Assembly: GCF_000143415.4 (NCBI RefSeq)
Contig: NW_003314284.1
Span: forward strand, 912,693-976,692
DNA length: 64,000 nt
Reading direction: 5' to 3'
From: Selaginella moellendorffii
Lineage: Eukaryota > Plantae > Lycopodiophyta
Shown here: piece after piece, positions 1 through 64,000 of the stretch
How the letters are laid out: every line of letters begins with the position of its first letter
How positions within the stretch are numbered: the stretch's first letter is position 1
Translations under genes and position numbers: made by a program
The notes under the pieces: model-generated
Databases searched by the model: none
The model's input: only the letters and a program-made list of their open reading frames with translations
What the model was told of the DNA's origin: nothing

Positions 1-830
1 CAACGCATAAGAAAGAGATGTTTATTATAGTGTCAGCATTGGAACATTGAAGACATTATTTGGGTGGACGTACCAAGGTTTATACAGATAGTAACACACT
101 GAGCTACTTTGCTACACAGTCTAAACTTATGCCGAAGTAGACTCATTAGTAAAAGAAACCCTCTAGATTTGATATTGAAATCATCTATAAACCTAGTAAA
201 GACAATATTGTTTTGGATGCGTTGAGTTGTCACTTGCTTGCTGAAGTCTAAAGTTTATGATACTTTCATAGTGGTTGTAGATTGGTTGTCAAATATTGTA
301 CACTTGTAGAAATAGTGAATGCTAAGCAAGCAGAAAAGCTCTTTTTCCATGAAGTAGTATGAGTTCGTGGTCTTCTCGAAAAGATGATCTCGGATAGGGA
401 TTCAAGACTTACAAGAAGTTTTGAGGCACACTATTCCAGTTGTTCGGTACCAAGTTGAAGTTTAGTATGACTTATCATCCTCAAACTGATGGGCAGACCA
501 AATGTGTGAATACTCAAGTTGAGGATTATCTATGGTACTATATCGCAGCAGACCAATGCAACTAGGTTGAGCATTTGGACACAACAGAAATCTGTTATAA
601 CAACACATTTCATAGCGTTATTGACTGTTCTCCATAGGAGATGTTGCAAGGGAATGCTCATGGGGTGCCTCAACAGATTGTTGTTCTGAAACCAATGTTT
701 AAAGTGTTGGTCCCGACTGTTGAGACTTATGCAGAGTAGCTATGCCAAGGTTGATCTAGAGCTACTGAGGCGATGGGTAAAGCTTAGGATAGGTATCAAC
801 GTGATAAGGATCAACATCATCGGGATGTAT
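1..830 (+). pseudogene. Decayed Ty3/Gypsy pol fragment (RNase H end and integrase core), family C
   Basis: Manual translation gives RNase H-like ...RHYLG.RTKVYTD... and integrase KFSMTYHPQTDGQTKCVN (~457-510), with many stops and frameshifts. Confidence 0.75.
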
Positions 831-1348
831 CCTATCAAATGGAAGGTCAAAGTTTTGGCAGAATAACTTCAGCATTTCGGTGCATAGGTCCAATCCATAA
901 CCATGGGGATAACTATTATAGACTGATCACAAGTCCCTACCTCTCTCTCAATGACTCATTTTTAAAAGGGCGTGGTCGTGTAAACAACTTCATCTGCCGG
1001 TTTATAATAATTGTCTAAATCTTCCCGATAAAGTTGATTTTTTGCTCAGGGGAAGTTGTGCCTCTAGCTCTCTCCCTATGTCCCTATGGATAGGGATGTA
1101 TCATTCCTTTGTAAGCCAAGTGGTACTTGGAGCAGCAAGGGTCGCTAATTTCGTTAATAATTTCCTTGTCGGTGACGGCCAAAGGGTGTCTAAGTCTTAA
1201 CGTCTTTGAATGTAAAGGAAAGGTTATTCCATAATTTATTTAAGTCGATGTGTTCCCCACATAGTGTGCTTTCCGTTAACTTTCGGAATTATTTCCTTGA
1301 CAATTTGTTAGACTCAAGTATGCATCGATGAGGATGTCAATCTTCCCT

Positions 1349-1572
1349 AAGGGGGGAGAGTGTTGCAAATGTGACTTTGGGTATTGAAAGATATTTGTCG
1401 GTTAGTCCTTACAGACACTCTTTTTTTATTGCTACGACAATAGGAGGTCGGTATTATTGGTTCCCTTTATGATCTCCACGCAAGTTAGTTGAGAAACTAG
1501 TCAGCATATGTGCACTTAGACTAAAAGGGCACTAAGGAAAGAAATCCTAAGTTGTTATTAAGTCAAGCATAC
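1349..1572 (+). mobile_element. Family C polypurine tract and start of 3' LTR (TG at 1361). Interrupted by element A1; resumes at 21121 to ~21340
   Basis: AAGGGGGGAGAG immediately followed by TGTTGCAAATG. Reverse-complement homology to 38411-38645, and of 21121-21310 to ~30700-30840. Confidence 0.65.
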
Positions 1573-2830
1573 TGTAAGCGACTAATTTTTCCATTCTACC
1601 TTAGTCACTTAACCGCACCTCCGACCACTTGGAGGAGTCTCATTCACAACCTCCATAAGTCCCATTCAGGACTTAGGGTTTGCTAGCCCCAAGAATGGCA
1701 TCCATGCCACTCAACCTTTGCACTTAGTCCAAGTGCTTCATGTGTCCGATCCCATGACAAACACTCAAGGTACCACCGACCTCTCACTCTGTTACGCTAA
1801 GGCTATGCCCATTTACCTTGGTCACACTGGTGGTCTAACACCACCTACATCGCAATCCCATCTCTCAAGGACTAGGCCATCCGTCCATGAGTGATCATCC
1901 TAGATCCACTCCTTAGCATTTTTAGGATGCCCACAGACATGGGGAATAGCCTTCCTCAATATCTCTTTTCCGATCCCCACCAAGTCCCTTTTTGTCCATG
2001 GTCGTGTTCGCCAACACTGCCACTGGATCAAGGCCCGTAGGCCTGACCTCCAAGTCCCACTGTCCTTCGGGACTTCCCCACCATGTGACCGTATCCTTAG
2101 TCACTCACTAGAGGATTGCTCCTCTTCCTTTTCACAGTCTGGGACTTTGGGACAACATTTCGGAACACCGTGGCCTTACGTGAGCCTTATAGGTATTCTC
2201 CTCGCCTTCCTAGCCATGGGCTTAGAGCGACGTTCCGTTGAGCCACGCCAGGTATCCAAGTAGGTAGTGCCACCCACACTTGGACTGGGAGCATTGGCCA
2301 GTCGATCTTCCGGGGGAACTAGAGACGGCTCTTGAACACTTCACCAAGCTACCCCACTTGTCGGTTTGTGTTCACTCTAGTCTTGGACTTCCCAGTGGGC
2401 AACTCATCACCCAACACTGGGTACAGCCTTCCTGGGCCAAACTGGCCTTTTCTGGCTAAACTGGCCTTTCCTGGCCAAATTGGCTCCACTGCAGTCCTCC
2501 CCCTCACTATACTTTTGGAGCTCACCAAATCCCCTAGGGTCTGGGAGACGAACATCTCGGACTCCGGTTCGGGTCCATCTCGGACTCCATCTCAGTCCAT
2601 CTCGGACTCCGTCTCGGGTCCATCTCGTATCCCTTTTCTAGAGACTCACTTATCTTTCACTTCGTGCTTATTCCTCGAGCACTTCATTGGGAGTTCCACT
2701 CCCACTCTCGACCTTTTCAAGTCGGAGCTTTCAGTCCAAATGTGTTACGCTCATTTGGCTTTCACTTCGGCCACTACCACATGACGCCCTTTCGGCTCCA
2801 CTTTGGGGCCTAAGGATTTTGTGTTTCACA
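1573..2830 (-). repeat. 3' LTR of A1 (part of the internal tandem-repeat block deleted)
   Basis: Near-identical to 19617-21115 apart from a shorter CCATCTCGGACT block; adjacent to the PPT. Confidence 0.9.
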
Positions 2831-3533
2831 ACTCCACCACCCATAGACGAAGTTCGATGTCCTTATCGAATGATAAACTATTTTATAAAGTAATACCAAC
2901 TTGTATTACCCTTTGCATCCTTGGCCCCTCGCTAACATTCATCCATGGTTTAACACCAAAGGCTCACCTTGCCTTACCCATCCTATAAGGAGCATAGTCT
3001 CTCAAACTTAAAGATTCATTCGACCACTTGTGGTGGTTCTCTCCTTTTATTAGTTTAGTTCTCGCTAAACCTGTTAGAGACACCTTCTCTAAAGCTCTAT
3101 TTTGTTAAAGTGGGAATTGTCATTATCCCACTTGTAAAATAAGGTTTCCAAACCTTTATATAGTATATAAATATAACAAAATTCAACTACATTAAGGCAC
3201 ATACAATTTTATTTTAAATAAGGAAATGTCTACTCAATCACTTCTCCTCCCCCTGCCATTGCTTCACCTCTCTCTTCTCCTTGTCATCGTCGTCCAATTT
3301 CTTTTCATCCTTTTAATATTGGCTCAGTTGCTCCGAGTCTAGGTGGAGCCCAAGTCCTCATTCAATCTTTACTTTCCCCTTATTAATAAAACAACTTCGT
3401 AGACTTCCAATAACATGCTGTAACACTTCTAGTATAATGCAAATCCTCTCAAAGAATTGTCTTTTAATATTAATACAATGGCATGGAACCCCATGCCATA
3501 ATAAGTTACATTTTTAAATAAATACATGCTATC

Positions 3534-6500
3534 TCAGACTGTTATTTTTTGCCTCCAACGCCTATACAATAATCTTGGAATTTCATCACTCTCCACACTA
3601 TCAGGATTTAAACCCAATAGTAATGCCATCTCTTCTCTAATACGTCCACGCTCATGTTCAGTGGTCGAAGAACCCATCTGGTTGAGCAGATTATGGAGAT
3701 GCGGATAGTGTTTGGCTAGACAATATACATGCCATAAATGATGACTGGTGTCTGTCCGATCAAATGACTTCTGATATACTGTTCCATCTGCCATTTGGTT
3801 GATTTTTGCAGCCACCTCTTGGATTGGCTGGTTCTCTATCACCATCGCTCCAAGCCGTTTTGCAAGGTCCCCCAGAACATACGGTTTCTTTTCCCTAGTT
3901 TCCATACTGCAAGAGATGGGGTGCACTGCATATGTGTGCGTGTTCGCTGCAATTTTAATCGGCGAGTCATTGATGATGAGGATTTCACTTGACCTAGCAG
4001 TCCGGTTCATCACTACAGCCTCTGGCTTGACGAAGATGGGCTTGCTACCCCTCACATGGACCATAGTCAAGCAATCCTCCTACGTTAGGAGAAAGTCAAA
4101 TGGTAATATTACTCGCGTCTGATCGTGCATCATCTGTAGCAACGTTAATGCATTGTGGCGCATCATGGATGTCCAAACTCCCAATTGCAAATTGAACCCG
4201 GCCCTCTGTTTTAAGTGTCGCATGGTCATTATTAGATCCCGCAGTTTCTCCCGTGTGATTAATGTGAATCTGTCTCTTTTGACCAACTTGCGACCGCAGG
4301 CTTTGGAGGGTGCAGTGACATTCGAGGACGAGCCACGCTCATAAGAGAAAAGGACACCGTTCAGATAAAAAACGATACAGTACCTTCGCCGTGACTCTGA
4401 AATGAAATGCGTCAGCATAAAAAATGGTACAAGTCAATTTTACCATCTACAATATTAGCGAATGGTGCTCCCGATGGTCGTTGAGAGGGTTTTGGTCGAG
4501 GAAACGTGAAGGGCGGAAATACTCTCCTCTGCAATGTGGGGTCAATCGCATCCGATGGCGTGTGGGCACATGCCATTTCAGCTGTAGACTCTGGTACAAC
4601 TGGCTCAACAGTGGCATGGGGTGGTTCCGATGGCGTGTGATCACACGCCATTTCAGCTGGTGCCTCCGTTTGCAAAGTGGACATGACCGAACAGGCAGCA
4701 GGGGCGGTGTAGGGAGGTTCCAACGGCGCGTAGTCAGACGATTGGGCACACGTTGAGTCCGTTGGAAATGAGGATACGACCGGCTCGGCGGCTGGGGCGG
4801 CCTCATGCGGGTCCAATGGCGCCTGGTCACCGTCAGTTGGATACGTGGACAAGATTGACTCAGTGGTATGGGCAGCATCAAGTGGAGCGTGGTCAGCTTG
4901 CTTGGCGTTGATATGGATAGTAGCCTCCACCAGCTCTGATGACCTCTCGCATTTTTGGATCTAGTGACAGGGAAGTGCTGTCACAAAGGGGGCCAGTGGC
5001 GGATGGCCGAGTTGGTTTGCTCGCGGAGGGGATCCCACATGGTTCTTGCTTCAGGGCTAGTCCTTTGAGGAGGTTTGCGGAGGCTTGCAAGTCTTGTGAT
5101 TGTCGCGATGCTGGCAACGGGGGCTCGTATATCATTGAAGGGGGCCAGCGCACTTGTCTAGTGTGGGAGGCAAGGTAGCACGCTCTAGTCTAGAGCTGGA
5201 GGAGGCTCACACCTTGCTTGTTCTACGCCTTGGAGTTTGTTCGCAATGGGCACCGACTTAGTGCTGGAAGTACACTGGGGAGGTAGGCGCTCCAAGACAC
5301 AGCATCACGTCTTGGGGCGTAACAGGTGGCTTCAGCTTGTGCAGTGGAATCACCTTGGAGGCGAGTGACCCATGAGCGACGCCGGGTCATCGTGCTCGAG
5401 TTGGACTGCTTGGCTGCGACGACGTCGAGCTAGATCAACATGGTGTTCGTCCGGCTTGACATCATTGTGACCGAGTGGAGGAGTGGCGAGGCGAAGCAGG
5501 TGGCTTCAAGCTCCGCGGTGGAGTCACCTGGGAGGTGGACGGCCCAAGAGCAGCGCCGGGCGTTCGCGCTCATAGTTTCACTAGTTTCTTCGAGAGTGCG
5601 CTCTCAATGTTGTTTTGATCCCTTTGGGATTGGGGTAATGTACATATATGTTTAGCTGATGACTCTTGCAGGCAAGTAGAGTCCACTGGCGGATCCATAT
5701 GCATGTCCAAATATCTCCCTTCGATTGAGATGGTATCCTCCCTACTGGCTACTAAAAACAAACTCATTAGCACATTGAATCGACTATACTGTATTTACCA
5801 TCAACTGCTATTGAGGAACTAGGACCGATATCACTTGGGCGCACTGTTGATTGTGAAGGATTGGACATACGTTTCGACCCTTGCTTGGCACTATCCTTCC
5901 TCGACATTAAAGGCTAGAGTTTGTATCTTAATTTAACTGAATAATCTCTACTTACCATTTGCTTTGCAACCTACATGGACAATGTTAGAAATGGTAAAAG
6001 GTTAGGAATGGATGTACTATTATTTACCTGATGGTTTGTCTTGTATGACCTTCTTCCGCTGCTCTTTGGCCACCTCAGGCTGGCCATCGTCGTCATCATC
6101 GTCGTCGTCGTTATTGTGATCGTCACCATTGTGAGGACCATCCAAGTCCTCTTCGTCCTTCTCTTCTTCGTCTTCCTCTTCTTCGTCCTCCTCTTCTTTG
6201 TCCTCCTCTTCGTCCTTCTGCTCTTCCTGTTCATTATCTTTCTCTGGCTCCTCATCCCCCTCCTGCATTTCTTCCATAGGCTGCTCAGGCTGGATGGCTT
6301 GTTCTTCCAGGACCATCTTGGGAAAATCATCTGGCCGAGTCTCCATCTCAAAATACAAGACATCCATAGCCTGTTTCAGTGCTTGACCTAGGACCGTATC
6401 CTCACCCGACTGTCTTAACATGGTTTCTGCACGTTCTTGCACCCTTCGAAGACGACGAGATGAGAAAAACGTGGCCTTGACTTGAAAAGCATCCCTCATC

Positions 6501-9500
6501 CATTGTACCTCTCCATTGAGATTGGGGAAGGGGAGTCCACCATAGGAATCTGAGTCAGGAGGTGGTGACTGGCTGCTTTCACTCAGCCCTTGATCTGCAA
6601 TGAATGGCATGAGCACACACGCCATAACCACGAGGCATTACCTATCATCTTTTCGTTGCCCTTCTTCCTTTTCAAATCAAACGCCTCTGATCCCGACGAC
6701 TGTCCAACGTGCTTTCGCTTTTTATGACCACTGTCAGTTTGAGCTTGGCTGGTGCTTGCCTGTTTTGCCTTTGAAGAAGTGTCTCCTGCAAGGAATGGCA
6801 TGAGACCACACGCCATTGCAAATATAATTTGTACCTCCTTTTTTCCTATTGCTTGTCTGTTTGTCCTTCTTCGATGCGCCACCAGTGCGCTTTTCAGTCC
6901 TCGTCTCTGAATATTCACAACGATCTATAATCAAAATGGCATGAGGCCTCACGTGACCTTACCTTGTGCAGGTTGTGAGCTCGGCCCAACATGGGTATCT
7001 TCAATAGTAGCTGTTAACGCCGTTTCAGCATCTGGGGGTGGCCACGCTCCTGCATACAGAGCTTGTGAGATAACATTTAAACTTAAAGTGCGTACTCACC
7101 AGGTTCGCAGAGAAGATACTGTTTTTCTTTGGCAACTGTAATTATATGCTCCATTGAAGTCACCTCTTCAATGGAGTTTGTCACCGCAACACACGGGACA
7201 CCCTTGAGTAGTGCGGCTCGAAAGAATAGTCCACCGCAGTTGTACTCGACAACGCATTTGCCCTTGGAGTCGGAAGCAGGTGACCCACCCGCTATTGCGT
7301 TGAAGACCCAGCTGAGCATTTCCCATGCTGCACCTGGAGCTTTCTTTGGATTCGAAAGCTCCATAGCCGTCTTTAGTTCCTCAGGCACGGGCAAATTGAC
7401 CTCCCTCAGATCAATTCGATCGGCCTTGTCGAACGAAGTTGGGAAGTCACTCCAGTCCCACTCTGTTGCAGGACCAATAACAAGGGCGAGTGTGAAGATG
7501 CGGACATTCGTCGGTATCTTCTTCTTAGCCATTATCCCATGGATCTCCCGCATCTCCATGCCTTTCAACCGAGCCTTCACCTCGTTCAAGGCCTTCCAGA
7601 ACTTGTGATAGGATTCGGAGTCGTAGATCATATAGTGGACTGAGGATTCCACCTCCACAAGTCCCACCATTAAGTCAATGATGGAGCTGACTTCGTCTGC
7701 ATGAGTGATCTCCTCGTTTGTGAAGTCCATCACACAAAAGATGTTCTTGACCTGCTCATCTCTGCGGGAAACAATGCTCCTCCACCTTTGATCCTCATCC
7801 GAATTCACGTATACCCGATAAGGTTCTCGATAGGCCTCTGCTGCGGGGTCGAGCTGTTTCTGAAGCCGGCGGTCGACATCCCTCTTAATGAAATTTGGAT
7901 ACTGATCCAACTTCTCAGCTTTACTTTTCGTGGCATCCCGCAGCAGATCGATGAACTTGGGGGCCCCCTTCACGTACTCGTCGATGTCTTCATTTGACAA
8001 CTCCAGCGCTTCCATCATCTCTTGCGTGGTGTCGATGCTCACCCTCTCCACGGCCACTTGCTCGAAGATCCAATCCTTCAATAGCGCACGAGCTCTCAGA
8101 GTCGTGCACAAGTCCTCGTATGTCACAATATGGCCGGGAGTCATTTTGGTCTTGTTGAAGACTACCTCACCACGTAGAAGAGCATTAGCCACTGTCAGAA
8201 AGTCGTCGTCGTCTAGAGACCACGAGAAACGCAAGGCGTTGAGCTTCAAATCATTGGGCTTCCGGCCGTCCTCCACACCCATTGAGTTTAGCAACTCCCT
8301 GTCATGGTACCTCCTCAGCACATCTACCCATTTGTCAAAAACAACTTTTGTCGCGAGTAGAATGTTATGGATGCTGAGTGTGTCATTGACCCCCAGTGTT
8401 TTCGAGAGAAGACTCGAGAATTCCTGCAATGGAAATGGCGTGAGGCCACATGCTATGCCACATGCAACGAGGCTTACCTCCCAGGCGCTAGTTGCTAGTG
8501 CACGTCCTTGTCCTGGTTTTTGTGGCTTCTTTAGTTGAACCCAGAGCTTCCGTGTTCGTGCCAATGTCTCGTGCAGACCCGATTTGTAGCACATTTCTTG
8601 CTTGACATTCTGTGCGTGGGAGATATATATGATAGATCGGAGGGGCGAGTTGCCTTTTATCAGGCGGACAACTCTTGTCTTGAAGACTTTCTTCACCTCC
8701 TCGCCCACCATAATATCCACAACTATCTCTTGCATCGCCAAGCTAGAATGCTGCCCGGAGACGGCATAGAACTGGATGTTCTGATCGTCCAACACCTTCC
8801 TATTGATCAAGTCTGGAAACCTCGTCTCGCCCTTCATTGTTCGGTAGTAGGGGATCACGTCTGCGATGTCGGGTGTTACTGGACTTGCCAGCATCTTCTG
8901 CTTCAGTTTTTCCACCCACTCATCAGATACTAGCCTGTGGTTGTATTTGCTTTGGATGTCGATACGGCTCACGTCGATTGTATATACTTTGTTGGAATAG
9001 TAACAAGTACTATTATCTGCGACGATTTTTGCTACCTCTTCTTGCTCTTTCTGCTCTTTGCGGCTCTTCTTTTTGGTGGGTGTAGTGTTCGAACCCGAGG
9101 CAATGGCATCACCGAGTAGCTTCTTTTTTGGACCAGGAGAGTCGGACGTCGGCTTGAGCTTGACCACCCTTTTCTACTTCGGGGTAGTTTCCAGATCGAC
9201 CCCCTTCCCCTTCGCTTCGCGAACTGGAGGCACTCTCAACGGCTCAATGTTGGAATATAGTTTTTGAACATCGCTGTAGGTGAGGTCCGTGGATTCCATG
9301 TGATCTTCATAGACCCGCAGCGTCTTTGAAATTGTGGGCCTCTTGGACAACCTCTCCCTAGCTCCCTCTAGGAATTCCTCATAGCCGCTGCCCCCCTCCG
9401 GGAAGCCACTAGGATGTGCAAGGTGGATCTTGAAGGCGGACGCTGTCTCTACCACAAGTGCCAGTCCATATTCTTGCATGGAACTGCATGGAGTGTCTAT

Positions 9501-9677
9501 CACTTGGATGAAGATCCCCATGCATTCTTTTCTCCTACCATCTGTGTTGTACAGCCTCAGATTCTCACCTTCCATCCCGAAAGTCCAACTGGTGAGCTCC
9601 TCCCCCTTCTCTGCATCCACATTGACAGTGGCTGGAAGAAGAACGCAATTCCTCGCCTGTTCAGAAATGCACAACAA
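3534..9677 (-). pseudogene. Cargo gene of transposon copy 1: multi-exon ParB-like / degenerate MTase-like / acidic linker / FCP1-like HAD phosphatase fusion
   Basis: ORFs 9174-9677, 7083-9167, 6020-6631, 4412-4930, 4080-4418 and 3534-4070 join in frame through short GT-AG introns. Lesions: TAG at 9174 and 4080, DLNG->YLNG, one lost splice acceptor, and a 712-bp insertion. Confidence 0.7.
4944..5655. mobile_element. 712-bp GC-rich insertion of unknown type in the copy 1 cargo gene
   Basis: Absent from copy 2, where the ORF reads through at ~50680. Flanked by the 8-bp direct repeat CTGATGAC (4936-4943, 5656-5663). Confidence 0.6.
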
Positions 9678-9811
9678 TTAGAGCTGACAGATGAAAAGCT
9701 AGCAGCTAGAAATAACGTGAGGCCACACGCCATTCACCACTGCATCAGATGTCTTGAGGCTGCATCCTAAGATGGCGTGAGGCTACACGCCATCTGAATG
9801 CTACTGAATTG

Positions 9812-9838
9812 CTAAACCCTAAACCCTAAACCCTAAAC
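9812..9838 (+). repeat. Short plant telomere-type array (telo-box), about (AAACCCT)3
   Basis: CTAAACCCTAAACCCTAAACCCTAAAC. A two-unit version lies at ~56034-56053 in copy 2, in the intergenic region between the divergent genes. Confidence 0.7.
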
Positions 9839-10695
9839 ATGTGGCAAATGCTGCGTGAAGAAAGATGCCCTTTCTGGGCAAATGCTGTAAGAGGCAGATG
9901 CTGAGCAGATGTATCTCAGGCTAGCGAAGGGGACAAACGAAAGCTAGCTATAAACATGACGGGATGCAAATAGATTACTAGGCTGGTCCTGTGAAAATCA
10001 AAAACCATAATTGAAAACATTGAAAATGCAAAAAGAAAGGTTTATAATTATTTTTGAATTTTAAGCAACCAAAGGAATGTAAGTAGGGCATGTGTTTGTA
10101 AGTTTAAAAATGCCTCAACCACTTAAATTCCCAAATAAATAAAGCTGTTTCTATTTTTGGTATAGGTAAACTTTATAGCGTGTGGGCTCATGCAATTTTA
10201 AACCCAAAAATGCACCAAAAAATGCTCGACTAGCATTATTCTTTGAATGGCGTGTGGCCTTATATTGCCATAAATGGACGTACACACACAACATAATTAT
10301 TCCTTTACACGGCGAATAATCTTGGCGCGGATCGCTGACATGGCATGGCAAAGTTTGAATCACTGACATGGCACAGCTGGATCGAGGCAAGGACATGATG
10401 TGACAAAGTTCAACCTCCGACAGCAAAGTCTAGAAGCTACTCAGTTTGAAATTTGTCAGAGGAATCATAAGATCTAGTTTGTTAGAGGATTTGATGTGAC
10501 GTTCAAGCGTGTGTTATTTTTGAATTCTCGAACTCATTCCTAGGTCTATCATTTTTGTGCGCCGTGTTCTTGGTTCCACTGAGCGCAGTGAGCGCTGCTT
10601 GTGTAAGCGGCGTTGTGAGCTGTGGTTTATGCGTCTACGAGCGGTTGCGGCATGCGAGCGCCATTGCGAGCGGCAGTTTATGCGAGTGGTAGTTT

Positions 10696-10770
10696 GTGCG
10701 AGCGGCGCTACGAGCAGTTGCGGTGTTGCGAGCGGCGCTACGAGTAGTTGTGGTGTTGCGAGCGGCACTG
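10696..10770 (+). repeat. 30-bp tandem repeat (TGCGAGCGGCGCTACGAGCAGTTGCGGTGT) upstream of the transposase
   Basis: About 2.5 units. Also present in copy 2 at ~56912-56985. Confidence 0.7.
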
Positions 10771-11132
10771 TCTTTGGTGTGGCTACCGCTTCCTCTTGAT
10801 ATTCGGCACTTGTGCTTCCTGGTATGTTCACCATGAAATGGCTTAGGACCACATTTAGAAATGGCATGAGGCCACATGCCATCTTGGGCCCTTGCAATTT
10901 CATGGCTAGCGTATTGTCATATATGTTTTTACTTACCTGTAGCTGTGTGTATATCAAGATGGCATGAGGCCTCATGCCAATTTTGTGAATGCGAAATTTC
11001 ACGTGGGTGTCAATAGCATGTTTGAATAATGGCATGTGGCCTCATGCTATTGAGGTTGTTTGGTATGTTATGATTTAGGCCATTCTCCAATCATTTTTTG
11101 TATGGTTTTAACTTCTTTTCTGCACTTTCAGA

Positions 11133-14100
11133 ATGGCCTTCAGGGTTGGGGAAAATGTTTACATTTTGAATGGTGGGAAGAGAGTTGCAAAAGGGACCCT
11201 TGTGTCTATGGATCGGAACTTTGTTATACACTGTCAAAGGCTTGGGGAAGGCAATGCTGCTGTATCAGTAGAGACTGTCTTCGATGGGAATGTGGTCGCT
11301 ATTGAACAAGGAGAGATGGTTGTCGGGGTAAATGTTGTTGTTGCCTTGAAAAATCTTCAGAAGAAAGCAGATGTTGGGGACAACGCAAGTGCGACGCATG
11401 TTCCCTCCGTGGATCTTAAGAACCGTGCTACATGGATTTAGGCAAAGGTGTTTCTAAACAACCCCGAGGGGGAGGTGGTAGCTGAGGGCTTAGCCATAGT
11501 TGTCGATCCAAGAGATGCGGTTGCTAATCAAGAATTGGGCTGGGATGATATTGGAGTTGCGATTTTAGAGGTTGTTGACACAGAAGAAAACAGTCTGACT
11601 ATTGGAAGCATTGTGCGGTGGAAATTGAGGCACTTAGTGTTTGAGAATGTGAAGGATTCACAATCAAACACCACTACAACTGATGACAGAACATCTCTTC
11701 ATGGGAAAAGAAAGTACACCTTCCTAAAGCGCAGCCAAAGGGATCTGAGCAACGAACCGAAAAGGCAGAAAATGGCGATGGAGGTTCGAATGGTCTCGAC
11801 AGTTGCTTGTTGCAAGAGGAGGTGCTGTCAACATGCTGATTGGGATGCTATTGAAGAGGAGAGAGCAAGATACAAGACATTGTCCTGGAAGGCAGCTTGC
11901 AATTTTGTGTATGAGGCATTACTGTCATCTGTTGATGCTTCAGAACATTAGGTGGGGGGCATGGTCTTCCAGAGGGGTTTGGTCTGCATGAAGGCATGGA
12001 GAATCATTTATGGAGTCCCTCGAACCACATTCTACAGAATCAAAACTGAGTTCGAGGAACAAAGGGTTCAACAGGCAGTCCATGGGAACGACGGTACGCA
12101 CAAAACCAGGGGTCATGTTGTATATGGAGAGGCAATCTTCAAGAGGTTTGTCGAGACATGTAGCGAGCAGCAACCACATAAAACCCGCCTCTTGGAAGAT
12201 GGAACATGAGACACCCAACGAGTTCTCCCTTCCATGTATACCAAGGGGGCCATATTGGAAGATGTGAATCGGGAACTCCAGAGTAATGGCTACAGGAAGC
12301 TGAGCCAATCTAGATTTAGTAGATTGTGGAGCAACAGGTTCAGGGATGTGAGTATAGGAAAGTACTCCAGCTTTTCAAAGTGTGACGAGTGCACTGCTAT
12401 CAAAATGGCTTTGTCGAAGAATTCTTGCAGCGCTCAAGAGCGAGAGATGTTGGTTAGAAGGCGGCTCGACCACAACATCGAGCAGAGAAGCTGCAGGACT
12501 GCATATTATCATAACAGGATTCTCTCCATGGAGAGACCTGACTCTTACCTCTGCATCATCCACGACAAAATGGACCAGAAAAAGATGTGCTTACCTCGAC
12601 TCAATCCTGCCCCCAAGGCAATCTCTTCATCCATGCAGCTGCCTGTGTCTCTGTTTGGCATAATCGCTCATGGGCATAGTGCCCAGAACTATGGGAACTT
12701 CTTTGTACCTCTATGGGGTGGTGGGGGTGCAAACATGATGATTGCGTCCCTAGCAAAACACTTAAGGTCTCTACAAAGTGCGCAGACTGAGCTGAACGGC
12801 CAACCCTTGCATAAGGCCCTTGTCGATCAAACCCCATACAGGGTTCAGCTGGAGGAGGAGCAAAGGCTTGCAGTATCGCGTGGGGCCCCATGCCATCCCA
12901 GTGAATATGTTGGCCGTCAGATTGTAGGGTTATCACGTGAGGCCTCATGCCATTCCGACAAGGCTGGTCGCCCGGTGAATGCACAGCCTCATCCAAACGA
13001 AGCAGAATCTCAAGGAAGTTCTTGCGGCTGATGTGGCCTTCCACCCCATCTTCTGCTCCAAACAGACAATGCTGGCAGTGAGAACAAAAACATGTACGTC
13101 TTCGCGTACTTGGCGATGCTTGTTGCCAAAGGCATATTTGAAACGGTTACACTTGGCTTTCTCATGGTTGGGCACACTCATGAAGACGTCGATGCCATGT
13201 TCAGTCACCTGGCAGAGTCCCTCCGGCGATCCAATGTTCTCACCCTCCCACAACTCTACGATGAATTCCAAAATTGCATCAAAGGCACTGTTGAAGTTGC
13301 ACTTGTGACAGAGGTTCCAGACTTTAAGGGGTTTGTAAGAGGCTACATCAGGGATGGATCCGAAACGCTGATTGGCCACTCCAAGCCTCTTCAGTTTCAT
13401 TTCAGCATGTGTGACGGTGCTCCAGTGATGAGGTACAAGATGAGAGAATGGGACACAGTGTGGCTGCCAGTGGACGGCATTGAACTCTTCAAGAGAGATC
13501 CCATAACTGGGGAACCTATGATTCCTCAGGGTTCCCCACGGCCGATGCACTCGGATGGACTCAAAGACCAGGAAAGTATAGTGGCCGGGATTAGATAGCA
13601 TATTGCCTTCTGGAAGAGGGGGTTGGTGTTTGGTGGAGAATCCTATTTTCAGAGGTGCAAGCCTTTGCTCGAATACTGGGAGAAGATTATATCTGCTATC
13701 CAAAATGGGCCGGTTGTATATGAAGAATTGGAAGAGTCCTTTTGGCCAGAACCCAGAGCACCAGATAGTAGCGGAACAATGTCCTCTGGAAATGCAGTGA
13801 CAGATAACGATGTTGAGGATCACTATTGTGGGCCGAGGAACAAGAAGCCGGATTCAGCATTCAATCCAGTACAAGTCTGCAAAGGAATGGTCGTGCTTGT
13901 CAGACCTAGTAATAAAAAACAAATGATATGGGTGGGGCGTTGCATCATTGATGCAGAGGAGGACGCGGAAACTAACTCCTTCAATGTAACTATGGAGTGG
14001 TTCAAGCCAAGTTCCGGATATACGAAGGATTGCCTAGAAAAGAGATGGGTGCTGAATCCAAGGGATCCCAGCATGAGCATATCGGTGGATAATGTTGTGC

Positions 14101-14201
14101 ATGGTTGGATGCGGAAGCAGAGTGCCACCATCACCTTGCCAGACCATGCAAGAGATGCAGCAAGAGCATTCATAACCCGGGTTCAAGGTGAGATTCATTA
14201 A
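11133..14201 (+). pseudogene. Transposase of copy 1 (~1022 codons; Sola-like DDD, DUF7869-type motifs), broken by 5 in-frame stops
   Basis: ORFs 11133, 11448, 11952, 12234, 13092 and 13623 are all in one frame. Motifs VCMKAWRIIYGV, FSKCDEC, IIHDKMDQ, LLQTDNAGSENKN and FLMVGHTHEDVDAMFS. Four of the stops are sense codons in copy 2. Confidence 0.85.
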
Positions 14202-17200
14202 TATTCCTTTACTAAGTTTCTAATGTATTTTATTTCAAGGTGAACAATCCGAATCTGAATCAGAGGAGGCGTGATGGCATGTGGCCTTACGCCATTCCTA
14301 GGTGAGATGATACAAATAACAAGTATAAATTCTTAGTTGTTCTTGCAAATCTTACTTAAAGTTCAAGGTGAACAAGCCGAATATGAATTCATCGGATTGT
14401 TATAACAAATTGCGAGGTGATGGCATGAGGCGATACGCCATTTGAGAGTGGTAGCCATTCCTATATGAGGTGAATGAAATATTTATTAAAAATACCTCAT
14501 TCAATTGTGCACTTCTAAGTCTTGGTCCACTCAGTACTGTTTGCATGTTTCTATTTTAATTCTTTCTCTAAAATGTTATTTAGCATGTGGCTTCATGCCA
14601 TTGCTCTCCACAATCATGCATTGAATTTTTCTATCCTTGCATAATACTTCTCCATATATATAGCATGTGCGCACATGTGATATGGTTCATTAAGCCTGAT
14701 ATAGTGTGTGAGGTAAAACAAAGATGATGTGACATATGCATTTACCAATCACACGTGCATAAATCTAATAATATGGCGTGTGGCCCATATTAATGGCACA
14801 TAAACCCATATTGTGGGCTTATGTGCTTTATGTACCATCATTCCCTTGCAGCGTGTGTGTTGGTTTCCTTTTATAACACAACGAACTCCATATTTTAGGG
14901 TGAAGAGCGTTCTCATGGCAAGCACAAAATCTGTAAGTGAGGCAGAAAAGGAGACGGAGAAGGAGATAGGTGAAGATGTAGAATATATAAGTCTTCCAAA
15001 CTCCCCGTACTATACTCCAGGTGATCATTTTTCTGAACAAACGGCAATATTAACAACTATCGAGAACGCCCCAGTAACGTCAGAGACAACAATCCAAAGC
15101 AAAACAACTGACCCAGAGAAGGATGATAGTACCGCTGAGAGTACCAAAAAGGAGGTGTCCACTAGCGCTTAGGCTTATAATGGCGTGTGCCCTCATGCCA
15201 TTTACTTGATCACCAAATACCTTTTTCCCTTTGCACTAGTATATCTTAATACCGGTCTGAGAAATAGAATGGCATGTGCCCTCAGGCCTTTTACTAAATC
15301 ACCTTTGAAAGAAATGCAAGCCTCTATGTCGTAAAAAAAAGGTACTAGAGAAATTCCTTAATAATTTGAATGTTATTTAGTTTCATGAAAATACACTAAG
15401 GGTCAAATGAGTTAAATGACTTCTCCAGACTAGCAATGCCTCTTGCTACACCTTCACAATTAGATTCGTTAGAAAAAGATAACATTGAATAATATCTAAA
15501 TGTTCTCACCATTAAGTTATATGTCTGGCTAATAGGAATGATGTTCATCTTGGAAAGCTCACCACACGCTCAATGAACAAACAAATAGTGTGTGCGCGCA
15601 TGCCATCGCTCTTCTTTAGCTTCAGATTCGGCTTGTTCACCTTGACAATGAGATTTATTATACAACCAGATGGACTCAGTCTGGACACAAAGTCACCGCG
15701 CTAGTCACCATGCCCCAGATATGTCTAGCCCCTAGACAAAAAACATATAATTTCACATCATTTTCAAATACTTGAAAATTTGTATCTAGTCCCATTTTAC
15801 TGAATAAATCCCATTTTAACGAAATGGAGCTTTCTAACCCAATCCCACTACTTATTCTCGAGTAGTCTTAATTTCCATCGATATAACCCTTGCACTTTGG
15901 AACCTTTTAATTCTGACTTCTCGAAGTCAATTCCCTAAGTGTCTTTGACACCTTGCATTGCACATATTGTGCAACTCCATTTCCTCATCCTAGGAAGTTC
16001 TCTATTTGAGGGCACCATCATCCTCTCTTCAATTTCATGCCACCTTTGGCACTAAGTTCTAGTTATCATATTTTGTGCTAAGGCTGTCCACGGCCCTATC
16101 ATTTGGCTACCTTACCGCTCCCACCCTTGGAGTTTCCGCTTTCACCAAATCGGAGCAATTGGGAATCCATCCTTGGGAACACATTGCCTTTCCCATAATC
16201 CGTTAACCCCCAACACCTTTTTGTTTTTAGCCTAACTTTGCCATTTGGATTTTTTTTTTTTTTTTTCCATGATTCCCATGGCTCTTTACTTAGCCACAGC
16301 CTTTTGCTCTTATCCTTGATTGTTGCACCCAGCAACATAGGATCGCTACTTCCATTTTCGAGATATCGTTTTGGTTCCATAGCAAAGACTCTCCTTTGCC
16401 ATGTTCATCCCTAGTATGTCTTTTTAGCATCTTCTGCTATGGGCTCTATCCACGGCCCAACTTTGTGACCCTCCCATGGGTCTTTTATAGAGACTACTTT
16501 CCTCGAACTCACTATGCCATTGCATTGACATATCTTATTTCCCTTAGGTGTCTTTCTCACTTGGTCACCTTGACCAAGCCATACCATCATCAATAGTTTC
16601 AATTTACACTTTGAACTTGGAACTTTATCCCTTAACCTCACAAAGACTTTATCCTTGTTTTGGCCACAAGATCACCTAGTGATTTAACCTTGGCACCTTA
16701 ATAAGTTTGCCAATAGGTACTAGGTCTTCTAGACCTTTGAGTTGTTCACCATGACTCCGGGGGCATCTCCCACATTTGGCGGTGCACCCAAGCCAGCCCA
16801 TCTGGCCAAGGGTCTATAGCAACTGAGACTGGGTATCCCCATCTCATTCACCACATCCTTAGTGCCACTTGCACCAAAGTGTTCAAGTTAGATATGCTAA
16901 GCTTTCACACTAAGCAATCTAACTGTGCATCACAACTCCGAGGCATCCTTCGCTTGGCGGTGTGCCCAAACCAGTCTCCCCACTGAGAGTCCATGACCAC
17001 CAAAATATGAGTGTCCTCATATTCCAAACCATCACCACGCCCTAGTGAGTTGGGACTCGAACCCAAGCACTAGAGGGTCGGGACTCGAACCCAACCTCCG
17101 TATATGCATCTACGGACGGCATCATACAAGATGCCTGGCGTGACTCCCCACGCCGGTGCACCATCATACCCTTAAAGCGAGTTACAGATCACAGCTTAGG

Positions 17201-19616
17201 AACCTAGTTCCTCCACACTGCCAAGTCCTTTCACTTGACATATCTGTGATCATGCATGAACTCCTCCATGCTCGGCCCCATGGGCCACCCCTTTAAAGTT
17301 GGCCCCTTCAACTAGGGTATTCGTTCCCCCGACTTGCCAATCTCACTTAGCAAGTCATCCGGCCACCGTAACATGGTTCATGCATAAGCGTGAAAGTTCT
17401 TAACCATCAACTTTCGTTCAAAACCCTCTCTTTGAACACTCGGGAACTACTTCCCTAACCTTGATAGCCTTGCCTTATGGCAAACTTCAAGACCATGCTT
17501 TTGCTGTGCCACTCTGATTTCGCGCGTTCTATAAACCATTTACACTTGACTGACTAGGTACTTATCTACCTAGGGGAACGTTCAAGGAATTCTGTTCCTT
17601 AGCTTGCTAAAGTCTCTCCTTTCGCAAGCTTTCCAATTACCATATAGTCTAACATGGACAATCCCATGCTTTATATTCTCCATGGTATCCCGGTCGCTAG
17701 TAACAACATGCTTGAGCACCCACTTGATTCTCCACTCCCAACTTGTATAACCACCCTTGGTCATGCTTGTTAATTCCTATGGTTCGGTTCTATCCCTTTA
17801 CTACTTGCCTTTTTGACATTATGCATTTCCTTCGGTTATTCTCCTCCAAACTAGGAAGATAGCTTGGCACTTTCTACCATGCTTTGGCAAGTATTCATAG
17901 GGATGAACCTACCCAACAACCTAGGGAGTGGTTCTTCAATCTGAGTTTGCTCACCTTGTAATCCCACACATTGGGATTACTGTTGCTACTTATGGGCCTT
18001 CATATGCCCATCACTAGCCTTGCCAAAATCCCCTTTTTGGCTTTGTCCAATTTGGGTAGACGGACATCTCCCGTCTCTGCAACCTTAGACATTTGGATAG
18101 CACCTCCTATCCATCATTCACTAGGGACTTTGTCCCTTGGGCCTTATTCGTGCCCTCATGACCCCAATCACCACCTCCTGGTGCTCTAGAGTGCTTGGGT
18201 GTCCCAATGATGGCATATTTGGCAATAAACATTCCTTTTACGACATTGACTTACTATCTCGCAACATAAGCAATTTCTCCCTCATAAGGGTATATTTAAC
18301 TTCTTTATCCCAATAAGAAGTCTTAGGTAGTTGCCTTCTACCAGTTTAACGAATTATTTTGCACCTTTTGTTTAGTTGTCTCATAGTTGTCAAGTCTTAC
18401 AACTCATTGCTGGTGTTTCCACACCTCCATCATTATCTGGGTCACCACACTTTAATTGCATGCTTTCCAACTTAGATTATGCCATTCCCATTTTCATTGG
18501 GATTCTTTTAGAAGAGGTTCTTATAAACCCGCCAACTTAACCTCAAGGCAACATGCCTTGGCACATTCGGTGTCTTCACACCATTGGCTCCATGAGCCTA
18601 CCTTTGTGACGCTTCTTACTTGTGTTTAGATCTTTTGCCAAGACCAATACAGTTGTCTCTTATGCCAACTATTTGTTAGCACTGTACCATAGAGTTCACG
18701 TACAACTTTGTGCCAAAGTTGTGTTCTTCCAGGAAACTCTTTCCCACGACTTTAGCATGGTACCTTCTGCCACCAATGAGATACCCACTGTTCTCATACT
18801 TGGATTTTAAGATCCTCGTGGGGCACCACATACTTCAGTCCAAATGCTTCCATCAATCCCTTAGGATTATTCTTTGACTATATTAGAGTCATCAGAATTT
18901 TTGGACTTTGCTAATCCGACGACCTATGAGGTCCTACTCTTGAGGTGCCAGCACACTGGAATACAACTCTTTGTATTCATGTCCTACTCACAAAGACCAT
19001 CTTTGCAAGTGTTACTCTGACACTTGATTTGTTCTCTAGGGGCAACCTTTTGCCCCTTATGACCACTTGTCCATGTGATGAGAATACCAACTCATCCTCT
19101 AAGTACACCCCCAACTCCTTGGGTTTGTTCCAGCTTTTATAAAAGGTAGCCCCGGCTACCATTTCAAGGACTTGTGTCCTCATCCGTACTTGACCTTTCA
19201 TGGTCATCAATCCCGGTTTCACATTCATGAGTACTAGCCTCAACTATGTGAGGATAATCTTGCGACTCTTTTATTGTTTTGGAGTCTCTACCTTTCCCGT
19301 GATCCCAACTATAGTTGTTTACCACAACTACCTTAGCTAGTTTGCTAAGTTGAACGCTCATCTGGATCACATCCTCAACTATATGAAGGAAACCTTATAC
19401 TGTTCCCAAGATCCCAAAGTCGTTCCCTTACTGGCCCTTTTTCATGCACCACATTGCGCATAAGTTTACGCATGAACTTGAGTGGAGAGCTATGTCCTCT
19501 CGACATGCTACTCCTCGAAGATAGGTCCACACCTAGGACCTTCCAATTCCAATACAAGTGGTGATATACTTAGCCACCAATAGGAGTCGGACTAAGGAAC
19601 AGCTCCGATACCAAGT

Positions 19617-21115
19617 TGTAAGCAACTAATTTTTCCATTTTACCTTAGTCACTTAACTGCACCTTCGACCACTTGGAGGAGTCTCATTCACAACCTCCAT
19701 AAGTCTTATTCAGGACTTAGGGTTTGCAAGCCTCAAGAATGGCATCCATGCCACTCAACCTTTGCACTTGGTCCAAGTGCTTCACGTGTCCGATCCCATG
19801 ACCAACAACCAAGGTACCACCGACCTCTCAGCCTGTTACGCTTGGTCACACTAGTGGTCCAACACCACCTGCATCGTAGTCCCATCTCTCAAAGACTAGG
19901 CCATCCGTCCATGAATGATCATCCTAGATCCACTCCTTAGCATCCTTAGGATGCCCACAAACATGGGGAATTGCTTTCCCCAATATCTCTTTTCCGATCC
20001 CCACTAAGTCCCTTTCTGTCCATGGTTGTGTTTGCCAACACTGCCACTGGATCAAGGCCCGCAGGCCTGACCTCCAAGTCCCACTGTCCTTCGGGACTTC
20101 CCCACCATGTGACCGTATCCTTAGTCACTCACTAGAGGATTTCTCCTCTTCCTTTTCACAGTCTGAGACTTTGGGACAACATTTCGGAACACCGTGGCCT
20201 TACGTGAGCCTTATGGGTATTCTCCTCGCCTTCTGCCTTTGGGTGCTCTAGCCATGGGCTTAGAGCGAGGTTCCGTTGAGCCACGCCAGGTATCCAAGTA
20301 GGTAGTGCCACCCACACTTGGACTGGGAGCATCGGCCAGTCGATCTCCCGAGGGAAATAGAGACGGCTCTTGAACACTTCACCAAGCTACCCCACTTGTC
20401 GGTTTGTGTTCACTCTAGTCTTGGACTTCCCAGTGGGCAGCTCATCACCCAACACTGGGTACAGCCTTCCTGGGCCAAACTGGCCTTTCTTAGCCAAATT
20501 GGCTCCACTGCAGTCCTCTCCCTCACTATACTTTTGGAGCTCACCAAACCCCCTAGGGTCTGGGAGACAAATGCTTTGGGCTTTCACCCTCTCAGACTCG
20601 GACTCGAACTCGGACTCAGACTCGGACTCGGGCTCGGTCTCAGCCTCAGCCTCGGCCTTGGTCTCGGTCTTGGTCCCGGTCCCGGTCTCGGTCTCAGTCT
20701 CGGTCTCGGTCTTGGTCCCGGTACCGGTCTCGGTCTCAGTTTCGACCTCAGACTCCATCTCGGGTTCTTCTCAGACTCCATCTCGGATTCCCCCTCGGGT
20801 CCATCTCGGACTCCGTCTCGGTCCATCTCGGACTCCATCTTGGACTCCACCTCGGGTCCATCTCAGACTCCATCTCAGACTCCATCTCGGACTCCATCTC
20901 GGGTCCATCTTGTATCCTTTTTCTAGAGACTCACTTATCTTTCACTTTGTGCTTGTTCCTCGAGCACTTCATTGGGAGTTCCACTCCCACTCTCGACCTT
21001 TTCAAGTCGGAGCTTTTAGTCCAAACATGTTACGCTCATTTGGCTTTCGCTTCAGCCACTACCACGTGGCGCCCTTTTGGCTCCACTTTGGGGCCTAGGG
21101 ATTTTGTGTCTCACA
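19617..21115 (-). repeat. 5' LTR of A1
   Basis: TGTAAGC...TGTGTCTCACA on the + strand, adjacent to the tRNA-Met PBS. Confidence 0.9.
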
Positions 21116-21668
21116 CATACTTGATATGGTGACGAGAAACTCATGTTATTGGTTTGCAATTGCTAGTGTTAGGAACCTCTACAATATTGAGATTAATCCC
21201 TCAATATTCGCTAAATGATAGTTTACTGTGTCTGCCAAACACCCTCACTATCATGCCCTTTGTGTTAGTCTCATTTCGGTCCTAAATACTATTTATGGAA
21301 AATGCTTAGATTTGCTTATTTGGTATATTTGCAGAATGTAGAGATTCGTATACATTCGATGGTCGCTCCCAATCCTGGATTGCTTGGACCTTCTTAGGGT
21401 CCACCTTGAGCCTGTCCTTGCCCACCACATGCTCGAGAAACTTTACCTCTTATTGAGCAAAGTCGCATTTGCTCTCTTTAGCATACAGCTGGTGTTCCCT
21501 TAGTTTCTCAAACACCTTTGTCAAGTGTTCGGCATGCTCTTCTAGCATTTCGCTATAGATCAAGATGTCGTCAATATAGACGACCACAAAGTGATTCAGA
21601 TAGGGTACAAAGATGTGGTTCATCAACGCCGAAAACGTTGCCGGCGCATTGCATAGCCCGAAGGGCAT

Positions 21669-23457
21669 TGTGAGACACAAAATCCCTAGGCCCCAAAGTG
21701 GAGCCGGAAGGGCGCCACGTGGTAGTGGCTGAAGCGAGAGCCAAACGAGCGTAACACGTTTGGACCAAAAGCTCCGACTTGAAAAGTCAAGAGCGGGAGT
21801 GGAACTCCCAACGAAGTGCTCGAGGAACGAGCACGAAGCGAGCAAAAAGCGAGGCTCCAAAAAGGGACCCAAAAGGACCAATACATGACACGTGGAAGTG
21901 TCCGAGATGGACCCGAGATGGAGTCCGAGATGGAGTCCGAGATGGACCCGAAATGGAGTCCGAGATGGACCCGAGATGGAGTCCGAGATGGACCCGAGAT
22001 GGAGTCCGAGATGGAGTCCGAGATGGAGTCCGAGGTGGACCTGAGATGGACCCGAGATGGAGTCCGAGATGGACCCGAGATGGAGTCCGAGATGGAGTCC
22101 GAGATGGAGTCCAAGGTGGACCTGAGATGGACCCGAAATGGAGTCTGAGATGGAGTCCGAGATGGACCCGAAATGGAGTCCGAGATGGACCCGAGATGGA
22201 GTCCGAGATGGACCCGAGATGGAGTCCGAGATGGAGTCTGAGATGGACCCGAGATGGAGTCCGAGATGGAGTCCGAGATGGACCCGAGATGGAGTCCGAA
22301 GTCGAGTCCGAGACTGGGACCGAGACCGAGACCGAGACTGAGACGAAGATCGGGACCGAGACCGAGACCGAGGCCGAGGCCGAGGCCGAGACCGAGCCCG
22401 AGCCTGAGTCCGAGTCCGAGTCCGAGTCCGAGTCCGAGTCCGAGTCCGAGTTCGAGTCTGAGAGGGTGAAAGCCCAAAGCGTTCGTCTCCCAGACCCTGG
22501 GGGGTTTGGTGAGCTCCAAAAGTATAGTAGGGGGAGGACTGCAGTGGAGCCAGTTTGGCCAGGAAAGGCCAGTTTGGCCCAGGAAGGCCGAACCCAGTGT
22601 TGGGTGATGAGCTGCCCACTGGGAAGTCCAAGACTAGAGTGAACACGGACCGACAAGCGGGGTAGCTTGGTGAAGTGTTCAAGAGCCGGCTCTAGTTCCC
22701 CCGGGAGATTGACTGGCCGATGCTCCCAGTCCAAGTGTGGGTGGCACTACCTACTTGGATACCAGGCGTGGCTCAACGGAACCTCGCTCTAAGCCCATGG
22801 CTAGAGCACCCAAGGGCGGAAGGCGGGGAGAGTACCCAGGTGGCTCGCGTAAGGCCACGGTGTTCCGAAATGTTGTCCCAAAGGCCCAGACTGTGGAAAG
22901 GAAGAGGAGCAGTCCTCTGGGGTAGTGACCAAGGACACAGTCGTGTGGTGAGGAAGTCCCAGAGGACCGTGGGATTTAGTGGTCGGGCCTGTGGGCCTCG
23001 ATCCAGTGGCAGTGTTGGCAAACACGGCCAGGGGCAGAAAGGGACTTAGTGGAGACTGACAGATGGATATTGGGGAAGGCTATCCCCCTTGTCGATGGGC
23101 ATCCTAAGGATGCTAAGGAGTGGATCTGAGATGACCACTCACGGATGGATTGCCTAGTCTTGGAGAGCCAAGACTGTGATGCAAGTGGTATTGGACTACC
23201 AGTGTGGCAAAGGTGATTGGGCATGGCCTTAGCGTAATAGGCTGCTATGTCGGTGGTACCTTTGAGTGTCGGTCATGGGATCGGACACGTGGAGCACTTG
23301 GACCAAGTGCAAATGTTGAATGGCATAGATGCCATTCTCGGGGCTAGCAAATCCCAAGTCCTGAATTGGACTTATGGAGGTGTTGAATGAGACTCTTCCA
23401 AATGGTCGGAGGTGTGGTTAAGTGACTAAAGTAGAATGAAAAAATTAGTCGCTTACA
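21669..23457 (+). mobile_element. Family A solo LTR inserted in the RT of B3
   Basis: TGTGAGACAC...GCTTACA. 5-bp TSD GGCAT at 21664-21668 and 23458-23462. No adjacent PBS or PPT. Confidence 0.92.
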
Positions 23458-24526
23458 GGCATTACCAAAAACTCAAAGCTCCCATACCTTGTTCGACAGG
23501 TTGTCTTCTCGACATCTTCTTTTGCTACCCTGATCTGGTAATATCCTGACCTTAGGTCAATCCTTGAGAAGTATTTTGCCTTTCCCAACCTATCGAACAG
23601 GTCCTTAATCCTTGGCAAAGGGTACTTGTTCTTCTTTGTATACTTGTTGATCAACCGGTAGTCTATGCACATGCGCATATATCCATCTTTCTTTTTCACA
23701 AATAACACTGGCGCCCCATATGGCGACTTGCTCAACCTAATATACCCTTTGTCCACCAACTCTTCTAGTTGGCACTTGAGCTCCTCGAGTTCCTTTTCGT
23801 TCAAACGATAGGGGGGATGAACCACTGCCTCAACACCCTCGACCATCTCAATCTTATATTCTATCGGTTGTGCGGGGGGCAACCCCCCCAGTAGCTCCTT
23901 CGGCATGGTATCCTAGAATTGGTTCAACACCCGCTAGATCATTAAAGGTACTTCTTTCATTCCCGTCTTTTTGTCACTCTTCATCGAGAGTAAGCACAAA
24001 AATGCTACCTTGGTTCCTTTAGTGAGTTGTCCTCTCATGGACACCAAATTTAGGCAGGAGTCTTTGGCCTTGCATTGCCCTACCTTTAGATCCTGGGCCT
24101 CCACCCTAGATCTTCTTCCTTGGGCATTTGCTAATACCACAAGGTTCCTACCTTGTCCATGCAAGGCTACCACAAACCGATTGAACCAATCCATCCCAAA
24201 GATTACGTCAAATCCCGCCATATCTAACACGGTGAAATCCATGTCTACTTTCCATGTCCCTACTTCGACTCTTGCTTGTTGAAGTACCTCATCAATGCTT
24301 TGGCTACCTTGAACAAACTCTATAGTCCTTGGGTCGCCCAACCGCTGCACCGTTAGTCCGGCTTTTCGGACTATGTTTGCAGCCACAAAATTATTCGAAG
24401 CACCCGTGTCAATAAGGATCTTAACAAAGCTACCTTTGAGCTTCCTTCGGAGGGCTAGTAGATATCGCGAACGACTCTCTACCAAAGTTACTTGTGTAAT
24501 GAGTAACTTTGAGCTAGGGACTGGAT

Positions 24527-26261
24527 TGTAAGTGACTAAATTTTCCATTCTTTTTTAGTCACTTAACCACACCTTTGACCACTTGGAGGAGTCTCACTCA
24601 CAATCTCCATAAGTCCCATTTCAGACTTGGGCTTGCTAGCCCCGAGAATGGCATCCCCGCCACTCAACCTTTGCATGGTCCAAGTGCTCCACGTGTTCAA
24701 TCCCGTGACCGACACCCCAAGGTACCATCGACATATCAGCCTATTATGCTAAGGCCATGCCCCTTCACCTTGGTCACACTGGTGGTCTAACACCACCTGC
24801 ATCACAGTCCCGTCTTTCAAGGACAGGGCTATCCATCCATGAGTGATCATTCCAGATCCACTCCTTAGCATCCTCAGGATGCCCATAGACATAGGGAATA
24901 GCCTTCCCCACTATCCCCTTTTCGGTCCCCACCAAGTCCCTTTCTGCCCATGGCCGTGTTCACCAACACTGCCACTGGATCAAGGCCCATAGGCCCGACC
25001 ACTAAGTCCCACAGTCCTCTAGGACTTCCTCACCACACGACTGTATCCTTGGTCACTACACCAGAGGACTACTCCTCTTCCTTTCCACAGTCTGGGCCTT
25101 TGGGACAACATTTCGAAACACCATGGCCTTACGCAAGCCTCGTGGGTACTCTCCCCGCCTTCCGCCTTTGGCTCTAGCCATGGGCTTAGAGCGAGGTTCC
25201 GATGAGCCACGCCTAGTATCCAAGTAGGTAGTGCCACCCACACTTGGACTGGGAGCATCAGCCAGTCGATCTCCCAGGGGAACTAGAGTTGGCTCTTGAA
25301 CACTTCACTAAGCTACCCCGCTTGTCGATCCGTATTCACTCTAGTCTTTGACTTCCTAGTGGTCAGTTCATCACCTAACACTGGGTATGGCCTTCCTGGG
25401 CCAAACTGGCCTTTCCTGGGCCAAACTGGCCTTTCCTGGCCAAATTGCCTCCACTGGGCTTCAACCCCCACACTCTCCCTACTATACTTTTGCCCCCCCC
25501 CCCCCCCCCCTGGGGGATGATCGCTTTGGGCTTTCACCCAACTGCCTGTATTAGTATTCGGACTCGGACTCAGGCTCGAACTCGGACTCGAACTCGAACT
25601 TGGACTCGGACTCGGGCTCGGTCCCGGTTTCGGACTCGGACTCGGTCTCGGTCTCGATCTCGGTCTCGGCCTCGGTCTCGGTCTCGGTCTCGGTTGCATC
25701 TCGGACTCCATCTCAGGTCCATCTCGGACTCCATCTCGGGTCCAACTCGAACTCCATCTCGGGTCCATCTCGGACTCCATTTTGGGTCTATCTCAGACTC
25801 CATCTCGGACTCCATCTCGGGTCCATTTCGTACTCCATCTCGGACTCCATCTCTGGTCCATCTCAAACTCCATCTCGGACTCATCTCGGACTCCATCTCG
25901 GACTCCATCTCGGGTCCATCTCGGTTCCACCTCGGACTCCATCTCGGACTCCATTTCGGTCCATCTCGGACTCATTCTCGGGTCCTTCTCAGACTCTACT
26001 TTGGACTCCACTTCGGGTCCATCTCGGACACTTCCACGTGTCATGTGTTGGTCCTTTTTGGGTCCCTTTTTGGAGCCTTGCTTATTGCTCGCTTTGTGCT
26101 TATTCCTCGAGCCCTTCACTGGGAGTTCCACTCTCACTCTTGACCTTTTCAGGTCAGAGCTTTTAGTCCAAACGTGTTACGCTCGTTTGGCTTTCGCTTC
26201 AGCCACTACCCCATGGCCCCTTTTTGCTCCACTTTGGGGCCTAGGGATTTTGTGTCTCACA
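24527..26261 (-). mobile_element. Family A solo LTR inserted at the gag/protease junction of B3
   Basis: TGTAAGTGAC...TGTGTCTCACA. TSD TGGAT at 24522-24526 and 26262-26266. Confidence 0.92.
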
Positions 26262-28789
26262 TGGATCACATACCTCATTTTGGGTTTCACCCGACTTAAT
26301 GGCCATATTGGCTCTAGCCTTCTTCGGGTAGAGACATTCCCTTGAAAAGTGTCTCGCTTCACCACAGTTGTAGCATATGTTGTTTCCCACGCTACTAACC
26401 GACTTGACCTTTTTATCCGTGGGTTTGTCTCTTTTTGCCTAACTCCCCCACGTACTTGCTCGCTGACCACCGGATTTGCCTTTCCGGAACCACGAGGACT
26501 CATTCTTAGAGAAACTCTTTTTGAATTTTCCTTTGCTATACGTTCCCCTTGGTTTGGCCCCTTTGCTAAACGTGGACCTCGACCCCGTTGTGTTCCCCTT
26601 TTGTAGGTTATCGTTGAAATGCACCTTGATAGCTGCATCCAACACTTCCTTGTAATTGGTCGGGTTCCAACGCATCACCTCGCCGCGAGCCCAGGTTTGC
26701 AAGCCTGATATGAAGGCATGGAACGCATCCATATCACCCATATCTGTGACCAGTATCCTCCTTGCCATAAACCCATTCATATACTCTTAAATGGTTCTGG
26801 TTTGCTTTAGCCTACTCAGCTCATCCCTTAGGTGTAGAGTAGCATTCGGAGGAACGTACGTCGCGTGGATCCTTGCCTTCATCATTTCCCAAGTGGCCAC
26901 CGGTCCTTTGTTGGCCTCCGTCATTCTCCACCAAGACTTGGCATTATCTGCCAAGTATGGTTTTGTGCATAGGACCTTCTCTGAGCTCGGTAACCGCAAT
27001 GCTCAAAAGTAGTCCTCCATATCATAAAACCAATCCTCCACCACCTTATAGTCATTCACTCCCTTGAAGACCGGTGGGGGCTTTGGTTTGTACTTTGGAA
27101 CTACTTAAGGGATTGATTCCACTTCGGTCTGTTCGAGCTTGTTTGGTTTTGCCTCAGTCTCTACCGAAGGGTCCGCACCTTCTGCGCTGCCAGCATCCGT
27201 AGTCTTTCGCTTTTTCTTTCGCTTCTCGTCACGCTTTAGCTTGCATACGAGAGTCTCCAGCAGGGCATTGGTCTGTGCCAATTGTCCTTCTAGAACGTCC
27301 AATCGAGCCTTGGACGACCGAACCTCGCCACCGGACTCCTATTTGGAAATTTCCTCATTGAAGTCCTCCTCATGCAAGGATTCCTCATCCATAGCCTTTT
27401 GTTCGACTGGAGGCTCCAGCTCTAGAGGAGGTTCCATCTCTGCCTTGGTTTGTTTCCGCCCTGCCTTTGCCATCTCCCAGCAATCCGCGTCTATCCTTTG
27501 CTAGAACTAAGGAAAAGGCTCTGATACCAAATTGTAAGCCACAAATTTTTCCTTTCCAATTTGCCAACTTACCTCGTCTATCCGACCAACACTGCCTTGG
27601 CTTTTGCTAAGTTCCCTCACCAAGGTTCCCACCTATTGTACCAGTTCTTACTTAGTCCTACTTGGTTTCAGCTACTCACTACACGAGCAACGGAGTGTTA
27701 GCCACCCATCCACAGATTCCCAAATCCTTCCCAATCCCCCTTCCCGGGTTAGACTGGACTTAAGTTTTGGCTACACTCCTTGCAGGCAAAAGAAGCCAAG
27801 CACAGCAAGCCTCCACGTTCCTAACATCCCTTGGTACAACAAGACTTGATCATGGGACCCTCTAAATCCCAAGCCTTGGGTGCAACACTTGCTTCGGGAC
27901 ACCGGGGCGAAACACTGTGGCCTAACGGCCCGGCATGGGTACCTCTACCCCCCCACTTCTATCCTGAAGGGAAGGTCCAAGCCCTTAGGAAGGGCAAGGA
28001 CCAATAAGCCACAAGGTACTCAAGTGGGGCACCACTCCACATGAGCCAGGACCACTGCAGTCGGTTTCCCTTTCGGGAGTGGGAGCTGCTCTTGAGCACT
28101 TCCTTGGGTGGCCCCTCCAGCACCACCCGAGTCCATGCTCACTCCCACCCAAGGCCCCTCGGCCCCAGTCTCAACCTCAAGTCAGTTTGGAAGCACCACT
28201 GGAGAGTTCCTTCAAGACTGGTTCCTGGACCTCATTATCCCTACTATACTTTTGGAACCCTTTGCAGCTCCCCCCCCCCCCCCCCCCGGGAGACGCACGC
28301 TTTGGGCTTTCACCCCTTGACCTGTATTAGTACTCGGACTCAGTCTCGAACTCGATCTCGGACTCAATCTCGGACCCGACTTCGGACTCGGTCTCGGACT
28401 CGATCTCGGATTCGATCTCGGACCTGATCTTGGACTCGACTTCAGACTCGACCTCGGACTCGGTCTCGGACCCGATCTTGGATCTTGGACTCTGTCTCGA
28501 ACTCGGTCTCGAACTCGGTCTCCGAATCGGCCTCAAGCTCAATTCCAGACTCTATCTCGAACTCGGTCTCAAAGTCGGTCTTGGACTCGATCTTAGACTC
28601 GGTCCCATCCGATGAACTTTTTGTCATTTCGGTCATGCTTTCGAGGATCCTTTAGCCTACGACACCTCGGGGAGTTGGTTCCTTTCAATCAAATGGTTAT
28701 CAAATAGTGGATGATCAAGATTGCAGCACATCATTTTGTTCCAATTGGGGATGCTCATTTAATCAAGGTTTCTATTTGTCATTAGTCAC

Positions 28790-29962
28790 CAAAAGAGATT
28801 AAGATTTTACATACAAACGTCAAGAAAATTTGAAAAAGGGTGTTATTCAAAAGTTGTGGAGTCCTTGGGTATGTGAACCTCATCTTATAATGAAACTTGA
28901 TAGGAGTATTAATTTTTACATCAACTATCATCTATTAAACAAAGTGATTATTCTAGATATAAACCCTCTTTCTCACACTATTAATCTCCTAGATTGTCTA
29001 GGGATAAGTCATTGATTCATCAGGTTTAATCTTGCTTCTGAGTATTGGCAAGTGCTCATGGCCAAGGAGTATATTTCTAACACTGTTTTTTGTACATTAT
29101 TTAGTTTATATGAGTCTTTAGTGATGCCATTCGGTTTGAGCTACTCTCTTAACAAAATCATCTTGCTATCTCCCACATAATGGTGATCTTTCCAAAGGAT
29201 TTGCCACTAGATGTACCTCCTAGCCGTGAGGTTGATCATTGGATTGAGGTTATTCCGGGTTCTAAACCACTTACGAGAGCTCTGTATCATTTGAACATCA
29301 AGGAGATGGCTGAACTCAAGAAGCAACTCATAGAGTTTCTTGACAAAAGTCATATCTGACCAAGCAAGTCATTTTATGGAGCACTGGTCCTTTTTATTAT
29401 GAAAAAGGATGGAACCATAAGGATGTGTATTGACTATCAAGCATTTAACAAAATCACAGTAAAAAATAGTTATCCTTTACCTCACATTGATGACTTGTTT
29501 GACCAACTCTTAAAGGCTAAGTATTTTACACGACTTGATTTGCAGTTCAGGTATCATCAGATACGGGTGGTGGATCAGGATGTGGAGAAAACAGCTTTTA
29601 ATACTCGATATAGATCTTATGAATTCCTTATTATGCTATTTGGGTTATGCAATGCTCTAGCAACATTCAGCACAATGATGAATAGAATATTTGGAGATTA
29701 TTTGGATGCATTTGTTGTCCTATATATCAACAATGTTCTAGTCTTCAGTAAAACGTTGGAAGATCATTTGAAACACTTGGAGTTGGTGTTTCAGAAATTA
29801 TGTGAACACAAACTATATGTTAAGGAAAGTAAATGTGCTTTTGGACAATTGCATGAACTTTCTTGGATATATAATTGGTGGTGGCGTAATTGAGGTGGAT
29901 ACAAAGAAAGTGGAAGTGGTGAAGTCTTAGGAAGTCCTGACCACTGTATTAGATGTTCCTTC
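28790..29962 (+). pseudogene. Two consecutive decayed Ty3/Gypsy RT fragments (~28790-29140 and ~29180-29962)
   Basis: ORF 29399-29893 reads KKDGTIRMCIDY..NKITVKNSYPLPHIDDLFDQL..GLCNALATF..VVLYINNVLVFS. A more eroded paralogous RT start lies in ORF 28830-29015. Confidence 0.8.
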
Positions 29963-32900
29963 TGTAGTGCACATGGTTTTTACCCTTTATCCTATGGTAA
30001 TTTACCATAGGATAACCACAAAGCAAAACCTAAAGCCTCAATGTGCCATGTGTCACATGCCACATGTCTAAAGGATAGTGGTCTGGAACTTGAGTTTTAA
30101 AGCCTTGGGCCATTGAACGAAAGAACAGTGCCAAACTCCTAAGCATGGAGCCAAGGAGCAATGGAACTGGATCATGGAGCAACTCCCAAGCATACAACCC
30201 AAGGGGCAAAGGGACAGAAGCATGGAGCAACTTAGATCAGTCCTAGAGCAACTAGCATCCCAATGTCAGGACCAGCACGCAAAGCAGAGCCAAATGGAGT
30301 TTGGTGCTATTTCAACATACCGGTGGCCTAACGCAAGGATATGGGTACTCCCCCAGCTAACATGGAATGGAACTTGGGTTTAGACCCAAGCTAGATGCAG
30401 AACAAGGACAGGTATGCAAGTGGGAGCTAAACTATACCTCAGGTTGGTCAGCTATGCCCAACCTACCCATTATCCCTACTATACATTTGGAACCCCCCAC
30501 AGCCCCCCCCCCCCCTGAGGAACACATGCTTTGGGCTTTCACGCCAAGCCTCCCTTAATATCAGGAGTTAGTATCTGAGACAAGCTTGAAACTTACTAAA
30601 TATGGAATGTCTTTAGATTGTGAATTTGGACATGGGACAAACACCATTGTGTTCAGGACAATCTCTATACTCCATAGATATACCAAATGAGCAAATCTGG
30701 ACACTTTCCATAAATAGCATTTAGGACTAGAATGAGACTAACACAAAAGGGCATGATAGCAAGGGTGTTTGGCAGACACAATAAGCTATCATCCGGCGAT
30801 ATTGAGGGACTAGTCTCAATATGCGAGGGTTCTTGTCAAGTTAGTGCAAGACAGAGCAAAAGAGAACTAAGATGTAAGGAACTAACTCGCCGAGGTGTCG
30901 TAGGCTAAAGGAGCCCCGAAAGCTTGACCAAAATGATAAAGAGTTCATCGGATGAGACCAAGTCTAAGATCGAGTCCAAGACCGACTCTAAGACCAAGTT
31001 CGAGATAGAGTCTGGAATCGAATCCAAGACCGACTCGGAGACCGAGTTCGAGACCGAGTTCGAGACCGAGCTCGAGACGGAGTCCGAGATCCGAAATCGG
31101 GTCCGAGACCGAGTCCGAGATCGAGTCCGAGGTCGGGTCCGAGATCGGGTCCGAGATCGAGTCCGAGATCGAGTCCGAAACCGAATCCGAAGTCGGATCC
31201 GAAATCGAGTCCGAGATCGAGCCAGAGACTAAGTCCAAATACTAATACGGGTCAAGGGGTGAAAGCCCAAAGCGTGCGTCTCCCAGGGGGGGGGGGGGGG
31301 GGGGGCTGTAGGGGGTTCCAAAAGTATAGTAGGGATAGTGAGGTCCAGGAACCAATTTTGAAGGGACTCTCCAGTGGGGCTTCCAAACCGACTTGAGGTT
31401 GAGACTGGGGCCGAGGGGCCTTGGGTGGGAGTGAGTATGGACTTGGTTGGTGCCAGAGGGGCCATCCAAGGAAGTGCTCAAGAGCAGCTCCCACTCCCGA
31501 AAGGGAAACCGATTGCGGTGCTCCCGGCTCATGTGGAGTGGTGCCCCACTTGAGTACCATGCGGCTCATTGGTCCTCGCCCTTTCTAGGGGCTTGGGCCT
31601 TCCTTCGGGATGGAAGTGGGGGGGTAGAGGTACCCATACCGGGCCGCTAGGCCACGATGTTTCGCCCCGGTGTCCCGAAGCAAGTGTTGCACCCAAGACT
31701 TGGGATTTAGAGGGTCCCATGATCAAGTCTTGTGGTACCAAGGGATGTTAGGAACCTGGAAGCTTGGTGTGCTTGGCTGCTTGTGCTTGTGAGGAGTGTA
31801 GCCGAACCTTAAGTCCAGTCTAACCCAGGGAGGGGGATTAGGAGAGATTGGGAATCCGTGGATGGATGGCTAACGCTCCGTTGCTTGTGCAGTGAGTAGT
31901 TGAAACCAAGTAGGACCAAGTAGGAGTTGGTACCATAAGCGAGAACCTTGGCGAGAGAACTTAGCAAAAGCCAAGGCAGTGTCGAACGGATAGACGAGGT
32001 AAGCTAGCAAATTGGAAAGGAAAAATTTGTGGCTTACAATTTGGTATCAGAGCCTTTTCCTCAGTTCTAGCGAAGGATAGAGGCGGATTGCTGGGAGATG
32101 GCAAGGGCAGGGCGTAAGCGAACCCAGGCGGAAACGGAACTTCCGCCGGAGCTGGAGCCTCCGGTCGAACAAGAGGCTATGGATGAGGAATCCTTGCATG
32201 AGGAGGGCTCTAGTAAGGAAACTTCCAAACAGAAGTCCGGTGGCGAGGTTCAGTCGTCCAAGGCTCGATTGGACGTGCTAGAAGGACAGTTGGCACAGAC
32301 CAATGCCCTACTGGAGACTCTCATACGCAAGCTAAAGCGTGACGAGAAGCGGAAGAAAAAGAGAAAGACTGCGGATGCTGGCAGCGCAGAAGGTGCGGAC
32401 CCTTCGGCAGGGACTGAGGCAGAACCAAACAAGGTCAAACAGACCGAAGTAGAATTAGTCCCTCAAGTAGTTCCCAAGTACAAACCAAAGCCCCCACCGG
32501 TCTTCAAGGGAGTGAATGACTATAAGGTGGTGGAGGATTGGTTTTACGATATGGAGGACTACTTCCGAGCGATGTGATTACCGAGCTCGGAGAAGGTCCC
32601 ATGTGCAAAACCATACTTGGCAGATAATGCCAAGTCTTGGTGGAGAATAACGGAGGCCAACGAAGGACCGGTGGCCACTTGGGACATGATGAAGGCGAGG
32701 ATTCGCGCAACATACGTTCCTCCGAATGCCACTCTGCATCTGAGAGATGAGCTGAGTAGGCTGAAGCAGACTGGAACCATCCAAGAATATGTGAATGGGT
32801 TCATGGCAAAGAGGATACTGGTCACGGACATGGGGGATATGGATGCGTTCCATGCCTTCATATCAGGTTTGCAAACCTGGGCTCGCGGTGAAGTGATGCG

Positions 32901-35900
32901 GTGGAACCCGACCAACTACAAGGAAGCGTTGGATGCGGCCATCAAGGTGCATTTCAACGATAACCTGCGAAAGGGGAACACGACGGGGTCGGGATCCACG
33001 TTTAGCAAAGGGGCCAAACCAAGGGGAATGTATAGCAGGGGGAAATTCAAGAAGAGTTTCTCTAAGAATGAGTCCTCGGGGTTCCGGAAAGGCAGATCCG
33101 GTGGCCAACGAGCAAGTACGTGGGGGAGTCAAGCGAAAAAAGACAAACCCACGGATAAAAAGGTCAAGTCATATAGTAGCGTGGGAAACAACGTATGCTA
33201 CAACTGCGGTGAAGCGGGACACTTTTCAAGGGAATGTCCCTACCTGAAGAAGGCCAGAGCCAATATGGCCATCAAGTCGGGTGAAGTCCAAAATGAGGTA
33301 TGTGACCCAGTCCCTAACTCAAAGTTACTCATTACATGAGCAACTTTGGTAGAGAGTTGTTCGCAACATCTACTAGCCCTCCGAGGGAAGCTCGGAGGTA
33401 GCTTTGTTAAGATCCTTATTGACACGGGTGCTTCAGATAATTTTGTGGCTGCAAACATAGTCCGGCAAGCCGGACTAACGGTGCAGCGGCTAGGCGAACC
33501 AAGGACTATAGAGTTTGTTCAAGGTAGCCAAAGCACCGATGAGGTACTTCGACAAGCGAGAGTCGAAGTAGGGACATGGAAAGTAGACATGGATTTCACC
33601 GTGTTGGATATGGCGGGATTTGACGTGATCTTCGGAATGGATTAGTTTAATCGGTTCGTGGTAGCCCTGCATGGACAAGGTAGGAACCTTGTGGTACTGG
33701 CGAATGCCCAAGGAAGAAGATCTAGGGTGGAGGCCCAGGATCTAAAGGTAGGGCAAAGCAAGGCCAAAGATTCCTGCTTAAACCTGATGTCCACAAGAGG
33801 ACAACTCACCAAAGGAACTAAGGCAGCCTTTTTGTGCTTACTCTCGGTGAAGAGTGACAAAAAGACAGGAACGGAAGAAGTACCTTTGGTGATCCAGAGG
33901 GTGTTGGACCAATTCCAGGATACCATGCCGGAGGAGCTACCGGCGGGGTTGCCCCCTGCACGACCGATAGAACATAAGATTGAGCTGGTCGAGGGTGCTG
34001 AGGTAGTGGTTCGTTCCCCCTATCGTTTGAACGAAAAAGAACTCAAGGAGCTCAAGTGCCAACTAGGGGAGTTGGTGGACAAAGGGTATGTTAGGTTGAG
34101 CAAGTCGCCGTATGAAAGATGGTTCTATGCGCATGTGCATAGACTACCGGTTGCTCAACAAGTATACAAAGAAGAACAAGTACCCTTTGCCAGGAATTGA
34201 GGACCTATTCGATAGGTTGGGAAAGGCAAGATACTTCTCGAGGATTGACCTAAGGTCAGGATACTACCAGATCAGGGTAGCCGAGGAAGATGTCGAGAAG
34301 ACAACCTGTCGAACGAGGTATGGGAGCTTTGAGTTTTTGGTGATGCCCTTCGGGCTATGCAATGCGCCGGCAACGTTTTCGGCGCTGATGAACCACATCT
34401 TTGTACCCTATCTGGATCACTTTGTGGTCGTCTATATCGACGACATCCTGATCTATAGCGAGACGCTAGAGGAGCATGCCAAACACTTGGCGAAGGTGTT
34501 TGAGAAACTAAGGGAACACAAACTGTATGCTAAAGAGAGCAAATGTGACTTTGCTCAACAAGACGTAAAGTTTCTCGGGCATGTGGTGGGCCAAGACGGG
34601 CTCAAGGTGGACCCAGAGAAGGTCCAAGCGATCCAGGAATGGGAGCGACCATCGAATGTACATGAGTTGAGGGCGTTCCTGGGGCTATGCAACTACTACC
34701 GAAAGTTTATCAGACACTATTCGAGAGTAGCCCTGCCCTTAACGGACCAAACAGGAAAAGAGAAGATGGTATGGATGGCGGAATGTGAGGCGGCATTCGT
34801 CCACCTCAAAGGGAAGTTGAGGAAGGCTCCCGTGTTGGCATTACCAGATTTTGGTAAGGACTTTGAGGTAGACACGGATGCTTCGGAGATTGCGTTGGGT
34901 GCAGTTTTGAAGCAAGACAACCATCTAGTAGCGTTCTTCTCGAAGAAGTTGGACAAGGCTCAACGGAAGTGGCCTGCCCACGAGAAGGAATTGTTCGCGG
35001 TGGTCAAGGCACTCAAGGAGTGGCAACACTACCTTGGGAGACACTTCAAGGTTTACATGGACAATGTGGCAACGAAACACTTCTTGTCACAACCCGACCT
35101 GAGAGGGAAACAAGGTCGGTGGGCCAATGCCTTGGCCGAGTTTGATTGCGAGATTCTGTACAAGCCTGGGAAGAGCAACATCGTGGCAGATGCACTAAGT
35201 CGAAATGCGAGCTTGAGGTTGGCAATATCCAGCGCAACAGCAACCTTCTGGGACGATGTGCAGACAGCGTATGAGAATGATGGTCTAGCACAAGAAGTGT
35301 TGCTGAGGAATCTAGAGGCGCGGGAAGCTCACCAGAGAGGTGAGCTGCCAACGGAAGAGAAAACGGGCTATGCGGAACGCAACAGACTCATCTATTACAA
35401 GCAAACGAGGGTGTATATTCCAGAAGGGGAACTAAGGAAGGTAGCCTTAGAAGAGTGTCATGACGGACCTCTTGCGGGACACGGCGGAGTGCCCAAGACG
35501 ATGGGCTTACTCAAGAGGAAGTACCATTGGCCAGATATGGCTAAGGACGTCCAAGACTATGTAAGGACATGTCCAACATGTCAGCAGGTCAAAGCCGTGA
35601 CTAAGGCTAGTGGGGGCTTGTTGCAAAGCATCCCAATTCCAGATCGTCCGTGGAAATGTCTTACGATGGACTTCATCACGGGACTTCCCCCAAGCGAGGG
35701 GTTTGATGCGATATTCGTAATGGTGGACCGATTTTCGAAAATGGCACATTTCATACCCACCACAACGGAAGTGGATGCGGAAGGTGTGGCGAAGCTGTTC
35801 TTTGAACAAGTGGTTTGAGTGCGGGGAAGGCCGGAAGAGATCATCTCAGATTGAGATAAGATCTTCACCAGTAGGTTCTGGAGGACTCTCTTGGAACAGT

Positions 35901-35945
35901 ATCACACAAAGTTGAAATTCAGCACCGCCTATCACCCACAGACAG

Positions 35946-35992
35946 GTATGGGGTATTAAGTCAAGTTTGGTGACACTAACACTTCTTGACAG
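35946..35992 (+). other. Putative 47-nt spliceosomal intron 1 in the B1 integrase
   Basis: GTATGG...CACTAAC...TTGACAG. Removal restores AYHPQT-DGQTERVN. Also present in B2 (47310-47356). Confidence 0.75.
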
Positions 35993-36410
35993 ACGGACAA
36001 ACGGAAAGGGTGAATAGGTAGCTGGAGGATTATTTGCGATGCTATGTCTCGGGAGACTAGACCGATTGGGTAAGTCATTTGGGACTTGCGGAAATGTGTT
36101 ATAACAACTCACCACATTCGAGCATCGGGGTGAGTCCATGGGAAGTCATCAATGGGCAAGCTATCGAAGGTCCTGTGGAACTCGGCGTGGCCGAGTATCA
36201 TGGAGAGCTACCCGCAGTGGAGGCATTCACGGCGGAAAGACTCAACATTTGGAATCTAGTGAGGGATTCCTTGGAACGGGCTCAACAAAGGCAAACCAAG
36301 TATGCGAACCTAAAGCGCTTGGATGTAGAGTTCCAAGGTGGGGAGAAGGTGTGGCTGAACACCAAGAACCTCAGGCTACCAAGTGGGATCAGCCGAAAGT
36401 TGACCCAAAG

Positions 36411-36462
36411 GTAAAAATGCATGTATTCCTGTAAATGAATTGATCTTGAGTTCCTTAAGCAG
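36411..36462 (+). other. Putative 52-nt spliceosomal intron 2 in the B1 integrase
   Basis: GTAAAA...TTAAGCAG. Removal restores KLTQR-FAGPYEI (GPY/F motif). Also present in B2 (46840-46891). Confidence 0.75.
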
Positions 36463-38860
36463 GTTCGCGGGGCCTTACGAGATTGAGGCACGAATCGGTA
36501 AAGTGGCTTACCGACTCCGACTTCCTCGAGAGATGGGGAAGATGCACCCAGTGTTCCACGTGAACTTACTCAAGCCGTACTTTGAGGATCCGCTTCGCAA
36601 AGACCAAGTAAGACCTTTACCTGAGGTTATCCAAGGGGAAGAGGAATACGAAGTCGAGGCCATCCTCAATGCGCGCAAGAGCAAGCGACAAGGACGCGAG
36701 GTGAGAGAGTTCCATGTGAAGTGGAAAGGATTTCCACACTGCAAAGCAACATGGGAACCAAAGGAGAACCTAGCGAACGCGCGAGATCTAGTGGAGGAAT
36801 TTCTGCAAGGCAGAACTCTATGTACTTATGCAAAGTTCAATTAAAAGTATCAATTTGAGAAGTTGAGCAATGGCATATGTTGGGACCCGAAGGCGCGCCG
36901 AAGGTAAGCTAATTAGCATGGGTTAGCTAGGTCGACCAGGCGTAGGGAGCTACGCCCGACTCCCTGCGGGGATGTCGAATCCGTAGACGTATTCTACGGA
37001 GGTTGGGTTCGAGTCCCAACCCCCTAGTAAAGCAAGGCTGGGTTCAAGTCCCGACCCTATACTAGGGCGTGGTGAGGTGAGGAGTATAGGGACACCTATA
37101 TTCCGTTGTCATGGGCTCTTGGCCGGGGAGGCTAACTTAGGCACACCGCTAAGTGGGGGGATGCCCCCGGAGACATGGTCAACAAGTCGTAGGATAAAAA
37201 AGAGATGTTCGATGTGGGCATCGAACTTCTTCTATGGGTGGTGGAGTTGTAAGGAACCAACTCGCCGAGGTGTCGTAGGCTAAAGGAGCCCCGAAAGCTT
37301 GACCAAAATGATAAAAAGTTCGTCGGATGAAACCAAGTCTAAGATCGAGTCCAAGACCGACTCTAAGACCAAGTTCGAGATAGAGTCCGGAATCGAGTCC
37401 AAGACCGACTCGGAGACCGAGTTCGAGACCGAGTTCGAGACCGAGCTCGAGACGGAGTCCGAGATCCAAAATCGGGTCCGAGACCGAGTCCGAGATCGAG
37501 TCCGAGGTCGGGTCCGAGATCGGGTCCGAGATCGGGTCCGAGATCGAGTCCGAAACCGAATCCGAAGTCGGATCCGAAATCGAGTTCGAGATCAAGCCAG
37601 AGACTAAGTCCAAATACTAATACGGGTCAAGGGGTGAAAGCCCAAAGCGTGCGTCTCCCAGGGGGGGGCAGGCTGCAGAGGGTTCCAAAAGTATAGTAGG
37701 GATAGTGAGGTCCAGGAACCAGTTTTGAAGGGACTCTCTAGTGGGGCTTCCAAACTGACTTGAGGTTGAGACTGGGACCGAGGGGCCTTGGGTGGGAGTG
37801 AGTATGGACTTGGTTGGTGCCAGAGGGGCCATCCAAGGAAGTGCTCAAGAGCAGCTCCCACTCCCGAAAGGGAAACCGATTGCGGTGCTCCCGGCTCATG
37901 TGGAGTGGTGCCCCACTTGAGTACCATGTGGCTCATTGGTCCTCGCCCTTTCTAGGGGCTTGGGCCTTCCTTTGGGATGGAAGTGGGGGGGTAGAGGTAC
38001 CCATACCGGGCCGCTAGGCCACGGTGTTTCGCCCCAGTGTCCCGAAGCAAGTGTTGCACCTAAGACTTGGGATTTAGAGGGTCCCATGATCAAGTCTTGT
38101 GGTACCAAGGGATGTTAGGAACCTGGAAGCTTGATGTGCTTGGCTGCTTGTGCTTGCGGGGAGTGTAGCTGAACCTTAAGTCCAGTCTAACCCAGGGAGG
38201 GGGATTGGGAAAGATTGGGAATCCGTGGATGGATGGCTAATGCTCCGTTGCTCGTGCAGTGAGTAGCTGAAACCAAGTAGGACCAAGTAGGAGTTGGTAC
38301 CATAGGCGAGAACCTTGGCGAGGGAACTTAGCAAAAGCCAAGGCAGTGTCAAACGGATAGACGAGGTAAGCTGGCAAATTGGAAAGGAAAAATTTGTGGC
38401 TTACATAAGAGTCAGACCAAGTATGCTCAACTAAAAACACATAGGAGTTCCTACCTTATGTCCATCTAGATAAGTACAGGTGCTAAGCCCAGTAAACTAG
38501 CACTTGAACAAGAGGGGTTGATGAAGGGAACCAGCAATACCGACCTTCTACCATCGTGGCAGTAAGAAAAAAGTATCCATAAGGACTGGCTAACAAATGA
38601 CTTTTGATACCCAAAGTCATATTTGCGACACTCTCCCCCCCTAGGGAAGATCGACATCTTCGTCGATGCATACTCGAGTCTAGAACACTACAAAGGAAAC
38701 AAATCTAGAAAAATTTCACGGTGTTCACACTATGTGAGAAATGCACCAACTTAAATGAGTTAAGGATGCAACCTCTCTGTCTAATGTGGATGCACTACCA
38801 ACTCAAACACCTTCCGGCCGTTGCTGACAAGGAAATGACTAATGGAGTTAGCCACCCTTG

Positions 38861-41800
38861 TGTAAGCGACTAATTTTGCCATTCTACTTTAGTCATTTAA
38901 CCACCTGTCTGTCCACTAGGAGAAGTTTCACTCAACCTCCATAAGTCCAATTCAAGACTTAGGGCTTACTAACCCCGAGAATGGCATCCATGCCACCCCA
39001 CTTTTGCACTTGGTTCAAGTGCTCCACGTGTCAGATCCAATGTCCGACACCCCAAGGTACCACCGACATATCAACCCATTATGCTAGGCTATGCCCATTG
39101 ACCATTCAATCTCCTAGGGGAACTAGAGTCAGCTCTTGAACACTTCACCAAGCTACCTTGCTTGTCGGTCCGTATTCACTCTAGCCTTGGACTTCCCAGT
39201 GGTTATCCCATCACCTAGCACCTGGGCACAGCCTTCCTAGGCCAAACTGGTCTTTCCTGCCAAATTGACTCCACTGGGATCCAACCCCCACTCTCCCTAC
39301 TATACTTTTGGAACCCCCTGTAGGCGCCCCTACCCCTCTGGGGGATGATTGCTTTAGGCTTTTACCCAATTGCTTGTATTAGTATTCAGACTCAGACTCG
39401 GACTTGGACTTGGACTCAGACTCGGTCTTGGTCTCAGTCTCGGTCTTGGTCTCGGTCCCGGTTTCATCTCAGACTCCATCTCGAGTCCATCTCGAACTCC
39501 ATCTCGGACTCCATCTCGGGTCCATCTCGGACTCCATCTCGGAATCCATCTCAGGTCCATCTCAGGTCCATCTTGGGTCCGTCTTGGACTCCATCTCGGG
39601 TCCCTTTTCTAGAGACTCACTTATTGCTCGCTTCGTGCTTGTTTCTTGAGCCCTTCATTGGGAGTTCCACTCCCGCTCTTGACCTTTCAAGTCGGAGCTT
39701 TTAGTCCAAATGTGTTATGCTTGTTTGGCTTTTGCTTCAGCCACTACCACGTGGCACCCTTTTGGCTCCACTTTGGGGCTTAGGGATTTTTTTTTCACAA
39801 CTCCACCACCCATAGACGAAGTTCGATGTCCTCATCGAACGATAAAATATTTTATAAAGTAATACCAGCATGTATTACTCTTTCCATCCTTGGCACATAA
39901 CCAATATTCGTCAATGATTTGACACTGAAGGCTCACCATACCTTACGCATCTTCTAAGGAGCATAGTCTCTTCAATTTAGAGACTCATTCGACCACTTGT
40001 GGTGGTTCTCTCCTTTTATTGGTTTAGTTCTCACTAAACCTGTTAGAGACACCTTCTTTATTTCAATCTCACTACTCATTGTCGAGCAGTTTCAGTTTCC
40101 ATCGATATAACCTTTACACTTTGGAACTTTTAATTTTGACTTCTCGGAGTCAATTTCCTAGGTATCTCCGACACCTTGCATTGCACATGTGGTGCAACTT
40201 CACTTCCCCATCCTAGAAAGTTCTCTACTTGAGGGCACTATCATCCTCTCTTTGATTTCGTGCCACTTTTGGCACTAAGTTCTAGTTATCATAATTTGTG
40301 CTAGGGCTATCCACAGCCCTATCATTTGGCTACCTTATTGCTCCCTCCCTTGGAACTTCCACTTTTGCCATATCTGAGCGATTGATAATCCATCCTTGGA
40401 AATATAGTTCATTTCCTGCAATCCGTTAGCATCTAACACATTACTATTCCTCGCCTAATTTACCATTTGGATTCCTTCCAATGAATTCCTTGGCCCACAC
40501 TTGGCCACTAGTCTTTTGCTCATATCCGTTGATTGTTGTACTAAGCAACATAGGATCACTACTTCCATTCTCAAGGTATCCTTTTGGTTCTATGGCAAAG
40601 GCTCTATTTTGCCAAGTTTAGAGGGTGCTTACCCTTAGTAGGTCTTTTTAGCATTAGGCTCCATCGACGGCCCAACTTTGCGACCCTCCCATGAATCTTT
40701 CCTAGAGGCTACTTTCTTGGACTCGCTATACCATTGTATTGCAACAACTGATTTCCCTTTTGGTGTTCTTCCCATTTGGTCACTTTGACCAAGCCACACC
40801 ATTACCAACAATTTAAATTGACATTTTGAACTAAGAACCTTATTCCTTAACCTTACAAGGACCTCGTGTTTGTTTAGCCATGAGGTCACCTAGTGATCTA
40901 GCTGTGAGACACAAAATCCCTAGGCCCCAAAGTGGAGCCGAATGGGTGCCACGTGGTAGTGGCCGAAGCAAAAGCCAAATGAGCGTAACACGTTTGGATT
41001 CAAAGCTTTGACTTGAAAGGTCGAGACCGGGAGTGGAACTCCCAAAGAAGTGCTTGAGAAATAAGCACGAAGTGAGCAATAAGTGAGTCTCTAGAAAAGG
41101 GACACAACAGGAACAACACATGACATGTGGAAGAGTCCGAGATGGATCCGAGATGGAGTCCAAAATGGACCCGAGATGGATCCGAGATGGAGTCCAAGAT
41201 GGACCCGAGATGGAGTTCAAGATGGAGTCCAAGATGGAGTTTGAGATGGAGTCCGAGATGGATCCGAGATGGAGTCCGAGATGGATCCGAGATGGAGTCC
41301 GAGATGGACCCAAGCTGGAGTCCGAGATGGACCCGAGATGGAGTCCGAGATGGACCTGAGATGGACCCGAGATGGAGTCCGAGATGGACCTGAGATGGAG
41401 TATGAGATGGACCCGAGATGGAGTCCGAGATGGACCCAAAATGGAGTCCGAGATGGAACTGGGACTGAGACCGAGACCGAGACCGAGACCGAGTCTGAGT
41501 CTGAGTCCGAGACGGAACTGAGACCGAGTCCAAGTCTGAGTCTGAGTCCGAGTCCGAGTCCGAGTCCGAATACTAATACAGGCAGTTGGGTGAAAGCCCA
41601 AAGCGATTGTCCCCCAGGGGGGGGTTGTGAAGGGTTCCAAAAGCATAGTAGGGAGAGTGTGGGGGTTGGAGCCCAGTGGAGCCAGTTTGGCTAGGAAAGG
41701 CCAATTTGGCCCAAGAAGGCTGTACCTAGGTGTTAGGTGATGAGCTGACCACTGGGAAGTCCAAGACTAGAGTGAATATAGACCAACAAGCAGGTAGCTT

Positions 41801-44800
41801 GGTAAAGTGTTCAAGAGCCGGCTCTAGTTCCCCCAGGAGATCGAATGGTCGATGCTCCTAATCCAAGTGTCGATGGCACTACCTACTTGGATACTAGGCG
41901 TGGCTCAACAGAACCTCGCTCTAAGCCCATGGCTAGAGCACCCAAAGGCGGAAGGCGGGGAGAGTACCCATGAGGCCTACATAGGGCCATGGTGTTCTGA
42001 AATGTTGTCCCAAAGTCCCAAACTGTTAAAAGGAAGAGGAGCAATCCTCTGGTATGGTGACCAAGGACACAGTCACACGGTGAGGAAGTCTCAGAGGACT
42101 GTGGGACTAGTGGTCGAGCCTGTGGGCCTTGATCCAGTGGCAGTGTTGGCAAACACGGCCATGGACAGAAAGGGACTTAGTGAGGACCAGAAAGGAGATA
42201 TTGGGGAAGGTTATTCCCCATGTTTGCAGGCATCCCAAGGATGCTAAGGAGTGGATCTGGGATGACCACTCATTTGTATCGATTCCTCCCACCTCAAGGT
42301 GGAGAATTATGTGATTAATAGCCGACATCGCTCAAGACTCCACTCCACTTGCCACCTTAGTCACATCGGTGGCCCAACACCACCTGCATTGCAATCCTGC
42401 CTCTCCAAGACGGGGCCATCCATCCAAGGTGAATGGGCATGGCCTAGTGTAACGGGTTGATATGTTAGTGGTGCCTTGGGGTGTCGATTATGGGTTTGGA
42501 CACATGGAGCACTTGGACCAAATGCAAAAGTTAAGTGGCATGGATGCCATTCTCGGGGCAAGCAAGCCCCAAATCTTGAATTGGACTTATGGAGGTTGTG
42601 AGGGAGACTTCTCCCAGTGGTCGAAGGTATGGTTAAGTGACTAAAGTAGAATGGAATTATTAGTTGCTTACACTAGCCTTGACACCTTAATAGGTTTACC
42701 AATAAATACTAGGTCCTCCAGATCTTTAACTTGTTGACTATGACACTGGGGGCATCCCCCACACTTGGTGGTGCACCCAAGTTAGCCCTTCCGGCCAAGG
42801 GTCCATAGCAACTGAGACTAGGTGTCCCCATCTTATTCACTACACCCTTAGTGCTACTTGCACCAAAGTGTTTAAGTTAGATATGCCGAGCCACACTAAG
42901 CAATCTAACTATGCATCATGACTCTGGGGCATCCCCCACTTGGCGGTGTGCCCAAGCTAGTTTTCTTACTAAGAGTCCATGACCACCAAAAAATACATGT
43001 CCTTATATTCCAAACCATCACCGCGCCTTAGTGAGTTGGGACTTGAACCCAAATACTAAAGGGTCAAGAGTTGAACCCAACCTCCGTATATGCATTTACG
43101 GACCATATCACACATGATGCCTGGCGTGACTCCCCATGCTGGTGCACCAACTTATACTTAAAGTGCGGTACAAATCACAGCTTAGGAACCTAGTTCCTTC
43201 GCACTGCCAAGTCCTCTCACTTGACATGTCTGTGATTATGCATGGACCTTTTCATGCTTGGCCCCATGAGCCACCCTTTTTGAAGTTAGCACCTTCAACT
43301 AGGGTATTTGTTCCCCCAACTTGCCAATCTCACTTAGCAAGTCATCCGGCCACCATAACATGGTTCATGCATAAGCGTGAAAGTCTTCAACCATTGATTT
43401 TCGTTCAAAGCCTTTTTTTTGAACACTTGGGAACTACTTCCCTAACCTTGATAGCTTCACCTTATAGCAAGCTTCAAGACCACACTTCTGCTGTGCCATT
43501 CTGATTTTACGCATTCTATGAACCATTTACATTTGGCTTTCTAAGTATCAAACTACCTAGAATTGTTTTTGGGAACCTTTGAAGGAATTCTGTCCCTTAG
43601 TTTGCTAAGGTCTCTCCTTTCGCAAGCTTTCTAATTGCCATATAGTCTAACATGGACAATTCCATGCTCTAGACTCTCCATGGCATCATGGCTGCTAGTA
43701 ACAACATGCTTAAACACCCACTTGATTCTCCACTCCCAACTTGCATAACCACCCTTGGTTATGCCTATCGATTCCTATGGTTTAGTTCCATCCCTGTACT
43801 ACTTGCTTTTGGCCTCACACATTCCTTCGGTTATTCTCCTCCAGATTAGGAGGATAGTTTTGCACTTTCTACCATGCCTTAGCAAGTAGTTATAAGGATG
43901 AACCTACCTGATAGTCTAGAGAGTGGTTCCTCAATCTGGGTATGCTCACTTTATAATCCCATGCATTGGGATTAATATTGCTACTTATGGGCCTTTATAT
44001 GCCCATCATTAGCGTTTGCCAAAATCCCTTTTTGGTTTTGTCTAATTCGGGTAGACGGACTTCTCCCGTCTCCACAACTTTGGACGTTTGGATAGCACTT
44101 TTTATCCATCATTTGTTAGAGACTTTGTCCCTTGGGCCTTATCTTTTGCCCTCACAACACCAAACACCACCTCCTGGTGTTCTAGAGTGTTTGCGTGTCT
44201 CAATGATGGCCTCTTTAACAATGAGCATTCCCTTTACGACATTGACTTACTATATCACAACATAAGAATTTATCCCCCATAAGGGTATATCTAACTTCCT
44301 TATCCCAATAAGAAGTCTTAGATAGTTACTTTCTACCAATTTAACAAATTATTTTGCACCTTTTGTTTAGTTGCCTCATAGTTGTCAAGTCCTACAACTC
44401 ATTGTTGGTGCTTTTGCACCTCCATCATTATTTGGGTCACCACACGACAACCACATGCCTTCCAATTTAAGCTATACCATTCCCATTTCCATTAAGATTC
44501 CTTTGGAAGGGGTTCTCATGAACCTGCCAACTTGACCTCAAGACAGCACACCTTGGCACATTTGGTGTTTCCACACCATCGGCTCCACAAGCCTACCTCT
44601 ATGACACTTCTTATTTATGTTTAAGTCTTTGCTAAGACCAATACAGTTGTCTCTTATGCCAATTATCTATTAACACTGCACCATAAAATTTATGCACAAC
44701 TTTGTGTCAAAGTTGTTTTCTTCTGGGAAACTCTTTCCCTCGACTTTAGCATAGTACATTCTGCCACCAATTTTAAGATCCTCCCCATCCTTTGTGAAGC

Positions 44801-44907
44801 ACAATACATCTCAATCCAAATGCTTTTTCCAATCTCTTAGGACCCTTCCTTGACTCTACTTGAGTCATCTAACATTTTTGGACTTTGCTAATCTAATGAC
44901 CCATAAG
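38861..44907 (-). mobile_element. Family A copy A2 (3' LTR 38861-39799 with internal deletion, PPT, non-coding internal region), interrupted by B2
   Basis: Colinear with A1 2831-3091 and 15837-18930. B2 is inserted at the position homologous to ~18930. The rest presumably lies beyond the window. Confidence 0.85.
40903..42672 (+). mobile_element. Family A solo LTR nested in A2
   Basis: TGTGAGACAC...GCTTACA. TSD CTAGC at 40898-40902 and 42673-42677. Confidence 0.92.
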
Positions 44908-46457
44908 TGTAAGCCACAAATTTTTCCTTTCCAATTTGCCAGCTTACCTCGCCTATCCGTCCAACACCGCCTTGGCTTTTGCTAAGTTCCCTTGCCAAGG
45001 TTCTCGCCTATGGTACCAGCTCCTACTTGGTCTCAGCTACTCACTGCACGAGCAACGGAGTGTTAGCCACCATCCACGGATTCCCAAATCACTCCCAATC
45101 CCCCTCCCCGGGTTAGACTGGACTTAAGGTTCGGCTACACTCCCCGCAAGCACAAGCAGCCAAGCACACCAAGCTTCCAGGTTCCTAACATCCTTTGGTA
45201 CCACAAGACTTGATCATGGGACCCTCTAAATCCCAAGTCTTGAGTGCAACACTTGCTTCGGGACGCCGGGGCGAAACACCGTGGCCTAGCGGCCCGGTAT
45301 GGGTACCTCTTGCCCCCCACTTCCATCCCGAAGGAAGGCCCAAGCCCCTAGGAAGGGCGAGGACCAATGAGCCGCATGGTACTCAAGTGGGGCACCACTC
45401 CACTTGAGCCGAGAGCACCGCAATCGGTTTCCCTTTCGGGAGTGGGAGCTGCTCTTGAGCACTTCCTTGGATGGCCCCTCCGGCACCAACCAAGTCCATG
45501 CTCACTCCCACCCAAGGCCCCTCGGTCCCAGTCCCAACCTCAAGTCAGTTTGGGAGCCCCACTGGAGAGTCCCTTCTAAACTGGTTCCTGGACCTCACTA
45601 TCTCTACTATACTTTTGGAACCCCCTGCAGCCCCCCCCCCCCTGGGAGACGCACGCTTTGGGCTTTCACCCCTTGACCCGTATTAGTATTTGGACTTAGT
45701 CTTTGGCTCGATCTCGGACCCGATTTCGGATCCGACTTCGGATTCGAGTTTGGACTCGATCTCGGACTCGATCTCGGACCCGATCTCGGACCCGACCTCG
45801 GACTCGACCTCGGACTCGGTCTCGGACCCGATTTCGGATCTCGGACTAGGTCTCGAACTCGGTCTCGAACTCGGACTCGAACTCGGTCCCCGAGTCGGTC
45901 TCGGACTCGATTCCGGACTCGATCTCGAACTCGGTCCTAGAGTCGGTCTTGGACTCAATCTTCGACTTGGTCCCATCCGATGAACTCTTTGTCATTTTGG
46001 TCATGCTTTCGGGGTTCCTTTAGCCTACGACACCTCGGCGAGTTGGTTCCTTACAACTCCACCACCCATAGAAGAAGTTCGATGCCCACATCGAACGTCT
46101 CGTTTTATCCTACGACTTGTTGACCATGTCTCCGGGGGCATCCCCCCACTTAGCGGTGTGCCTAAGTTAGCCTCCCCGGCCAAGAGCCCATGACAACGGA
46201 ATATAGGTGTCCCTATACTCCTCACCTCACCACGCCCTAGTATAGGGTCGGGACTTGAACCCAGCCTTGCTTTACTAGGGGGTTGGGACTCGAACCCAAC
46301 CTCCGTAGAATACGTCTACGGATTCGACATCCCCGCAGGGAGTCGGGCGTAGCTCCCTACGCCTGGTCGACCTAGCTAACCCATGCTAATTAGCTTACCT
46401 TCGGCGCGCCTTCGGGTCCCAACATATGCCATTGCTCAACTTCTCAAATTGATACTT

Positions 46458-48854
46458 TTAATTGAACTTTGCATAAGTACATAGAGTTCTGCCATGCAGA
46501 AATTCCTCCACTAGATCTCGCGCGTTCGCTAGGTTCTCCTTTGGTTCCCATGTTGCTTCGCAGTGTGGAAATCCTTTCCACTTCACATGGAACTCTCTCA
46601 CCTCGCGTCCGTGTCGCTTGCTCTTGCGCGCATTGAGGATGGCCTCGACTTCGTATTCCTCCTCCCCTTGGATAACCTCAGGTAAAGGTCTTACTTGGTC
46701 CTTGCAAAGCGGATCCTCAAAATACGGCTTGAGTAAGTTCACGTGGAACACGGGATGCATCTTCCCCATCTCTCGAGGAAGTCGGAGACGGTAAGCCACT
46801 TTACCGATTCGAGCCTCAATCTCGTAAGGCCCCGCGAACCTGCTTAAGGAACTCAAGATCAATTCATTTACAGGAACACATGCATTTTTACCTTTGGGTC
46901 AACTTCCGGCTGATCCCACTTGGTAGCCTGAGGTTCTTGGTGTTCAGCCACACCTTCTCCCCAGCTTGGAACTCCACATCTCGACGCTTTTGGTTCGCGT
47001 ACTTAGTTTGCCTTTGTTGAGCCCGTTCCAAGGAATCCCTCACTAGATTCCAAATGTTGAGTCTTTCCGCCGTGAATGCCTCCACTGCGGGTAACTCTCC
47101 ATGATACTCGGCCACGCCGAGTTCCACAGGACCTTCAATAGCTCGCCCATTGATGACTTCCCATGGACTCACCCCGATGCTCGAATGTGGTGAGTTGTTA
47201 TAACACATTTCCGCAAGTCCCAAATGACTTACCCAGTCGGTCTGGTCTCCCGAGACATAGCATCGCAAATAATCCTCCAGCTGCCTATTCACCCTTTCCG
47301 TTTGTCCGTCTGTCAAGAAGTGTTAGTGCCATCAATCTTGACTCAATACCCATTACCTGTCTGTGGGTGATAGGCCGTGCTGAATTTCAACTTGGTGCGA
47401 TACTGTTCTAGGAGTGTCCTCCAGAACCTACTGGTGAAGATCTTATCCAGATCTGAGATAATCTCTTCCGGCCTTCCCCGCACTCGAACCACTTGTTCGA
47501 AGAACAGCTTTGCCATACCTTCCGCATCCACATCCGTTGTGGTGGGTATGAAATGTGCCATCTTTGAAAATCGGTCCACCACCACGAATATCGCATCGAA
47601 CCCCTCGCTTGGGGGTAGTCCCGTGATGAAGTCCATCGTAAGACATTTCCACGGACGATCTGGAATGGGGATGCTTTGCAACAAGCCCCCACTAGCCTTA
47701 GTCACGGCTTTGACCTGCTGACATGTTGGACATGTCTTTACATAGTCTTGGACGTCCTTAGCCATATCTGGCCAGTGATACTTCCTTTTGAGTAAGCCCA
47801 TCGTCTTGGGCACTCCGCCGTGTCCCGCGAGAGGTCCGTCATGACACTCTTCCAAGGCTACCTTCCTTAGTTCCCCTTCTGGAACATACACCCTCGTTTG
47901 CTTGTAATATATGAGTCTGTTGCGTTCCGCATAGCCCGTTTTCTCTTCCGTTGGCAGCTCACCTCTCTGGTGAGCTTCCCGCGCCTCCAGATTCCTCAGC
48001 AACACTTCTTGTGCTAGACCATCACTCTCGTATGCGGTCCGCACATCGTCCCAAAAGGTTGCTGTCGCGCTAGATATCGCCAACTTCAAGCTCGCTTTTC
48101 GACTTAGCGCATCTGCCACGATGTTGCTCTTCCCAGGCTTGTACAGGATCTCGCAATCAAACTCGGCCAAAGCATTGGCCCACCAACCTTGTTTTCCCCT
48201 TAGGTCGGGCTGTGACAAGAAGTGTTTCGTTGCCACATTGTCCGTGTAAACCTTGAAGTGTCTCCCAAGGTAGTGTCGCCACTCCTTGAGCGCCTTGACC
48301 ACCGCAAACAATTCCTTCTCGTGGGCAGGCCACTTCCGTTGAGCCTTGTCCAGCTTCTTCGAGAAGAACGCTACTGGATGGTTGTCTTGCTTCAAAACTG
48401 CGCCCAACGCAAAGTCTGAAGCATCCGTGTCTACCTCAAAGTCCTTACCAAAGTCTGGTAATGCCAACACTGGAGCCTTCCTCAACTTCCCTTTGAGGTG
48501 GACGAATGCCGTCTCGCATTCCGCTGTCCATACCATCTTCCCTTTTCCTGTTTGGTCCGTTAAGGGCAGGGCTACTCTCGAATAGTGTCTGATAAACTTT
48601 CGATAGTAGTTGCATAGCCCCAGTAACGCCCTCAACTCATGTACATTCGATGGTCGTTCCCATTCCTGGATCGCTTGGACCTTCTCCGGGTCCACCTTGA
48701 GCCCGTCCTGGCCCACCACATGCCCGAGAAACTTTACCTCTTGTTGAGCAAAGTCACATTTGCTCTCTTTAGCATACAGTTTGTGTTCCTTTAGTTTCTC
48801 AAACACCTTCGCCAAGTGTTCGGCATGCTCCTCTAGCGTCTCGCTATAGATCAG
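46458..48854 (-). pseudogene. B2 pol, 3' part: RT C-terminus, RNase H, integrase (two introns), chromodomain
   Basis: ORFs 47343-48965, 46888-47316 and 46458-46862 join into one frame when the 47-nt and 52-nt introns are removed. No other lesion seen in this part. Confidence 0.9.
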
Positions 48855-49285
48855 AAGCTCTATTTCGTTAAAGTGGGAATTGTCATTATCCCACTTGTAA
48901 AATAAGGTTTCCAAACCTTTATATAGTATATAAATATAACAAAATTCAACTGCATTGAGGCACATGCCATTTTATTTTAAACAAGGAAATGTCTACTCAA
49001 TCACTTCTCACTGCTTCACCTCTCTCTTCTCCTTGTCATTGTCGTCCAATTTCTTTCCATCCTTTTAATATTGGCTCAGTTGCTCCGAGTCTAGGTGGAG
49101 CCCAAGTCCCCATTCAATCTTTACTTTCCCCTTATTAATAAAACAACTTCGTAGACTTCCAATAACATGCTGTAACACTTCTAGTATAATGCAAATCCTC
49201 TCAAAGAATTGTCTTTTAATATTAATACAATGGCATGGAACCCCATGCCATAATAAGTTACATTTTTAAATAAATACATGCCATC

Positions 49286-50148
49286 TCAGACTGTTATTTT
49301 TTGCCTCCAACGCCTATACAATAATCTTGGAATTTCATCACTCTCCACACTATCAGGATTTAAACCCAATAGTAATGCCATCTCTTCTCTAATACGTCCA
49401 CGCTCATGTTCAGTGGTCGAAGAACCCATCCGGTTGAGCAGCTTATGGAGATGCGGATAGTGCTTGGCTAGACAATATACATGCCATAAATGATGACTGG
49501 TGTCTGTCCGATCAAATGGCTTCTGATATACCGTTCCATCTGCCATTTGGTTGATTTCTGCAGCCACCTCCTGGACTGGCCGATTCTCTATCACCATCGC
49601 TTCAAGCCGTTTTGCAAGGTCCCCCAGAACATACGGTTTCTTCTCCCTAGTTTCCATACTGCAAGAGATGGGGTGCACTGCATATGTGTGCGTGTTCGCT
49701 GCAGTTTTAATCGGCGAGTCATCGATGATGAGGATTTCACTTGACCTAGCAGTCCGGTTCATCACTACAGCCTCTGGCTTGACGAAGATGGGCTTGCTAC
49801 CCCTCACATGGACCATAGTCAAGCAATCCTCCTGCGTTAGGAGAAAGTCAAATGGTAATATTACTCGCGTCTGATCGTGCATCATCTGTAGCAACGTTAA
49901 TGCATTGTGGCGCATCATGGATGTCCAAACTCCCAATTGCAAATTGAACCCGGCCCTCTGTTTTAAGTGTCGCATGGTCATTATTAGATCCCACAGTTTC
50001 TCCCGTGTGATTAATGTGAATCTGTCTCTTTTGACCAACTTGCGACCGCAGGCTTTGGAGGGTGCAGTGACATTCGAGGACGAGCCACGCTCATGGGAGA
50101 AAAGGACACCGTTCAGATCAAAAACGATACAGTACCTTCGCCGTGACT
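49286..50148 (-). CDS. Last exon of the cargo gene: FCP1/SCP (NIF)-like HAD phosphatase domain, intact in copy 2
   Basis: Motif I CIVFDLNGVL, motif II LGVWTSMM, motif III FVKP, motif IV LIIDDSPIK..N. Confidence 0.75.
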
Positions 50149-53100
50149 CTGAAATGAAATGCGTCAGCATAAAAAATGGTACAAGTCAATTTTACCATCT
50201 ACAATATTAGTGAATGGTGCTCCCAATGGTCGTTCAGAGGGTTTTGGTCGAGGAAACGTGAAGGGCGGAAATACTCTCCTCTGCAATGTGGGGTCAATCG
50301 CATCCGATGGCGTGTGGGCACATGCCATTTCAGCTGTAGACTCTGGTACAACTGGCTCAACAGTGGCATGGGGTGGTTCCGATGGCGTGTGATCACACGC
50401 CATTTCAGCTGGTGCCTCCGTTGGCAAAGTGGACATGACCGAACAGGCAGCAGGGGTGGTGTAGGGAGGTTCCAACGGCGCGTAGTCAGACGATTGGGCA
50501 CACGTTGGAAATGAGGATACGACCGGCTCGGCGGCTGGGGCGGCCTCATGCGGGTCCAATGGCGCCTGGTCACCGTCAGTTGGATACGTGGACAAGATTG
50601 ACTCAGTGGTATGGGCAGCATCAAGTGGAGCGTGGTCAGCTTGCTTGGCGTTGATATGGATAGTAGCCTCCACCAGCTCTGATGACTCTTGCAGGCAAGT
50701 AGAGTCCACTGGCGGATCCATATGCATGTCCAAATATCTCCCTTCGATTGAGATGGTATCCTCCCGTGCTACTAAAAACAAACTCATTAGCACATTGAAT
50801 CGACTATACTGTATTTACCATCAACTGCTATTGAGGAACTAGGACCGATATCACTTGGGCGCACTGCTGATTCTGAAGGATTGGACATACGTTTCGACCC
50901 TTGCTTGGCACTATCCTTCCTCGACACTAAAGGCTAGAGTTTGTATCTTAATTCAACTGAATAATCTCTACTTACCATTTCTTCTGCGACCTACATGGAC
51001 AATGTTAGAAATGGTAAAAGGTTAGGAATGGATGTACTATTATTTACCTGATGGTTTGTCTTGTATGACCTTCCTCCGCTGCTCTTTGGCCACCTCAGGC
51101 TGGCCATCATCGTCATCATCGTCATCGTCGTTATTGTGATCGTCACCATTGTGAGGACCATCCAAGTCCTCTTCGTCCTCCTCTTCTTCGTCCTCCTCTT
51201 CTTCGTCCTCCTCTTCGTCCTTCTGCTCTTCCTGCTCATTATCTTTCTCTGGCTCCTCATCCCCCTCTTGCATTTCTTCCATAGGCTGCTCAGGCTGGAT
51301 TGCTTGTTTTTCCAGGACCATCTTGGAAAAATCATCTGGCCGAGTCTCCATCTCAAAATACAAGACATCCATAGCCTATTTTAGTGCGTGACCTAGGACC
51401 GTATCCTCACCCGACTGTCTTAACATGGTTTCTGCACGTTCTTGCACCCTTCGAAGACGACGAGATGAGAAAAACGTGGCCCTGACTTGAAAAGCATCCC
51501 TCATCCATTGTACCTCTCCATTGAGATTGGGGAAGGGGAGTCCGCCATAGGAATCTGAGTCAGAAGGTGGTGACTGGCTCCTTTCACTCAGCCCTTGATC
51601 TGCAATGAATGGCATGAGCCCCTACGTCATAACCGCGAGGCATTACCTATCATCTTTCGATTCAAACGCCTCTGATCCCGACGACTGTCCAACGTGCTTT
51701 CGCTTTTTATGACCACTGTCAGTTTGAGCTTGGCTGGTGCTTGCCTGTTTTGCCTTTGAAGAAGTGTCTCCTGCAAGGAATGGCATGAGACCACACGCCA
51801 TTGCAAATATAATTTGTACCTCCTTTTTTCCTATTGCTTGTCTGTTTGTCCTTCTTCGACGCGCCACCAGTGCGCTTTTCAGTCCTCGTGTCTGAATATT
51901 CACAACGATCTATAATCAAAATGGCGTGAGGCCTCACGTGACCTTACCTTGTGCAGGTTGTGACCTCGGCCTAACATCAGTAGCTGTTAACGCCGTTTCA
52001 GCATCTGGGGGTGGCCACGCTCCTGCATACAGAGCTTGTGAGATAACATTTAAACTTAAAGTGCGTACTCACCAGGTTCGCAGAGAAGATACTGTTTTTC
52101 TTTGGCAACTGTAATTATATGCTCCATTGAAGTCACCTCTTCAATGGAGTTTGTCACCGCAACACACGGGACACCCTTGAGTAGTGCGGCTCGAAAGAAT
52201 AGTCCGCCGCAGTTGTACTCGACAACGCATTTGCCCTTGGAGTCACCCGCTATTGCGTTGAAGACCTAGCTGAGCATTTCCCATGCTGCACCTGGAGCTT
52301 TCTTTGGATTCGAAAGCTCCATAGCCGTCTTCAGTTCCTCAGGCACGGGTAAATTGACCTCCCTCAGATCAATTCGATCGGCTTTGTTGAACGAAGCTGG
52401 GAAGTCACTCCAGTCCCACTCTGCTGCAGGACCAATAACAAGGGCGACTGTGAAGATGCGGACATTCGTCGGTATCTTCTTCTTAGCCATTATCCCATGG
52501 ATCTCCCGCATCTCCTTGCCTTTCAACCGAGCCTTCACCTCGTTCAAGGCCTTCCAGAACTTGTGATAGGATTCGGAGTCGTAGATCATATAGTGGACTG
52601 AAGATTCCACTTCCGCAAGTCCCACCATTAAGTCAATGATGGAGCTGACTTCGTCTGCATGAGTGATCTCCTCGTTTGTGAAGTCCATCACACAAAAGAT
52701 GTTCTTGACCTGCTCATCTCCGCGGGAAACGATGCTCCTCCACCTTTGATCCTCATCCGAATTCACGTATACCCGGTAAGGTTCTCGATAGGCCTCTGCT
52801 GCGGGGTCGAGCTGTTTCTGAAGCCGGCAGTCGACATCCCTCTTAATGAAATTTGGATACTGATCCAACTTCTCAGCTTTACTTTTCGTGGCATCCCGCA
52901 GCAGATCGATGAACTTGGGGGCCCCCTTCACGTACTCGTCGATGTCTTCATTTGACAAGTCCAGCTCTTCCATCATCTCTTGCGTGGTGTCGATGCTCAC
53001 CCTCGCCACGGCCACTTGCTCGAAGATCCAATCCTTCAATAGCGCACGAGCTCTCAGAGTCGTGCACAAGTCCTCGTATGTCACAATATGGCCGGGAGTC

Positions 53101-54635
53101 ATTTTGGTCTTGTTGAAGACTACCTCACCAAGTAGAAGAGCATTAGCCACTGTCAGAAGGTCGTCGTCGTCTAGAGACCGCGAGAAACGCAAGGCGTTGA
53201 GCTTCAAATCATTGGGCTTCCGGCCGTCCTCCACACCCATTGAGTTTAGCAACTCCCCGTCATGGTACCTCCTTAGCACATCTACCCATTTGTCAAAAAC
53301 AACTTTTGTCGCGAGTAGAATGTTATGGATGCTGAGTGTGTCATTGACCCCCAGTGTTTTCGAGAGAAGACTCGAGAATTCCTGCAATGGAAATGGCGTG
53401 AGGCCACATGCTATGCCACATGCAACGAGGCTTACCTGCCAGGCGCTAGTTGCTAGTGCACGTCCTTGTCCTGGTTTTTGTGGCTTCTTCAGTTGAACCC
53501 AGAGCTTCCGTGTTCGTGCCAATGTCTCGTGCAGACCCGATTTGTAGCACGTTTCTTGCTTGACATTCTGCGCGTGGGAGATGTATATGATAGATCGGAG
53601 GGGCGAGTTGCCTTTTATCAGGCGGACAACTCTTGTCTTGAAGACTTTCTTCACCTCCTCGCCCACCATAATATCCACAACTATCTCTTGCATCGCCAAG
53701 CTAGAATGCTGCCCGGAGACGGCATAGAACCGGATGTTCTGATCGTCCAATACCTTCCTATTGATCAAGTCTGGAAACCTCGTCTCGCCCTTCATTGTTC
53801 GGTAGTAGGGGATCACGTCTGCGATGTCGGGTGTTACTGGACTTGCCAGCATCTTCTGCTTCAGTTTCTCCACCCACTCATCAGATACTAGCCTGTGGTT
53901 GTATTTGCTTTGGATCTCGATACGGCTCACGTCGATTGTATATACTTTGTTGGAATAGTAACAAGTACTATTATCTGCGACGATTTTTGCTGCCTCTTCT
54001 TGCTCTTTCTGCTCTTTGCGGCTCTTCTTTTTGGTGGGTGTAGTGTTCGAACCCGAGGCAATGGCATCACCGAGTAGCTTCTTTTTTGGAGCAGCAGAGT
54101 CGGACGTCGGCTTGAGCTTGACCACCCTTTTCTGCTTCGGGGTAGTTTCCAGATCGACCCCCTTCCCCTTCGCTTCGCAAACTGGAGGCACTCTCAACGG
54201 CTCAATGTTGGAATATAGTTTTTGAACATCGCCGTAGGTGAGGTCCGTGGATTCCATGTGATCTTCATAGACCCGCAGCGTCTTTGAAATTGTGGGCCTC
54301 CTGGACAACCTCTCCCTAGCTCCCTCTAGGAATTCCTCATAGCCGCTGCCCCCCTCCGGGAAGCCGCTAGGATGTGCAAGGTGGATCTTGAAGGCGGACG
54401 CTGTCTCTACCACAAGTGCCAGTCCATATTCTTGCATGGAACTGCATGGAGTGTCTGTCACTTGGATGAGGATCCCCATGCATTCTTTTCTCCCACCATC
54501 TGTGTTGTACAGCATCAGATCCTCGCCTTCCATCCCGAAAGTCCAACTGGTGAGCTCCTCCCCCTTCTCTGCATCCACATTGACAGTGGCTGGAAGAAGA
54601 ACGCAATTCCTCGCCTGTTCAAAAATGCACAACAA
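49286..54635 (-). pseudogene. Cargo gene of transposon copy 2 (ParB-like / MTase-like / acidic / HAD)
   Basis: 789-aa ORF 52266-54635 plus downstream exons. Lesions differ from copy 1: TAG at 52266 and 51376, and a ~20-nt deletion near 51660. The first exon(s) are probably upstream or in the gap. Confidence 0.7.
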
Positions 54636-57258
54636 TTAGAGCTGACAGATGAAAAGCTAGCAGCTGGAAATAACGTGAGGCCACACGCCATTCACCACTG
54701 CATCAGATGTCTTGAGGCTGCATCCTAAGATGGCGTGAGGCTACACGCCATCTGTAACCGGACTGCACTCGAGAGCCCAATCGGTGCATGCCAATGTTGC
54801 TACTGAATGGCATGTGGCCTCATGCCATTTTCTACTTCGTCTAGCAGACTTACCATTTGAAGCCGAATGGAGGCCGTGACAATCGAAGCCGGACTCGCTG
54901 GNNNNNNNNNNNNNNNNNNNNNNNNNNNNNNNNNNNNNNNNNNNNNNNNNNNNNNNNNNNNNNNNNNNNNNNNNNNNNNNNNNNNNNNNNNNNNNNNNNN
55001 NNNNNNNNNNNNNNNNNNNNNNNNNNNNNNNNNNNNNNNNNNNNNNNNNNNNNNNNNNNNNNNNNNNNNNNNNNNNNNNNNNNNNNNNNNNNNNNNNNNN
55101 NNNNNNNNNNNNNNNNNNNNNNNNNNNNNNNNNNNNNNNNNNNNNNNNNNNNNNNNNNNNNNNNNNNNNNNNNNNNNNNNNNNNNNNNNNNNNNNNNNNN
55201 NNNNNNNNNNNNNNNNNNNNNNNNNNNNNNNNNNNNNNNNNNNNNNNNNNNNNNNNNNNNNNNNNNNNNNNNNNNNNNNNNNNNNNNNNNNNNNNNNNNN
55301 NNNNNNNNNNNNNNNNNNNNNNNNNNNAGGGCCAAATGCTGAATGAGAAAAATTCCCTTTCAGTGCAAAGGTGCAAGGAGGCAGATGCCGAGCACAAAGG
55401 ACTGTAACTACCTCACATGACACAGATAAACTTTTCTCTATTTGGCAAAGATAAACTTTATAGCGTGTGGGCTCATGCAATTTTGAACCCAAAAAATGCA
55501 CCAAAAAATTCTCGGCGTCATCTGGCATTATCTCTTGAATGGCGTGGGGCCGCATGCCATTTTCAGGGGCACATAGGAGTATATTCCTAGGATATTCTGA
55601 TACGCGCGAGATTTTTTTGAGTTTTCTGGAGATCCAACCGTTAGATCGCAACTAGATTTTACAGAATGGTATACAATGTCTTTCTTGATGACCCTGCAAA
55701 GAAGCATCTCAATCGGACACCACATGAGACCACACGAGCCTTACAATGTTTCAGGGGCATTTGCCATAGATCCGACCGTTATTTTGCTCCAAGATTTCAC
55801 AGTTTGGTGTGCATTGACCTTTCCATCGAAACTGCAAAGGGACATCACAATCAGATGCGGGATCACAAGAAACTAACTTCACTAACTCTGGTTTCACCAA
55901 GATCTACGTAAGGAGTTATGAAATGAAAGGACCCTCTCTATTAAAATGTGTTTATGGTCCTAGGGGCATTGTGACATATCAAAGGATTTTGCATCAAGTT
56001 CTGTATTTGCATGTTTATCAAGTTACTGAATTGCTAAACCCTAAACCCTAAACATGTGGCAAATGCTGCGTGAAGAAAGATGCCCTTTCTGGGCAAATGC
56101 TGTAAGAGGCAGATGCCGAGCAGATGTATCTCAGGCTAGCGAAGGGGACAAACGAAAGCTAGCTATAAACATGACGGGATGCAAATAGATTACTAGGCTG
56201 GTCCTGCGAAAATCAAAAACCATAATTGAAAACATTGAAAATGCAAAAAGAAAGGTTTATAATATTTTTGAATTTTAAGCAACCAAAGGAATGTAAGTAG
56301 GGCATGTGTTTGTAAGTTTAAAAATGCCTCAACCACTTAAATTCCCAAGTAAATAAAGCTGTTTCTATTTTTGGTAAAGGTAAACTTTATAGCGTGTGGG
56401 CTCATGCAATTTTGAACCCAAAAATGCACCAAAAAATGCTCGACTAGCATTATTCTTTGAATGGCGTGTGGCCTTATATTGCCATAAATGGACGTACACA
56501 CAGAGCATAATTATTCCTTTACACGGCGAATAATCTTGGCGCGGATCGCTGACATGGCATGGCAAAGTTCGAATCACTGACATGGCACAGCTGGATCGAG
56601 GCAAGGACATGATGTGACAAAGTTCAACCTCCGACAGCAAAGTCTAGAAGCTACTCAGTTTGAAATTTGTCAGAGGAGTCATAAGATCTAGTTTGTCAGA
56701 GGATTTGATGTGACATTCAAGCGTGTGTTATTTTTGAATTCTCAAACTCATTCCTAGGTCTATCATTTTTGTGCGCCGTGTTCTTGGTTCCGCTGAGCGC
56801 AGTGAGCGCTGCTTGTGTAAGCGGCGTTGTGGGCTGTGGTTTATGCGTTTATGAGTGGTTGTGGCATTGCGAGCGCCATTGCGGGCGGCAGTTTATGCGA
56901 GTGGCAATTTGTGCGAGCGGCGCTACGAGCAGTTGCGGTGTTGCGAGCGGCACTACGAGTAGTTGCGGTGTTGCGAGCGGCACTGTCTTTGGTGTGGCTA
57001 CCTCTTCCTCTTGATATTCGGCACTTGTGCTTCCTGGTATGTTCACCATGGAATGGCTTAGGACNNNNNNNNNNNNNNNNNNNNNNNNNNNNNNNNNNNN
57101 NNNNNNNNNNNNNNNNNNNNNNNNNNNNNNNNNNNNNNNNNNNNNNNNNNNNNNNNNNNNNNNNNNNNNNNNNNNNNNNNNNNNNNNNNNNNNNNNNNNN
57201 NNNNNNNNNNNNNNNNNNNNNNNNNNNNNNNNNNNNNNNNNNNNNNNNNNNNNNNNNN

Positions 57259-60191
57259 TGGGAAAAGAAAGTACACCTTCCTAAAGCGCAGCCAAAGGGA
57301 TCTGAGCAACGAACCGAAAAGGCAGAAAATGGCGATGGAGGTTCGAATGGTCTCGACAGTTGCTTGTTGCAAGAGGAGGTGCTGTCAACATGCTGATTGG
57401 GATGCTATTGAAGAGGAGAGAGCAAGATACAAGACATTGTCCTGGAAGGCAGCTCGCAATTTTGTGTATGAGGCATTACGGTCATCTGTTGATGCTTCAG
57501 AACATCAGGTGGGGGGCATGGTCTTCCAGAGGGGTTTGGTCTGCATGAAGGCATGGAGAATCATTTATGGAGTCCCTCGAACCACATTCTACAGAATCAA
57601 AACTGAGTTCGAGGAACAAAGGGTTCAACAGGCAGTCCATGGGAACGACGGTACGCACAAAACCAGGGGTCATGTTGTATATAGAGAGGCAATCTTCAAG
57701 AGGTTTGTTGAGACATGTAGCGAGCAGCAACCACATAAAACCCGCCTCTTGGAAGATGGAACACGAGACACCCAACGAGTTCTCCCTTCCATGTATACCA
57801 AGGGGGCCATATTGGAAGATGTGAATCGGGAACTCCAGAGTAATGGCTACAGGAAGCTGAGCCAATCTAGATTTAGTAGATTGTGGAGCAACAGGTTCAG
57901 GGATGTGAGTATAGGAAAGTACTTCAGCTTTTCAAAGTGTGACGAGTGCACTGCTATCAAAATGGCTTTGTCGAAGAATTCTTGCAACGCTCAAGAGCGA
58001 GAGACGTTGGTTAGAAGGCGGCTCGACCACAACATCGAGCACAGAAGTTGCAGGACTGCATATTATCATAACAGGATTCTCTCCATGGAGAGACCTAACT
58101 CTTACCTCTGCATCATCCACGACAAAATGGACCAGAAAAAGACGTGCTTACCTCGACTCAATCCTGCCCCCAAGGCAATCTCTTCATCCATGCAGCTGCC
58201 TGTGTCTCTGTTTGGCATAATCGCTCATGGGCATGGTGCCCAGAACTATGGGAACTTCTTTGTACCTCTATGGGGTGGCGGGGGTGCAAACATGATGATT
58301 GCGTCCTTAGCAAAACACTTAAGGTCTCTGCAAAGTGCGCAAACTGAGCTGAACGGCCAACCCTTGCATAAGGCCCTTGTCGATCGAACCCCATACAGGG
58401 TTCAGCTGGAGGAGGAGCAAAGGCTTGCAGTATCGCGTGGGGCCCCATGCCATCCCAGTGAATATGTTGGCCGTCAGATTGTAGGGTTATCACGTGAGGC
58501 CTCATGCCATTCCGACGAGGCTGGTCGCCCGGTGAATGCACAGCCTCATCCAAACGAAGCAGAATCTCAAGGAAGTTCTTGCGGCCGATGTGGCCTTCCA
58601 CCCCATCTTCTGCTCCAAACAGACAATGCTGGCAGTGAGAACAAAAACATGTACGTCTTCGCGTACTTGGCGATGCTTGTTGCCAAAGGCATATTTGAAA
58701 CGGTTACACTTGGCTTTCTCATGGTTGGGCACACTCATGAAGACGTCGATGCCATGTTCAGTCACCTGGCAGAGTCCCTCCGGCGATCCAATGTCCTCAC
58801 CCTCCCACAACTCTACGATGAATTCCAAAATTGCATCAAAGGCCTTGTTGAAGCTGCACTTCTAACAGAGGTTCCAGACTTTAAGGGGTTTGTAAGAAGC
58901 TACATCAGGGACGGATCCGAAACGCTGATTGGCNNNNNNNNNNNNNNNNNNNNNNNNNNNNNNNNNNNNNNNNNNNNNNNNNNNNNNNNNNNNNNNNNNN
59001 NNNNNNNNNNNNNNNNNNNNNNNNNNNNNNNNNNNNNNNNNNNNNNNNNNNNNNNNNNNNNNNNNNNNNNNNNNNNNNNNNNNNNNNNNNNNNNNNNNNN
59101 NNNNNNNNNNNNNNNNNNNNNNNNNNNNNNNNNNNNNNNNNNNNNNNNNNNNNNNNNNNNNNNNNNNNNNNNNNNNNNNNNNNNNNNNNNNNNNNNNNNN
59201 NNNNNNNNNNNNNNNNNNNNNNNNNNNNNNNNNNNNNNNNNNNNNNNNNNNNNNNNNNNNNNNNNNNNNNNNNNNNNNNNNNNNNNNNNNCCGCCCTCGT
59301 GAACAGAAGCTGAGAGCCACAGCTCTCCCGAGAGCCCCGCTCTCTTGACACCCTACCCCTCGGGTCGAGCCCAGCGGGAGCAAACTGGACCAGCCAAATG
59401 TCAATGAACATGTGGTGCGATTCCCCTAGCCAACAAACAGAGTCGGACCCGAGACCGCTCCGATACCAAATGTAAGCTCCGTGGCTGCCAGTGGACGGCA
59501 TTGAACTCTTCAAGAGAGATCCCATAACTGGGGAACCTATGATTCCTCAGGGTTCCCCACGGCCGATGCACCCGGATGGACTCAAAGACCAGGAAAGTAT
59601 AGTGGCCGGGATTAGACAGCATATTGCCTTCTGGAAGAGGGGGTTGGTGTTTGGTGGAGAATCCTATTTTCAGAGGTGCAAGCCTTTGCTCGAATACTGG
59701 GAGAAGATTATATCTGCTATCCAAAATGGGCCGGTTGTATATGAAGAATTGGAAGAGTCCTTTTGGCCAGAACCCAGAGCACCAGATAGTAGCGGAACAA
59801 TGTCCTCTGGAAATGCAGTGACAGATAACGATGTTGAGGATCATTATTGTGGGCCGAGGAACAAGAAGCCGGATTCAGCATTCAATCCAGTACAGGTCTG
59901 CAAAGGAATGGTCGTGCTTGTCAGACCCAGTAATAAAAAACAAATGATATGGGTGGGGCGCTGCATCACTGATGCAGAGGATGACGCGGAAACTAACTCC
60001 TTCAATGTAACTGTGGAGTGGTTCAAGCCAAGTTCCGGATATACGAAGGATTGCCTAGAAAAGAGATGGGTGTTGAATCCAAGGGATCCCAGCATGAGCA
60101 TATCGGTGGATAATGTTGTGCATGGTTGGATGCGGAAGCAGAGTGCCACCATCACCTTGCCAGACCATGCAAGAGATGCAGCAAGAGCATT
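57259..60191 (+). CDS. Transposase of copy 2 (partial; open in all sequenced parts, interrupted by gaps and a foreign 190-bp segment)
   Basis: Open frames ~57260-58933 and 59481-60191, with the same DDD motifs as copy 1. Confidence 0.8.
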
Positions 60192-61215
60192 NNNNNNNNN
60201 NNNNNNNNNNNNNNNNNNNNNNNNNNNNNNNNNNNNNNNNNNNNNNNNNNNNNNNNNNNNNNNNNNNNNNNNNNNNNNNNNNNNNNNNNNNAGAGAAAAA
60301 AAAAGAGAAAAGGAAGGAGGTGAGTTAGGATAAGATATTAGAATGAAGAAGAGTTTTCCAAAGCTTCGCAGTGGAGATTACTTACAGGGGAAACAATTTT
60401 TTAGAAGAAATGGGCAAACATTGAACACTATTCGAAATAAAGCCCCAGTAGCTTCAGGGCCACCATATTCAAAGCAAAACAAATGGGCCCGGAAGAAGGG
60501 ATGGTAGTACCCACTGAGAGTACCAAAAAGGAGGTGTCCACTAGCGCTTAGGCTTATAATGGCGTGTGCCCTCGTGCCATTTACTTGATCACCAAATACC
60601 TTTTGCCCTTTGCACTAGTATATCTTAATACCGGTCTGAGAAATAGAATGGCATGTGCCCTCAGGCCTTTTACTAAATCACCTTTGAAAGAAATGCAAGC
60701 CTCTATGTCGTAAAAAAAAGGTACTAGAGAAATTCCTTAATAATATGAATGTTATTTAGTTTCATGAAAATACACTAAGGGTCAAATGAGTTAAATGACT
60801 TCTCCAGACTAGCAATGCCTCTTGCTACACCTTCACAATTAGATTCGTTAGAAAAAGATAACATTGAATAATATCTAAATGTTCTCACCATTAAGTTATA
60901 TGTCTGGCTAATAGGAATGATGTTCATCTTGGAAAGCTCACCACACGCTCAATGAACAAACAAATAGTGTGTGCGCGCATGCCATCGCTCTTCTTTAGCT
61001 TCAGATTCGGCTTGTTCACCTTGACAATGAGATTTATTATACAACTAGATGGACTCAGTCTGGACATAAGGTCACCGCGCTAGTCACCATGCCCCAGATA
61101 TGTCTAGCCCCTGGACAAAAAACATATAATTTCACGTCATTTTCAAATACTTGAAAATTTGTACCTAATCCCATTTTACTGAATAAATCCCACTTTAACG
61201 AAATAGAGCTTTCAG

Positions 61216-63590
61216 GATGTCGTCAATATAGACGACCACGAAGCGATCCAGATAGGGTACAAAGATGTGGTTCATCAACGCCGAAAACGTTGCCGGCGCA
61301 TTGCACAGCCCAAAGGGCATCACCAAAAACTCAAAGCTCTCATACCTCGTTTGACAGGTTGTCTTCTCGACATCTTCCTCAGCTACCCTGATTTGGTAGT
61401 ATCCTGACCTTAGGTCAATCCTCGAGAAGTATTTTGCCTTTCCCAACCTATCGAACAGGTCCTCGATCCTTGGCAAAGGGTACTTGTTCTTCTTGGTATA
61501 CTTGTTGAGCAACCGGTAGTCTATGCACATGCGCATAGATCCATCTTTCTTTTTCACAAATAGCACCGGCGCCCTATATGGCGACTTGCTCAACCTAACA
61601 TACCCTTTGTCCACCAACTCCTCTAGTTGGCTCTTGAGCTCCTTGAGTTCTTTTTCGTTCAATCGATAGGGTGGACGAACCACCGCCTCAGCACCCTCGA
61701 CCAGCTCAATCTTATGTTCTATCGGTCATGCGGGGGGCAACCCGCCGGTAGCTCCTCCGGCATCGTATCCTGGAATTGGTCCAGCACCTACTGGATCACT
61801 AAAGGTACTTCTTCCGTTCTTGTCTTTTTGTCACTCTTCACCGAGAGTAAGCACAAAAAGGCTGCCTTAGTTCCTTTAGTGAGTTGTCCTCTCGTGGACA
61901 CCAGGTTTAAGCATGACTCTTTGGCCTTGCTTTGCCCTACCTTTAGATCCTGGGCCTCCACCCTAGATCTTCTTCCTTGGGCATTCGCCAATACCACAAG
62001 GTTCCTACCTTGTCTATGCAGGGCTACCACGAACCGATTAAACCAATCCATTCCGAAGATCATGTCAAATCCCGCCATGTCCAAGACGGTGAAATCCATG
62101 TCCACTTTCCATGTCCCCACTTCGACTCTCGCTTGTCGAAGTACCTCATCGGTGCTTTGGCTACCTTGAACAAACTCTATAGTCCTTGGTTCGCCTAGCC
62201 GCTGCACCGTTAGTCCGGCTTGCCGGACTATGTCTGCAGCCACAAAATTATCCGAAGCACCCGTGTCAATAAGGATCTTAACAAAGCTACCTCCGAGCTT
62301 CCCTCGGAGGGCTAGTAGATGTCGCGAACGACTCTCTACCAAAGTTGCTCGTGTAATGAGTAACTTTGAGTTAGGGACTGGATCACATACCTCAGTTTGG
62401 ACTTCACCCGACTTGATGGCCATATTGGCTCTGGCCTTCTTCGGGTAGGGACATTCCCTCGAGAAGTGTCCCGCTTCGCCGCAGTTGTAGCATACGTTGT
62501 TTCCCACGCTGCTATACGACTTGACCTTCTTATCCGTGGGTTTGTCTTTTTTCGCTTGACTCCCCCACGTACTCGCTCGCTGGCCACCGGATTTGCCTTT
62601 CCGGAACCCCGAGGACTCATTCTTAGAGAAACTCTTTTTGAATTTCCCCTTGCTATACGTTCCCCTTGGTTTGGCCCCTTTGCTAAATGTGGATCCCGAC
62701 CCCGTCGTGTTCCCCTTTCGCAGGTTATCGTTGAAATGCACCTTGATGGCCGCATCCAACGCTTCCTTGTAGTTGGTCGGGTTCCACCGCATCACCTCAC
62801 CGCGAGCCCAGGTTTGCAAACCTGATATGAAGGCATGGAACGCATCCATATCCCCCATATCCGTGACCAGTATCCTCTTTGCCATGAACCCATTCACATA
62901 TTCCTGGATGGTTCCAGTCTGCTTCAGCCTACTCAGCTCATCTCTCAGATGCAAAGTGGCATTCGGAGGAACGTATGTTGCGCGGATCCTCGCCTTCATT
63001 ATGTCCCAAGTGGCCACTGGTCCTTCGTTGGCCTCCGTCGTTCTCCACCAAGACTTGGCATTATCTGCCAAGTATGGTTTTGCACATGGGACCTTCTCCG
63101 AGCTCGGTAACCGCAACGCTCGGAAGTAGTCCTCCATATCGTAAAACCAATCCTCCACCACCTTATAGTCGTTCACTCCCTTGAAGACTGGTGGGGGCTT
63201 TGGTTTGTACTTGGGAACTGTCTGAGGGACTGATTCTACTTCGGTTTGTTCGACCTTGTTTGGTTTTGCCTCAGTCCCGGCCGAAAGATCCGCACCTTCT
63301 GCGCTGCCAGCATCCGCAGTCTTTTTCTTTTTCTTCCGCCTCTCGTCACGCTTTAGCTTGCGTACGAGAGTTTCCAGCAGGGCATTGGTCTGTGCCAACT
63401 GTCCTTCTAGCACGTCCAATCGAGCCTTGGACGACCGAACCTCGCCACCGGACTCCTGTTTGGAAGTTTCCTCACTAGAGTCCTCCTCATGCAAGGATTC
63501 CTCATCCATAGCCTCTTGTTCGACTGGAGGCTCCAGCTCCGGCGGAGGTTCCGTCTCCGCCTGGGTTCGCTTACGCCCTGCCCTTGCCAT
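61216..63590 (-). pseudogene. B2 gag-protease (600-aa ORF 61788-63590) and N-terminal RT
   Basis: Gag, CCHC knuckle and DTGAS protease are in one frame. Stops near 61788 and 61727. RT continues to YIDDIL at the transposon junction. Confidence 0.92.
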
Positions 63591-64000
63591 CTCCCAGCAA
63601 TCCGCCTCTATCCTTCGCTAGAACTGAGATAAAGGCTCCGATACCAAATTGTAAGCCACAAATTTTTCCTTTCCAATTTGCCAGCTTACCTCGCCTATCC
63701 GTCCAACACCGCCTTGGCTTTTGCTAAGTTCCCTTGCCAAGGTTCTCGCCTATGGTACCAGCTCCTACTTGGTCTCAGCTACTCACTGCACGAGCAACGG
63801 AGTGTTAGCCACCATCCACGGATTCCCAAATCACTCCCAATCCCCCTCCCCGGGTTAGACTGGACTTAAGGTTCGGCTACACTCCCCGCAAGCACAAGCA
63901 GCCAAGCACACCAAGCTTCCAGGTTCCTAACATCCTTTGGTACCACAAGACTTGATCATGGGACCCTCTAAATCCCAAGTCTTGAGTGCAACACTTGCTT

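What the first reader, a model, noticed from the sequence alone, without database searches (positions are those of the whole stretch)
3092..15832. Giant Sola-like DNA transposon carrying a putative chromatin/transcription-modifying cargo gene and its own dispersed palindromic sites
Seen: two independent insertions (3092-15832, 48855-61211) with 24-bp TIRs and different 4-bp TSDs (TCTA, TCAG), both supported by empty-site homologues in this window. Each has a DDD transposase, a divergent ~6-kb spliced gene, and the same 22-bp palindrome (about 23 copies counted in copy 1). Known: DN..ENKN / GH...D motifs with a 4-bp TSD fit the Sola superfamily, whose described members are generally compact and transposase-centred. 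Arabidopsis VANDAL elements encode VANC proteins that bind motifs dispersed in the element to counter silencing. Inference: this is a three-part system (transposase + ParB-like effector + cognate sites) that may let the element recognise itself and escape silencing. I do not recall such an element being described, but I cannot search.
Basis: partly seen in the sequence, partly recalled or inferred. Interest (0 to 1): 0.92.

Follow-up and report, generated by a model that had tools for sequence, protein, structure and literature searches.

The report
Sola1 transposon with ParB-like accessory gene
Two decayed copies of a 12-13 kb plant (liverwort-type) cut-and-paste transposon carry, besides their transposase, a conserved gene for a ParB-like, methylase-like and phosphatase-like protein, plus about 20 copies of a private 22-bp palindrome that may be its binding sites. 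This looks like a self-recognition system, so far proposed only for red-algal transposons.

Summary
There are two insertions, 3092-15832 and 48855-61211, with 24-bp TIRs. Their 4-bp TSDs (TCTA, TCAG) are each verified against an uninterrupted paralogue in the window.

The transposase hits Pfam DUF7869, and its catalytic blocks match Repbase Sola1-1_AP.

The divergent gene encodes three recognisable domains:
- a ParB/Srx-fold domain, supported by structure only (AlphaFold plus Foldseek, not by sequence);
- a beta-class N6/N4 DNA-methylase-like domain that lacks the DPPY motif;
- an FCP1/NIF phosphatase-like domain with DxNxV instead of DxDxT.

The palindrome ATGGCRTG-N6-CAYGCCAT occurs 22 and 19 times inside the two copies. 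In the other 39 kb there is one weak match.

The ParB-like and methylase-like pair recurs in all nine related loci examined: seven Riccia sorocarpa, one Calypogeia, one metagenome contig. In four Riccia loci it lies head-to-head with a DUF7869 transposase. Each lineage has its own dispersed palindrome. The cargo is therefore an old, stable component and not a recent capture.

Who binds the sites, and whether the effect is anti-silencing or self-repression, is untested. Both window copies carry nonsense mutations.

A 2025 preprint proposes the same logic for red-algal Plavaka elements. I therefore rate this a new variant of a known kind: land plants, Sola1, and a fused ParB-methylase-like-FCP1 protein.

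The parts
3088..3091 (.). Copy 1 target-site duplication TCTA, left. The right copy is at 15833-15836.
   Evidence: The uninterrupted paralogue at about 40057 has the site once (TTTA).
3092..3115 (+). Copy 1 5' TIR, 24 bp. It contains the terminal motif TCCCACTTT on the minus strand.
15809..15832 (-). Copy 1 3' TIR, 21/24 matches to the 5' TIR. A second TCCCATTTT lies at 15790.
3534..4433 (-). Copy 1 cargo gene, last coding block: FCP1/NIF phosphatase-like domain. It is broken by a stop at 4080-4082, and motif I reads FYLNG.
4415..4960 (-). Copy 1 cargo gene, Pro/Ala-rich open block, probably a disordered linker. It holds two palindromes (4555, 4630).
4936..5655 (.). A 720-bp stretch present in copy 1 only, flanked by the direct repeat CTGATGAC. 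It is either a nested insertion or a deletion in copy 2.
7101..9677 (-). Copy 1 cargo gene, main coding block with one stop at 9174-9176. It comprises an N-terminal domain, a Lys-rich stretch, the ParB/Srx-fold core (about 8469-9026, motif SGQHS at 8745-8759), a helical region and the methylase-like domain (MDFTN at 7716-7730, YNCGG at 7230-7244). It ends at a GT donor at 7099, followed by a 50-nt intron.
9678..11132 (.). Copy 1 region between the two divergent genes, with six palindromes (9712, 9772, 10175, 10861, 10959, 11029).
11133..14201 (+). Copy 1 Sola1-like transposase (DUF7869) in a single frame of 1022 codons, with 5 internal stops (11439, 11949, 12207, 13029, 13596). D1 is HDKMD at 12561-12575, D2 is DNAGSENKN at 13065-13091, and D3 is GHTHEDVD at 13170-13193.
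14202..15808 (.). Copy 1 3' subterminal region with seven palindromes (14274-15585).
48855..61211 (+). Copy 2, the whole element, with TSD TCAG at 48851-48854 and 61212-61215 and perfect 24-bp TIRs. It is inserted in the reverse-transcriptase region of a Ty3/gypsy element. N gaps lie at 54902-55327, 57065-57258, 58934-59290 and 60192-60291.
49286..50170 (-). Copy 2 NIF/FCP1-like block, open. FDLNG is at 50108-50122 and IIDDSP at 49712-49729.
52074..54635 (-). Copy 2 cargo main block. It has one copy-specific nonsense codon, TAG at 52266-52268, where copy 1 has TGG. SGQHS is at 53703-53717, MDFTN at 52674-52688 and YNCGG at 52203-52217.
57329..58933 (+). Copy 2 transposase, open up to the N gap. 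The C-terminal part, 59476-60330, is also open. DDD motifs are at 58118-58132, 58622-58648 and 58727-58750.

Best explanation
This is a family of autonomous Sola1-type cut-and-paste DNA transposons from a liverwort-like genome.

Shown. The transposase (DDD, DUF7869) is paired with 24-bp TIRs and a terminal TCCCAYTTT motif, and insertion makes a 4-bp TSD. Head-to-head with the transposase lies one long spliced accessory gene. Its product joins a ParB/Srx-fold nucleotide-binding-type domain, a degenerate beta-class N6/N4 DNA-methylase-like domain without the catalytic DPPY, an acidic/Pro-rich linker, and an FCP1/SCP (NIF) phosphatase-like domain whose second catalytic Asp is replaced.

Inferred. 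The roughly 20 copies of the private palindrome (A)ATGGCRTG-N6-CAYGCCAT(T) cluster between the two promoters and in the subterminal regions. I take them to be the cis sites for a dimer of the accessory protein, as parS, NBS and OB sites are for ParB, Noc and KorB. Binding would mark the element's own DNA and bring the methylase-like and FCP1-like modules to it. They would then act on the transcription machinery (RNA polymerase CTD state) or on the chromatin of the element itself.

I lean to a benefit private to the element: keeping its two genes expressed, or shielding them from silencing. The direction is inferred, not shown. Both copies in this window are inactive relics.
For: Anatomy.

Sola1. 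Pfam DUF7869 scores 8e-39. The blocks HDKMD, TDNAGSENKN and FLMVGHTHEDVD compare with FDLEK, SDNCGGQNRN and FLERGHTQS of Sola1-1_AP.

ParB fold. The AF2 core has pLDDT 80-95. 48 of the top 50 PDB matches are ParB, Noc, KorB, PadC, sulfiredoxin, SbnI or related ParB-like proteins; the best is Noc 7ol9 at 1.3e-4. There are 24 BFVD hits at <=1e-3, including phage ParB and ParB-methylase fusions.

Methylase-like domain. Family profiles hit M.RsrI at 1.4e-5 and 1.9e-6, on the HPTQKP..VLDFFAGSG block. Riccia paralogues are named 'DNA methylase N-4/N-6 domain-containing' by UniRef.

NIF. Pfam scores 24.9 bits against a cut-off of 21.8, and 7e-11 in Riccia.

Sites. 36 matches against 0 expected, and none at <=2 mismatches outside the copies.
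- The arms vary only as CG or CATG, 25 to 1 against the other CpG decay product.
- Mixed arms give A-C mismatches on one strand or the other, which argues against an RNA hairpin.
- The terminal motif TCCCAYTTT is different and is confined to the ends.

Conservation.
- A ParB-like domain followed by a methylase-like domain on one strand is seen in L003, L004, L005, L007 and L009-L012.
- NIF lies downstream in L003, L010 and L012, with weaker hits in L004 and L011.
- A transposase lies divergent to the ParB-like gene in L003, L006, L007 and L011.
- Private palindromes occur in every ParB-bearing locus, 3 to 54 copies each, and none in the animal transposase-only locus L008.
- Motif relatedness tracks ParB-core relatedness.

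Selection. dN/dS for the ParB core between copies is 0.22, and for the whole cargo 0.58 against 0.53 for the transposase.
Against: No binding data exist.

The ParB assignment is by fold only. Neither Pfam nor a PDB profile search finds ParB by sequence. The arginine-rich GERR-type motif is replaced by an invariant SGQHS. No helix-turn-helix could be modelled with confidence (pLDDT about 50 beyond the core).

Motif and ParB relatedness could simply reflect whole-element descent.

L002 has palindrome arrays next to its transposase, and no ParB-like domain was found in the part of that contig I could read.

The methylase-like and NIF-like domains lack canonical catalytic residues, so the effector chemistry is unclear.

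Promoter tethering of a real CTD phosphatase represses transcription in Arabidopsis.
Confidence: 0.45

Rival explanations
1. The palindromes are transposase-binding or transpososome-assembly sites, like the subterminal repeats of Ac/Ds, En/Spm or Mutator. The accessory protein would do something unrelated to them, for example nucleotide-dependent help in integration.
For: Many DNA transposons carry repeated transposase-binding motifs. Seven to eight sites lie in each subterminal region. L002 shows arrays flanking the transposase with no ParB-like domain in the 18 kb that I hold.
Against: The TIR and its TCCCAYTTT repeats bear no resemblance to the palindrome. Sites are also dense between the promoters and inside the cargo gene. 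L004, L005 and L010 carry the ParB-like gene and palindromes, with no transposase within the DNA held. The Tubulanus DUF7869 locus has neither an accessory gene nor dispersed palindromes. The L002 minus-strand gene, which runs off the locus, begins right after an eight-copy array and has the N-terminal layout of the accessory proteins. This last point rests on layout only, with no significant similarity.
Confidence: 0.2
2. The same binding model, but the accessory protein is a KorB-like autorepressor or copy-number control. Bound at its operators, it would dampen transcription of both element genes through the FCP1-like module, and private sites would avoid cross-talk between families.
For: KorB is a ParB-family global repressor with dispersed palindromic operators, and KorB structures are among the fold matches. 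Sites are promoter-proximal for both genes. CPL2 fused to a zinc finger represses its targets by Pol II Ser5 dephosphorylation (PMC10027610).
Against: The NIF-like domain lacks the second catalytic Asp: DLN in the window, DVE in Riccia. A large accessory gene kept across deeply diverged families, with more than 100 paralogues in Riccia, is easier to explain by a direct benefit to proliferation. Sites in gene bodies and at the 3' end are not needed for promoter repression.
Confidence: 0.2
3. The cargo gene is a captured host gene or a chance neighbour, and the palindromes are a short repeat that merely spread inside this element.
For: Neither window copy has an intact cargo gene. dN/dS between the copies is only moderately below 1, at 0.58.
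Against: The same three-domain order, orientation relative to a DUF7869 transposase, and presence of private palindromes recur in Riccia, Calypogeia and metagenome contigs at 19-30% ParB-core identity. There are more than 100 diversified paralogues in one genome. The transposase shows the same dN/dS.
Confidence: 0.03

Closest known systems
Sola1 group of the Sola superfamily (Repbase; Bao, Jurka and Kapitonov 2009)
   Same: The three catalytic blocks match those of Sola1-1_AP as printed in the supplement of PMC3985635. The element also has a 4-bp TSD, TIRs and a single-exon transposase.
   Different: The size is 12.4-12.7 kb, with a second, larger conserved gene and about 20 internal palindromes. 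That described Sola elements are compact and encode only a transposase is my recollection, not something I could check here.
Red-algal Plavaka, Zisupton and Mutator elements with the PAG cassette (bioRxiv 10.1101/2025.02.11.637652)
   Same: These are giant DNA transposons with a ParB-like accessory protein (PAG3) next to arrays of inverted repeats, and an accessory protein with a PF01555 DNA-methylase domain (PAG2). The authors propose that the element binds and modifies itself.
   Different: The transposase superfamily and the host lineage (land plants) differ. Here ParB-like and methylase-like domains sit in one protein, with an FCP1/NIF-like C-terminus instead of 2OG-oxygenase or SET domains. 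The palindromes are dispersed over the whole element as well as clustered. My whole-library phmmer search returned 17 proteins; the named ones, apart from low-complexity matches, were land-plant proteins, and none was red-algal.
VANDAL21 / VANC anti-silencing system of Arabidopsis
   Same: An accessory protein plus family-specific short motifs accumulated in the element, with different motifs in related families of one genome.
   Different: There is no evidence of homology. The superfamily (Mutator) differs. VANC function is experimentally shown, and nothing is shown here.
Bacterial and plasmid ParB/parS, Noc/NBS and KorB/OB systems, and phage ParB-N6_N4 methylase fusions (PMC12704722)
   Same: The ParB/Srx fold, palindromic cis sites in many copies on the same replicon, and fusion of the ParB fold to a PF01555-type methylase domain as in phages.
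   Different: The setting is eukaryotic. SGQHS replaces the GERR arginine motif. The methylase motif IV is lost. An FCP1-like domain is added. No ParA partner is present.

Membership tests
Sola superfamily, Sola1 group | RNase H-like DDD core with the Sola1 sequence blocks | tested here: met
   The window has HDKMD, TDNAGSENKN and FLMVGHTHEDVD. Sola1-1_AP has FDLEK, SDNCGGQNRN and FLERGHTQS. Sola2-1_HM (DGCAGQYKN, SHG) and Sola3-1_HM (SDNASSYHGN) fit worse. The comparison is at motif level by eye, not a scored alignment.
Sola superfamily, Sola1 group | 4-bp target-site duplication and terminal inverted repeats | tested here: met
   TCTA and TCAG, each verified against an uninterrupted paralogue, and 24-bp TIRs.
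Sola superfamily, Sola1 group | Phylogenetic placement among Repbase Sola1, Sola2 and Sola3 transposases | not testable with these tools
Only the core fragments in the supplement of PMC3985635 could be read.
ParB/Srx (ParB-CTPase fold) superfamily | The fold of the N-terminal domain | tested here: met
   The AF2 core has pLDDT 80-95. 48 of the top 50 PDB hits are ParB, Noc, KorB, PadC, Srx, SbnI or related ParB-like proteins, with probabilities of 0.82-1.00. BFVD gives 24 hits at <=1e-3.
ParB/Srx (ParB-CTPase fold) superfamily | A sequence-profile match to ParBc or relatives | tested here: not met
   No Pfam hit at E<=10 for the ORF or at E<=1 for 8 family members. The profile search against PDB finds no ParB.
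ParB/Srx (ParB-CTPase fold) superfamily | Arginine-rich nucleotide-binding motif (GERRxRA-type) | tested here: not met
   The invariant motif in the family is (F)xA(I/V)SGQHS. It resembles the DGQHR/DGQQR variants by my recollection. Nucleotide binding is untested.
ParB/Srx (ParB-CTPase fold) superfamily | A DNA-binding helix-turn-helix after the N-domain, with binding to palindromic sites in cis | tested here: inconclusive
   Palindromes are present in cis. The region after the core is helical but modelled at pLDDT about 50. Binding cannot be tested here.
Beta-class N6/N4 DNA methyltransferase (PF01555) | C-terminal HPxxKP ... FxGSG (motif I) block | tested here: met
   Family profiles A4 and A6 hit M.RsrI at 1.4e-5 and 1.9e-6 on that block. 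A Riccia ORF gives a weak Pfam hit at 1e-3, below the cut-off. The window copy is the most degenerate (VVEYNCGGLFFRAAL).
Beta-class N6/N4 DNA methyltransferase (PF01555) | Catalytic (D/N/S)PP(Y/F/W) motif IV | tested here: not met
   No such motif is found in the right place in any locus then held, L001-L008. The window has CVMDFTNEE and Riccia has VFLDVTHPN.
Beta-class N6/N4 DNA methyltransferase (PF01555) | The methyltransferase fold | tested here: inconclusive
   The AF2 model of the window segment has mean pLDDT 51. Foldseek finds nothing significant, with CcrM at rank 15 and E 0.27.
FCP1/SCP (NIF) phosphatases | A Pfam NIF match above the gathering score | tested here: met
   24.9 bits against 21.8 for copy 2, and 42.5 bits for Riccia L003.
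FCP1/SCP (NIF) phosphatases | The DxDx(T/V) catalytic motif | tested here: not met
   Copy 2 has FDLNGV and copy 1 has FYLNGV. The aligned Riccia paralogues mostly have LDVEGL, with variants such as DIEG and DFEG. The first Asp is kept and the second is not.
VANC-type sequence-specific anti-silencing | An accessory protein that binds element-specific motifs and causes loss of DNA methylation | not testable with these tools
   Only the motif pattern can be seen. There are no methylation, expression or binding data. Homology to VANC was not tested.
Red-algal PAG cassette | Sequence homology to PAG2/PAG3, and a 2OG-oxygenase or SET effector | tested here: not met
   The phmmer search of 1.84 billion representatives gave 17 hits; of the 10 looked up, the named ones were land-plant proteins apart from a low-complexity yeast match, and none was red-algal. 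There are no SET or 2OG Pfam hits. The resemblance is in architecture and logic.

The most novel reading that the evidence does not exclude
This is a eukaryotic ParB-parS system. The accessory protein would load as a nucleotide-dependent clamp at the element's private palindromes and spread over the transposon. Using its degenerate methylase-like and FCP1-like modules, it would capture or reprogram RNA polymerase II, IV or V CTD state. Only copies carrying the matching sites would then escape silencing. Protein and site specificities would co-diversify between families living in one genome.
Probability: 0.2. Interest if true: 0.9.

Novelty: new variant of a known kind. Interest (0 to 1): 0.7.

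Why it matters
If the accessory protein does bind the palindromes, these elements would be a second, independent case in plants of a transposon that recognises its own DNA, after VANDAL/VANC. It would be built from parts of bacterial or phage type: a ParB fold fused to a PF01555-like domain.

It would also link the red-algal PAG observation to land plants. That would suggest ParB-plus-methylase modules are a recurrent tool of giant eukaryotic DNA transposons.

The private, easily recognised sites make direct tests possible, such as DAP-seq or reporter assays in Marchantia.

The several co-resident families in Riccia, each with a different motif, offer a natural experiment on how specificity evolves.

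Tried and rejected
- The search for homologous proteins with the 789-aa cargo ORF found nothing. The exhaustive phmmer search gave only weak hits.
- Pfam and PDB sequence searches of the ParB-like part were blank.
- The metagenome scan failed. A3 was too divergent to give a pattern. A5 gave 66 pattern matches, none confirmed.
- The AF2 model of the window's methylase-like segment was too poor for a fold search.
- A search for a canonical DPPY motif in the cargo genes of the loci then held (L001-L008) found only chance hits elsewhere.
- I could not read Bao et al. 2009 or Yuan and Wessler 2011. One literature search was wasted on the term 'Zator'.
- RNA-hairpin reading of the palindromes: rejected, because arm variants are one-sided and give A-C mismatches on either strand.
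- Recent host-gene capture: rejected on the Riccia and Calypogeia evidence.
- The source organism was not identified. The only near-identical relative is a Logan contig of run ERR10900155.
Full report
**Observation.** The two elements are real and their limits are exact.
- Copy 1 runs 3092-15832, flanked by TCTA on both sides. Copy 2 runs 48855-61211, flanked by TCAG.
- The termini are a 24-bp inverted repeat, perfect in copy 2 and 21/24 in copy 1.
- When the flanks of each copy are joined with one TSD, they align across the junction with an uninterrupted paralogue in the same window. Copy 1 aligns with 39663-40654 (82.5%), and copy 2 with 34847-33873 (92.7%).
- Copy 2 sits inside the reverse-transcriptase region of a Ty3/gypsy element, whose intact paralogue lies at 31678-38405.
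- The copies differ by 3.0% over 10.3 kb, 73% of it transitions, plus several indels. Copy 2 has four assembly gaps.
- A third copy, 97% identical, internally deleted and with its own flank, is in a Logan contig of run ERR10900155.

**Transposase.** On the plus strand, copy 1 has one 1022-codon frame (11133-14201) with five in-frame stops. The readable parts of copy 2 are open.
- Pfam places it in DUF7869 at 8e-39.
- Homologues occur at about 40% identity in ENA metagenome contigs. At 25-30% they occur in the liverworts Riccia sorocarpa and Calypogeia fissa, and more distantly in a nemertean, Chromera and Ectocarpus.
- The three catalytic blocks (HDKMD, TDNAGSENKN, FLMVGHTHEDVD) match those of Repbase Sola1-1_AP as printed in the supplement of PMC3985635 (FDLEK, SDNCGGQNRN, FLERGHTQS). 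They match Sola2 or Sola3 less well.
- With the 4-bp TSD, this supports a Sola1 assignment. A tree with Repbase sequences could not be made.

**Cargo gene.** It lies on the minus strand, head-to-head with the transposase, and is spliced.
- One 50-nt GT-AG intron is evident at 7050-7099, and at least one more follows.
- Copy 1 has a stop at 9174-9176 and another in the last block. Copy 2 has a single copy-specific TAG at 52266-52268 where copy 1 has TGG.
- ParB-like domain: an AlphaFold model of residues 181-610, built on a small family alignment, has a confident core (pLDDT 80-95). 48 of its top 50 PDB matches are ParB, Noc, KorB, PadC, sulfiredoxin or related ParB-like proteins. In the viral library the top matches are phage ParB proteins, including ParB-methylase fusions.
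- By sequence alone nothing links it to ParB. The family's invariant motif is SGQHS, not the arginine-rich ParB motif.
- Methylase-like domain: downstream, family profiles hit the beta-class N6-adenine methylase M.RsrI at 1.4e-5 and 1.9e-6, exactly on the HPTQKP..VLDFFAGSG block. UniRef names several Riccia paralogues as N-4/N-6 DNA methylase domain proteins.
- The catalytic DPPY motif is absent in every locus then held (L001-L008). A model of the window's own segment was too poor to confirm the fold.
- Phosphatase-like domain: the last block is an FCP1/NIF phosphatase-like domain, above Pfam's cut-off. It keeps the first Asp and the DD of motif IV but has N at the second catalytic Asp, where most aligned Riccia paralogues have E.

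**Palindromes.** ATGGCRTG-N6-CAYGCCAT occurs 36 times at <=2 mismatches, all inside the two copies, against none in shuffles.
- My scan at <=3 mismatches gives 22 in copy 1, 19 in copy 2, and one weak match in the other 39 kb.
- In copy 1, six sites lie in the 1.45 kb between the two genes and seven in the 3' subterminal region. The rest lie in introns or low-complexity stretches of the two genes.
- Each arm holds a CpG. Where it has changed, it is almost always to the variant that keeps CATG (25 to 1). The two arms vary independently, giving A-C mismatches on one strand or the other.
- That pattern suits a double-stranded protein site with one degenerate position better than an RNA hairpin.
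- The termini carry a different repeat, TCCCAYTTT. Six of its seven occurrences in the window lie within 45 bp of an element end.

**Relatives.** This is the strongest evidence on the nature of the cargo.
- In nine related loci, a ParB-like domain is followed on the same strand by the methylase-like domain. These are seven Riccia sorocarpa loci, one Calypogeia fissa locus and one ENA contig. In L006 only the edge of the ParB-like domain is held, so the methylase-like domain could be checked in eight of the nine.
- A NIF-like domain follows in L003, L010 and L012, with weaker hits in L004 and L011.
- A DUF7869 transposase lies divergent to it in four Riccia loci: L003, L006, L007 and L011.
- ParB-core identity to the window is only 19-30%.
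- Riccia holds more than 100 diversified paralogues of the methylase-like/FCP1 gene.
- Every one of these loci has its own dispersed palindrome. These include TCGGGAYGCRTCCCGA (34 copies in L003) and GGAAAAGTAAGGAC-N4-GTCCTTACTTTTCC (54 in L007). The others are GGAAATGTTGGNAC-N4-GTNCCAACATTTCC (L006), GGYTTCCGGAARCC (L010), GCCTCGAGA-N3-TCTCGAGGC (Calypogeia) and CAACGC-N-GCGTTG (ENA).
- Shuffles give at most two copies of any such palindrome. Each motif is confined to its own lineage.
- Loci with 59-90% identical ParB cores share a motif, with the partial exception of L010. The pair at 48% has related motifs, and those at or below 35% have unrelated ones.
- An animal DUF7869 locus has neither an accessory gene nor dispersed palindromes.
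- This fits co-diversification of a protein and its sites. It would also follow from descent of whole elements, so it does not tell which protein binds.
- Between the two window copies, dN/dS is 0.58 for the cargo (0.22 for the ParB core) and 0.53 for the transposase. The cargo is no less constrained than the transposase.

**Mechanism.** The anatomy is shown. The function is inferred.
- I think the palindromes are most likely the cis sites of the accessory protein, by analogy with ParB, Noc and KorB.
- Binding would bring the degenerate methylase-like and FCP1-like modules to the element's own DNA. They would then act on its transcription or chromatin.
- Tethering the CTD phosphatase CPL2 to plant promoters represses them (PMC10027610). 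But the element's NIF-like domain lacks a catalytic residue and may bind rather than dephosphorylate.
- The main rival is that the palindromes serve the transposase. The separate terminal motif speaks against it, as do the palindrome-bearing loci that have the accessory gene but no transposase. One transposase locus with arrays and no detected ParB-like domain (L002) speaks for it. There, however, a gene with the layout of an accessory N-terminus starts right after an array and runs off the DNA I hold.

**Novelty.** The idea is not wholly new.
- A 2025 preprint on the red alga Bostrychia describes giant Plavaka elements, and also Zisupton, Mutator and Fanzor-linked elements. They carry a ParB-like plus 2OG-oxygenase accessory gene next to inverted-repeat arrays, and a PF01555 methylase plus SET accessory gene. 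The authors suggest the element binds and modifies itself.
- A 2025 survey notes that ParB folds are often fused to N6/N4 methylases in phages.
- I found no description of the present arrangement: Sola1 transposase, land plants, one fused ParB-methylase-like-FCP1-like protein, and dispersed private palindromes. The Riccia genome paper does not mention it, and 'DUF7869' occurs in no paper of the library.
- I therefore rate it a new variant of a known kind.

Noticed in passing
window 4936-5655: A 720-bp stretch is present in copy 1 but not in copy 2, bounded by the direct repeat CTGATGAC. It is either a nested insertion with an 8-bp TSD or a microhomology deletion in copy 2. It has an internal 82-bp repeat.
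   Followed up: partly
window 54902-55327, 57065-57258, 58934-59290, 60192-60291: All four N gaps of the window lie inside copy 2. Next to two of them, copy 1 has about 660 bp that copy 2 lacks. The true length and state of copy 2 are therefore uncertain.
   Followed up: partly
L001 (Logan ERR10900155 contig) 1-3577: A third copy, 97% identical, joins position 13265 of the element directly to 15699 (an internal deletion). It also lacks an in-frame 243 bp at the start of the transposase, and it has a different flank.
   Followed up: partly
window 21900-22460, 25560-26030, 41130-41570, 39390-39600: There are arrays of a diverged short tandem repeat inside several retrotransposon-like paralogues. 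They give dozens of offset self-matches.
   Followed up: no
window 11133-11441: The first 100 residues of the transposase give a weak Pfam match, below the cut-off, to the TNP1/En-Spm family (Transposase_23, E 0.002). The accessory proteins also begin with a beta-rich domain preceded by a W-x-[LF]-x-M motif.
   Followed up: no
L006 8183-15860: Two DUF7869 transposase genes lie in tandem in Riccia. Each is associated with a different palindrome family: GGAAATGTTGG... upstream, and TCGGGAYGCRTCCCGA within and after the second. The two elements are probably adjacent or nested.
   Followed up: partly
P0051, P0053, P0060 (Selaginella moellendorffii D8RBM5 and others): Proteins of about 450 aa match only the helical middle part of the cargo protein (residues about 370-600), without the ParB core. 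They may be fragments, a separate gene, or a domesticated piece.
   Followed up: no
L002 930-1303 and 9273-9466: Tandem arrays, with a period of about 50 bp, of a 24-bp palindrome lie immediately upstream of the transposase and of a divergent gene about 9 kb away. The layout looks like an operator array.
   Followed up: partly
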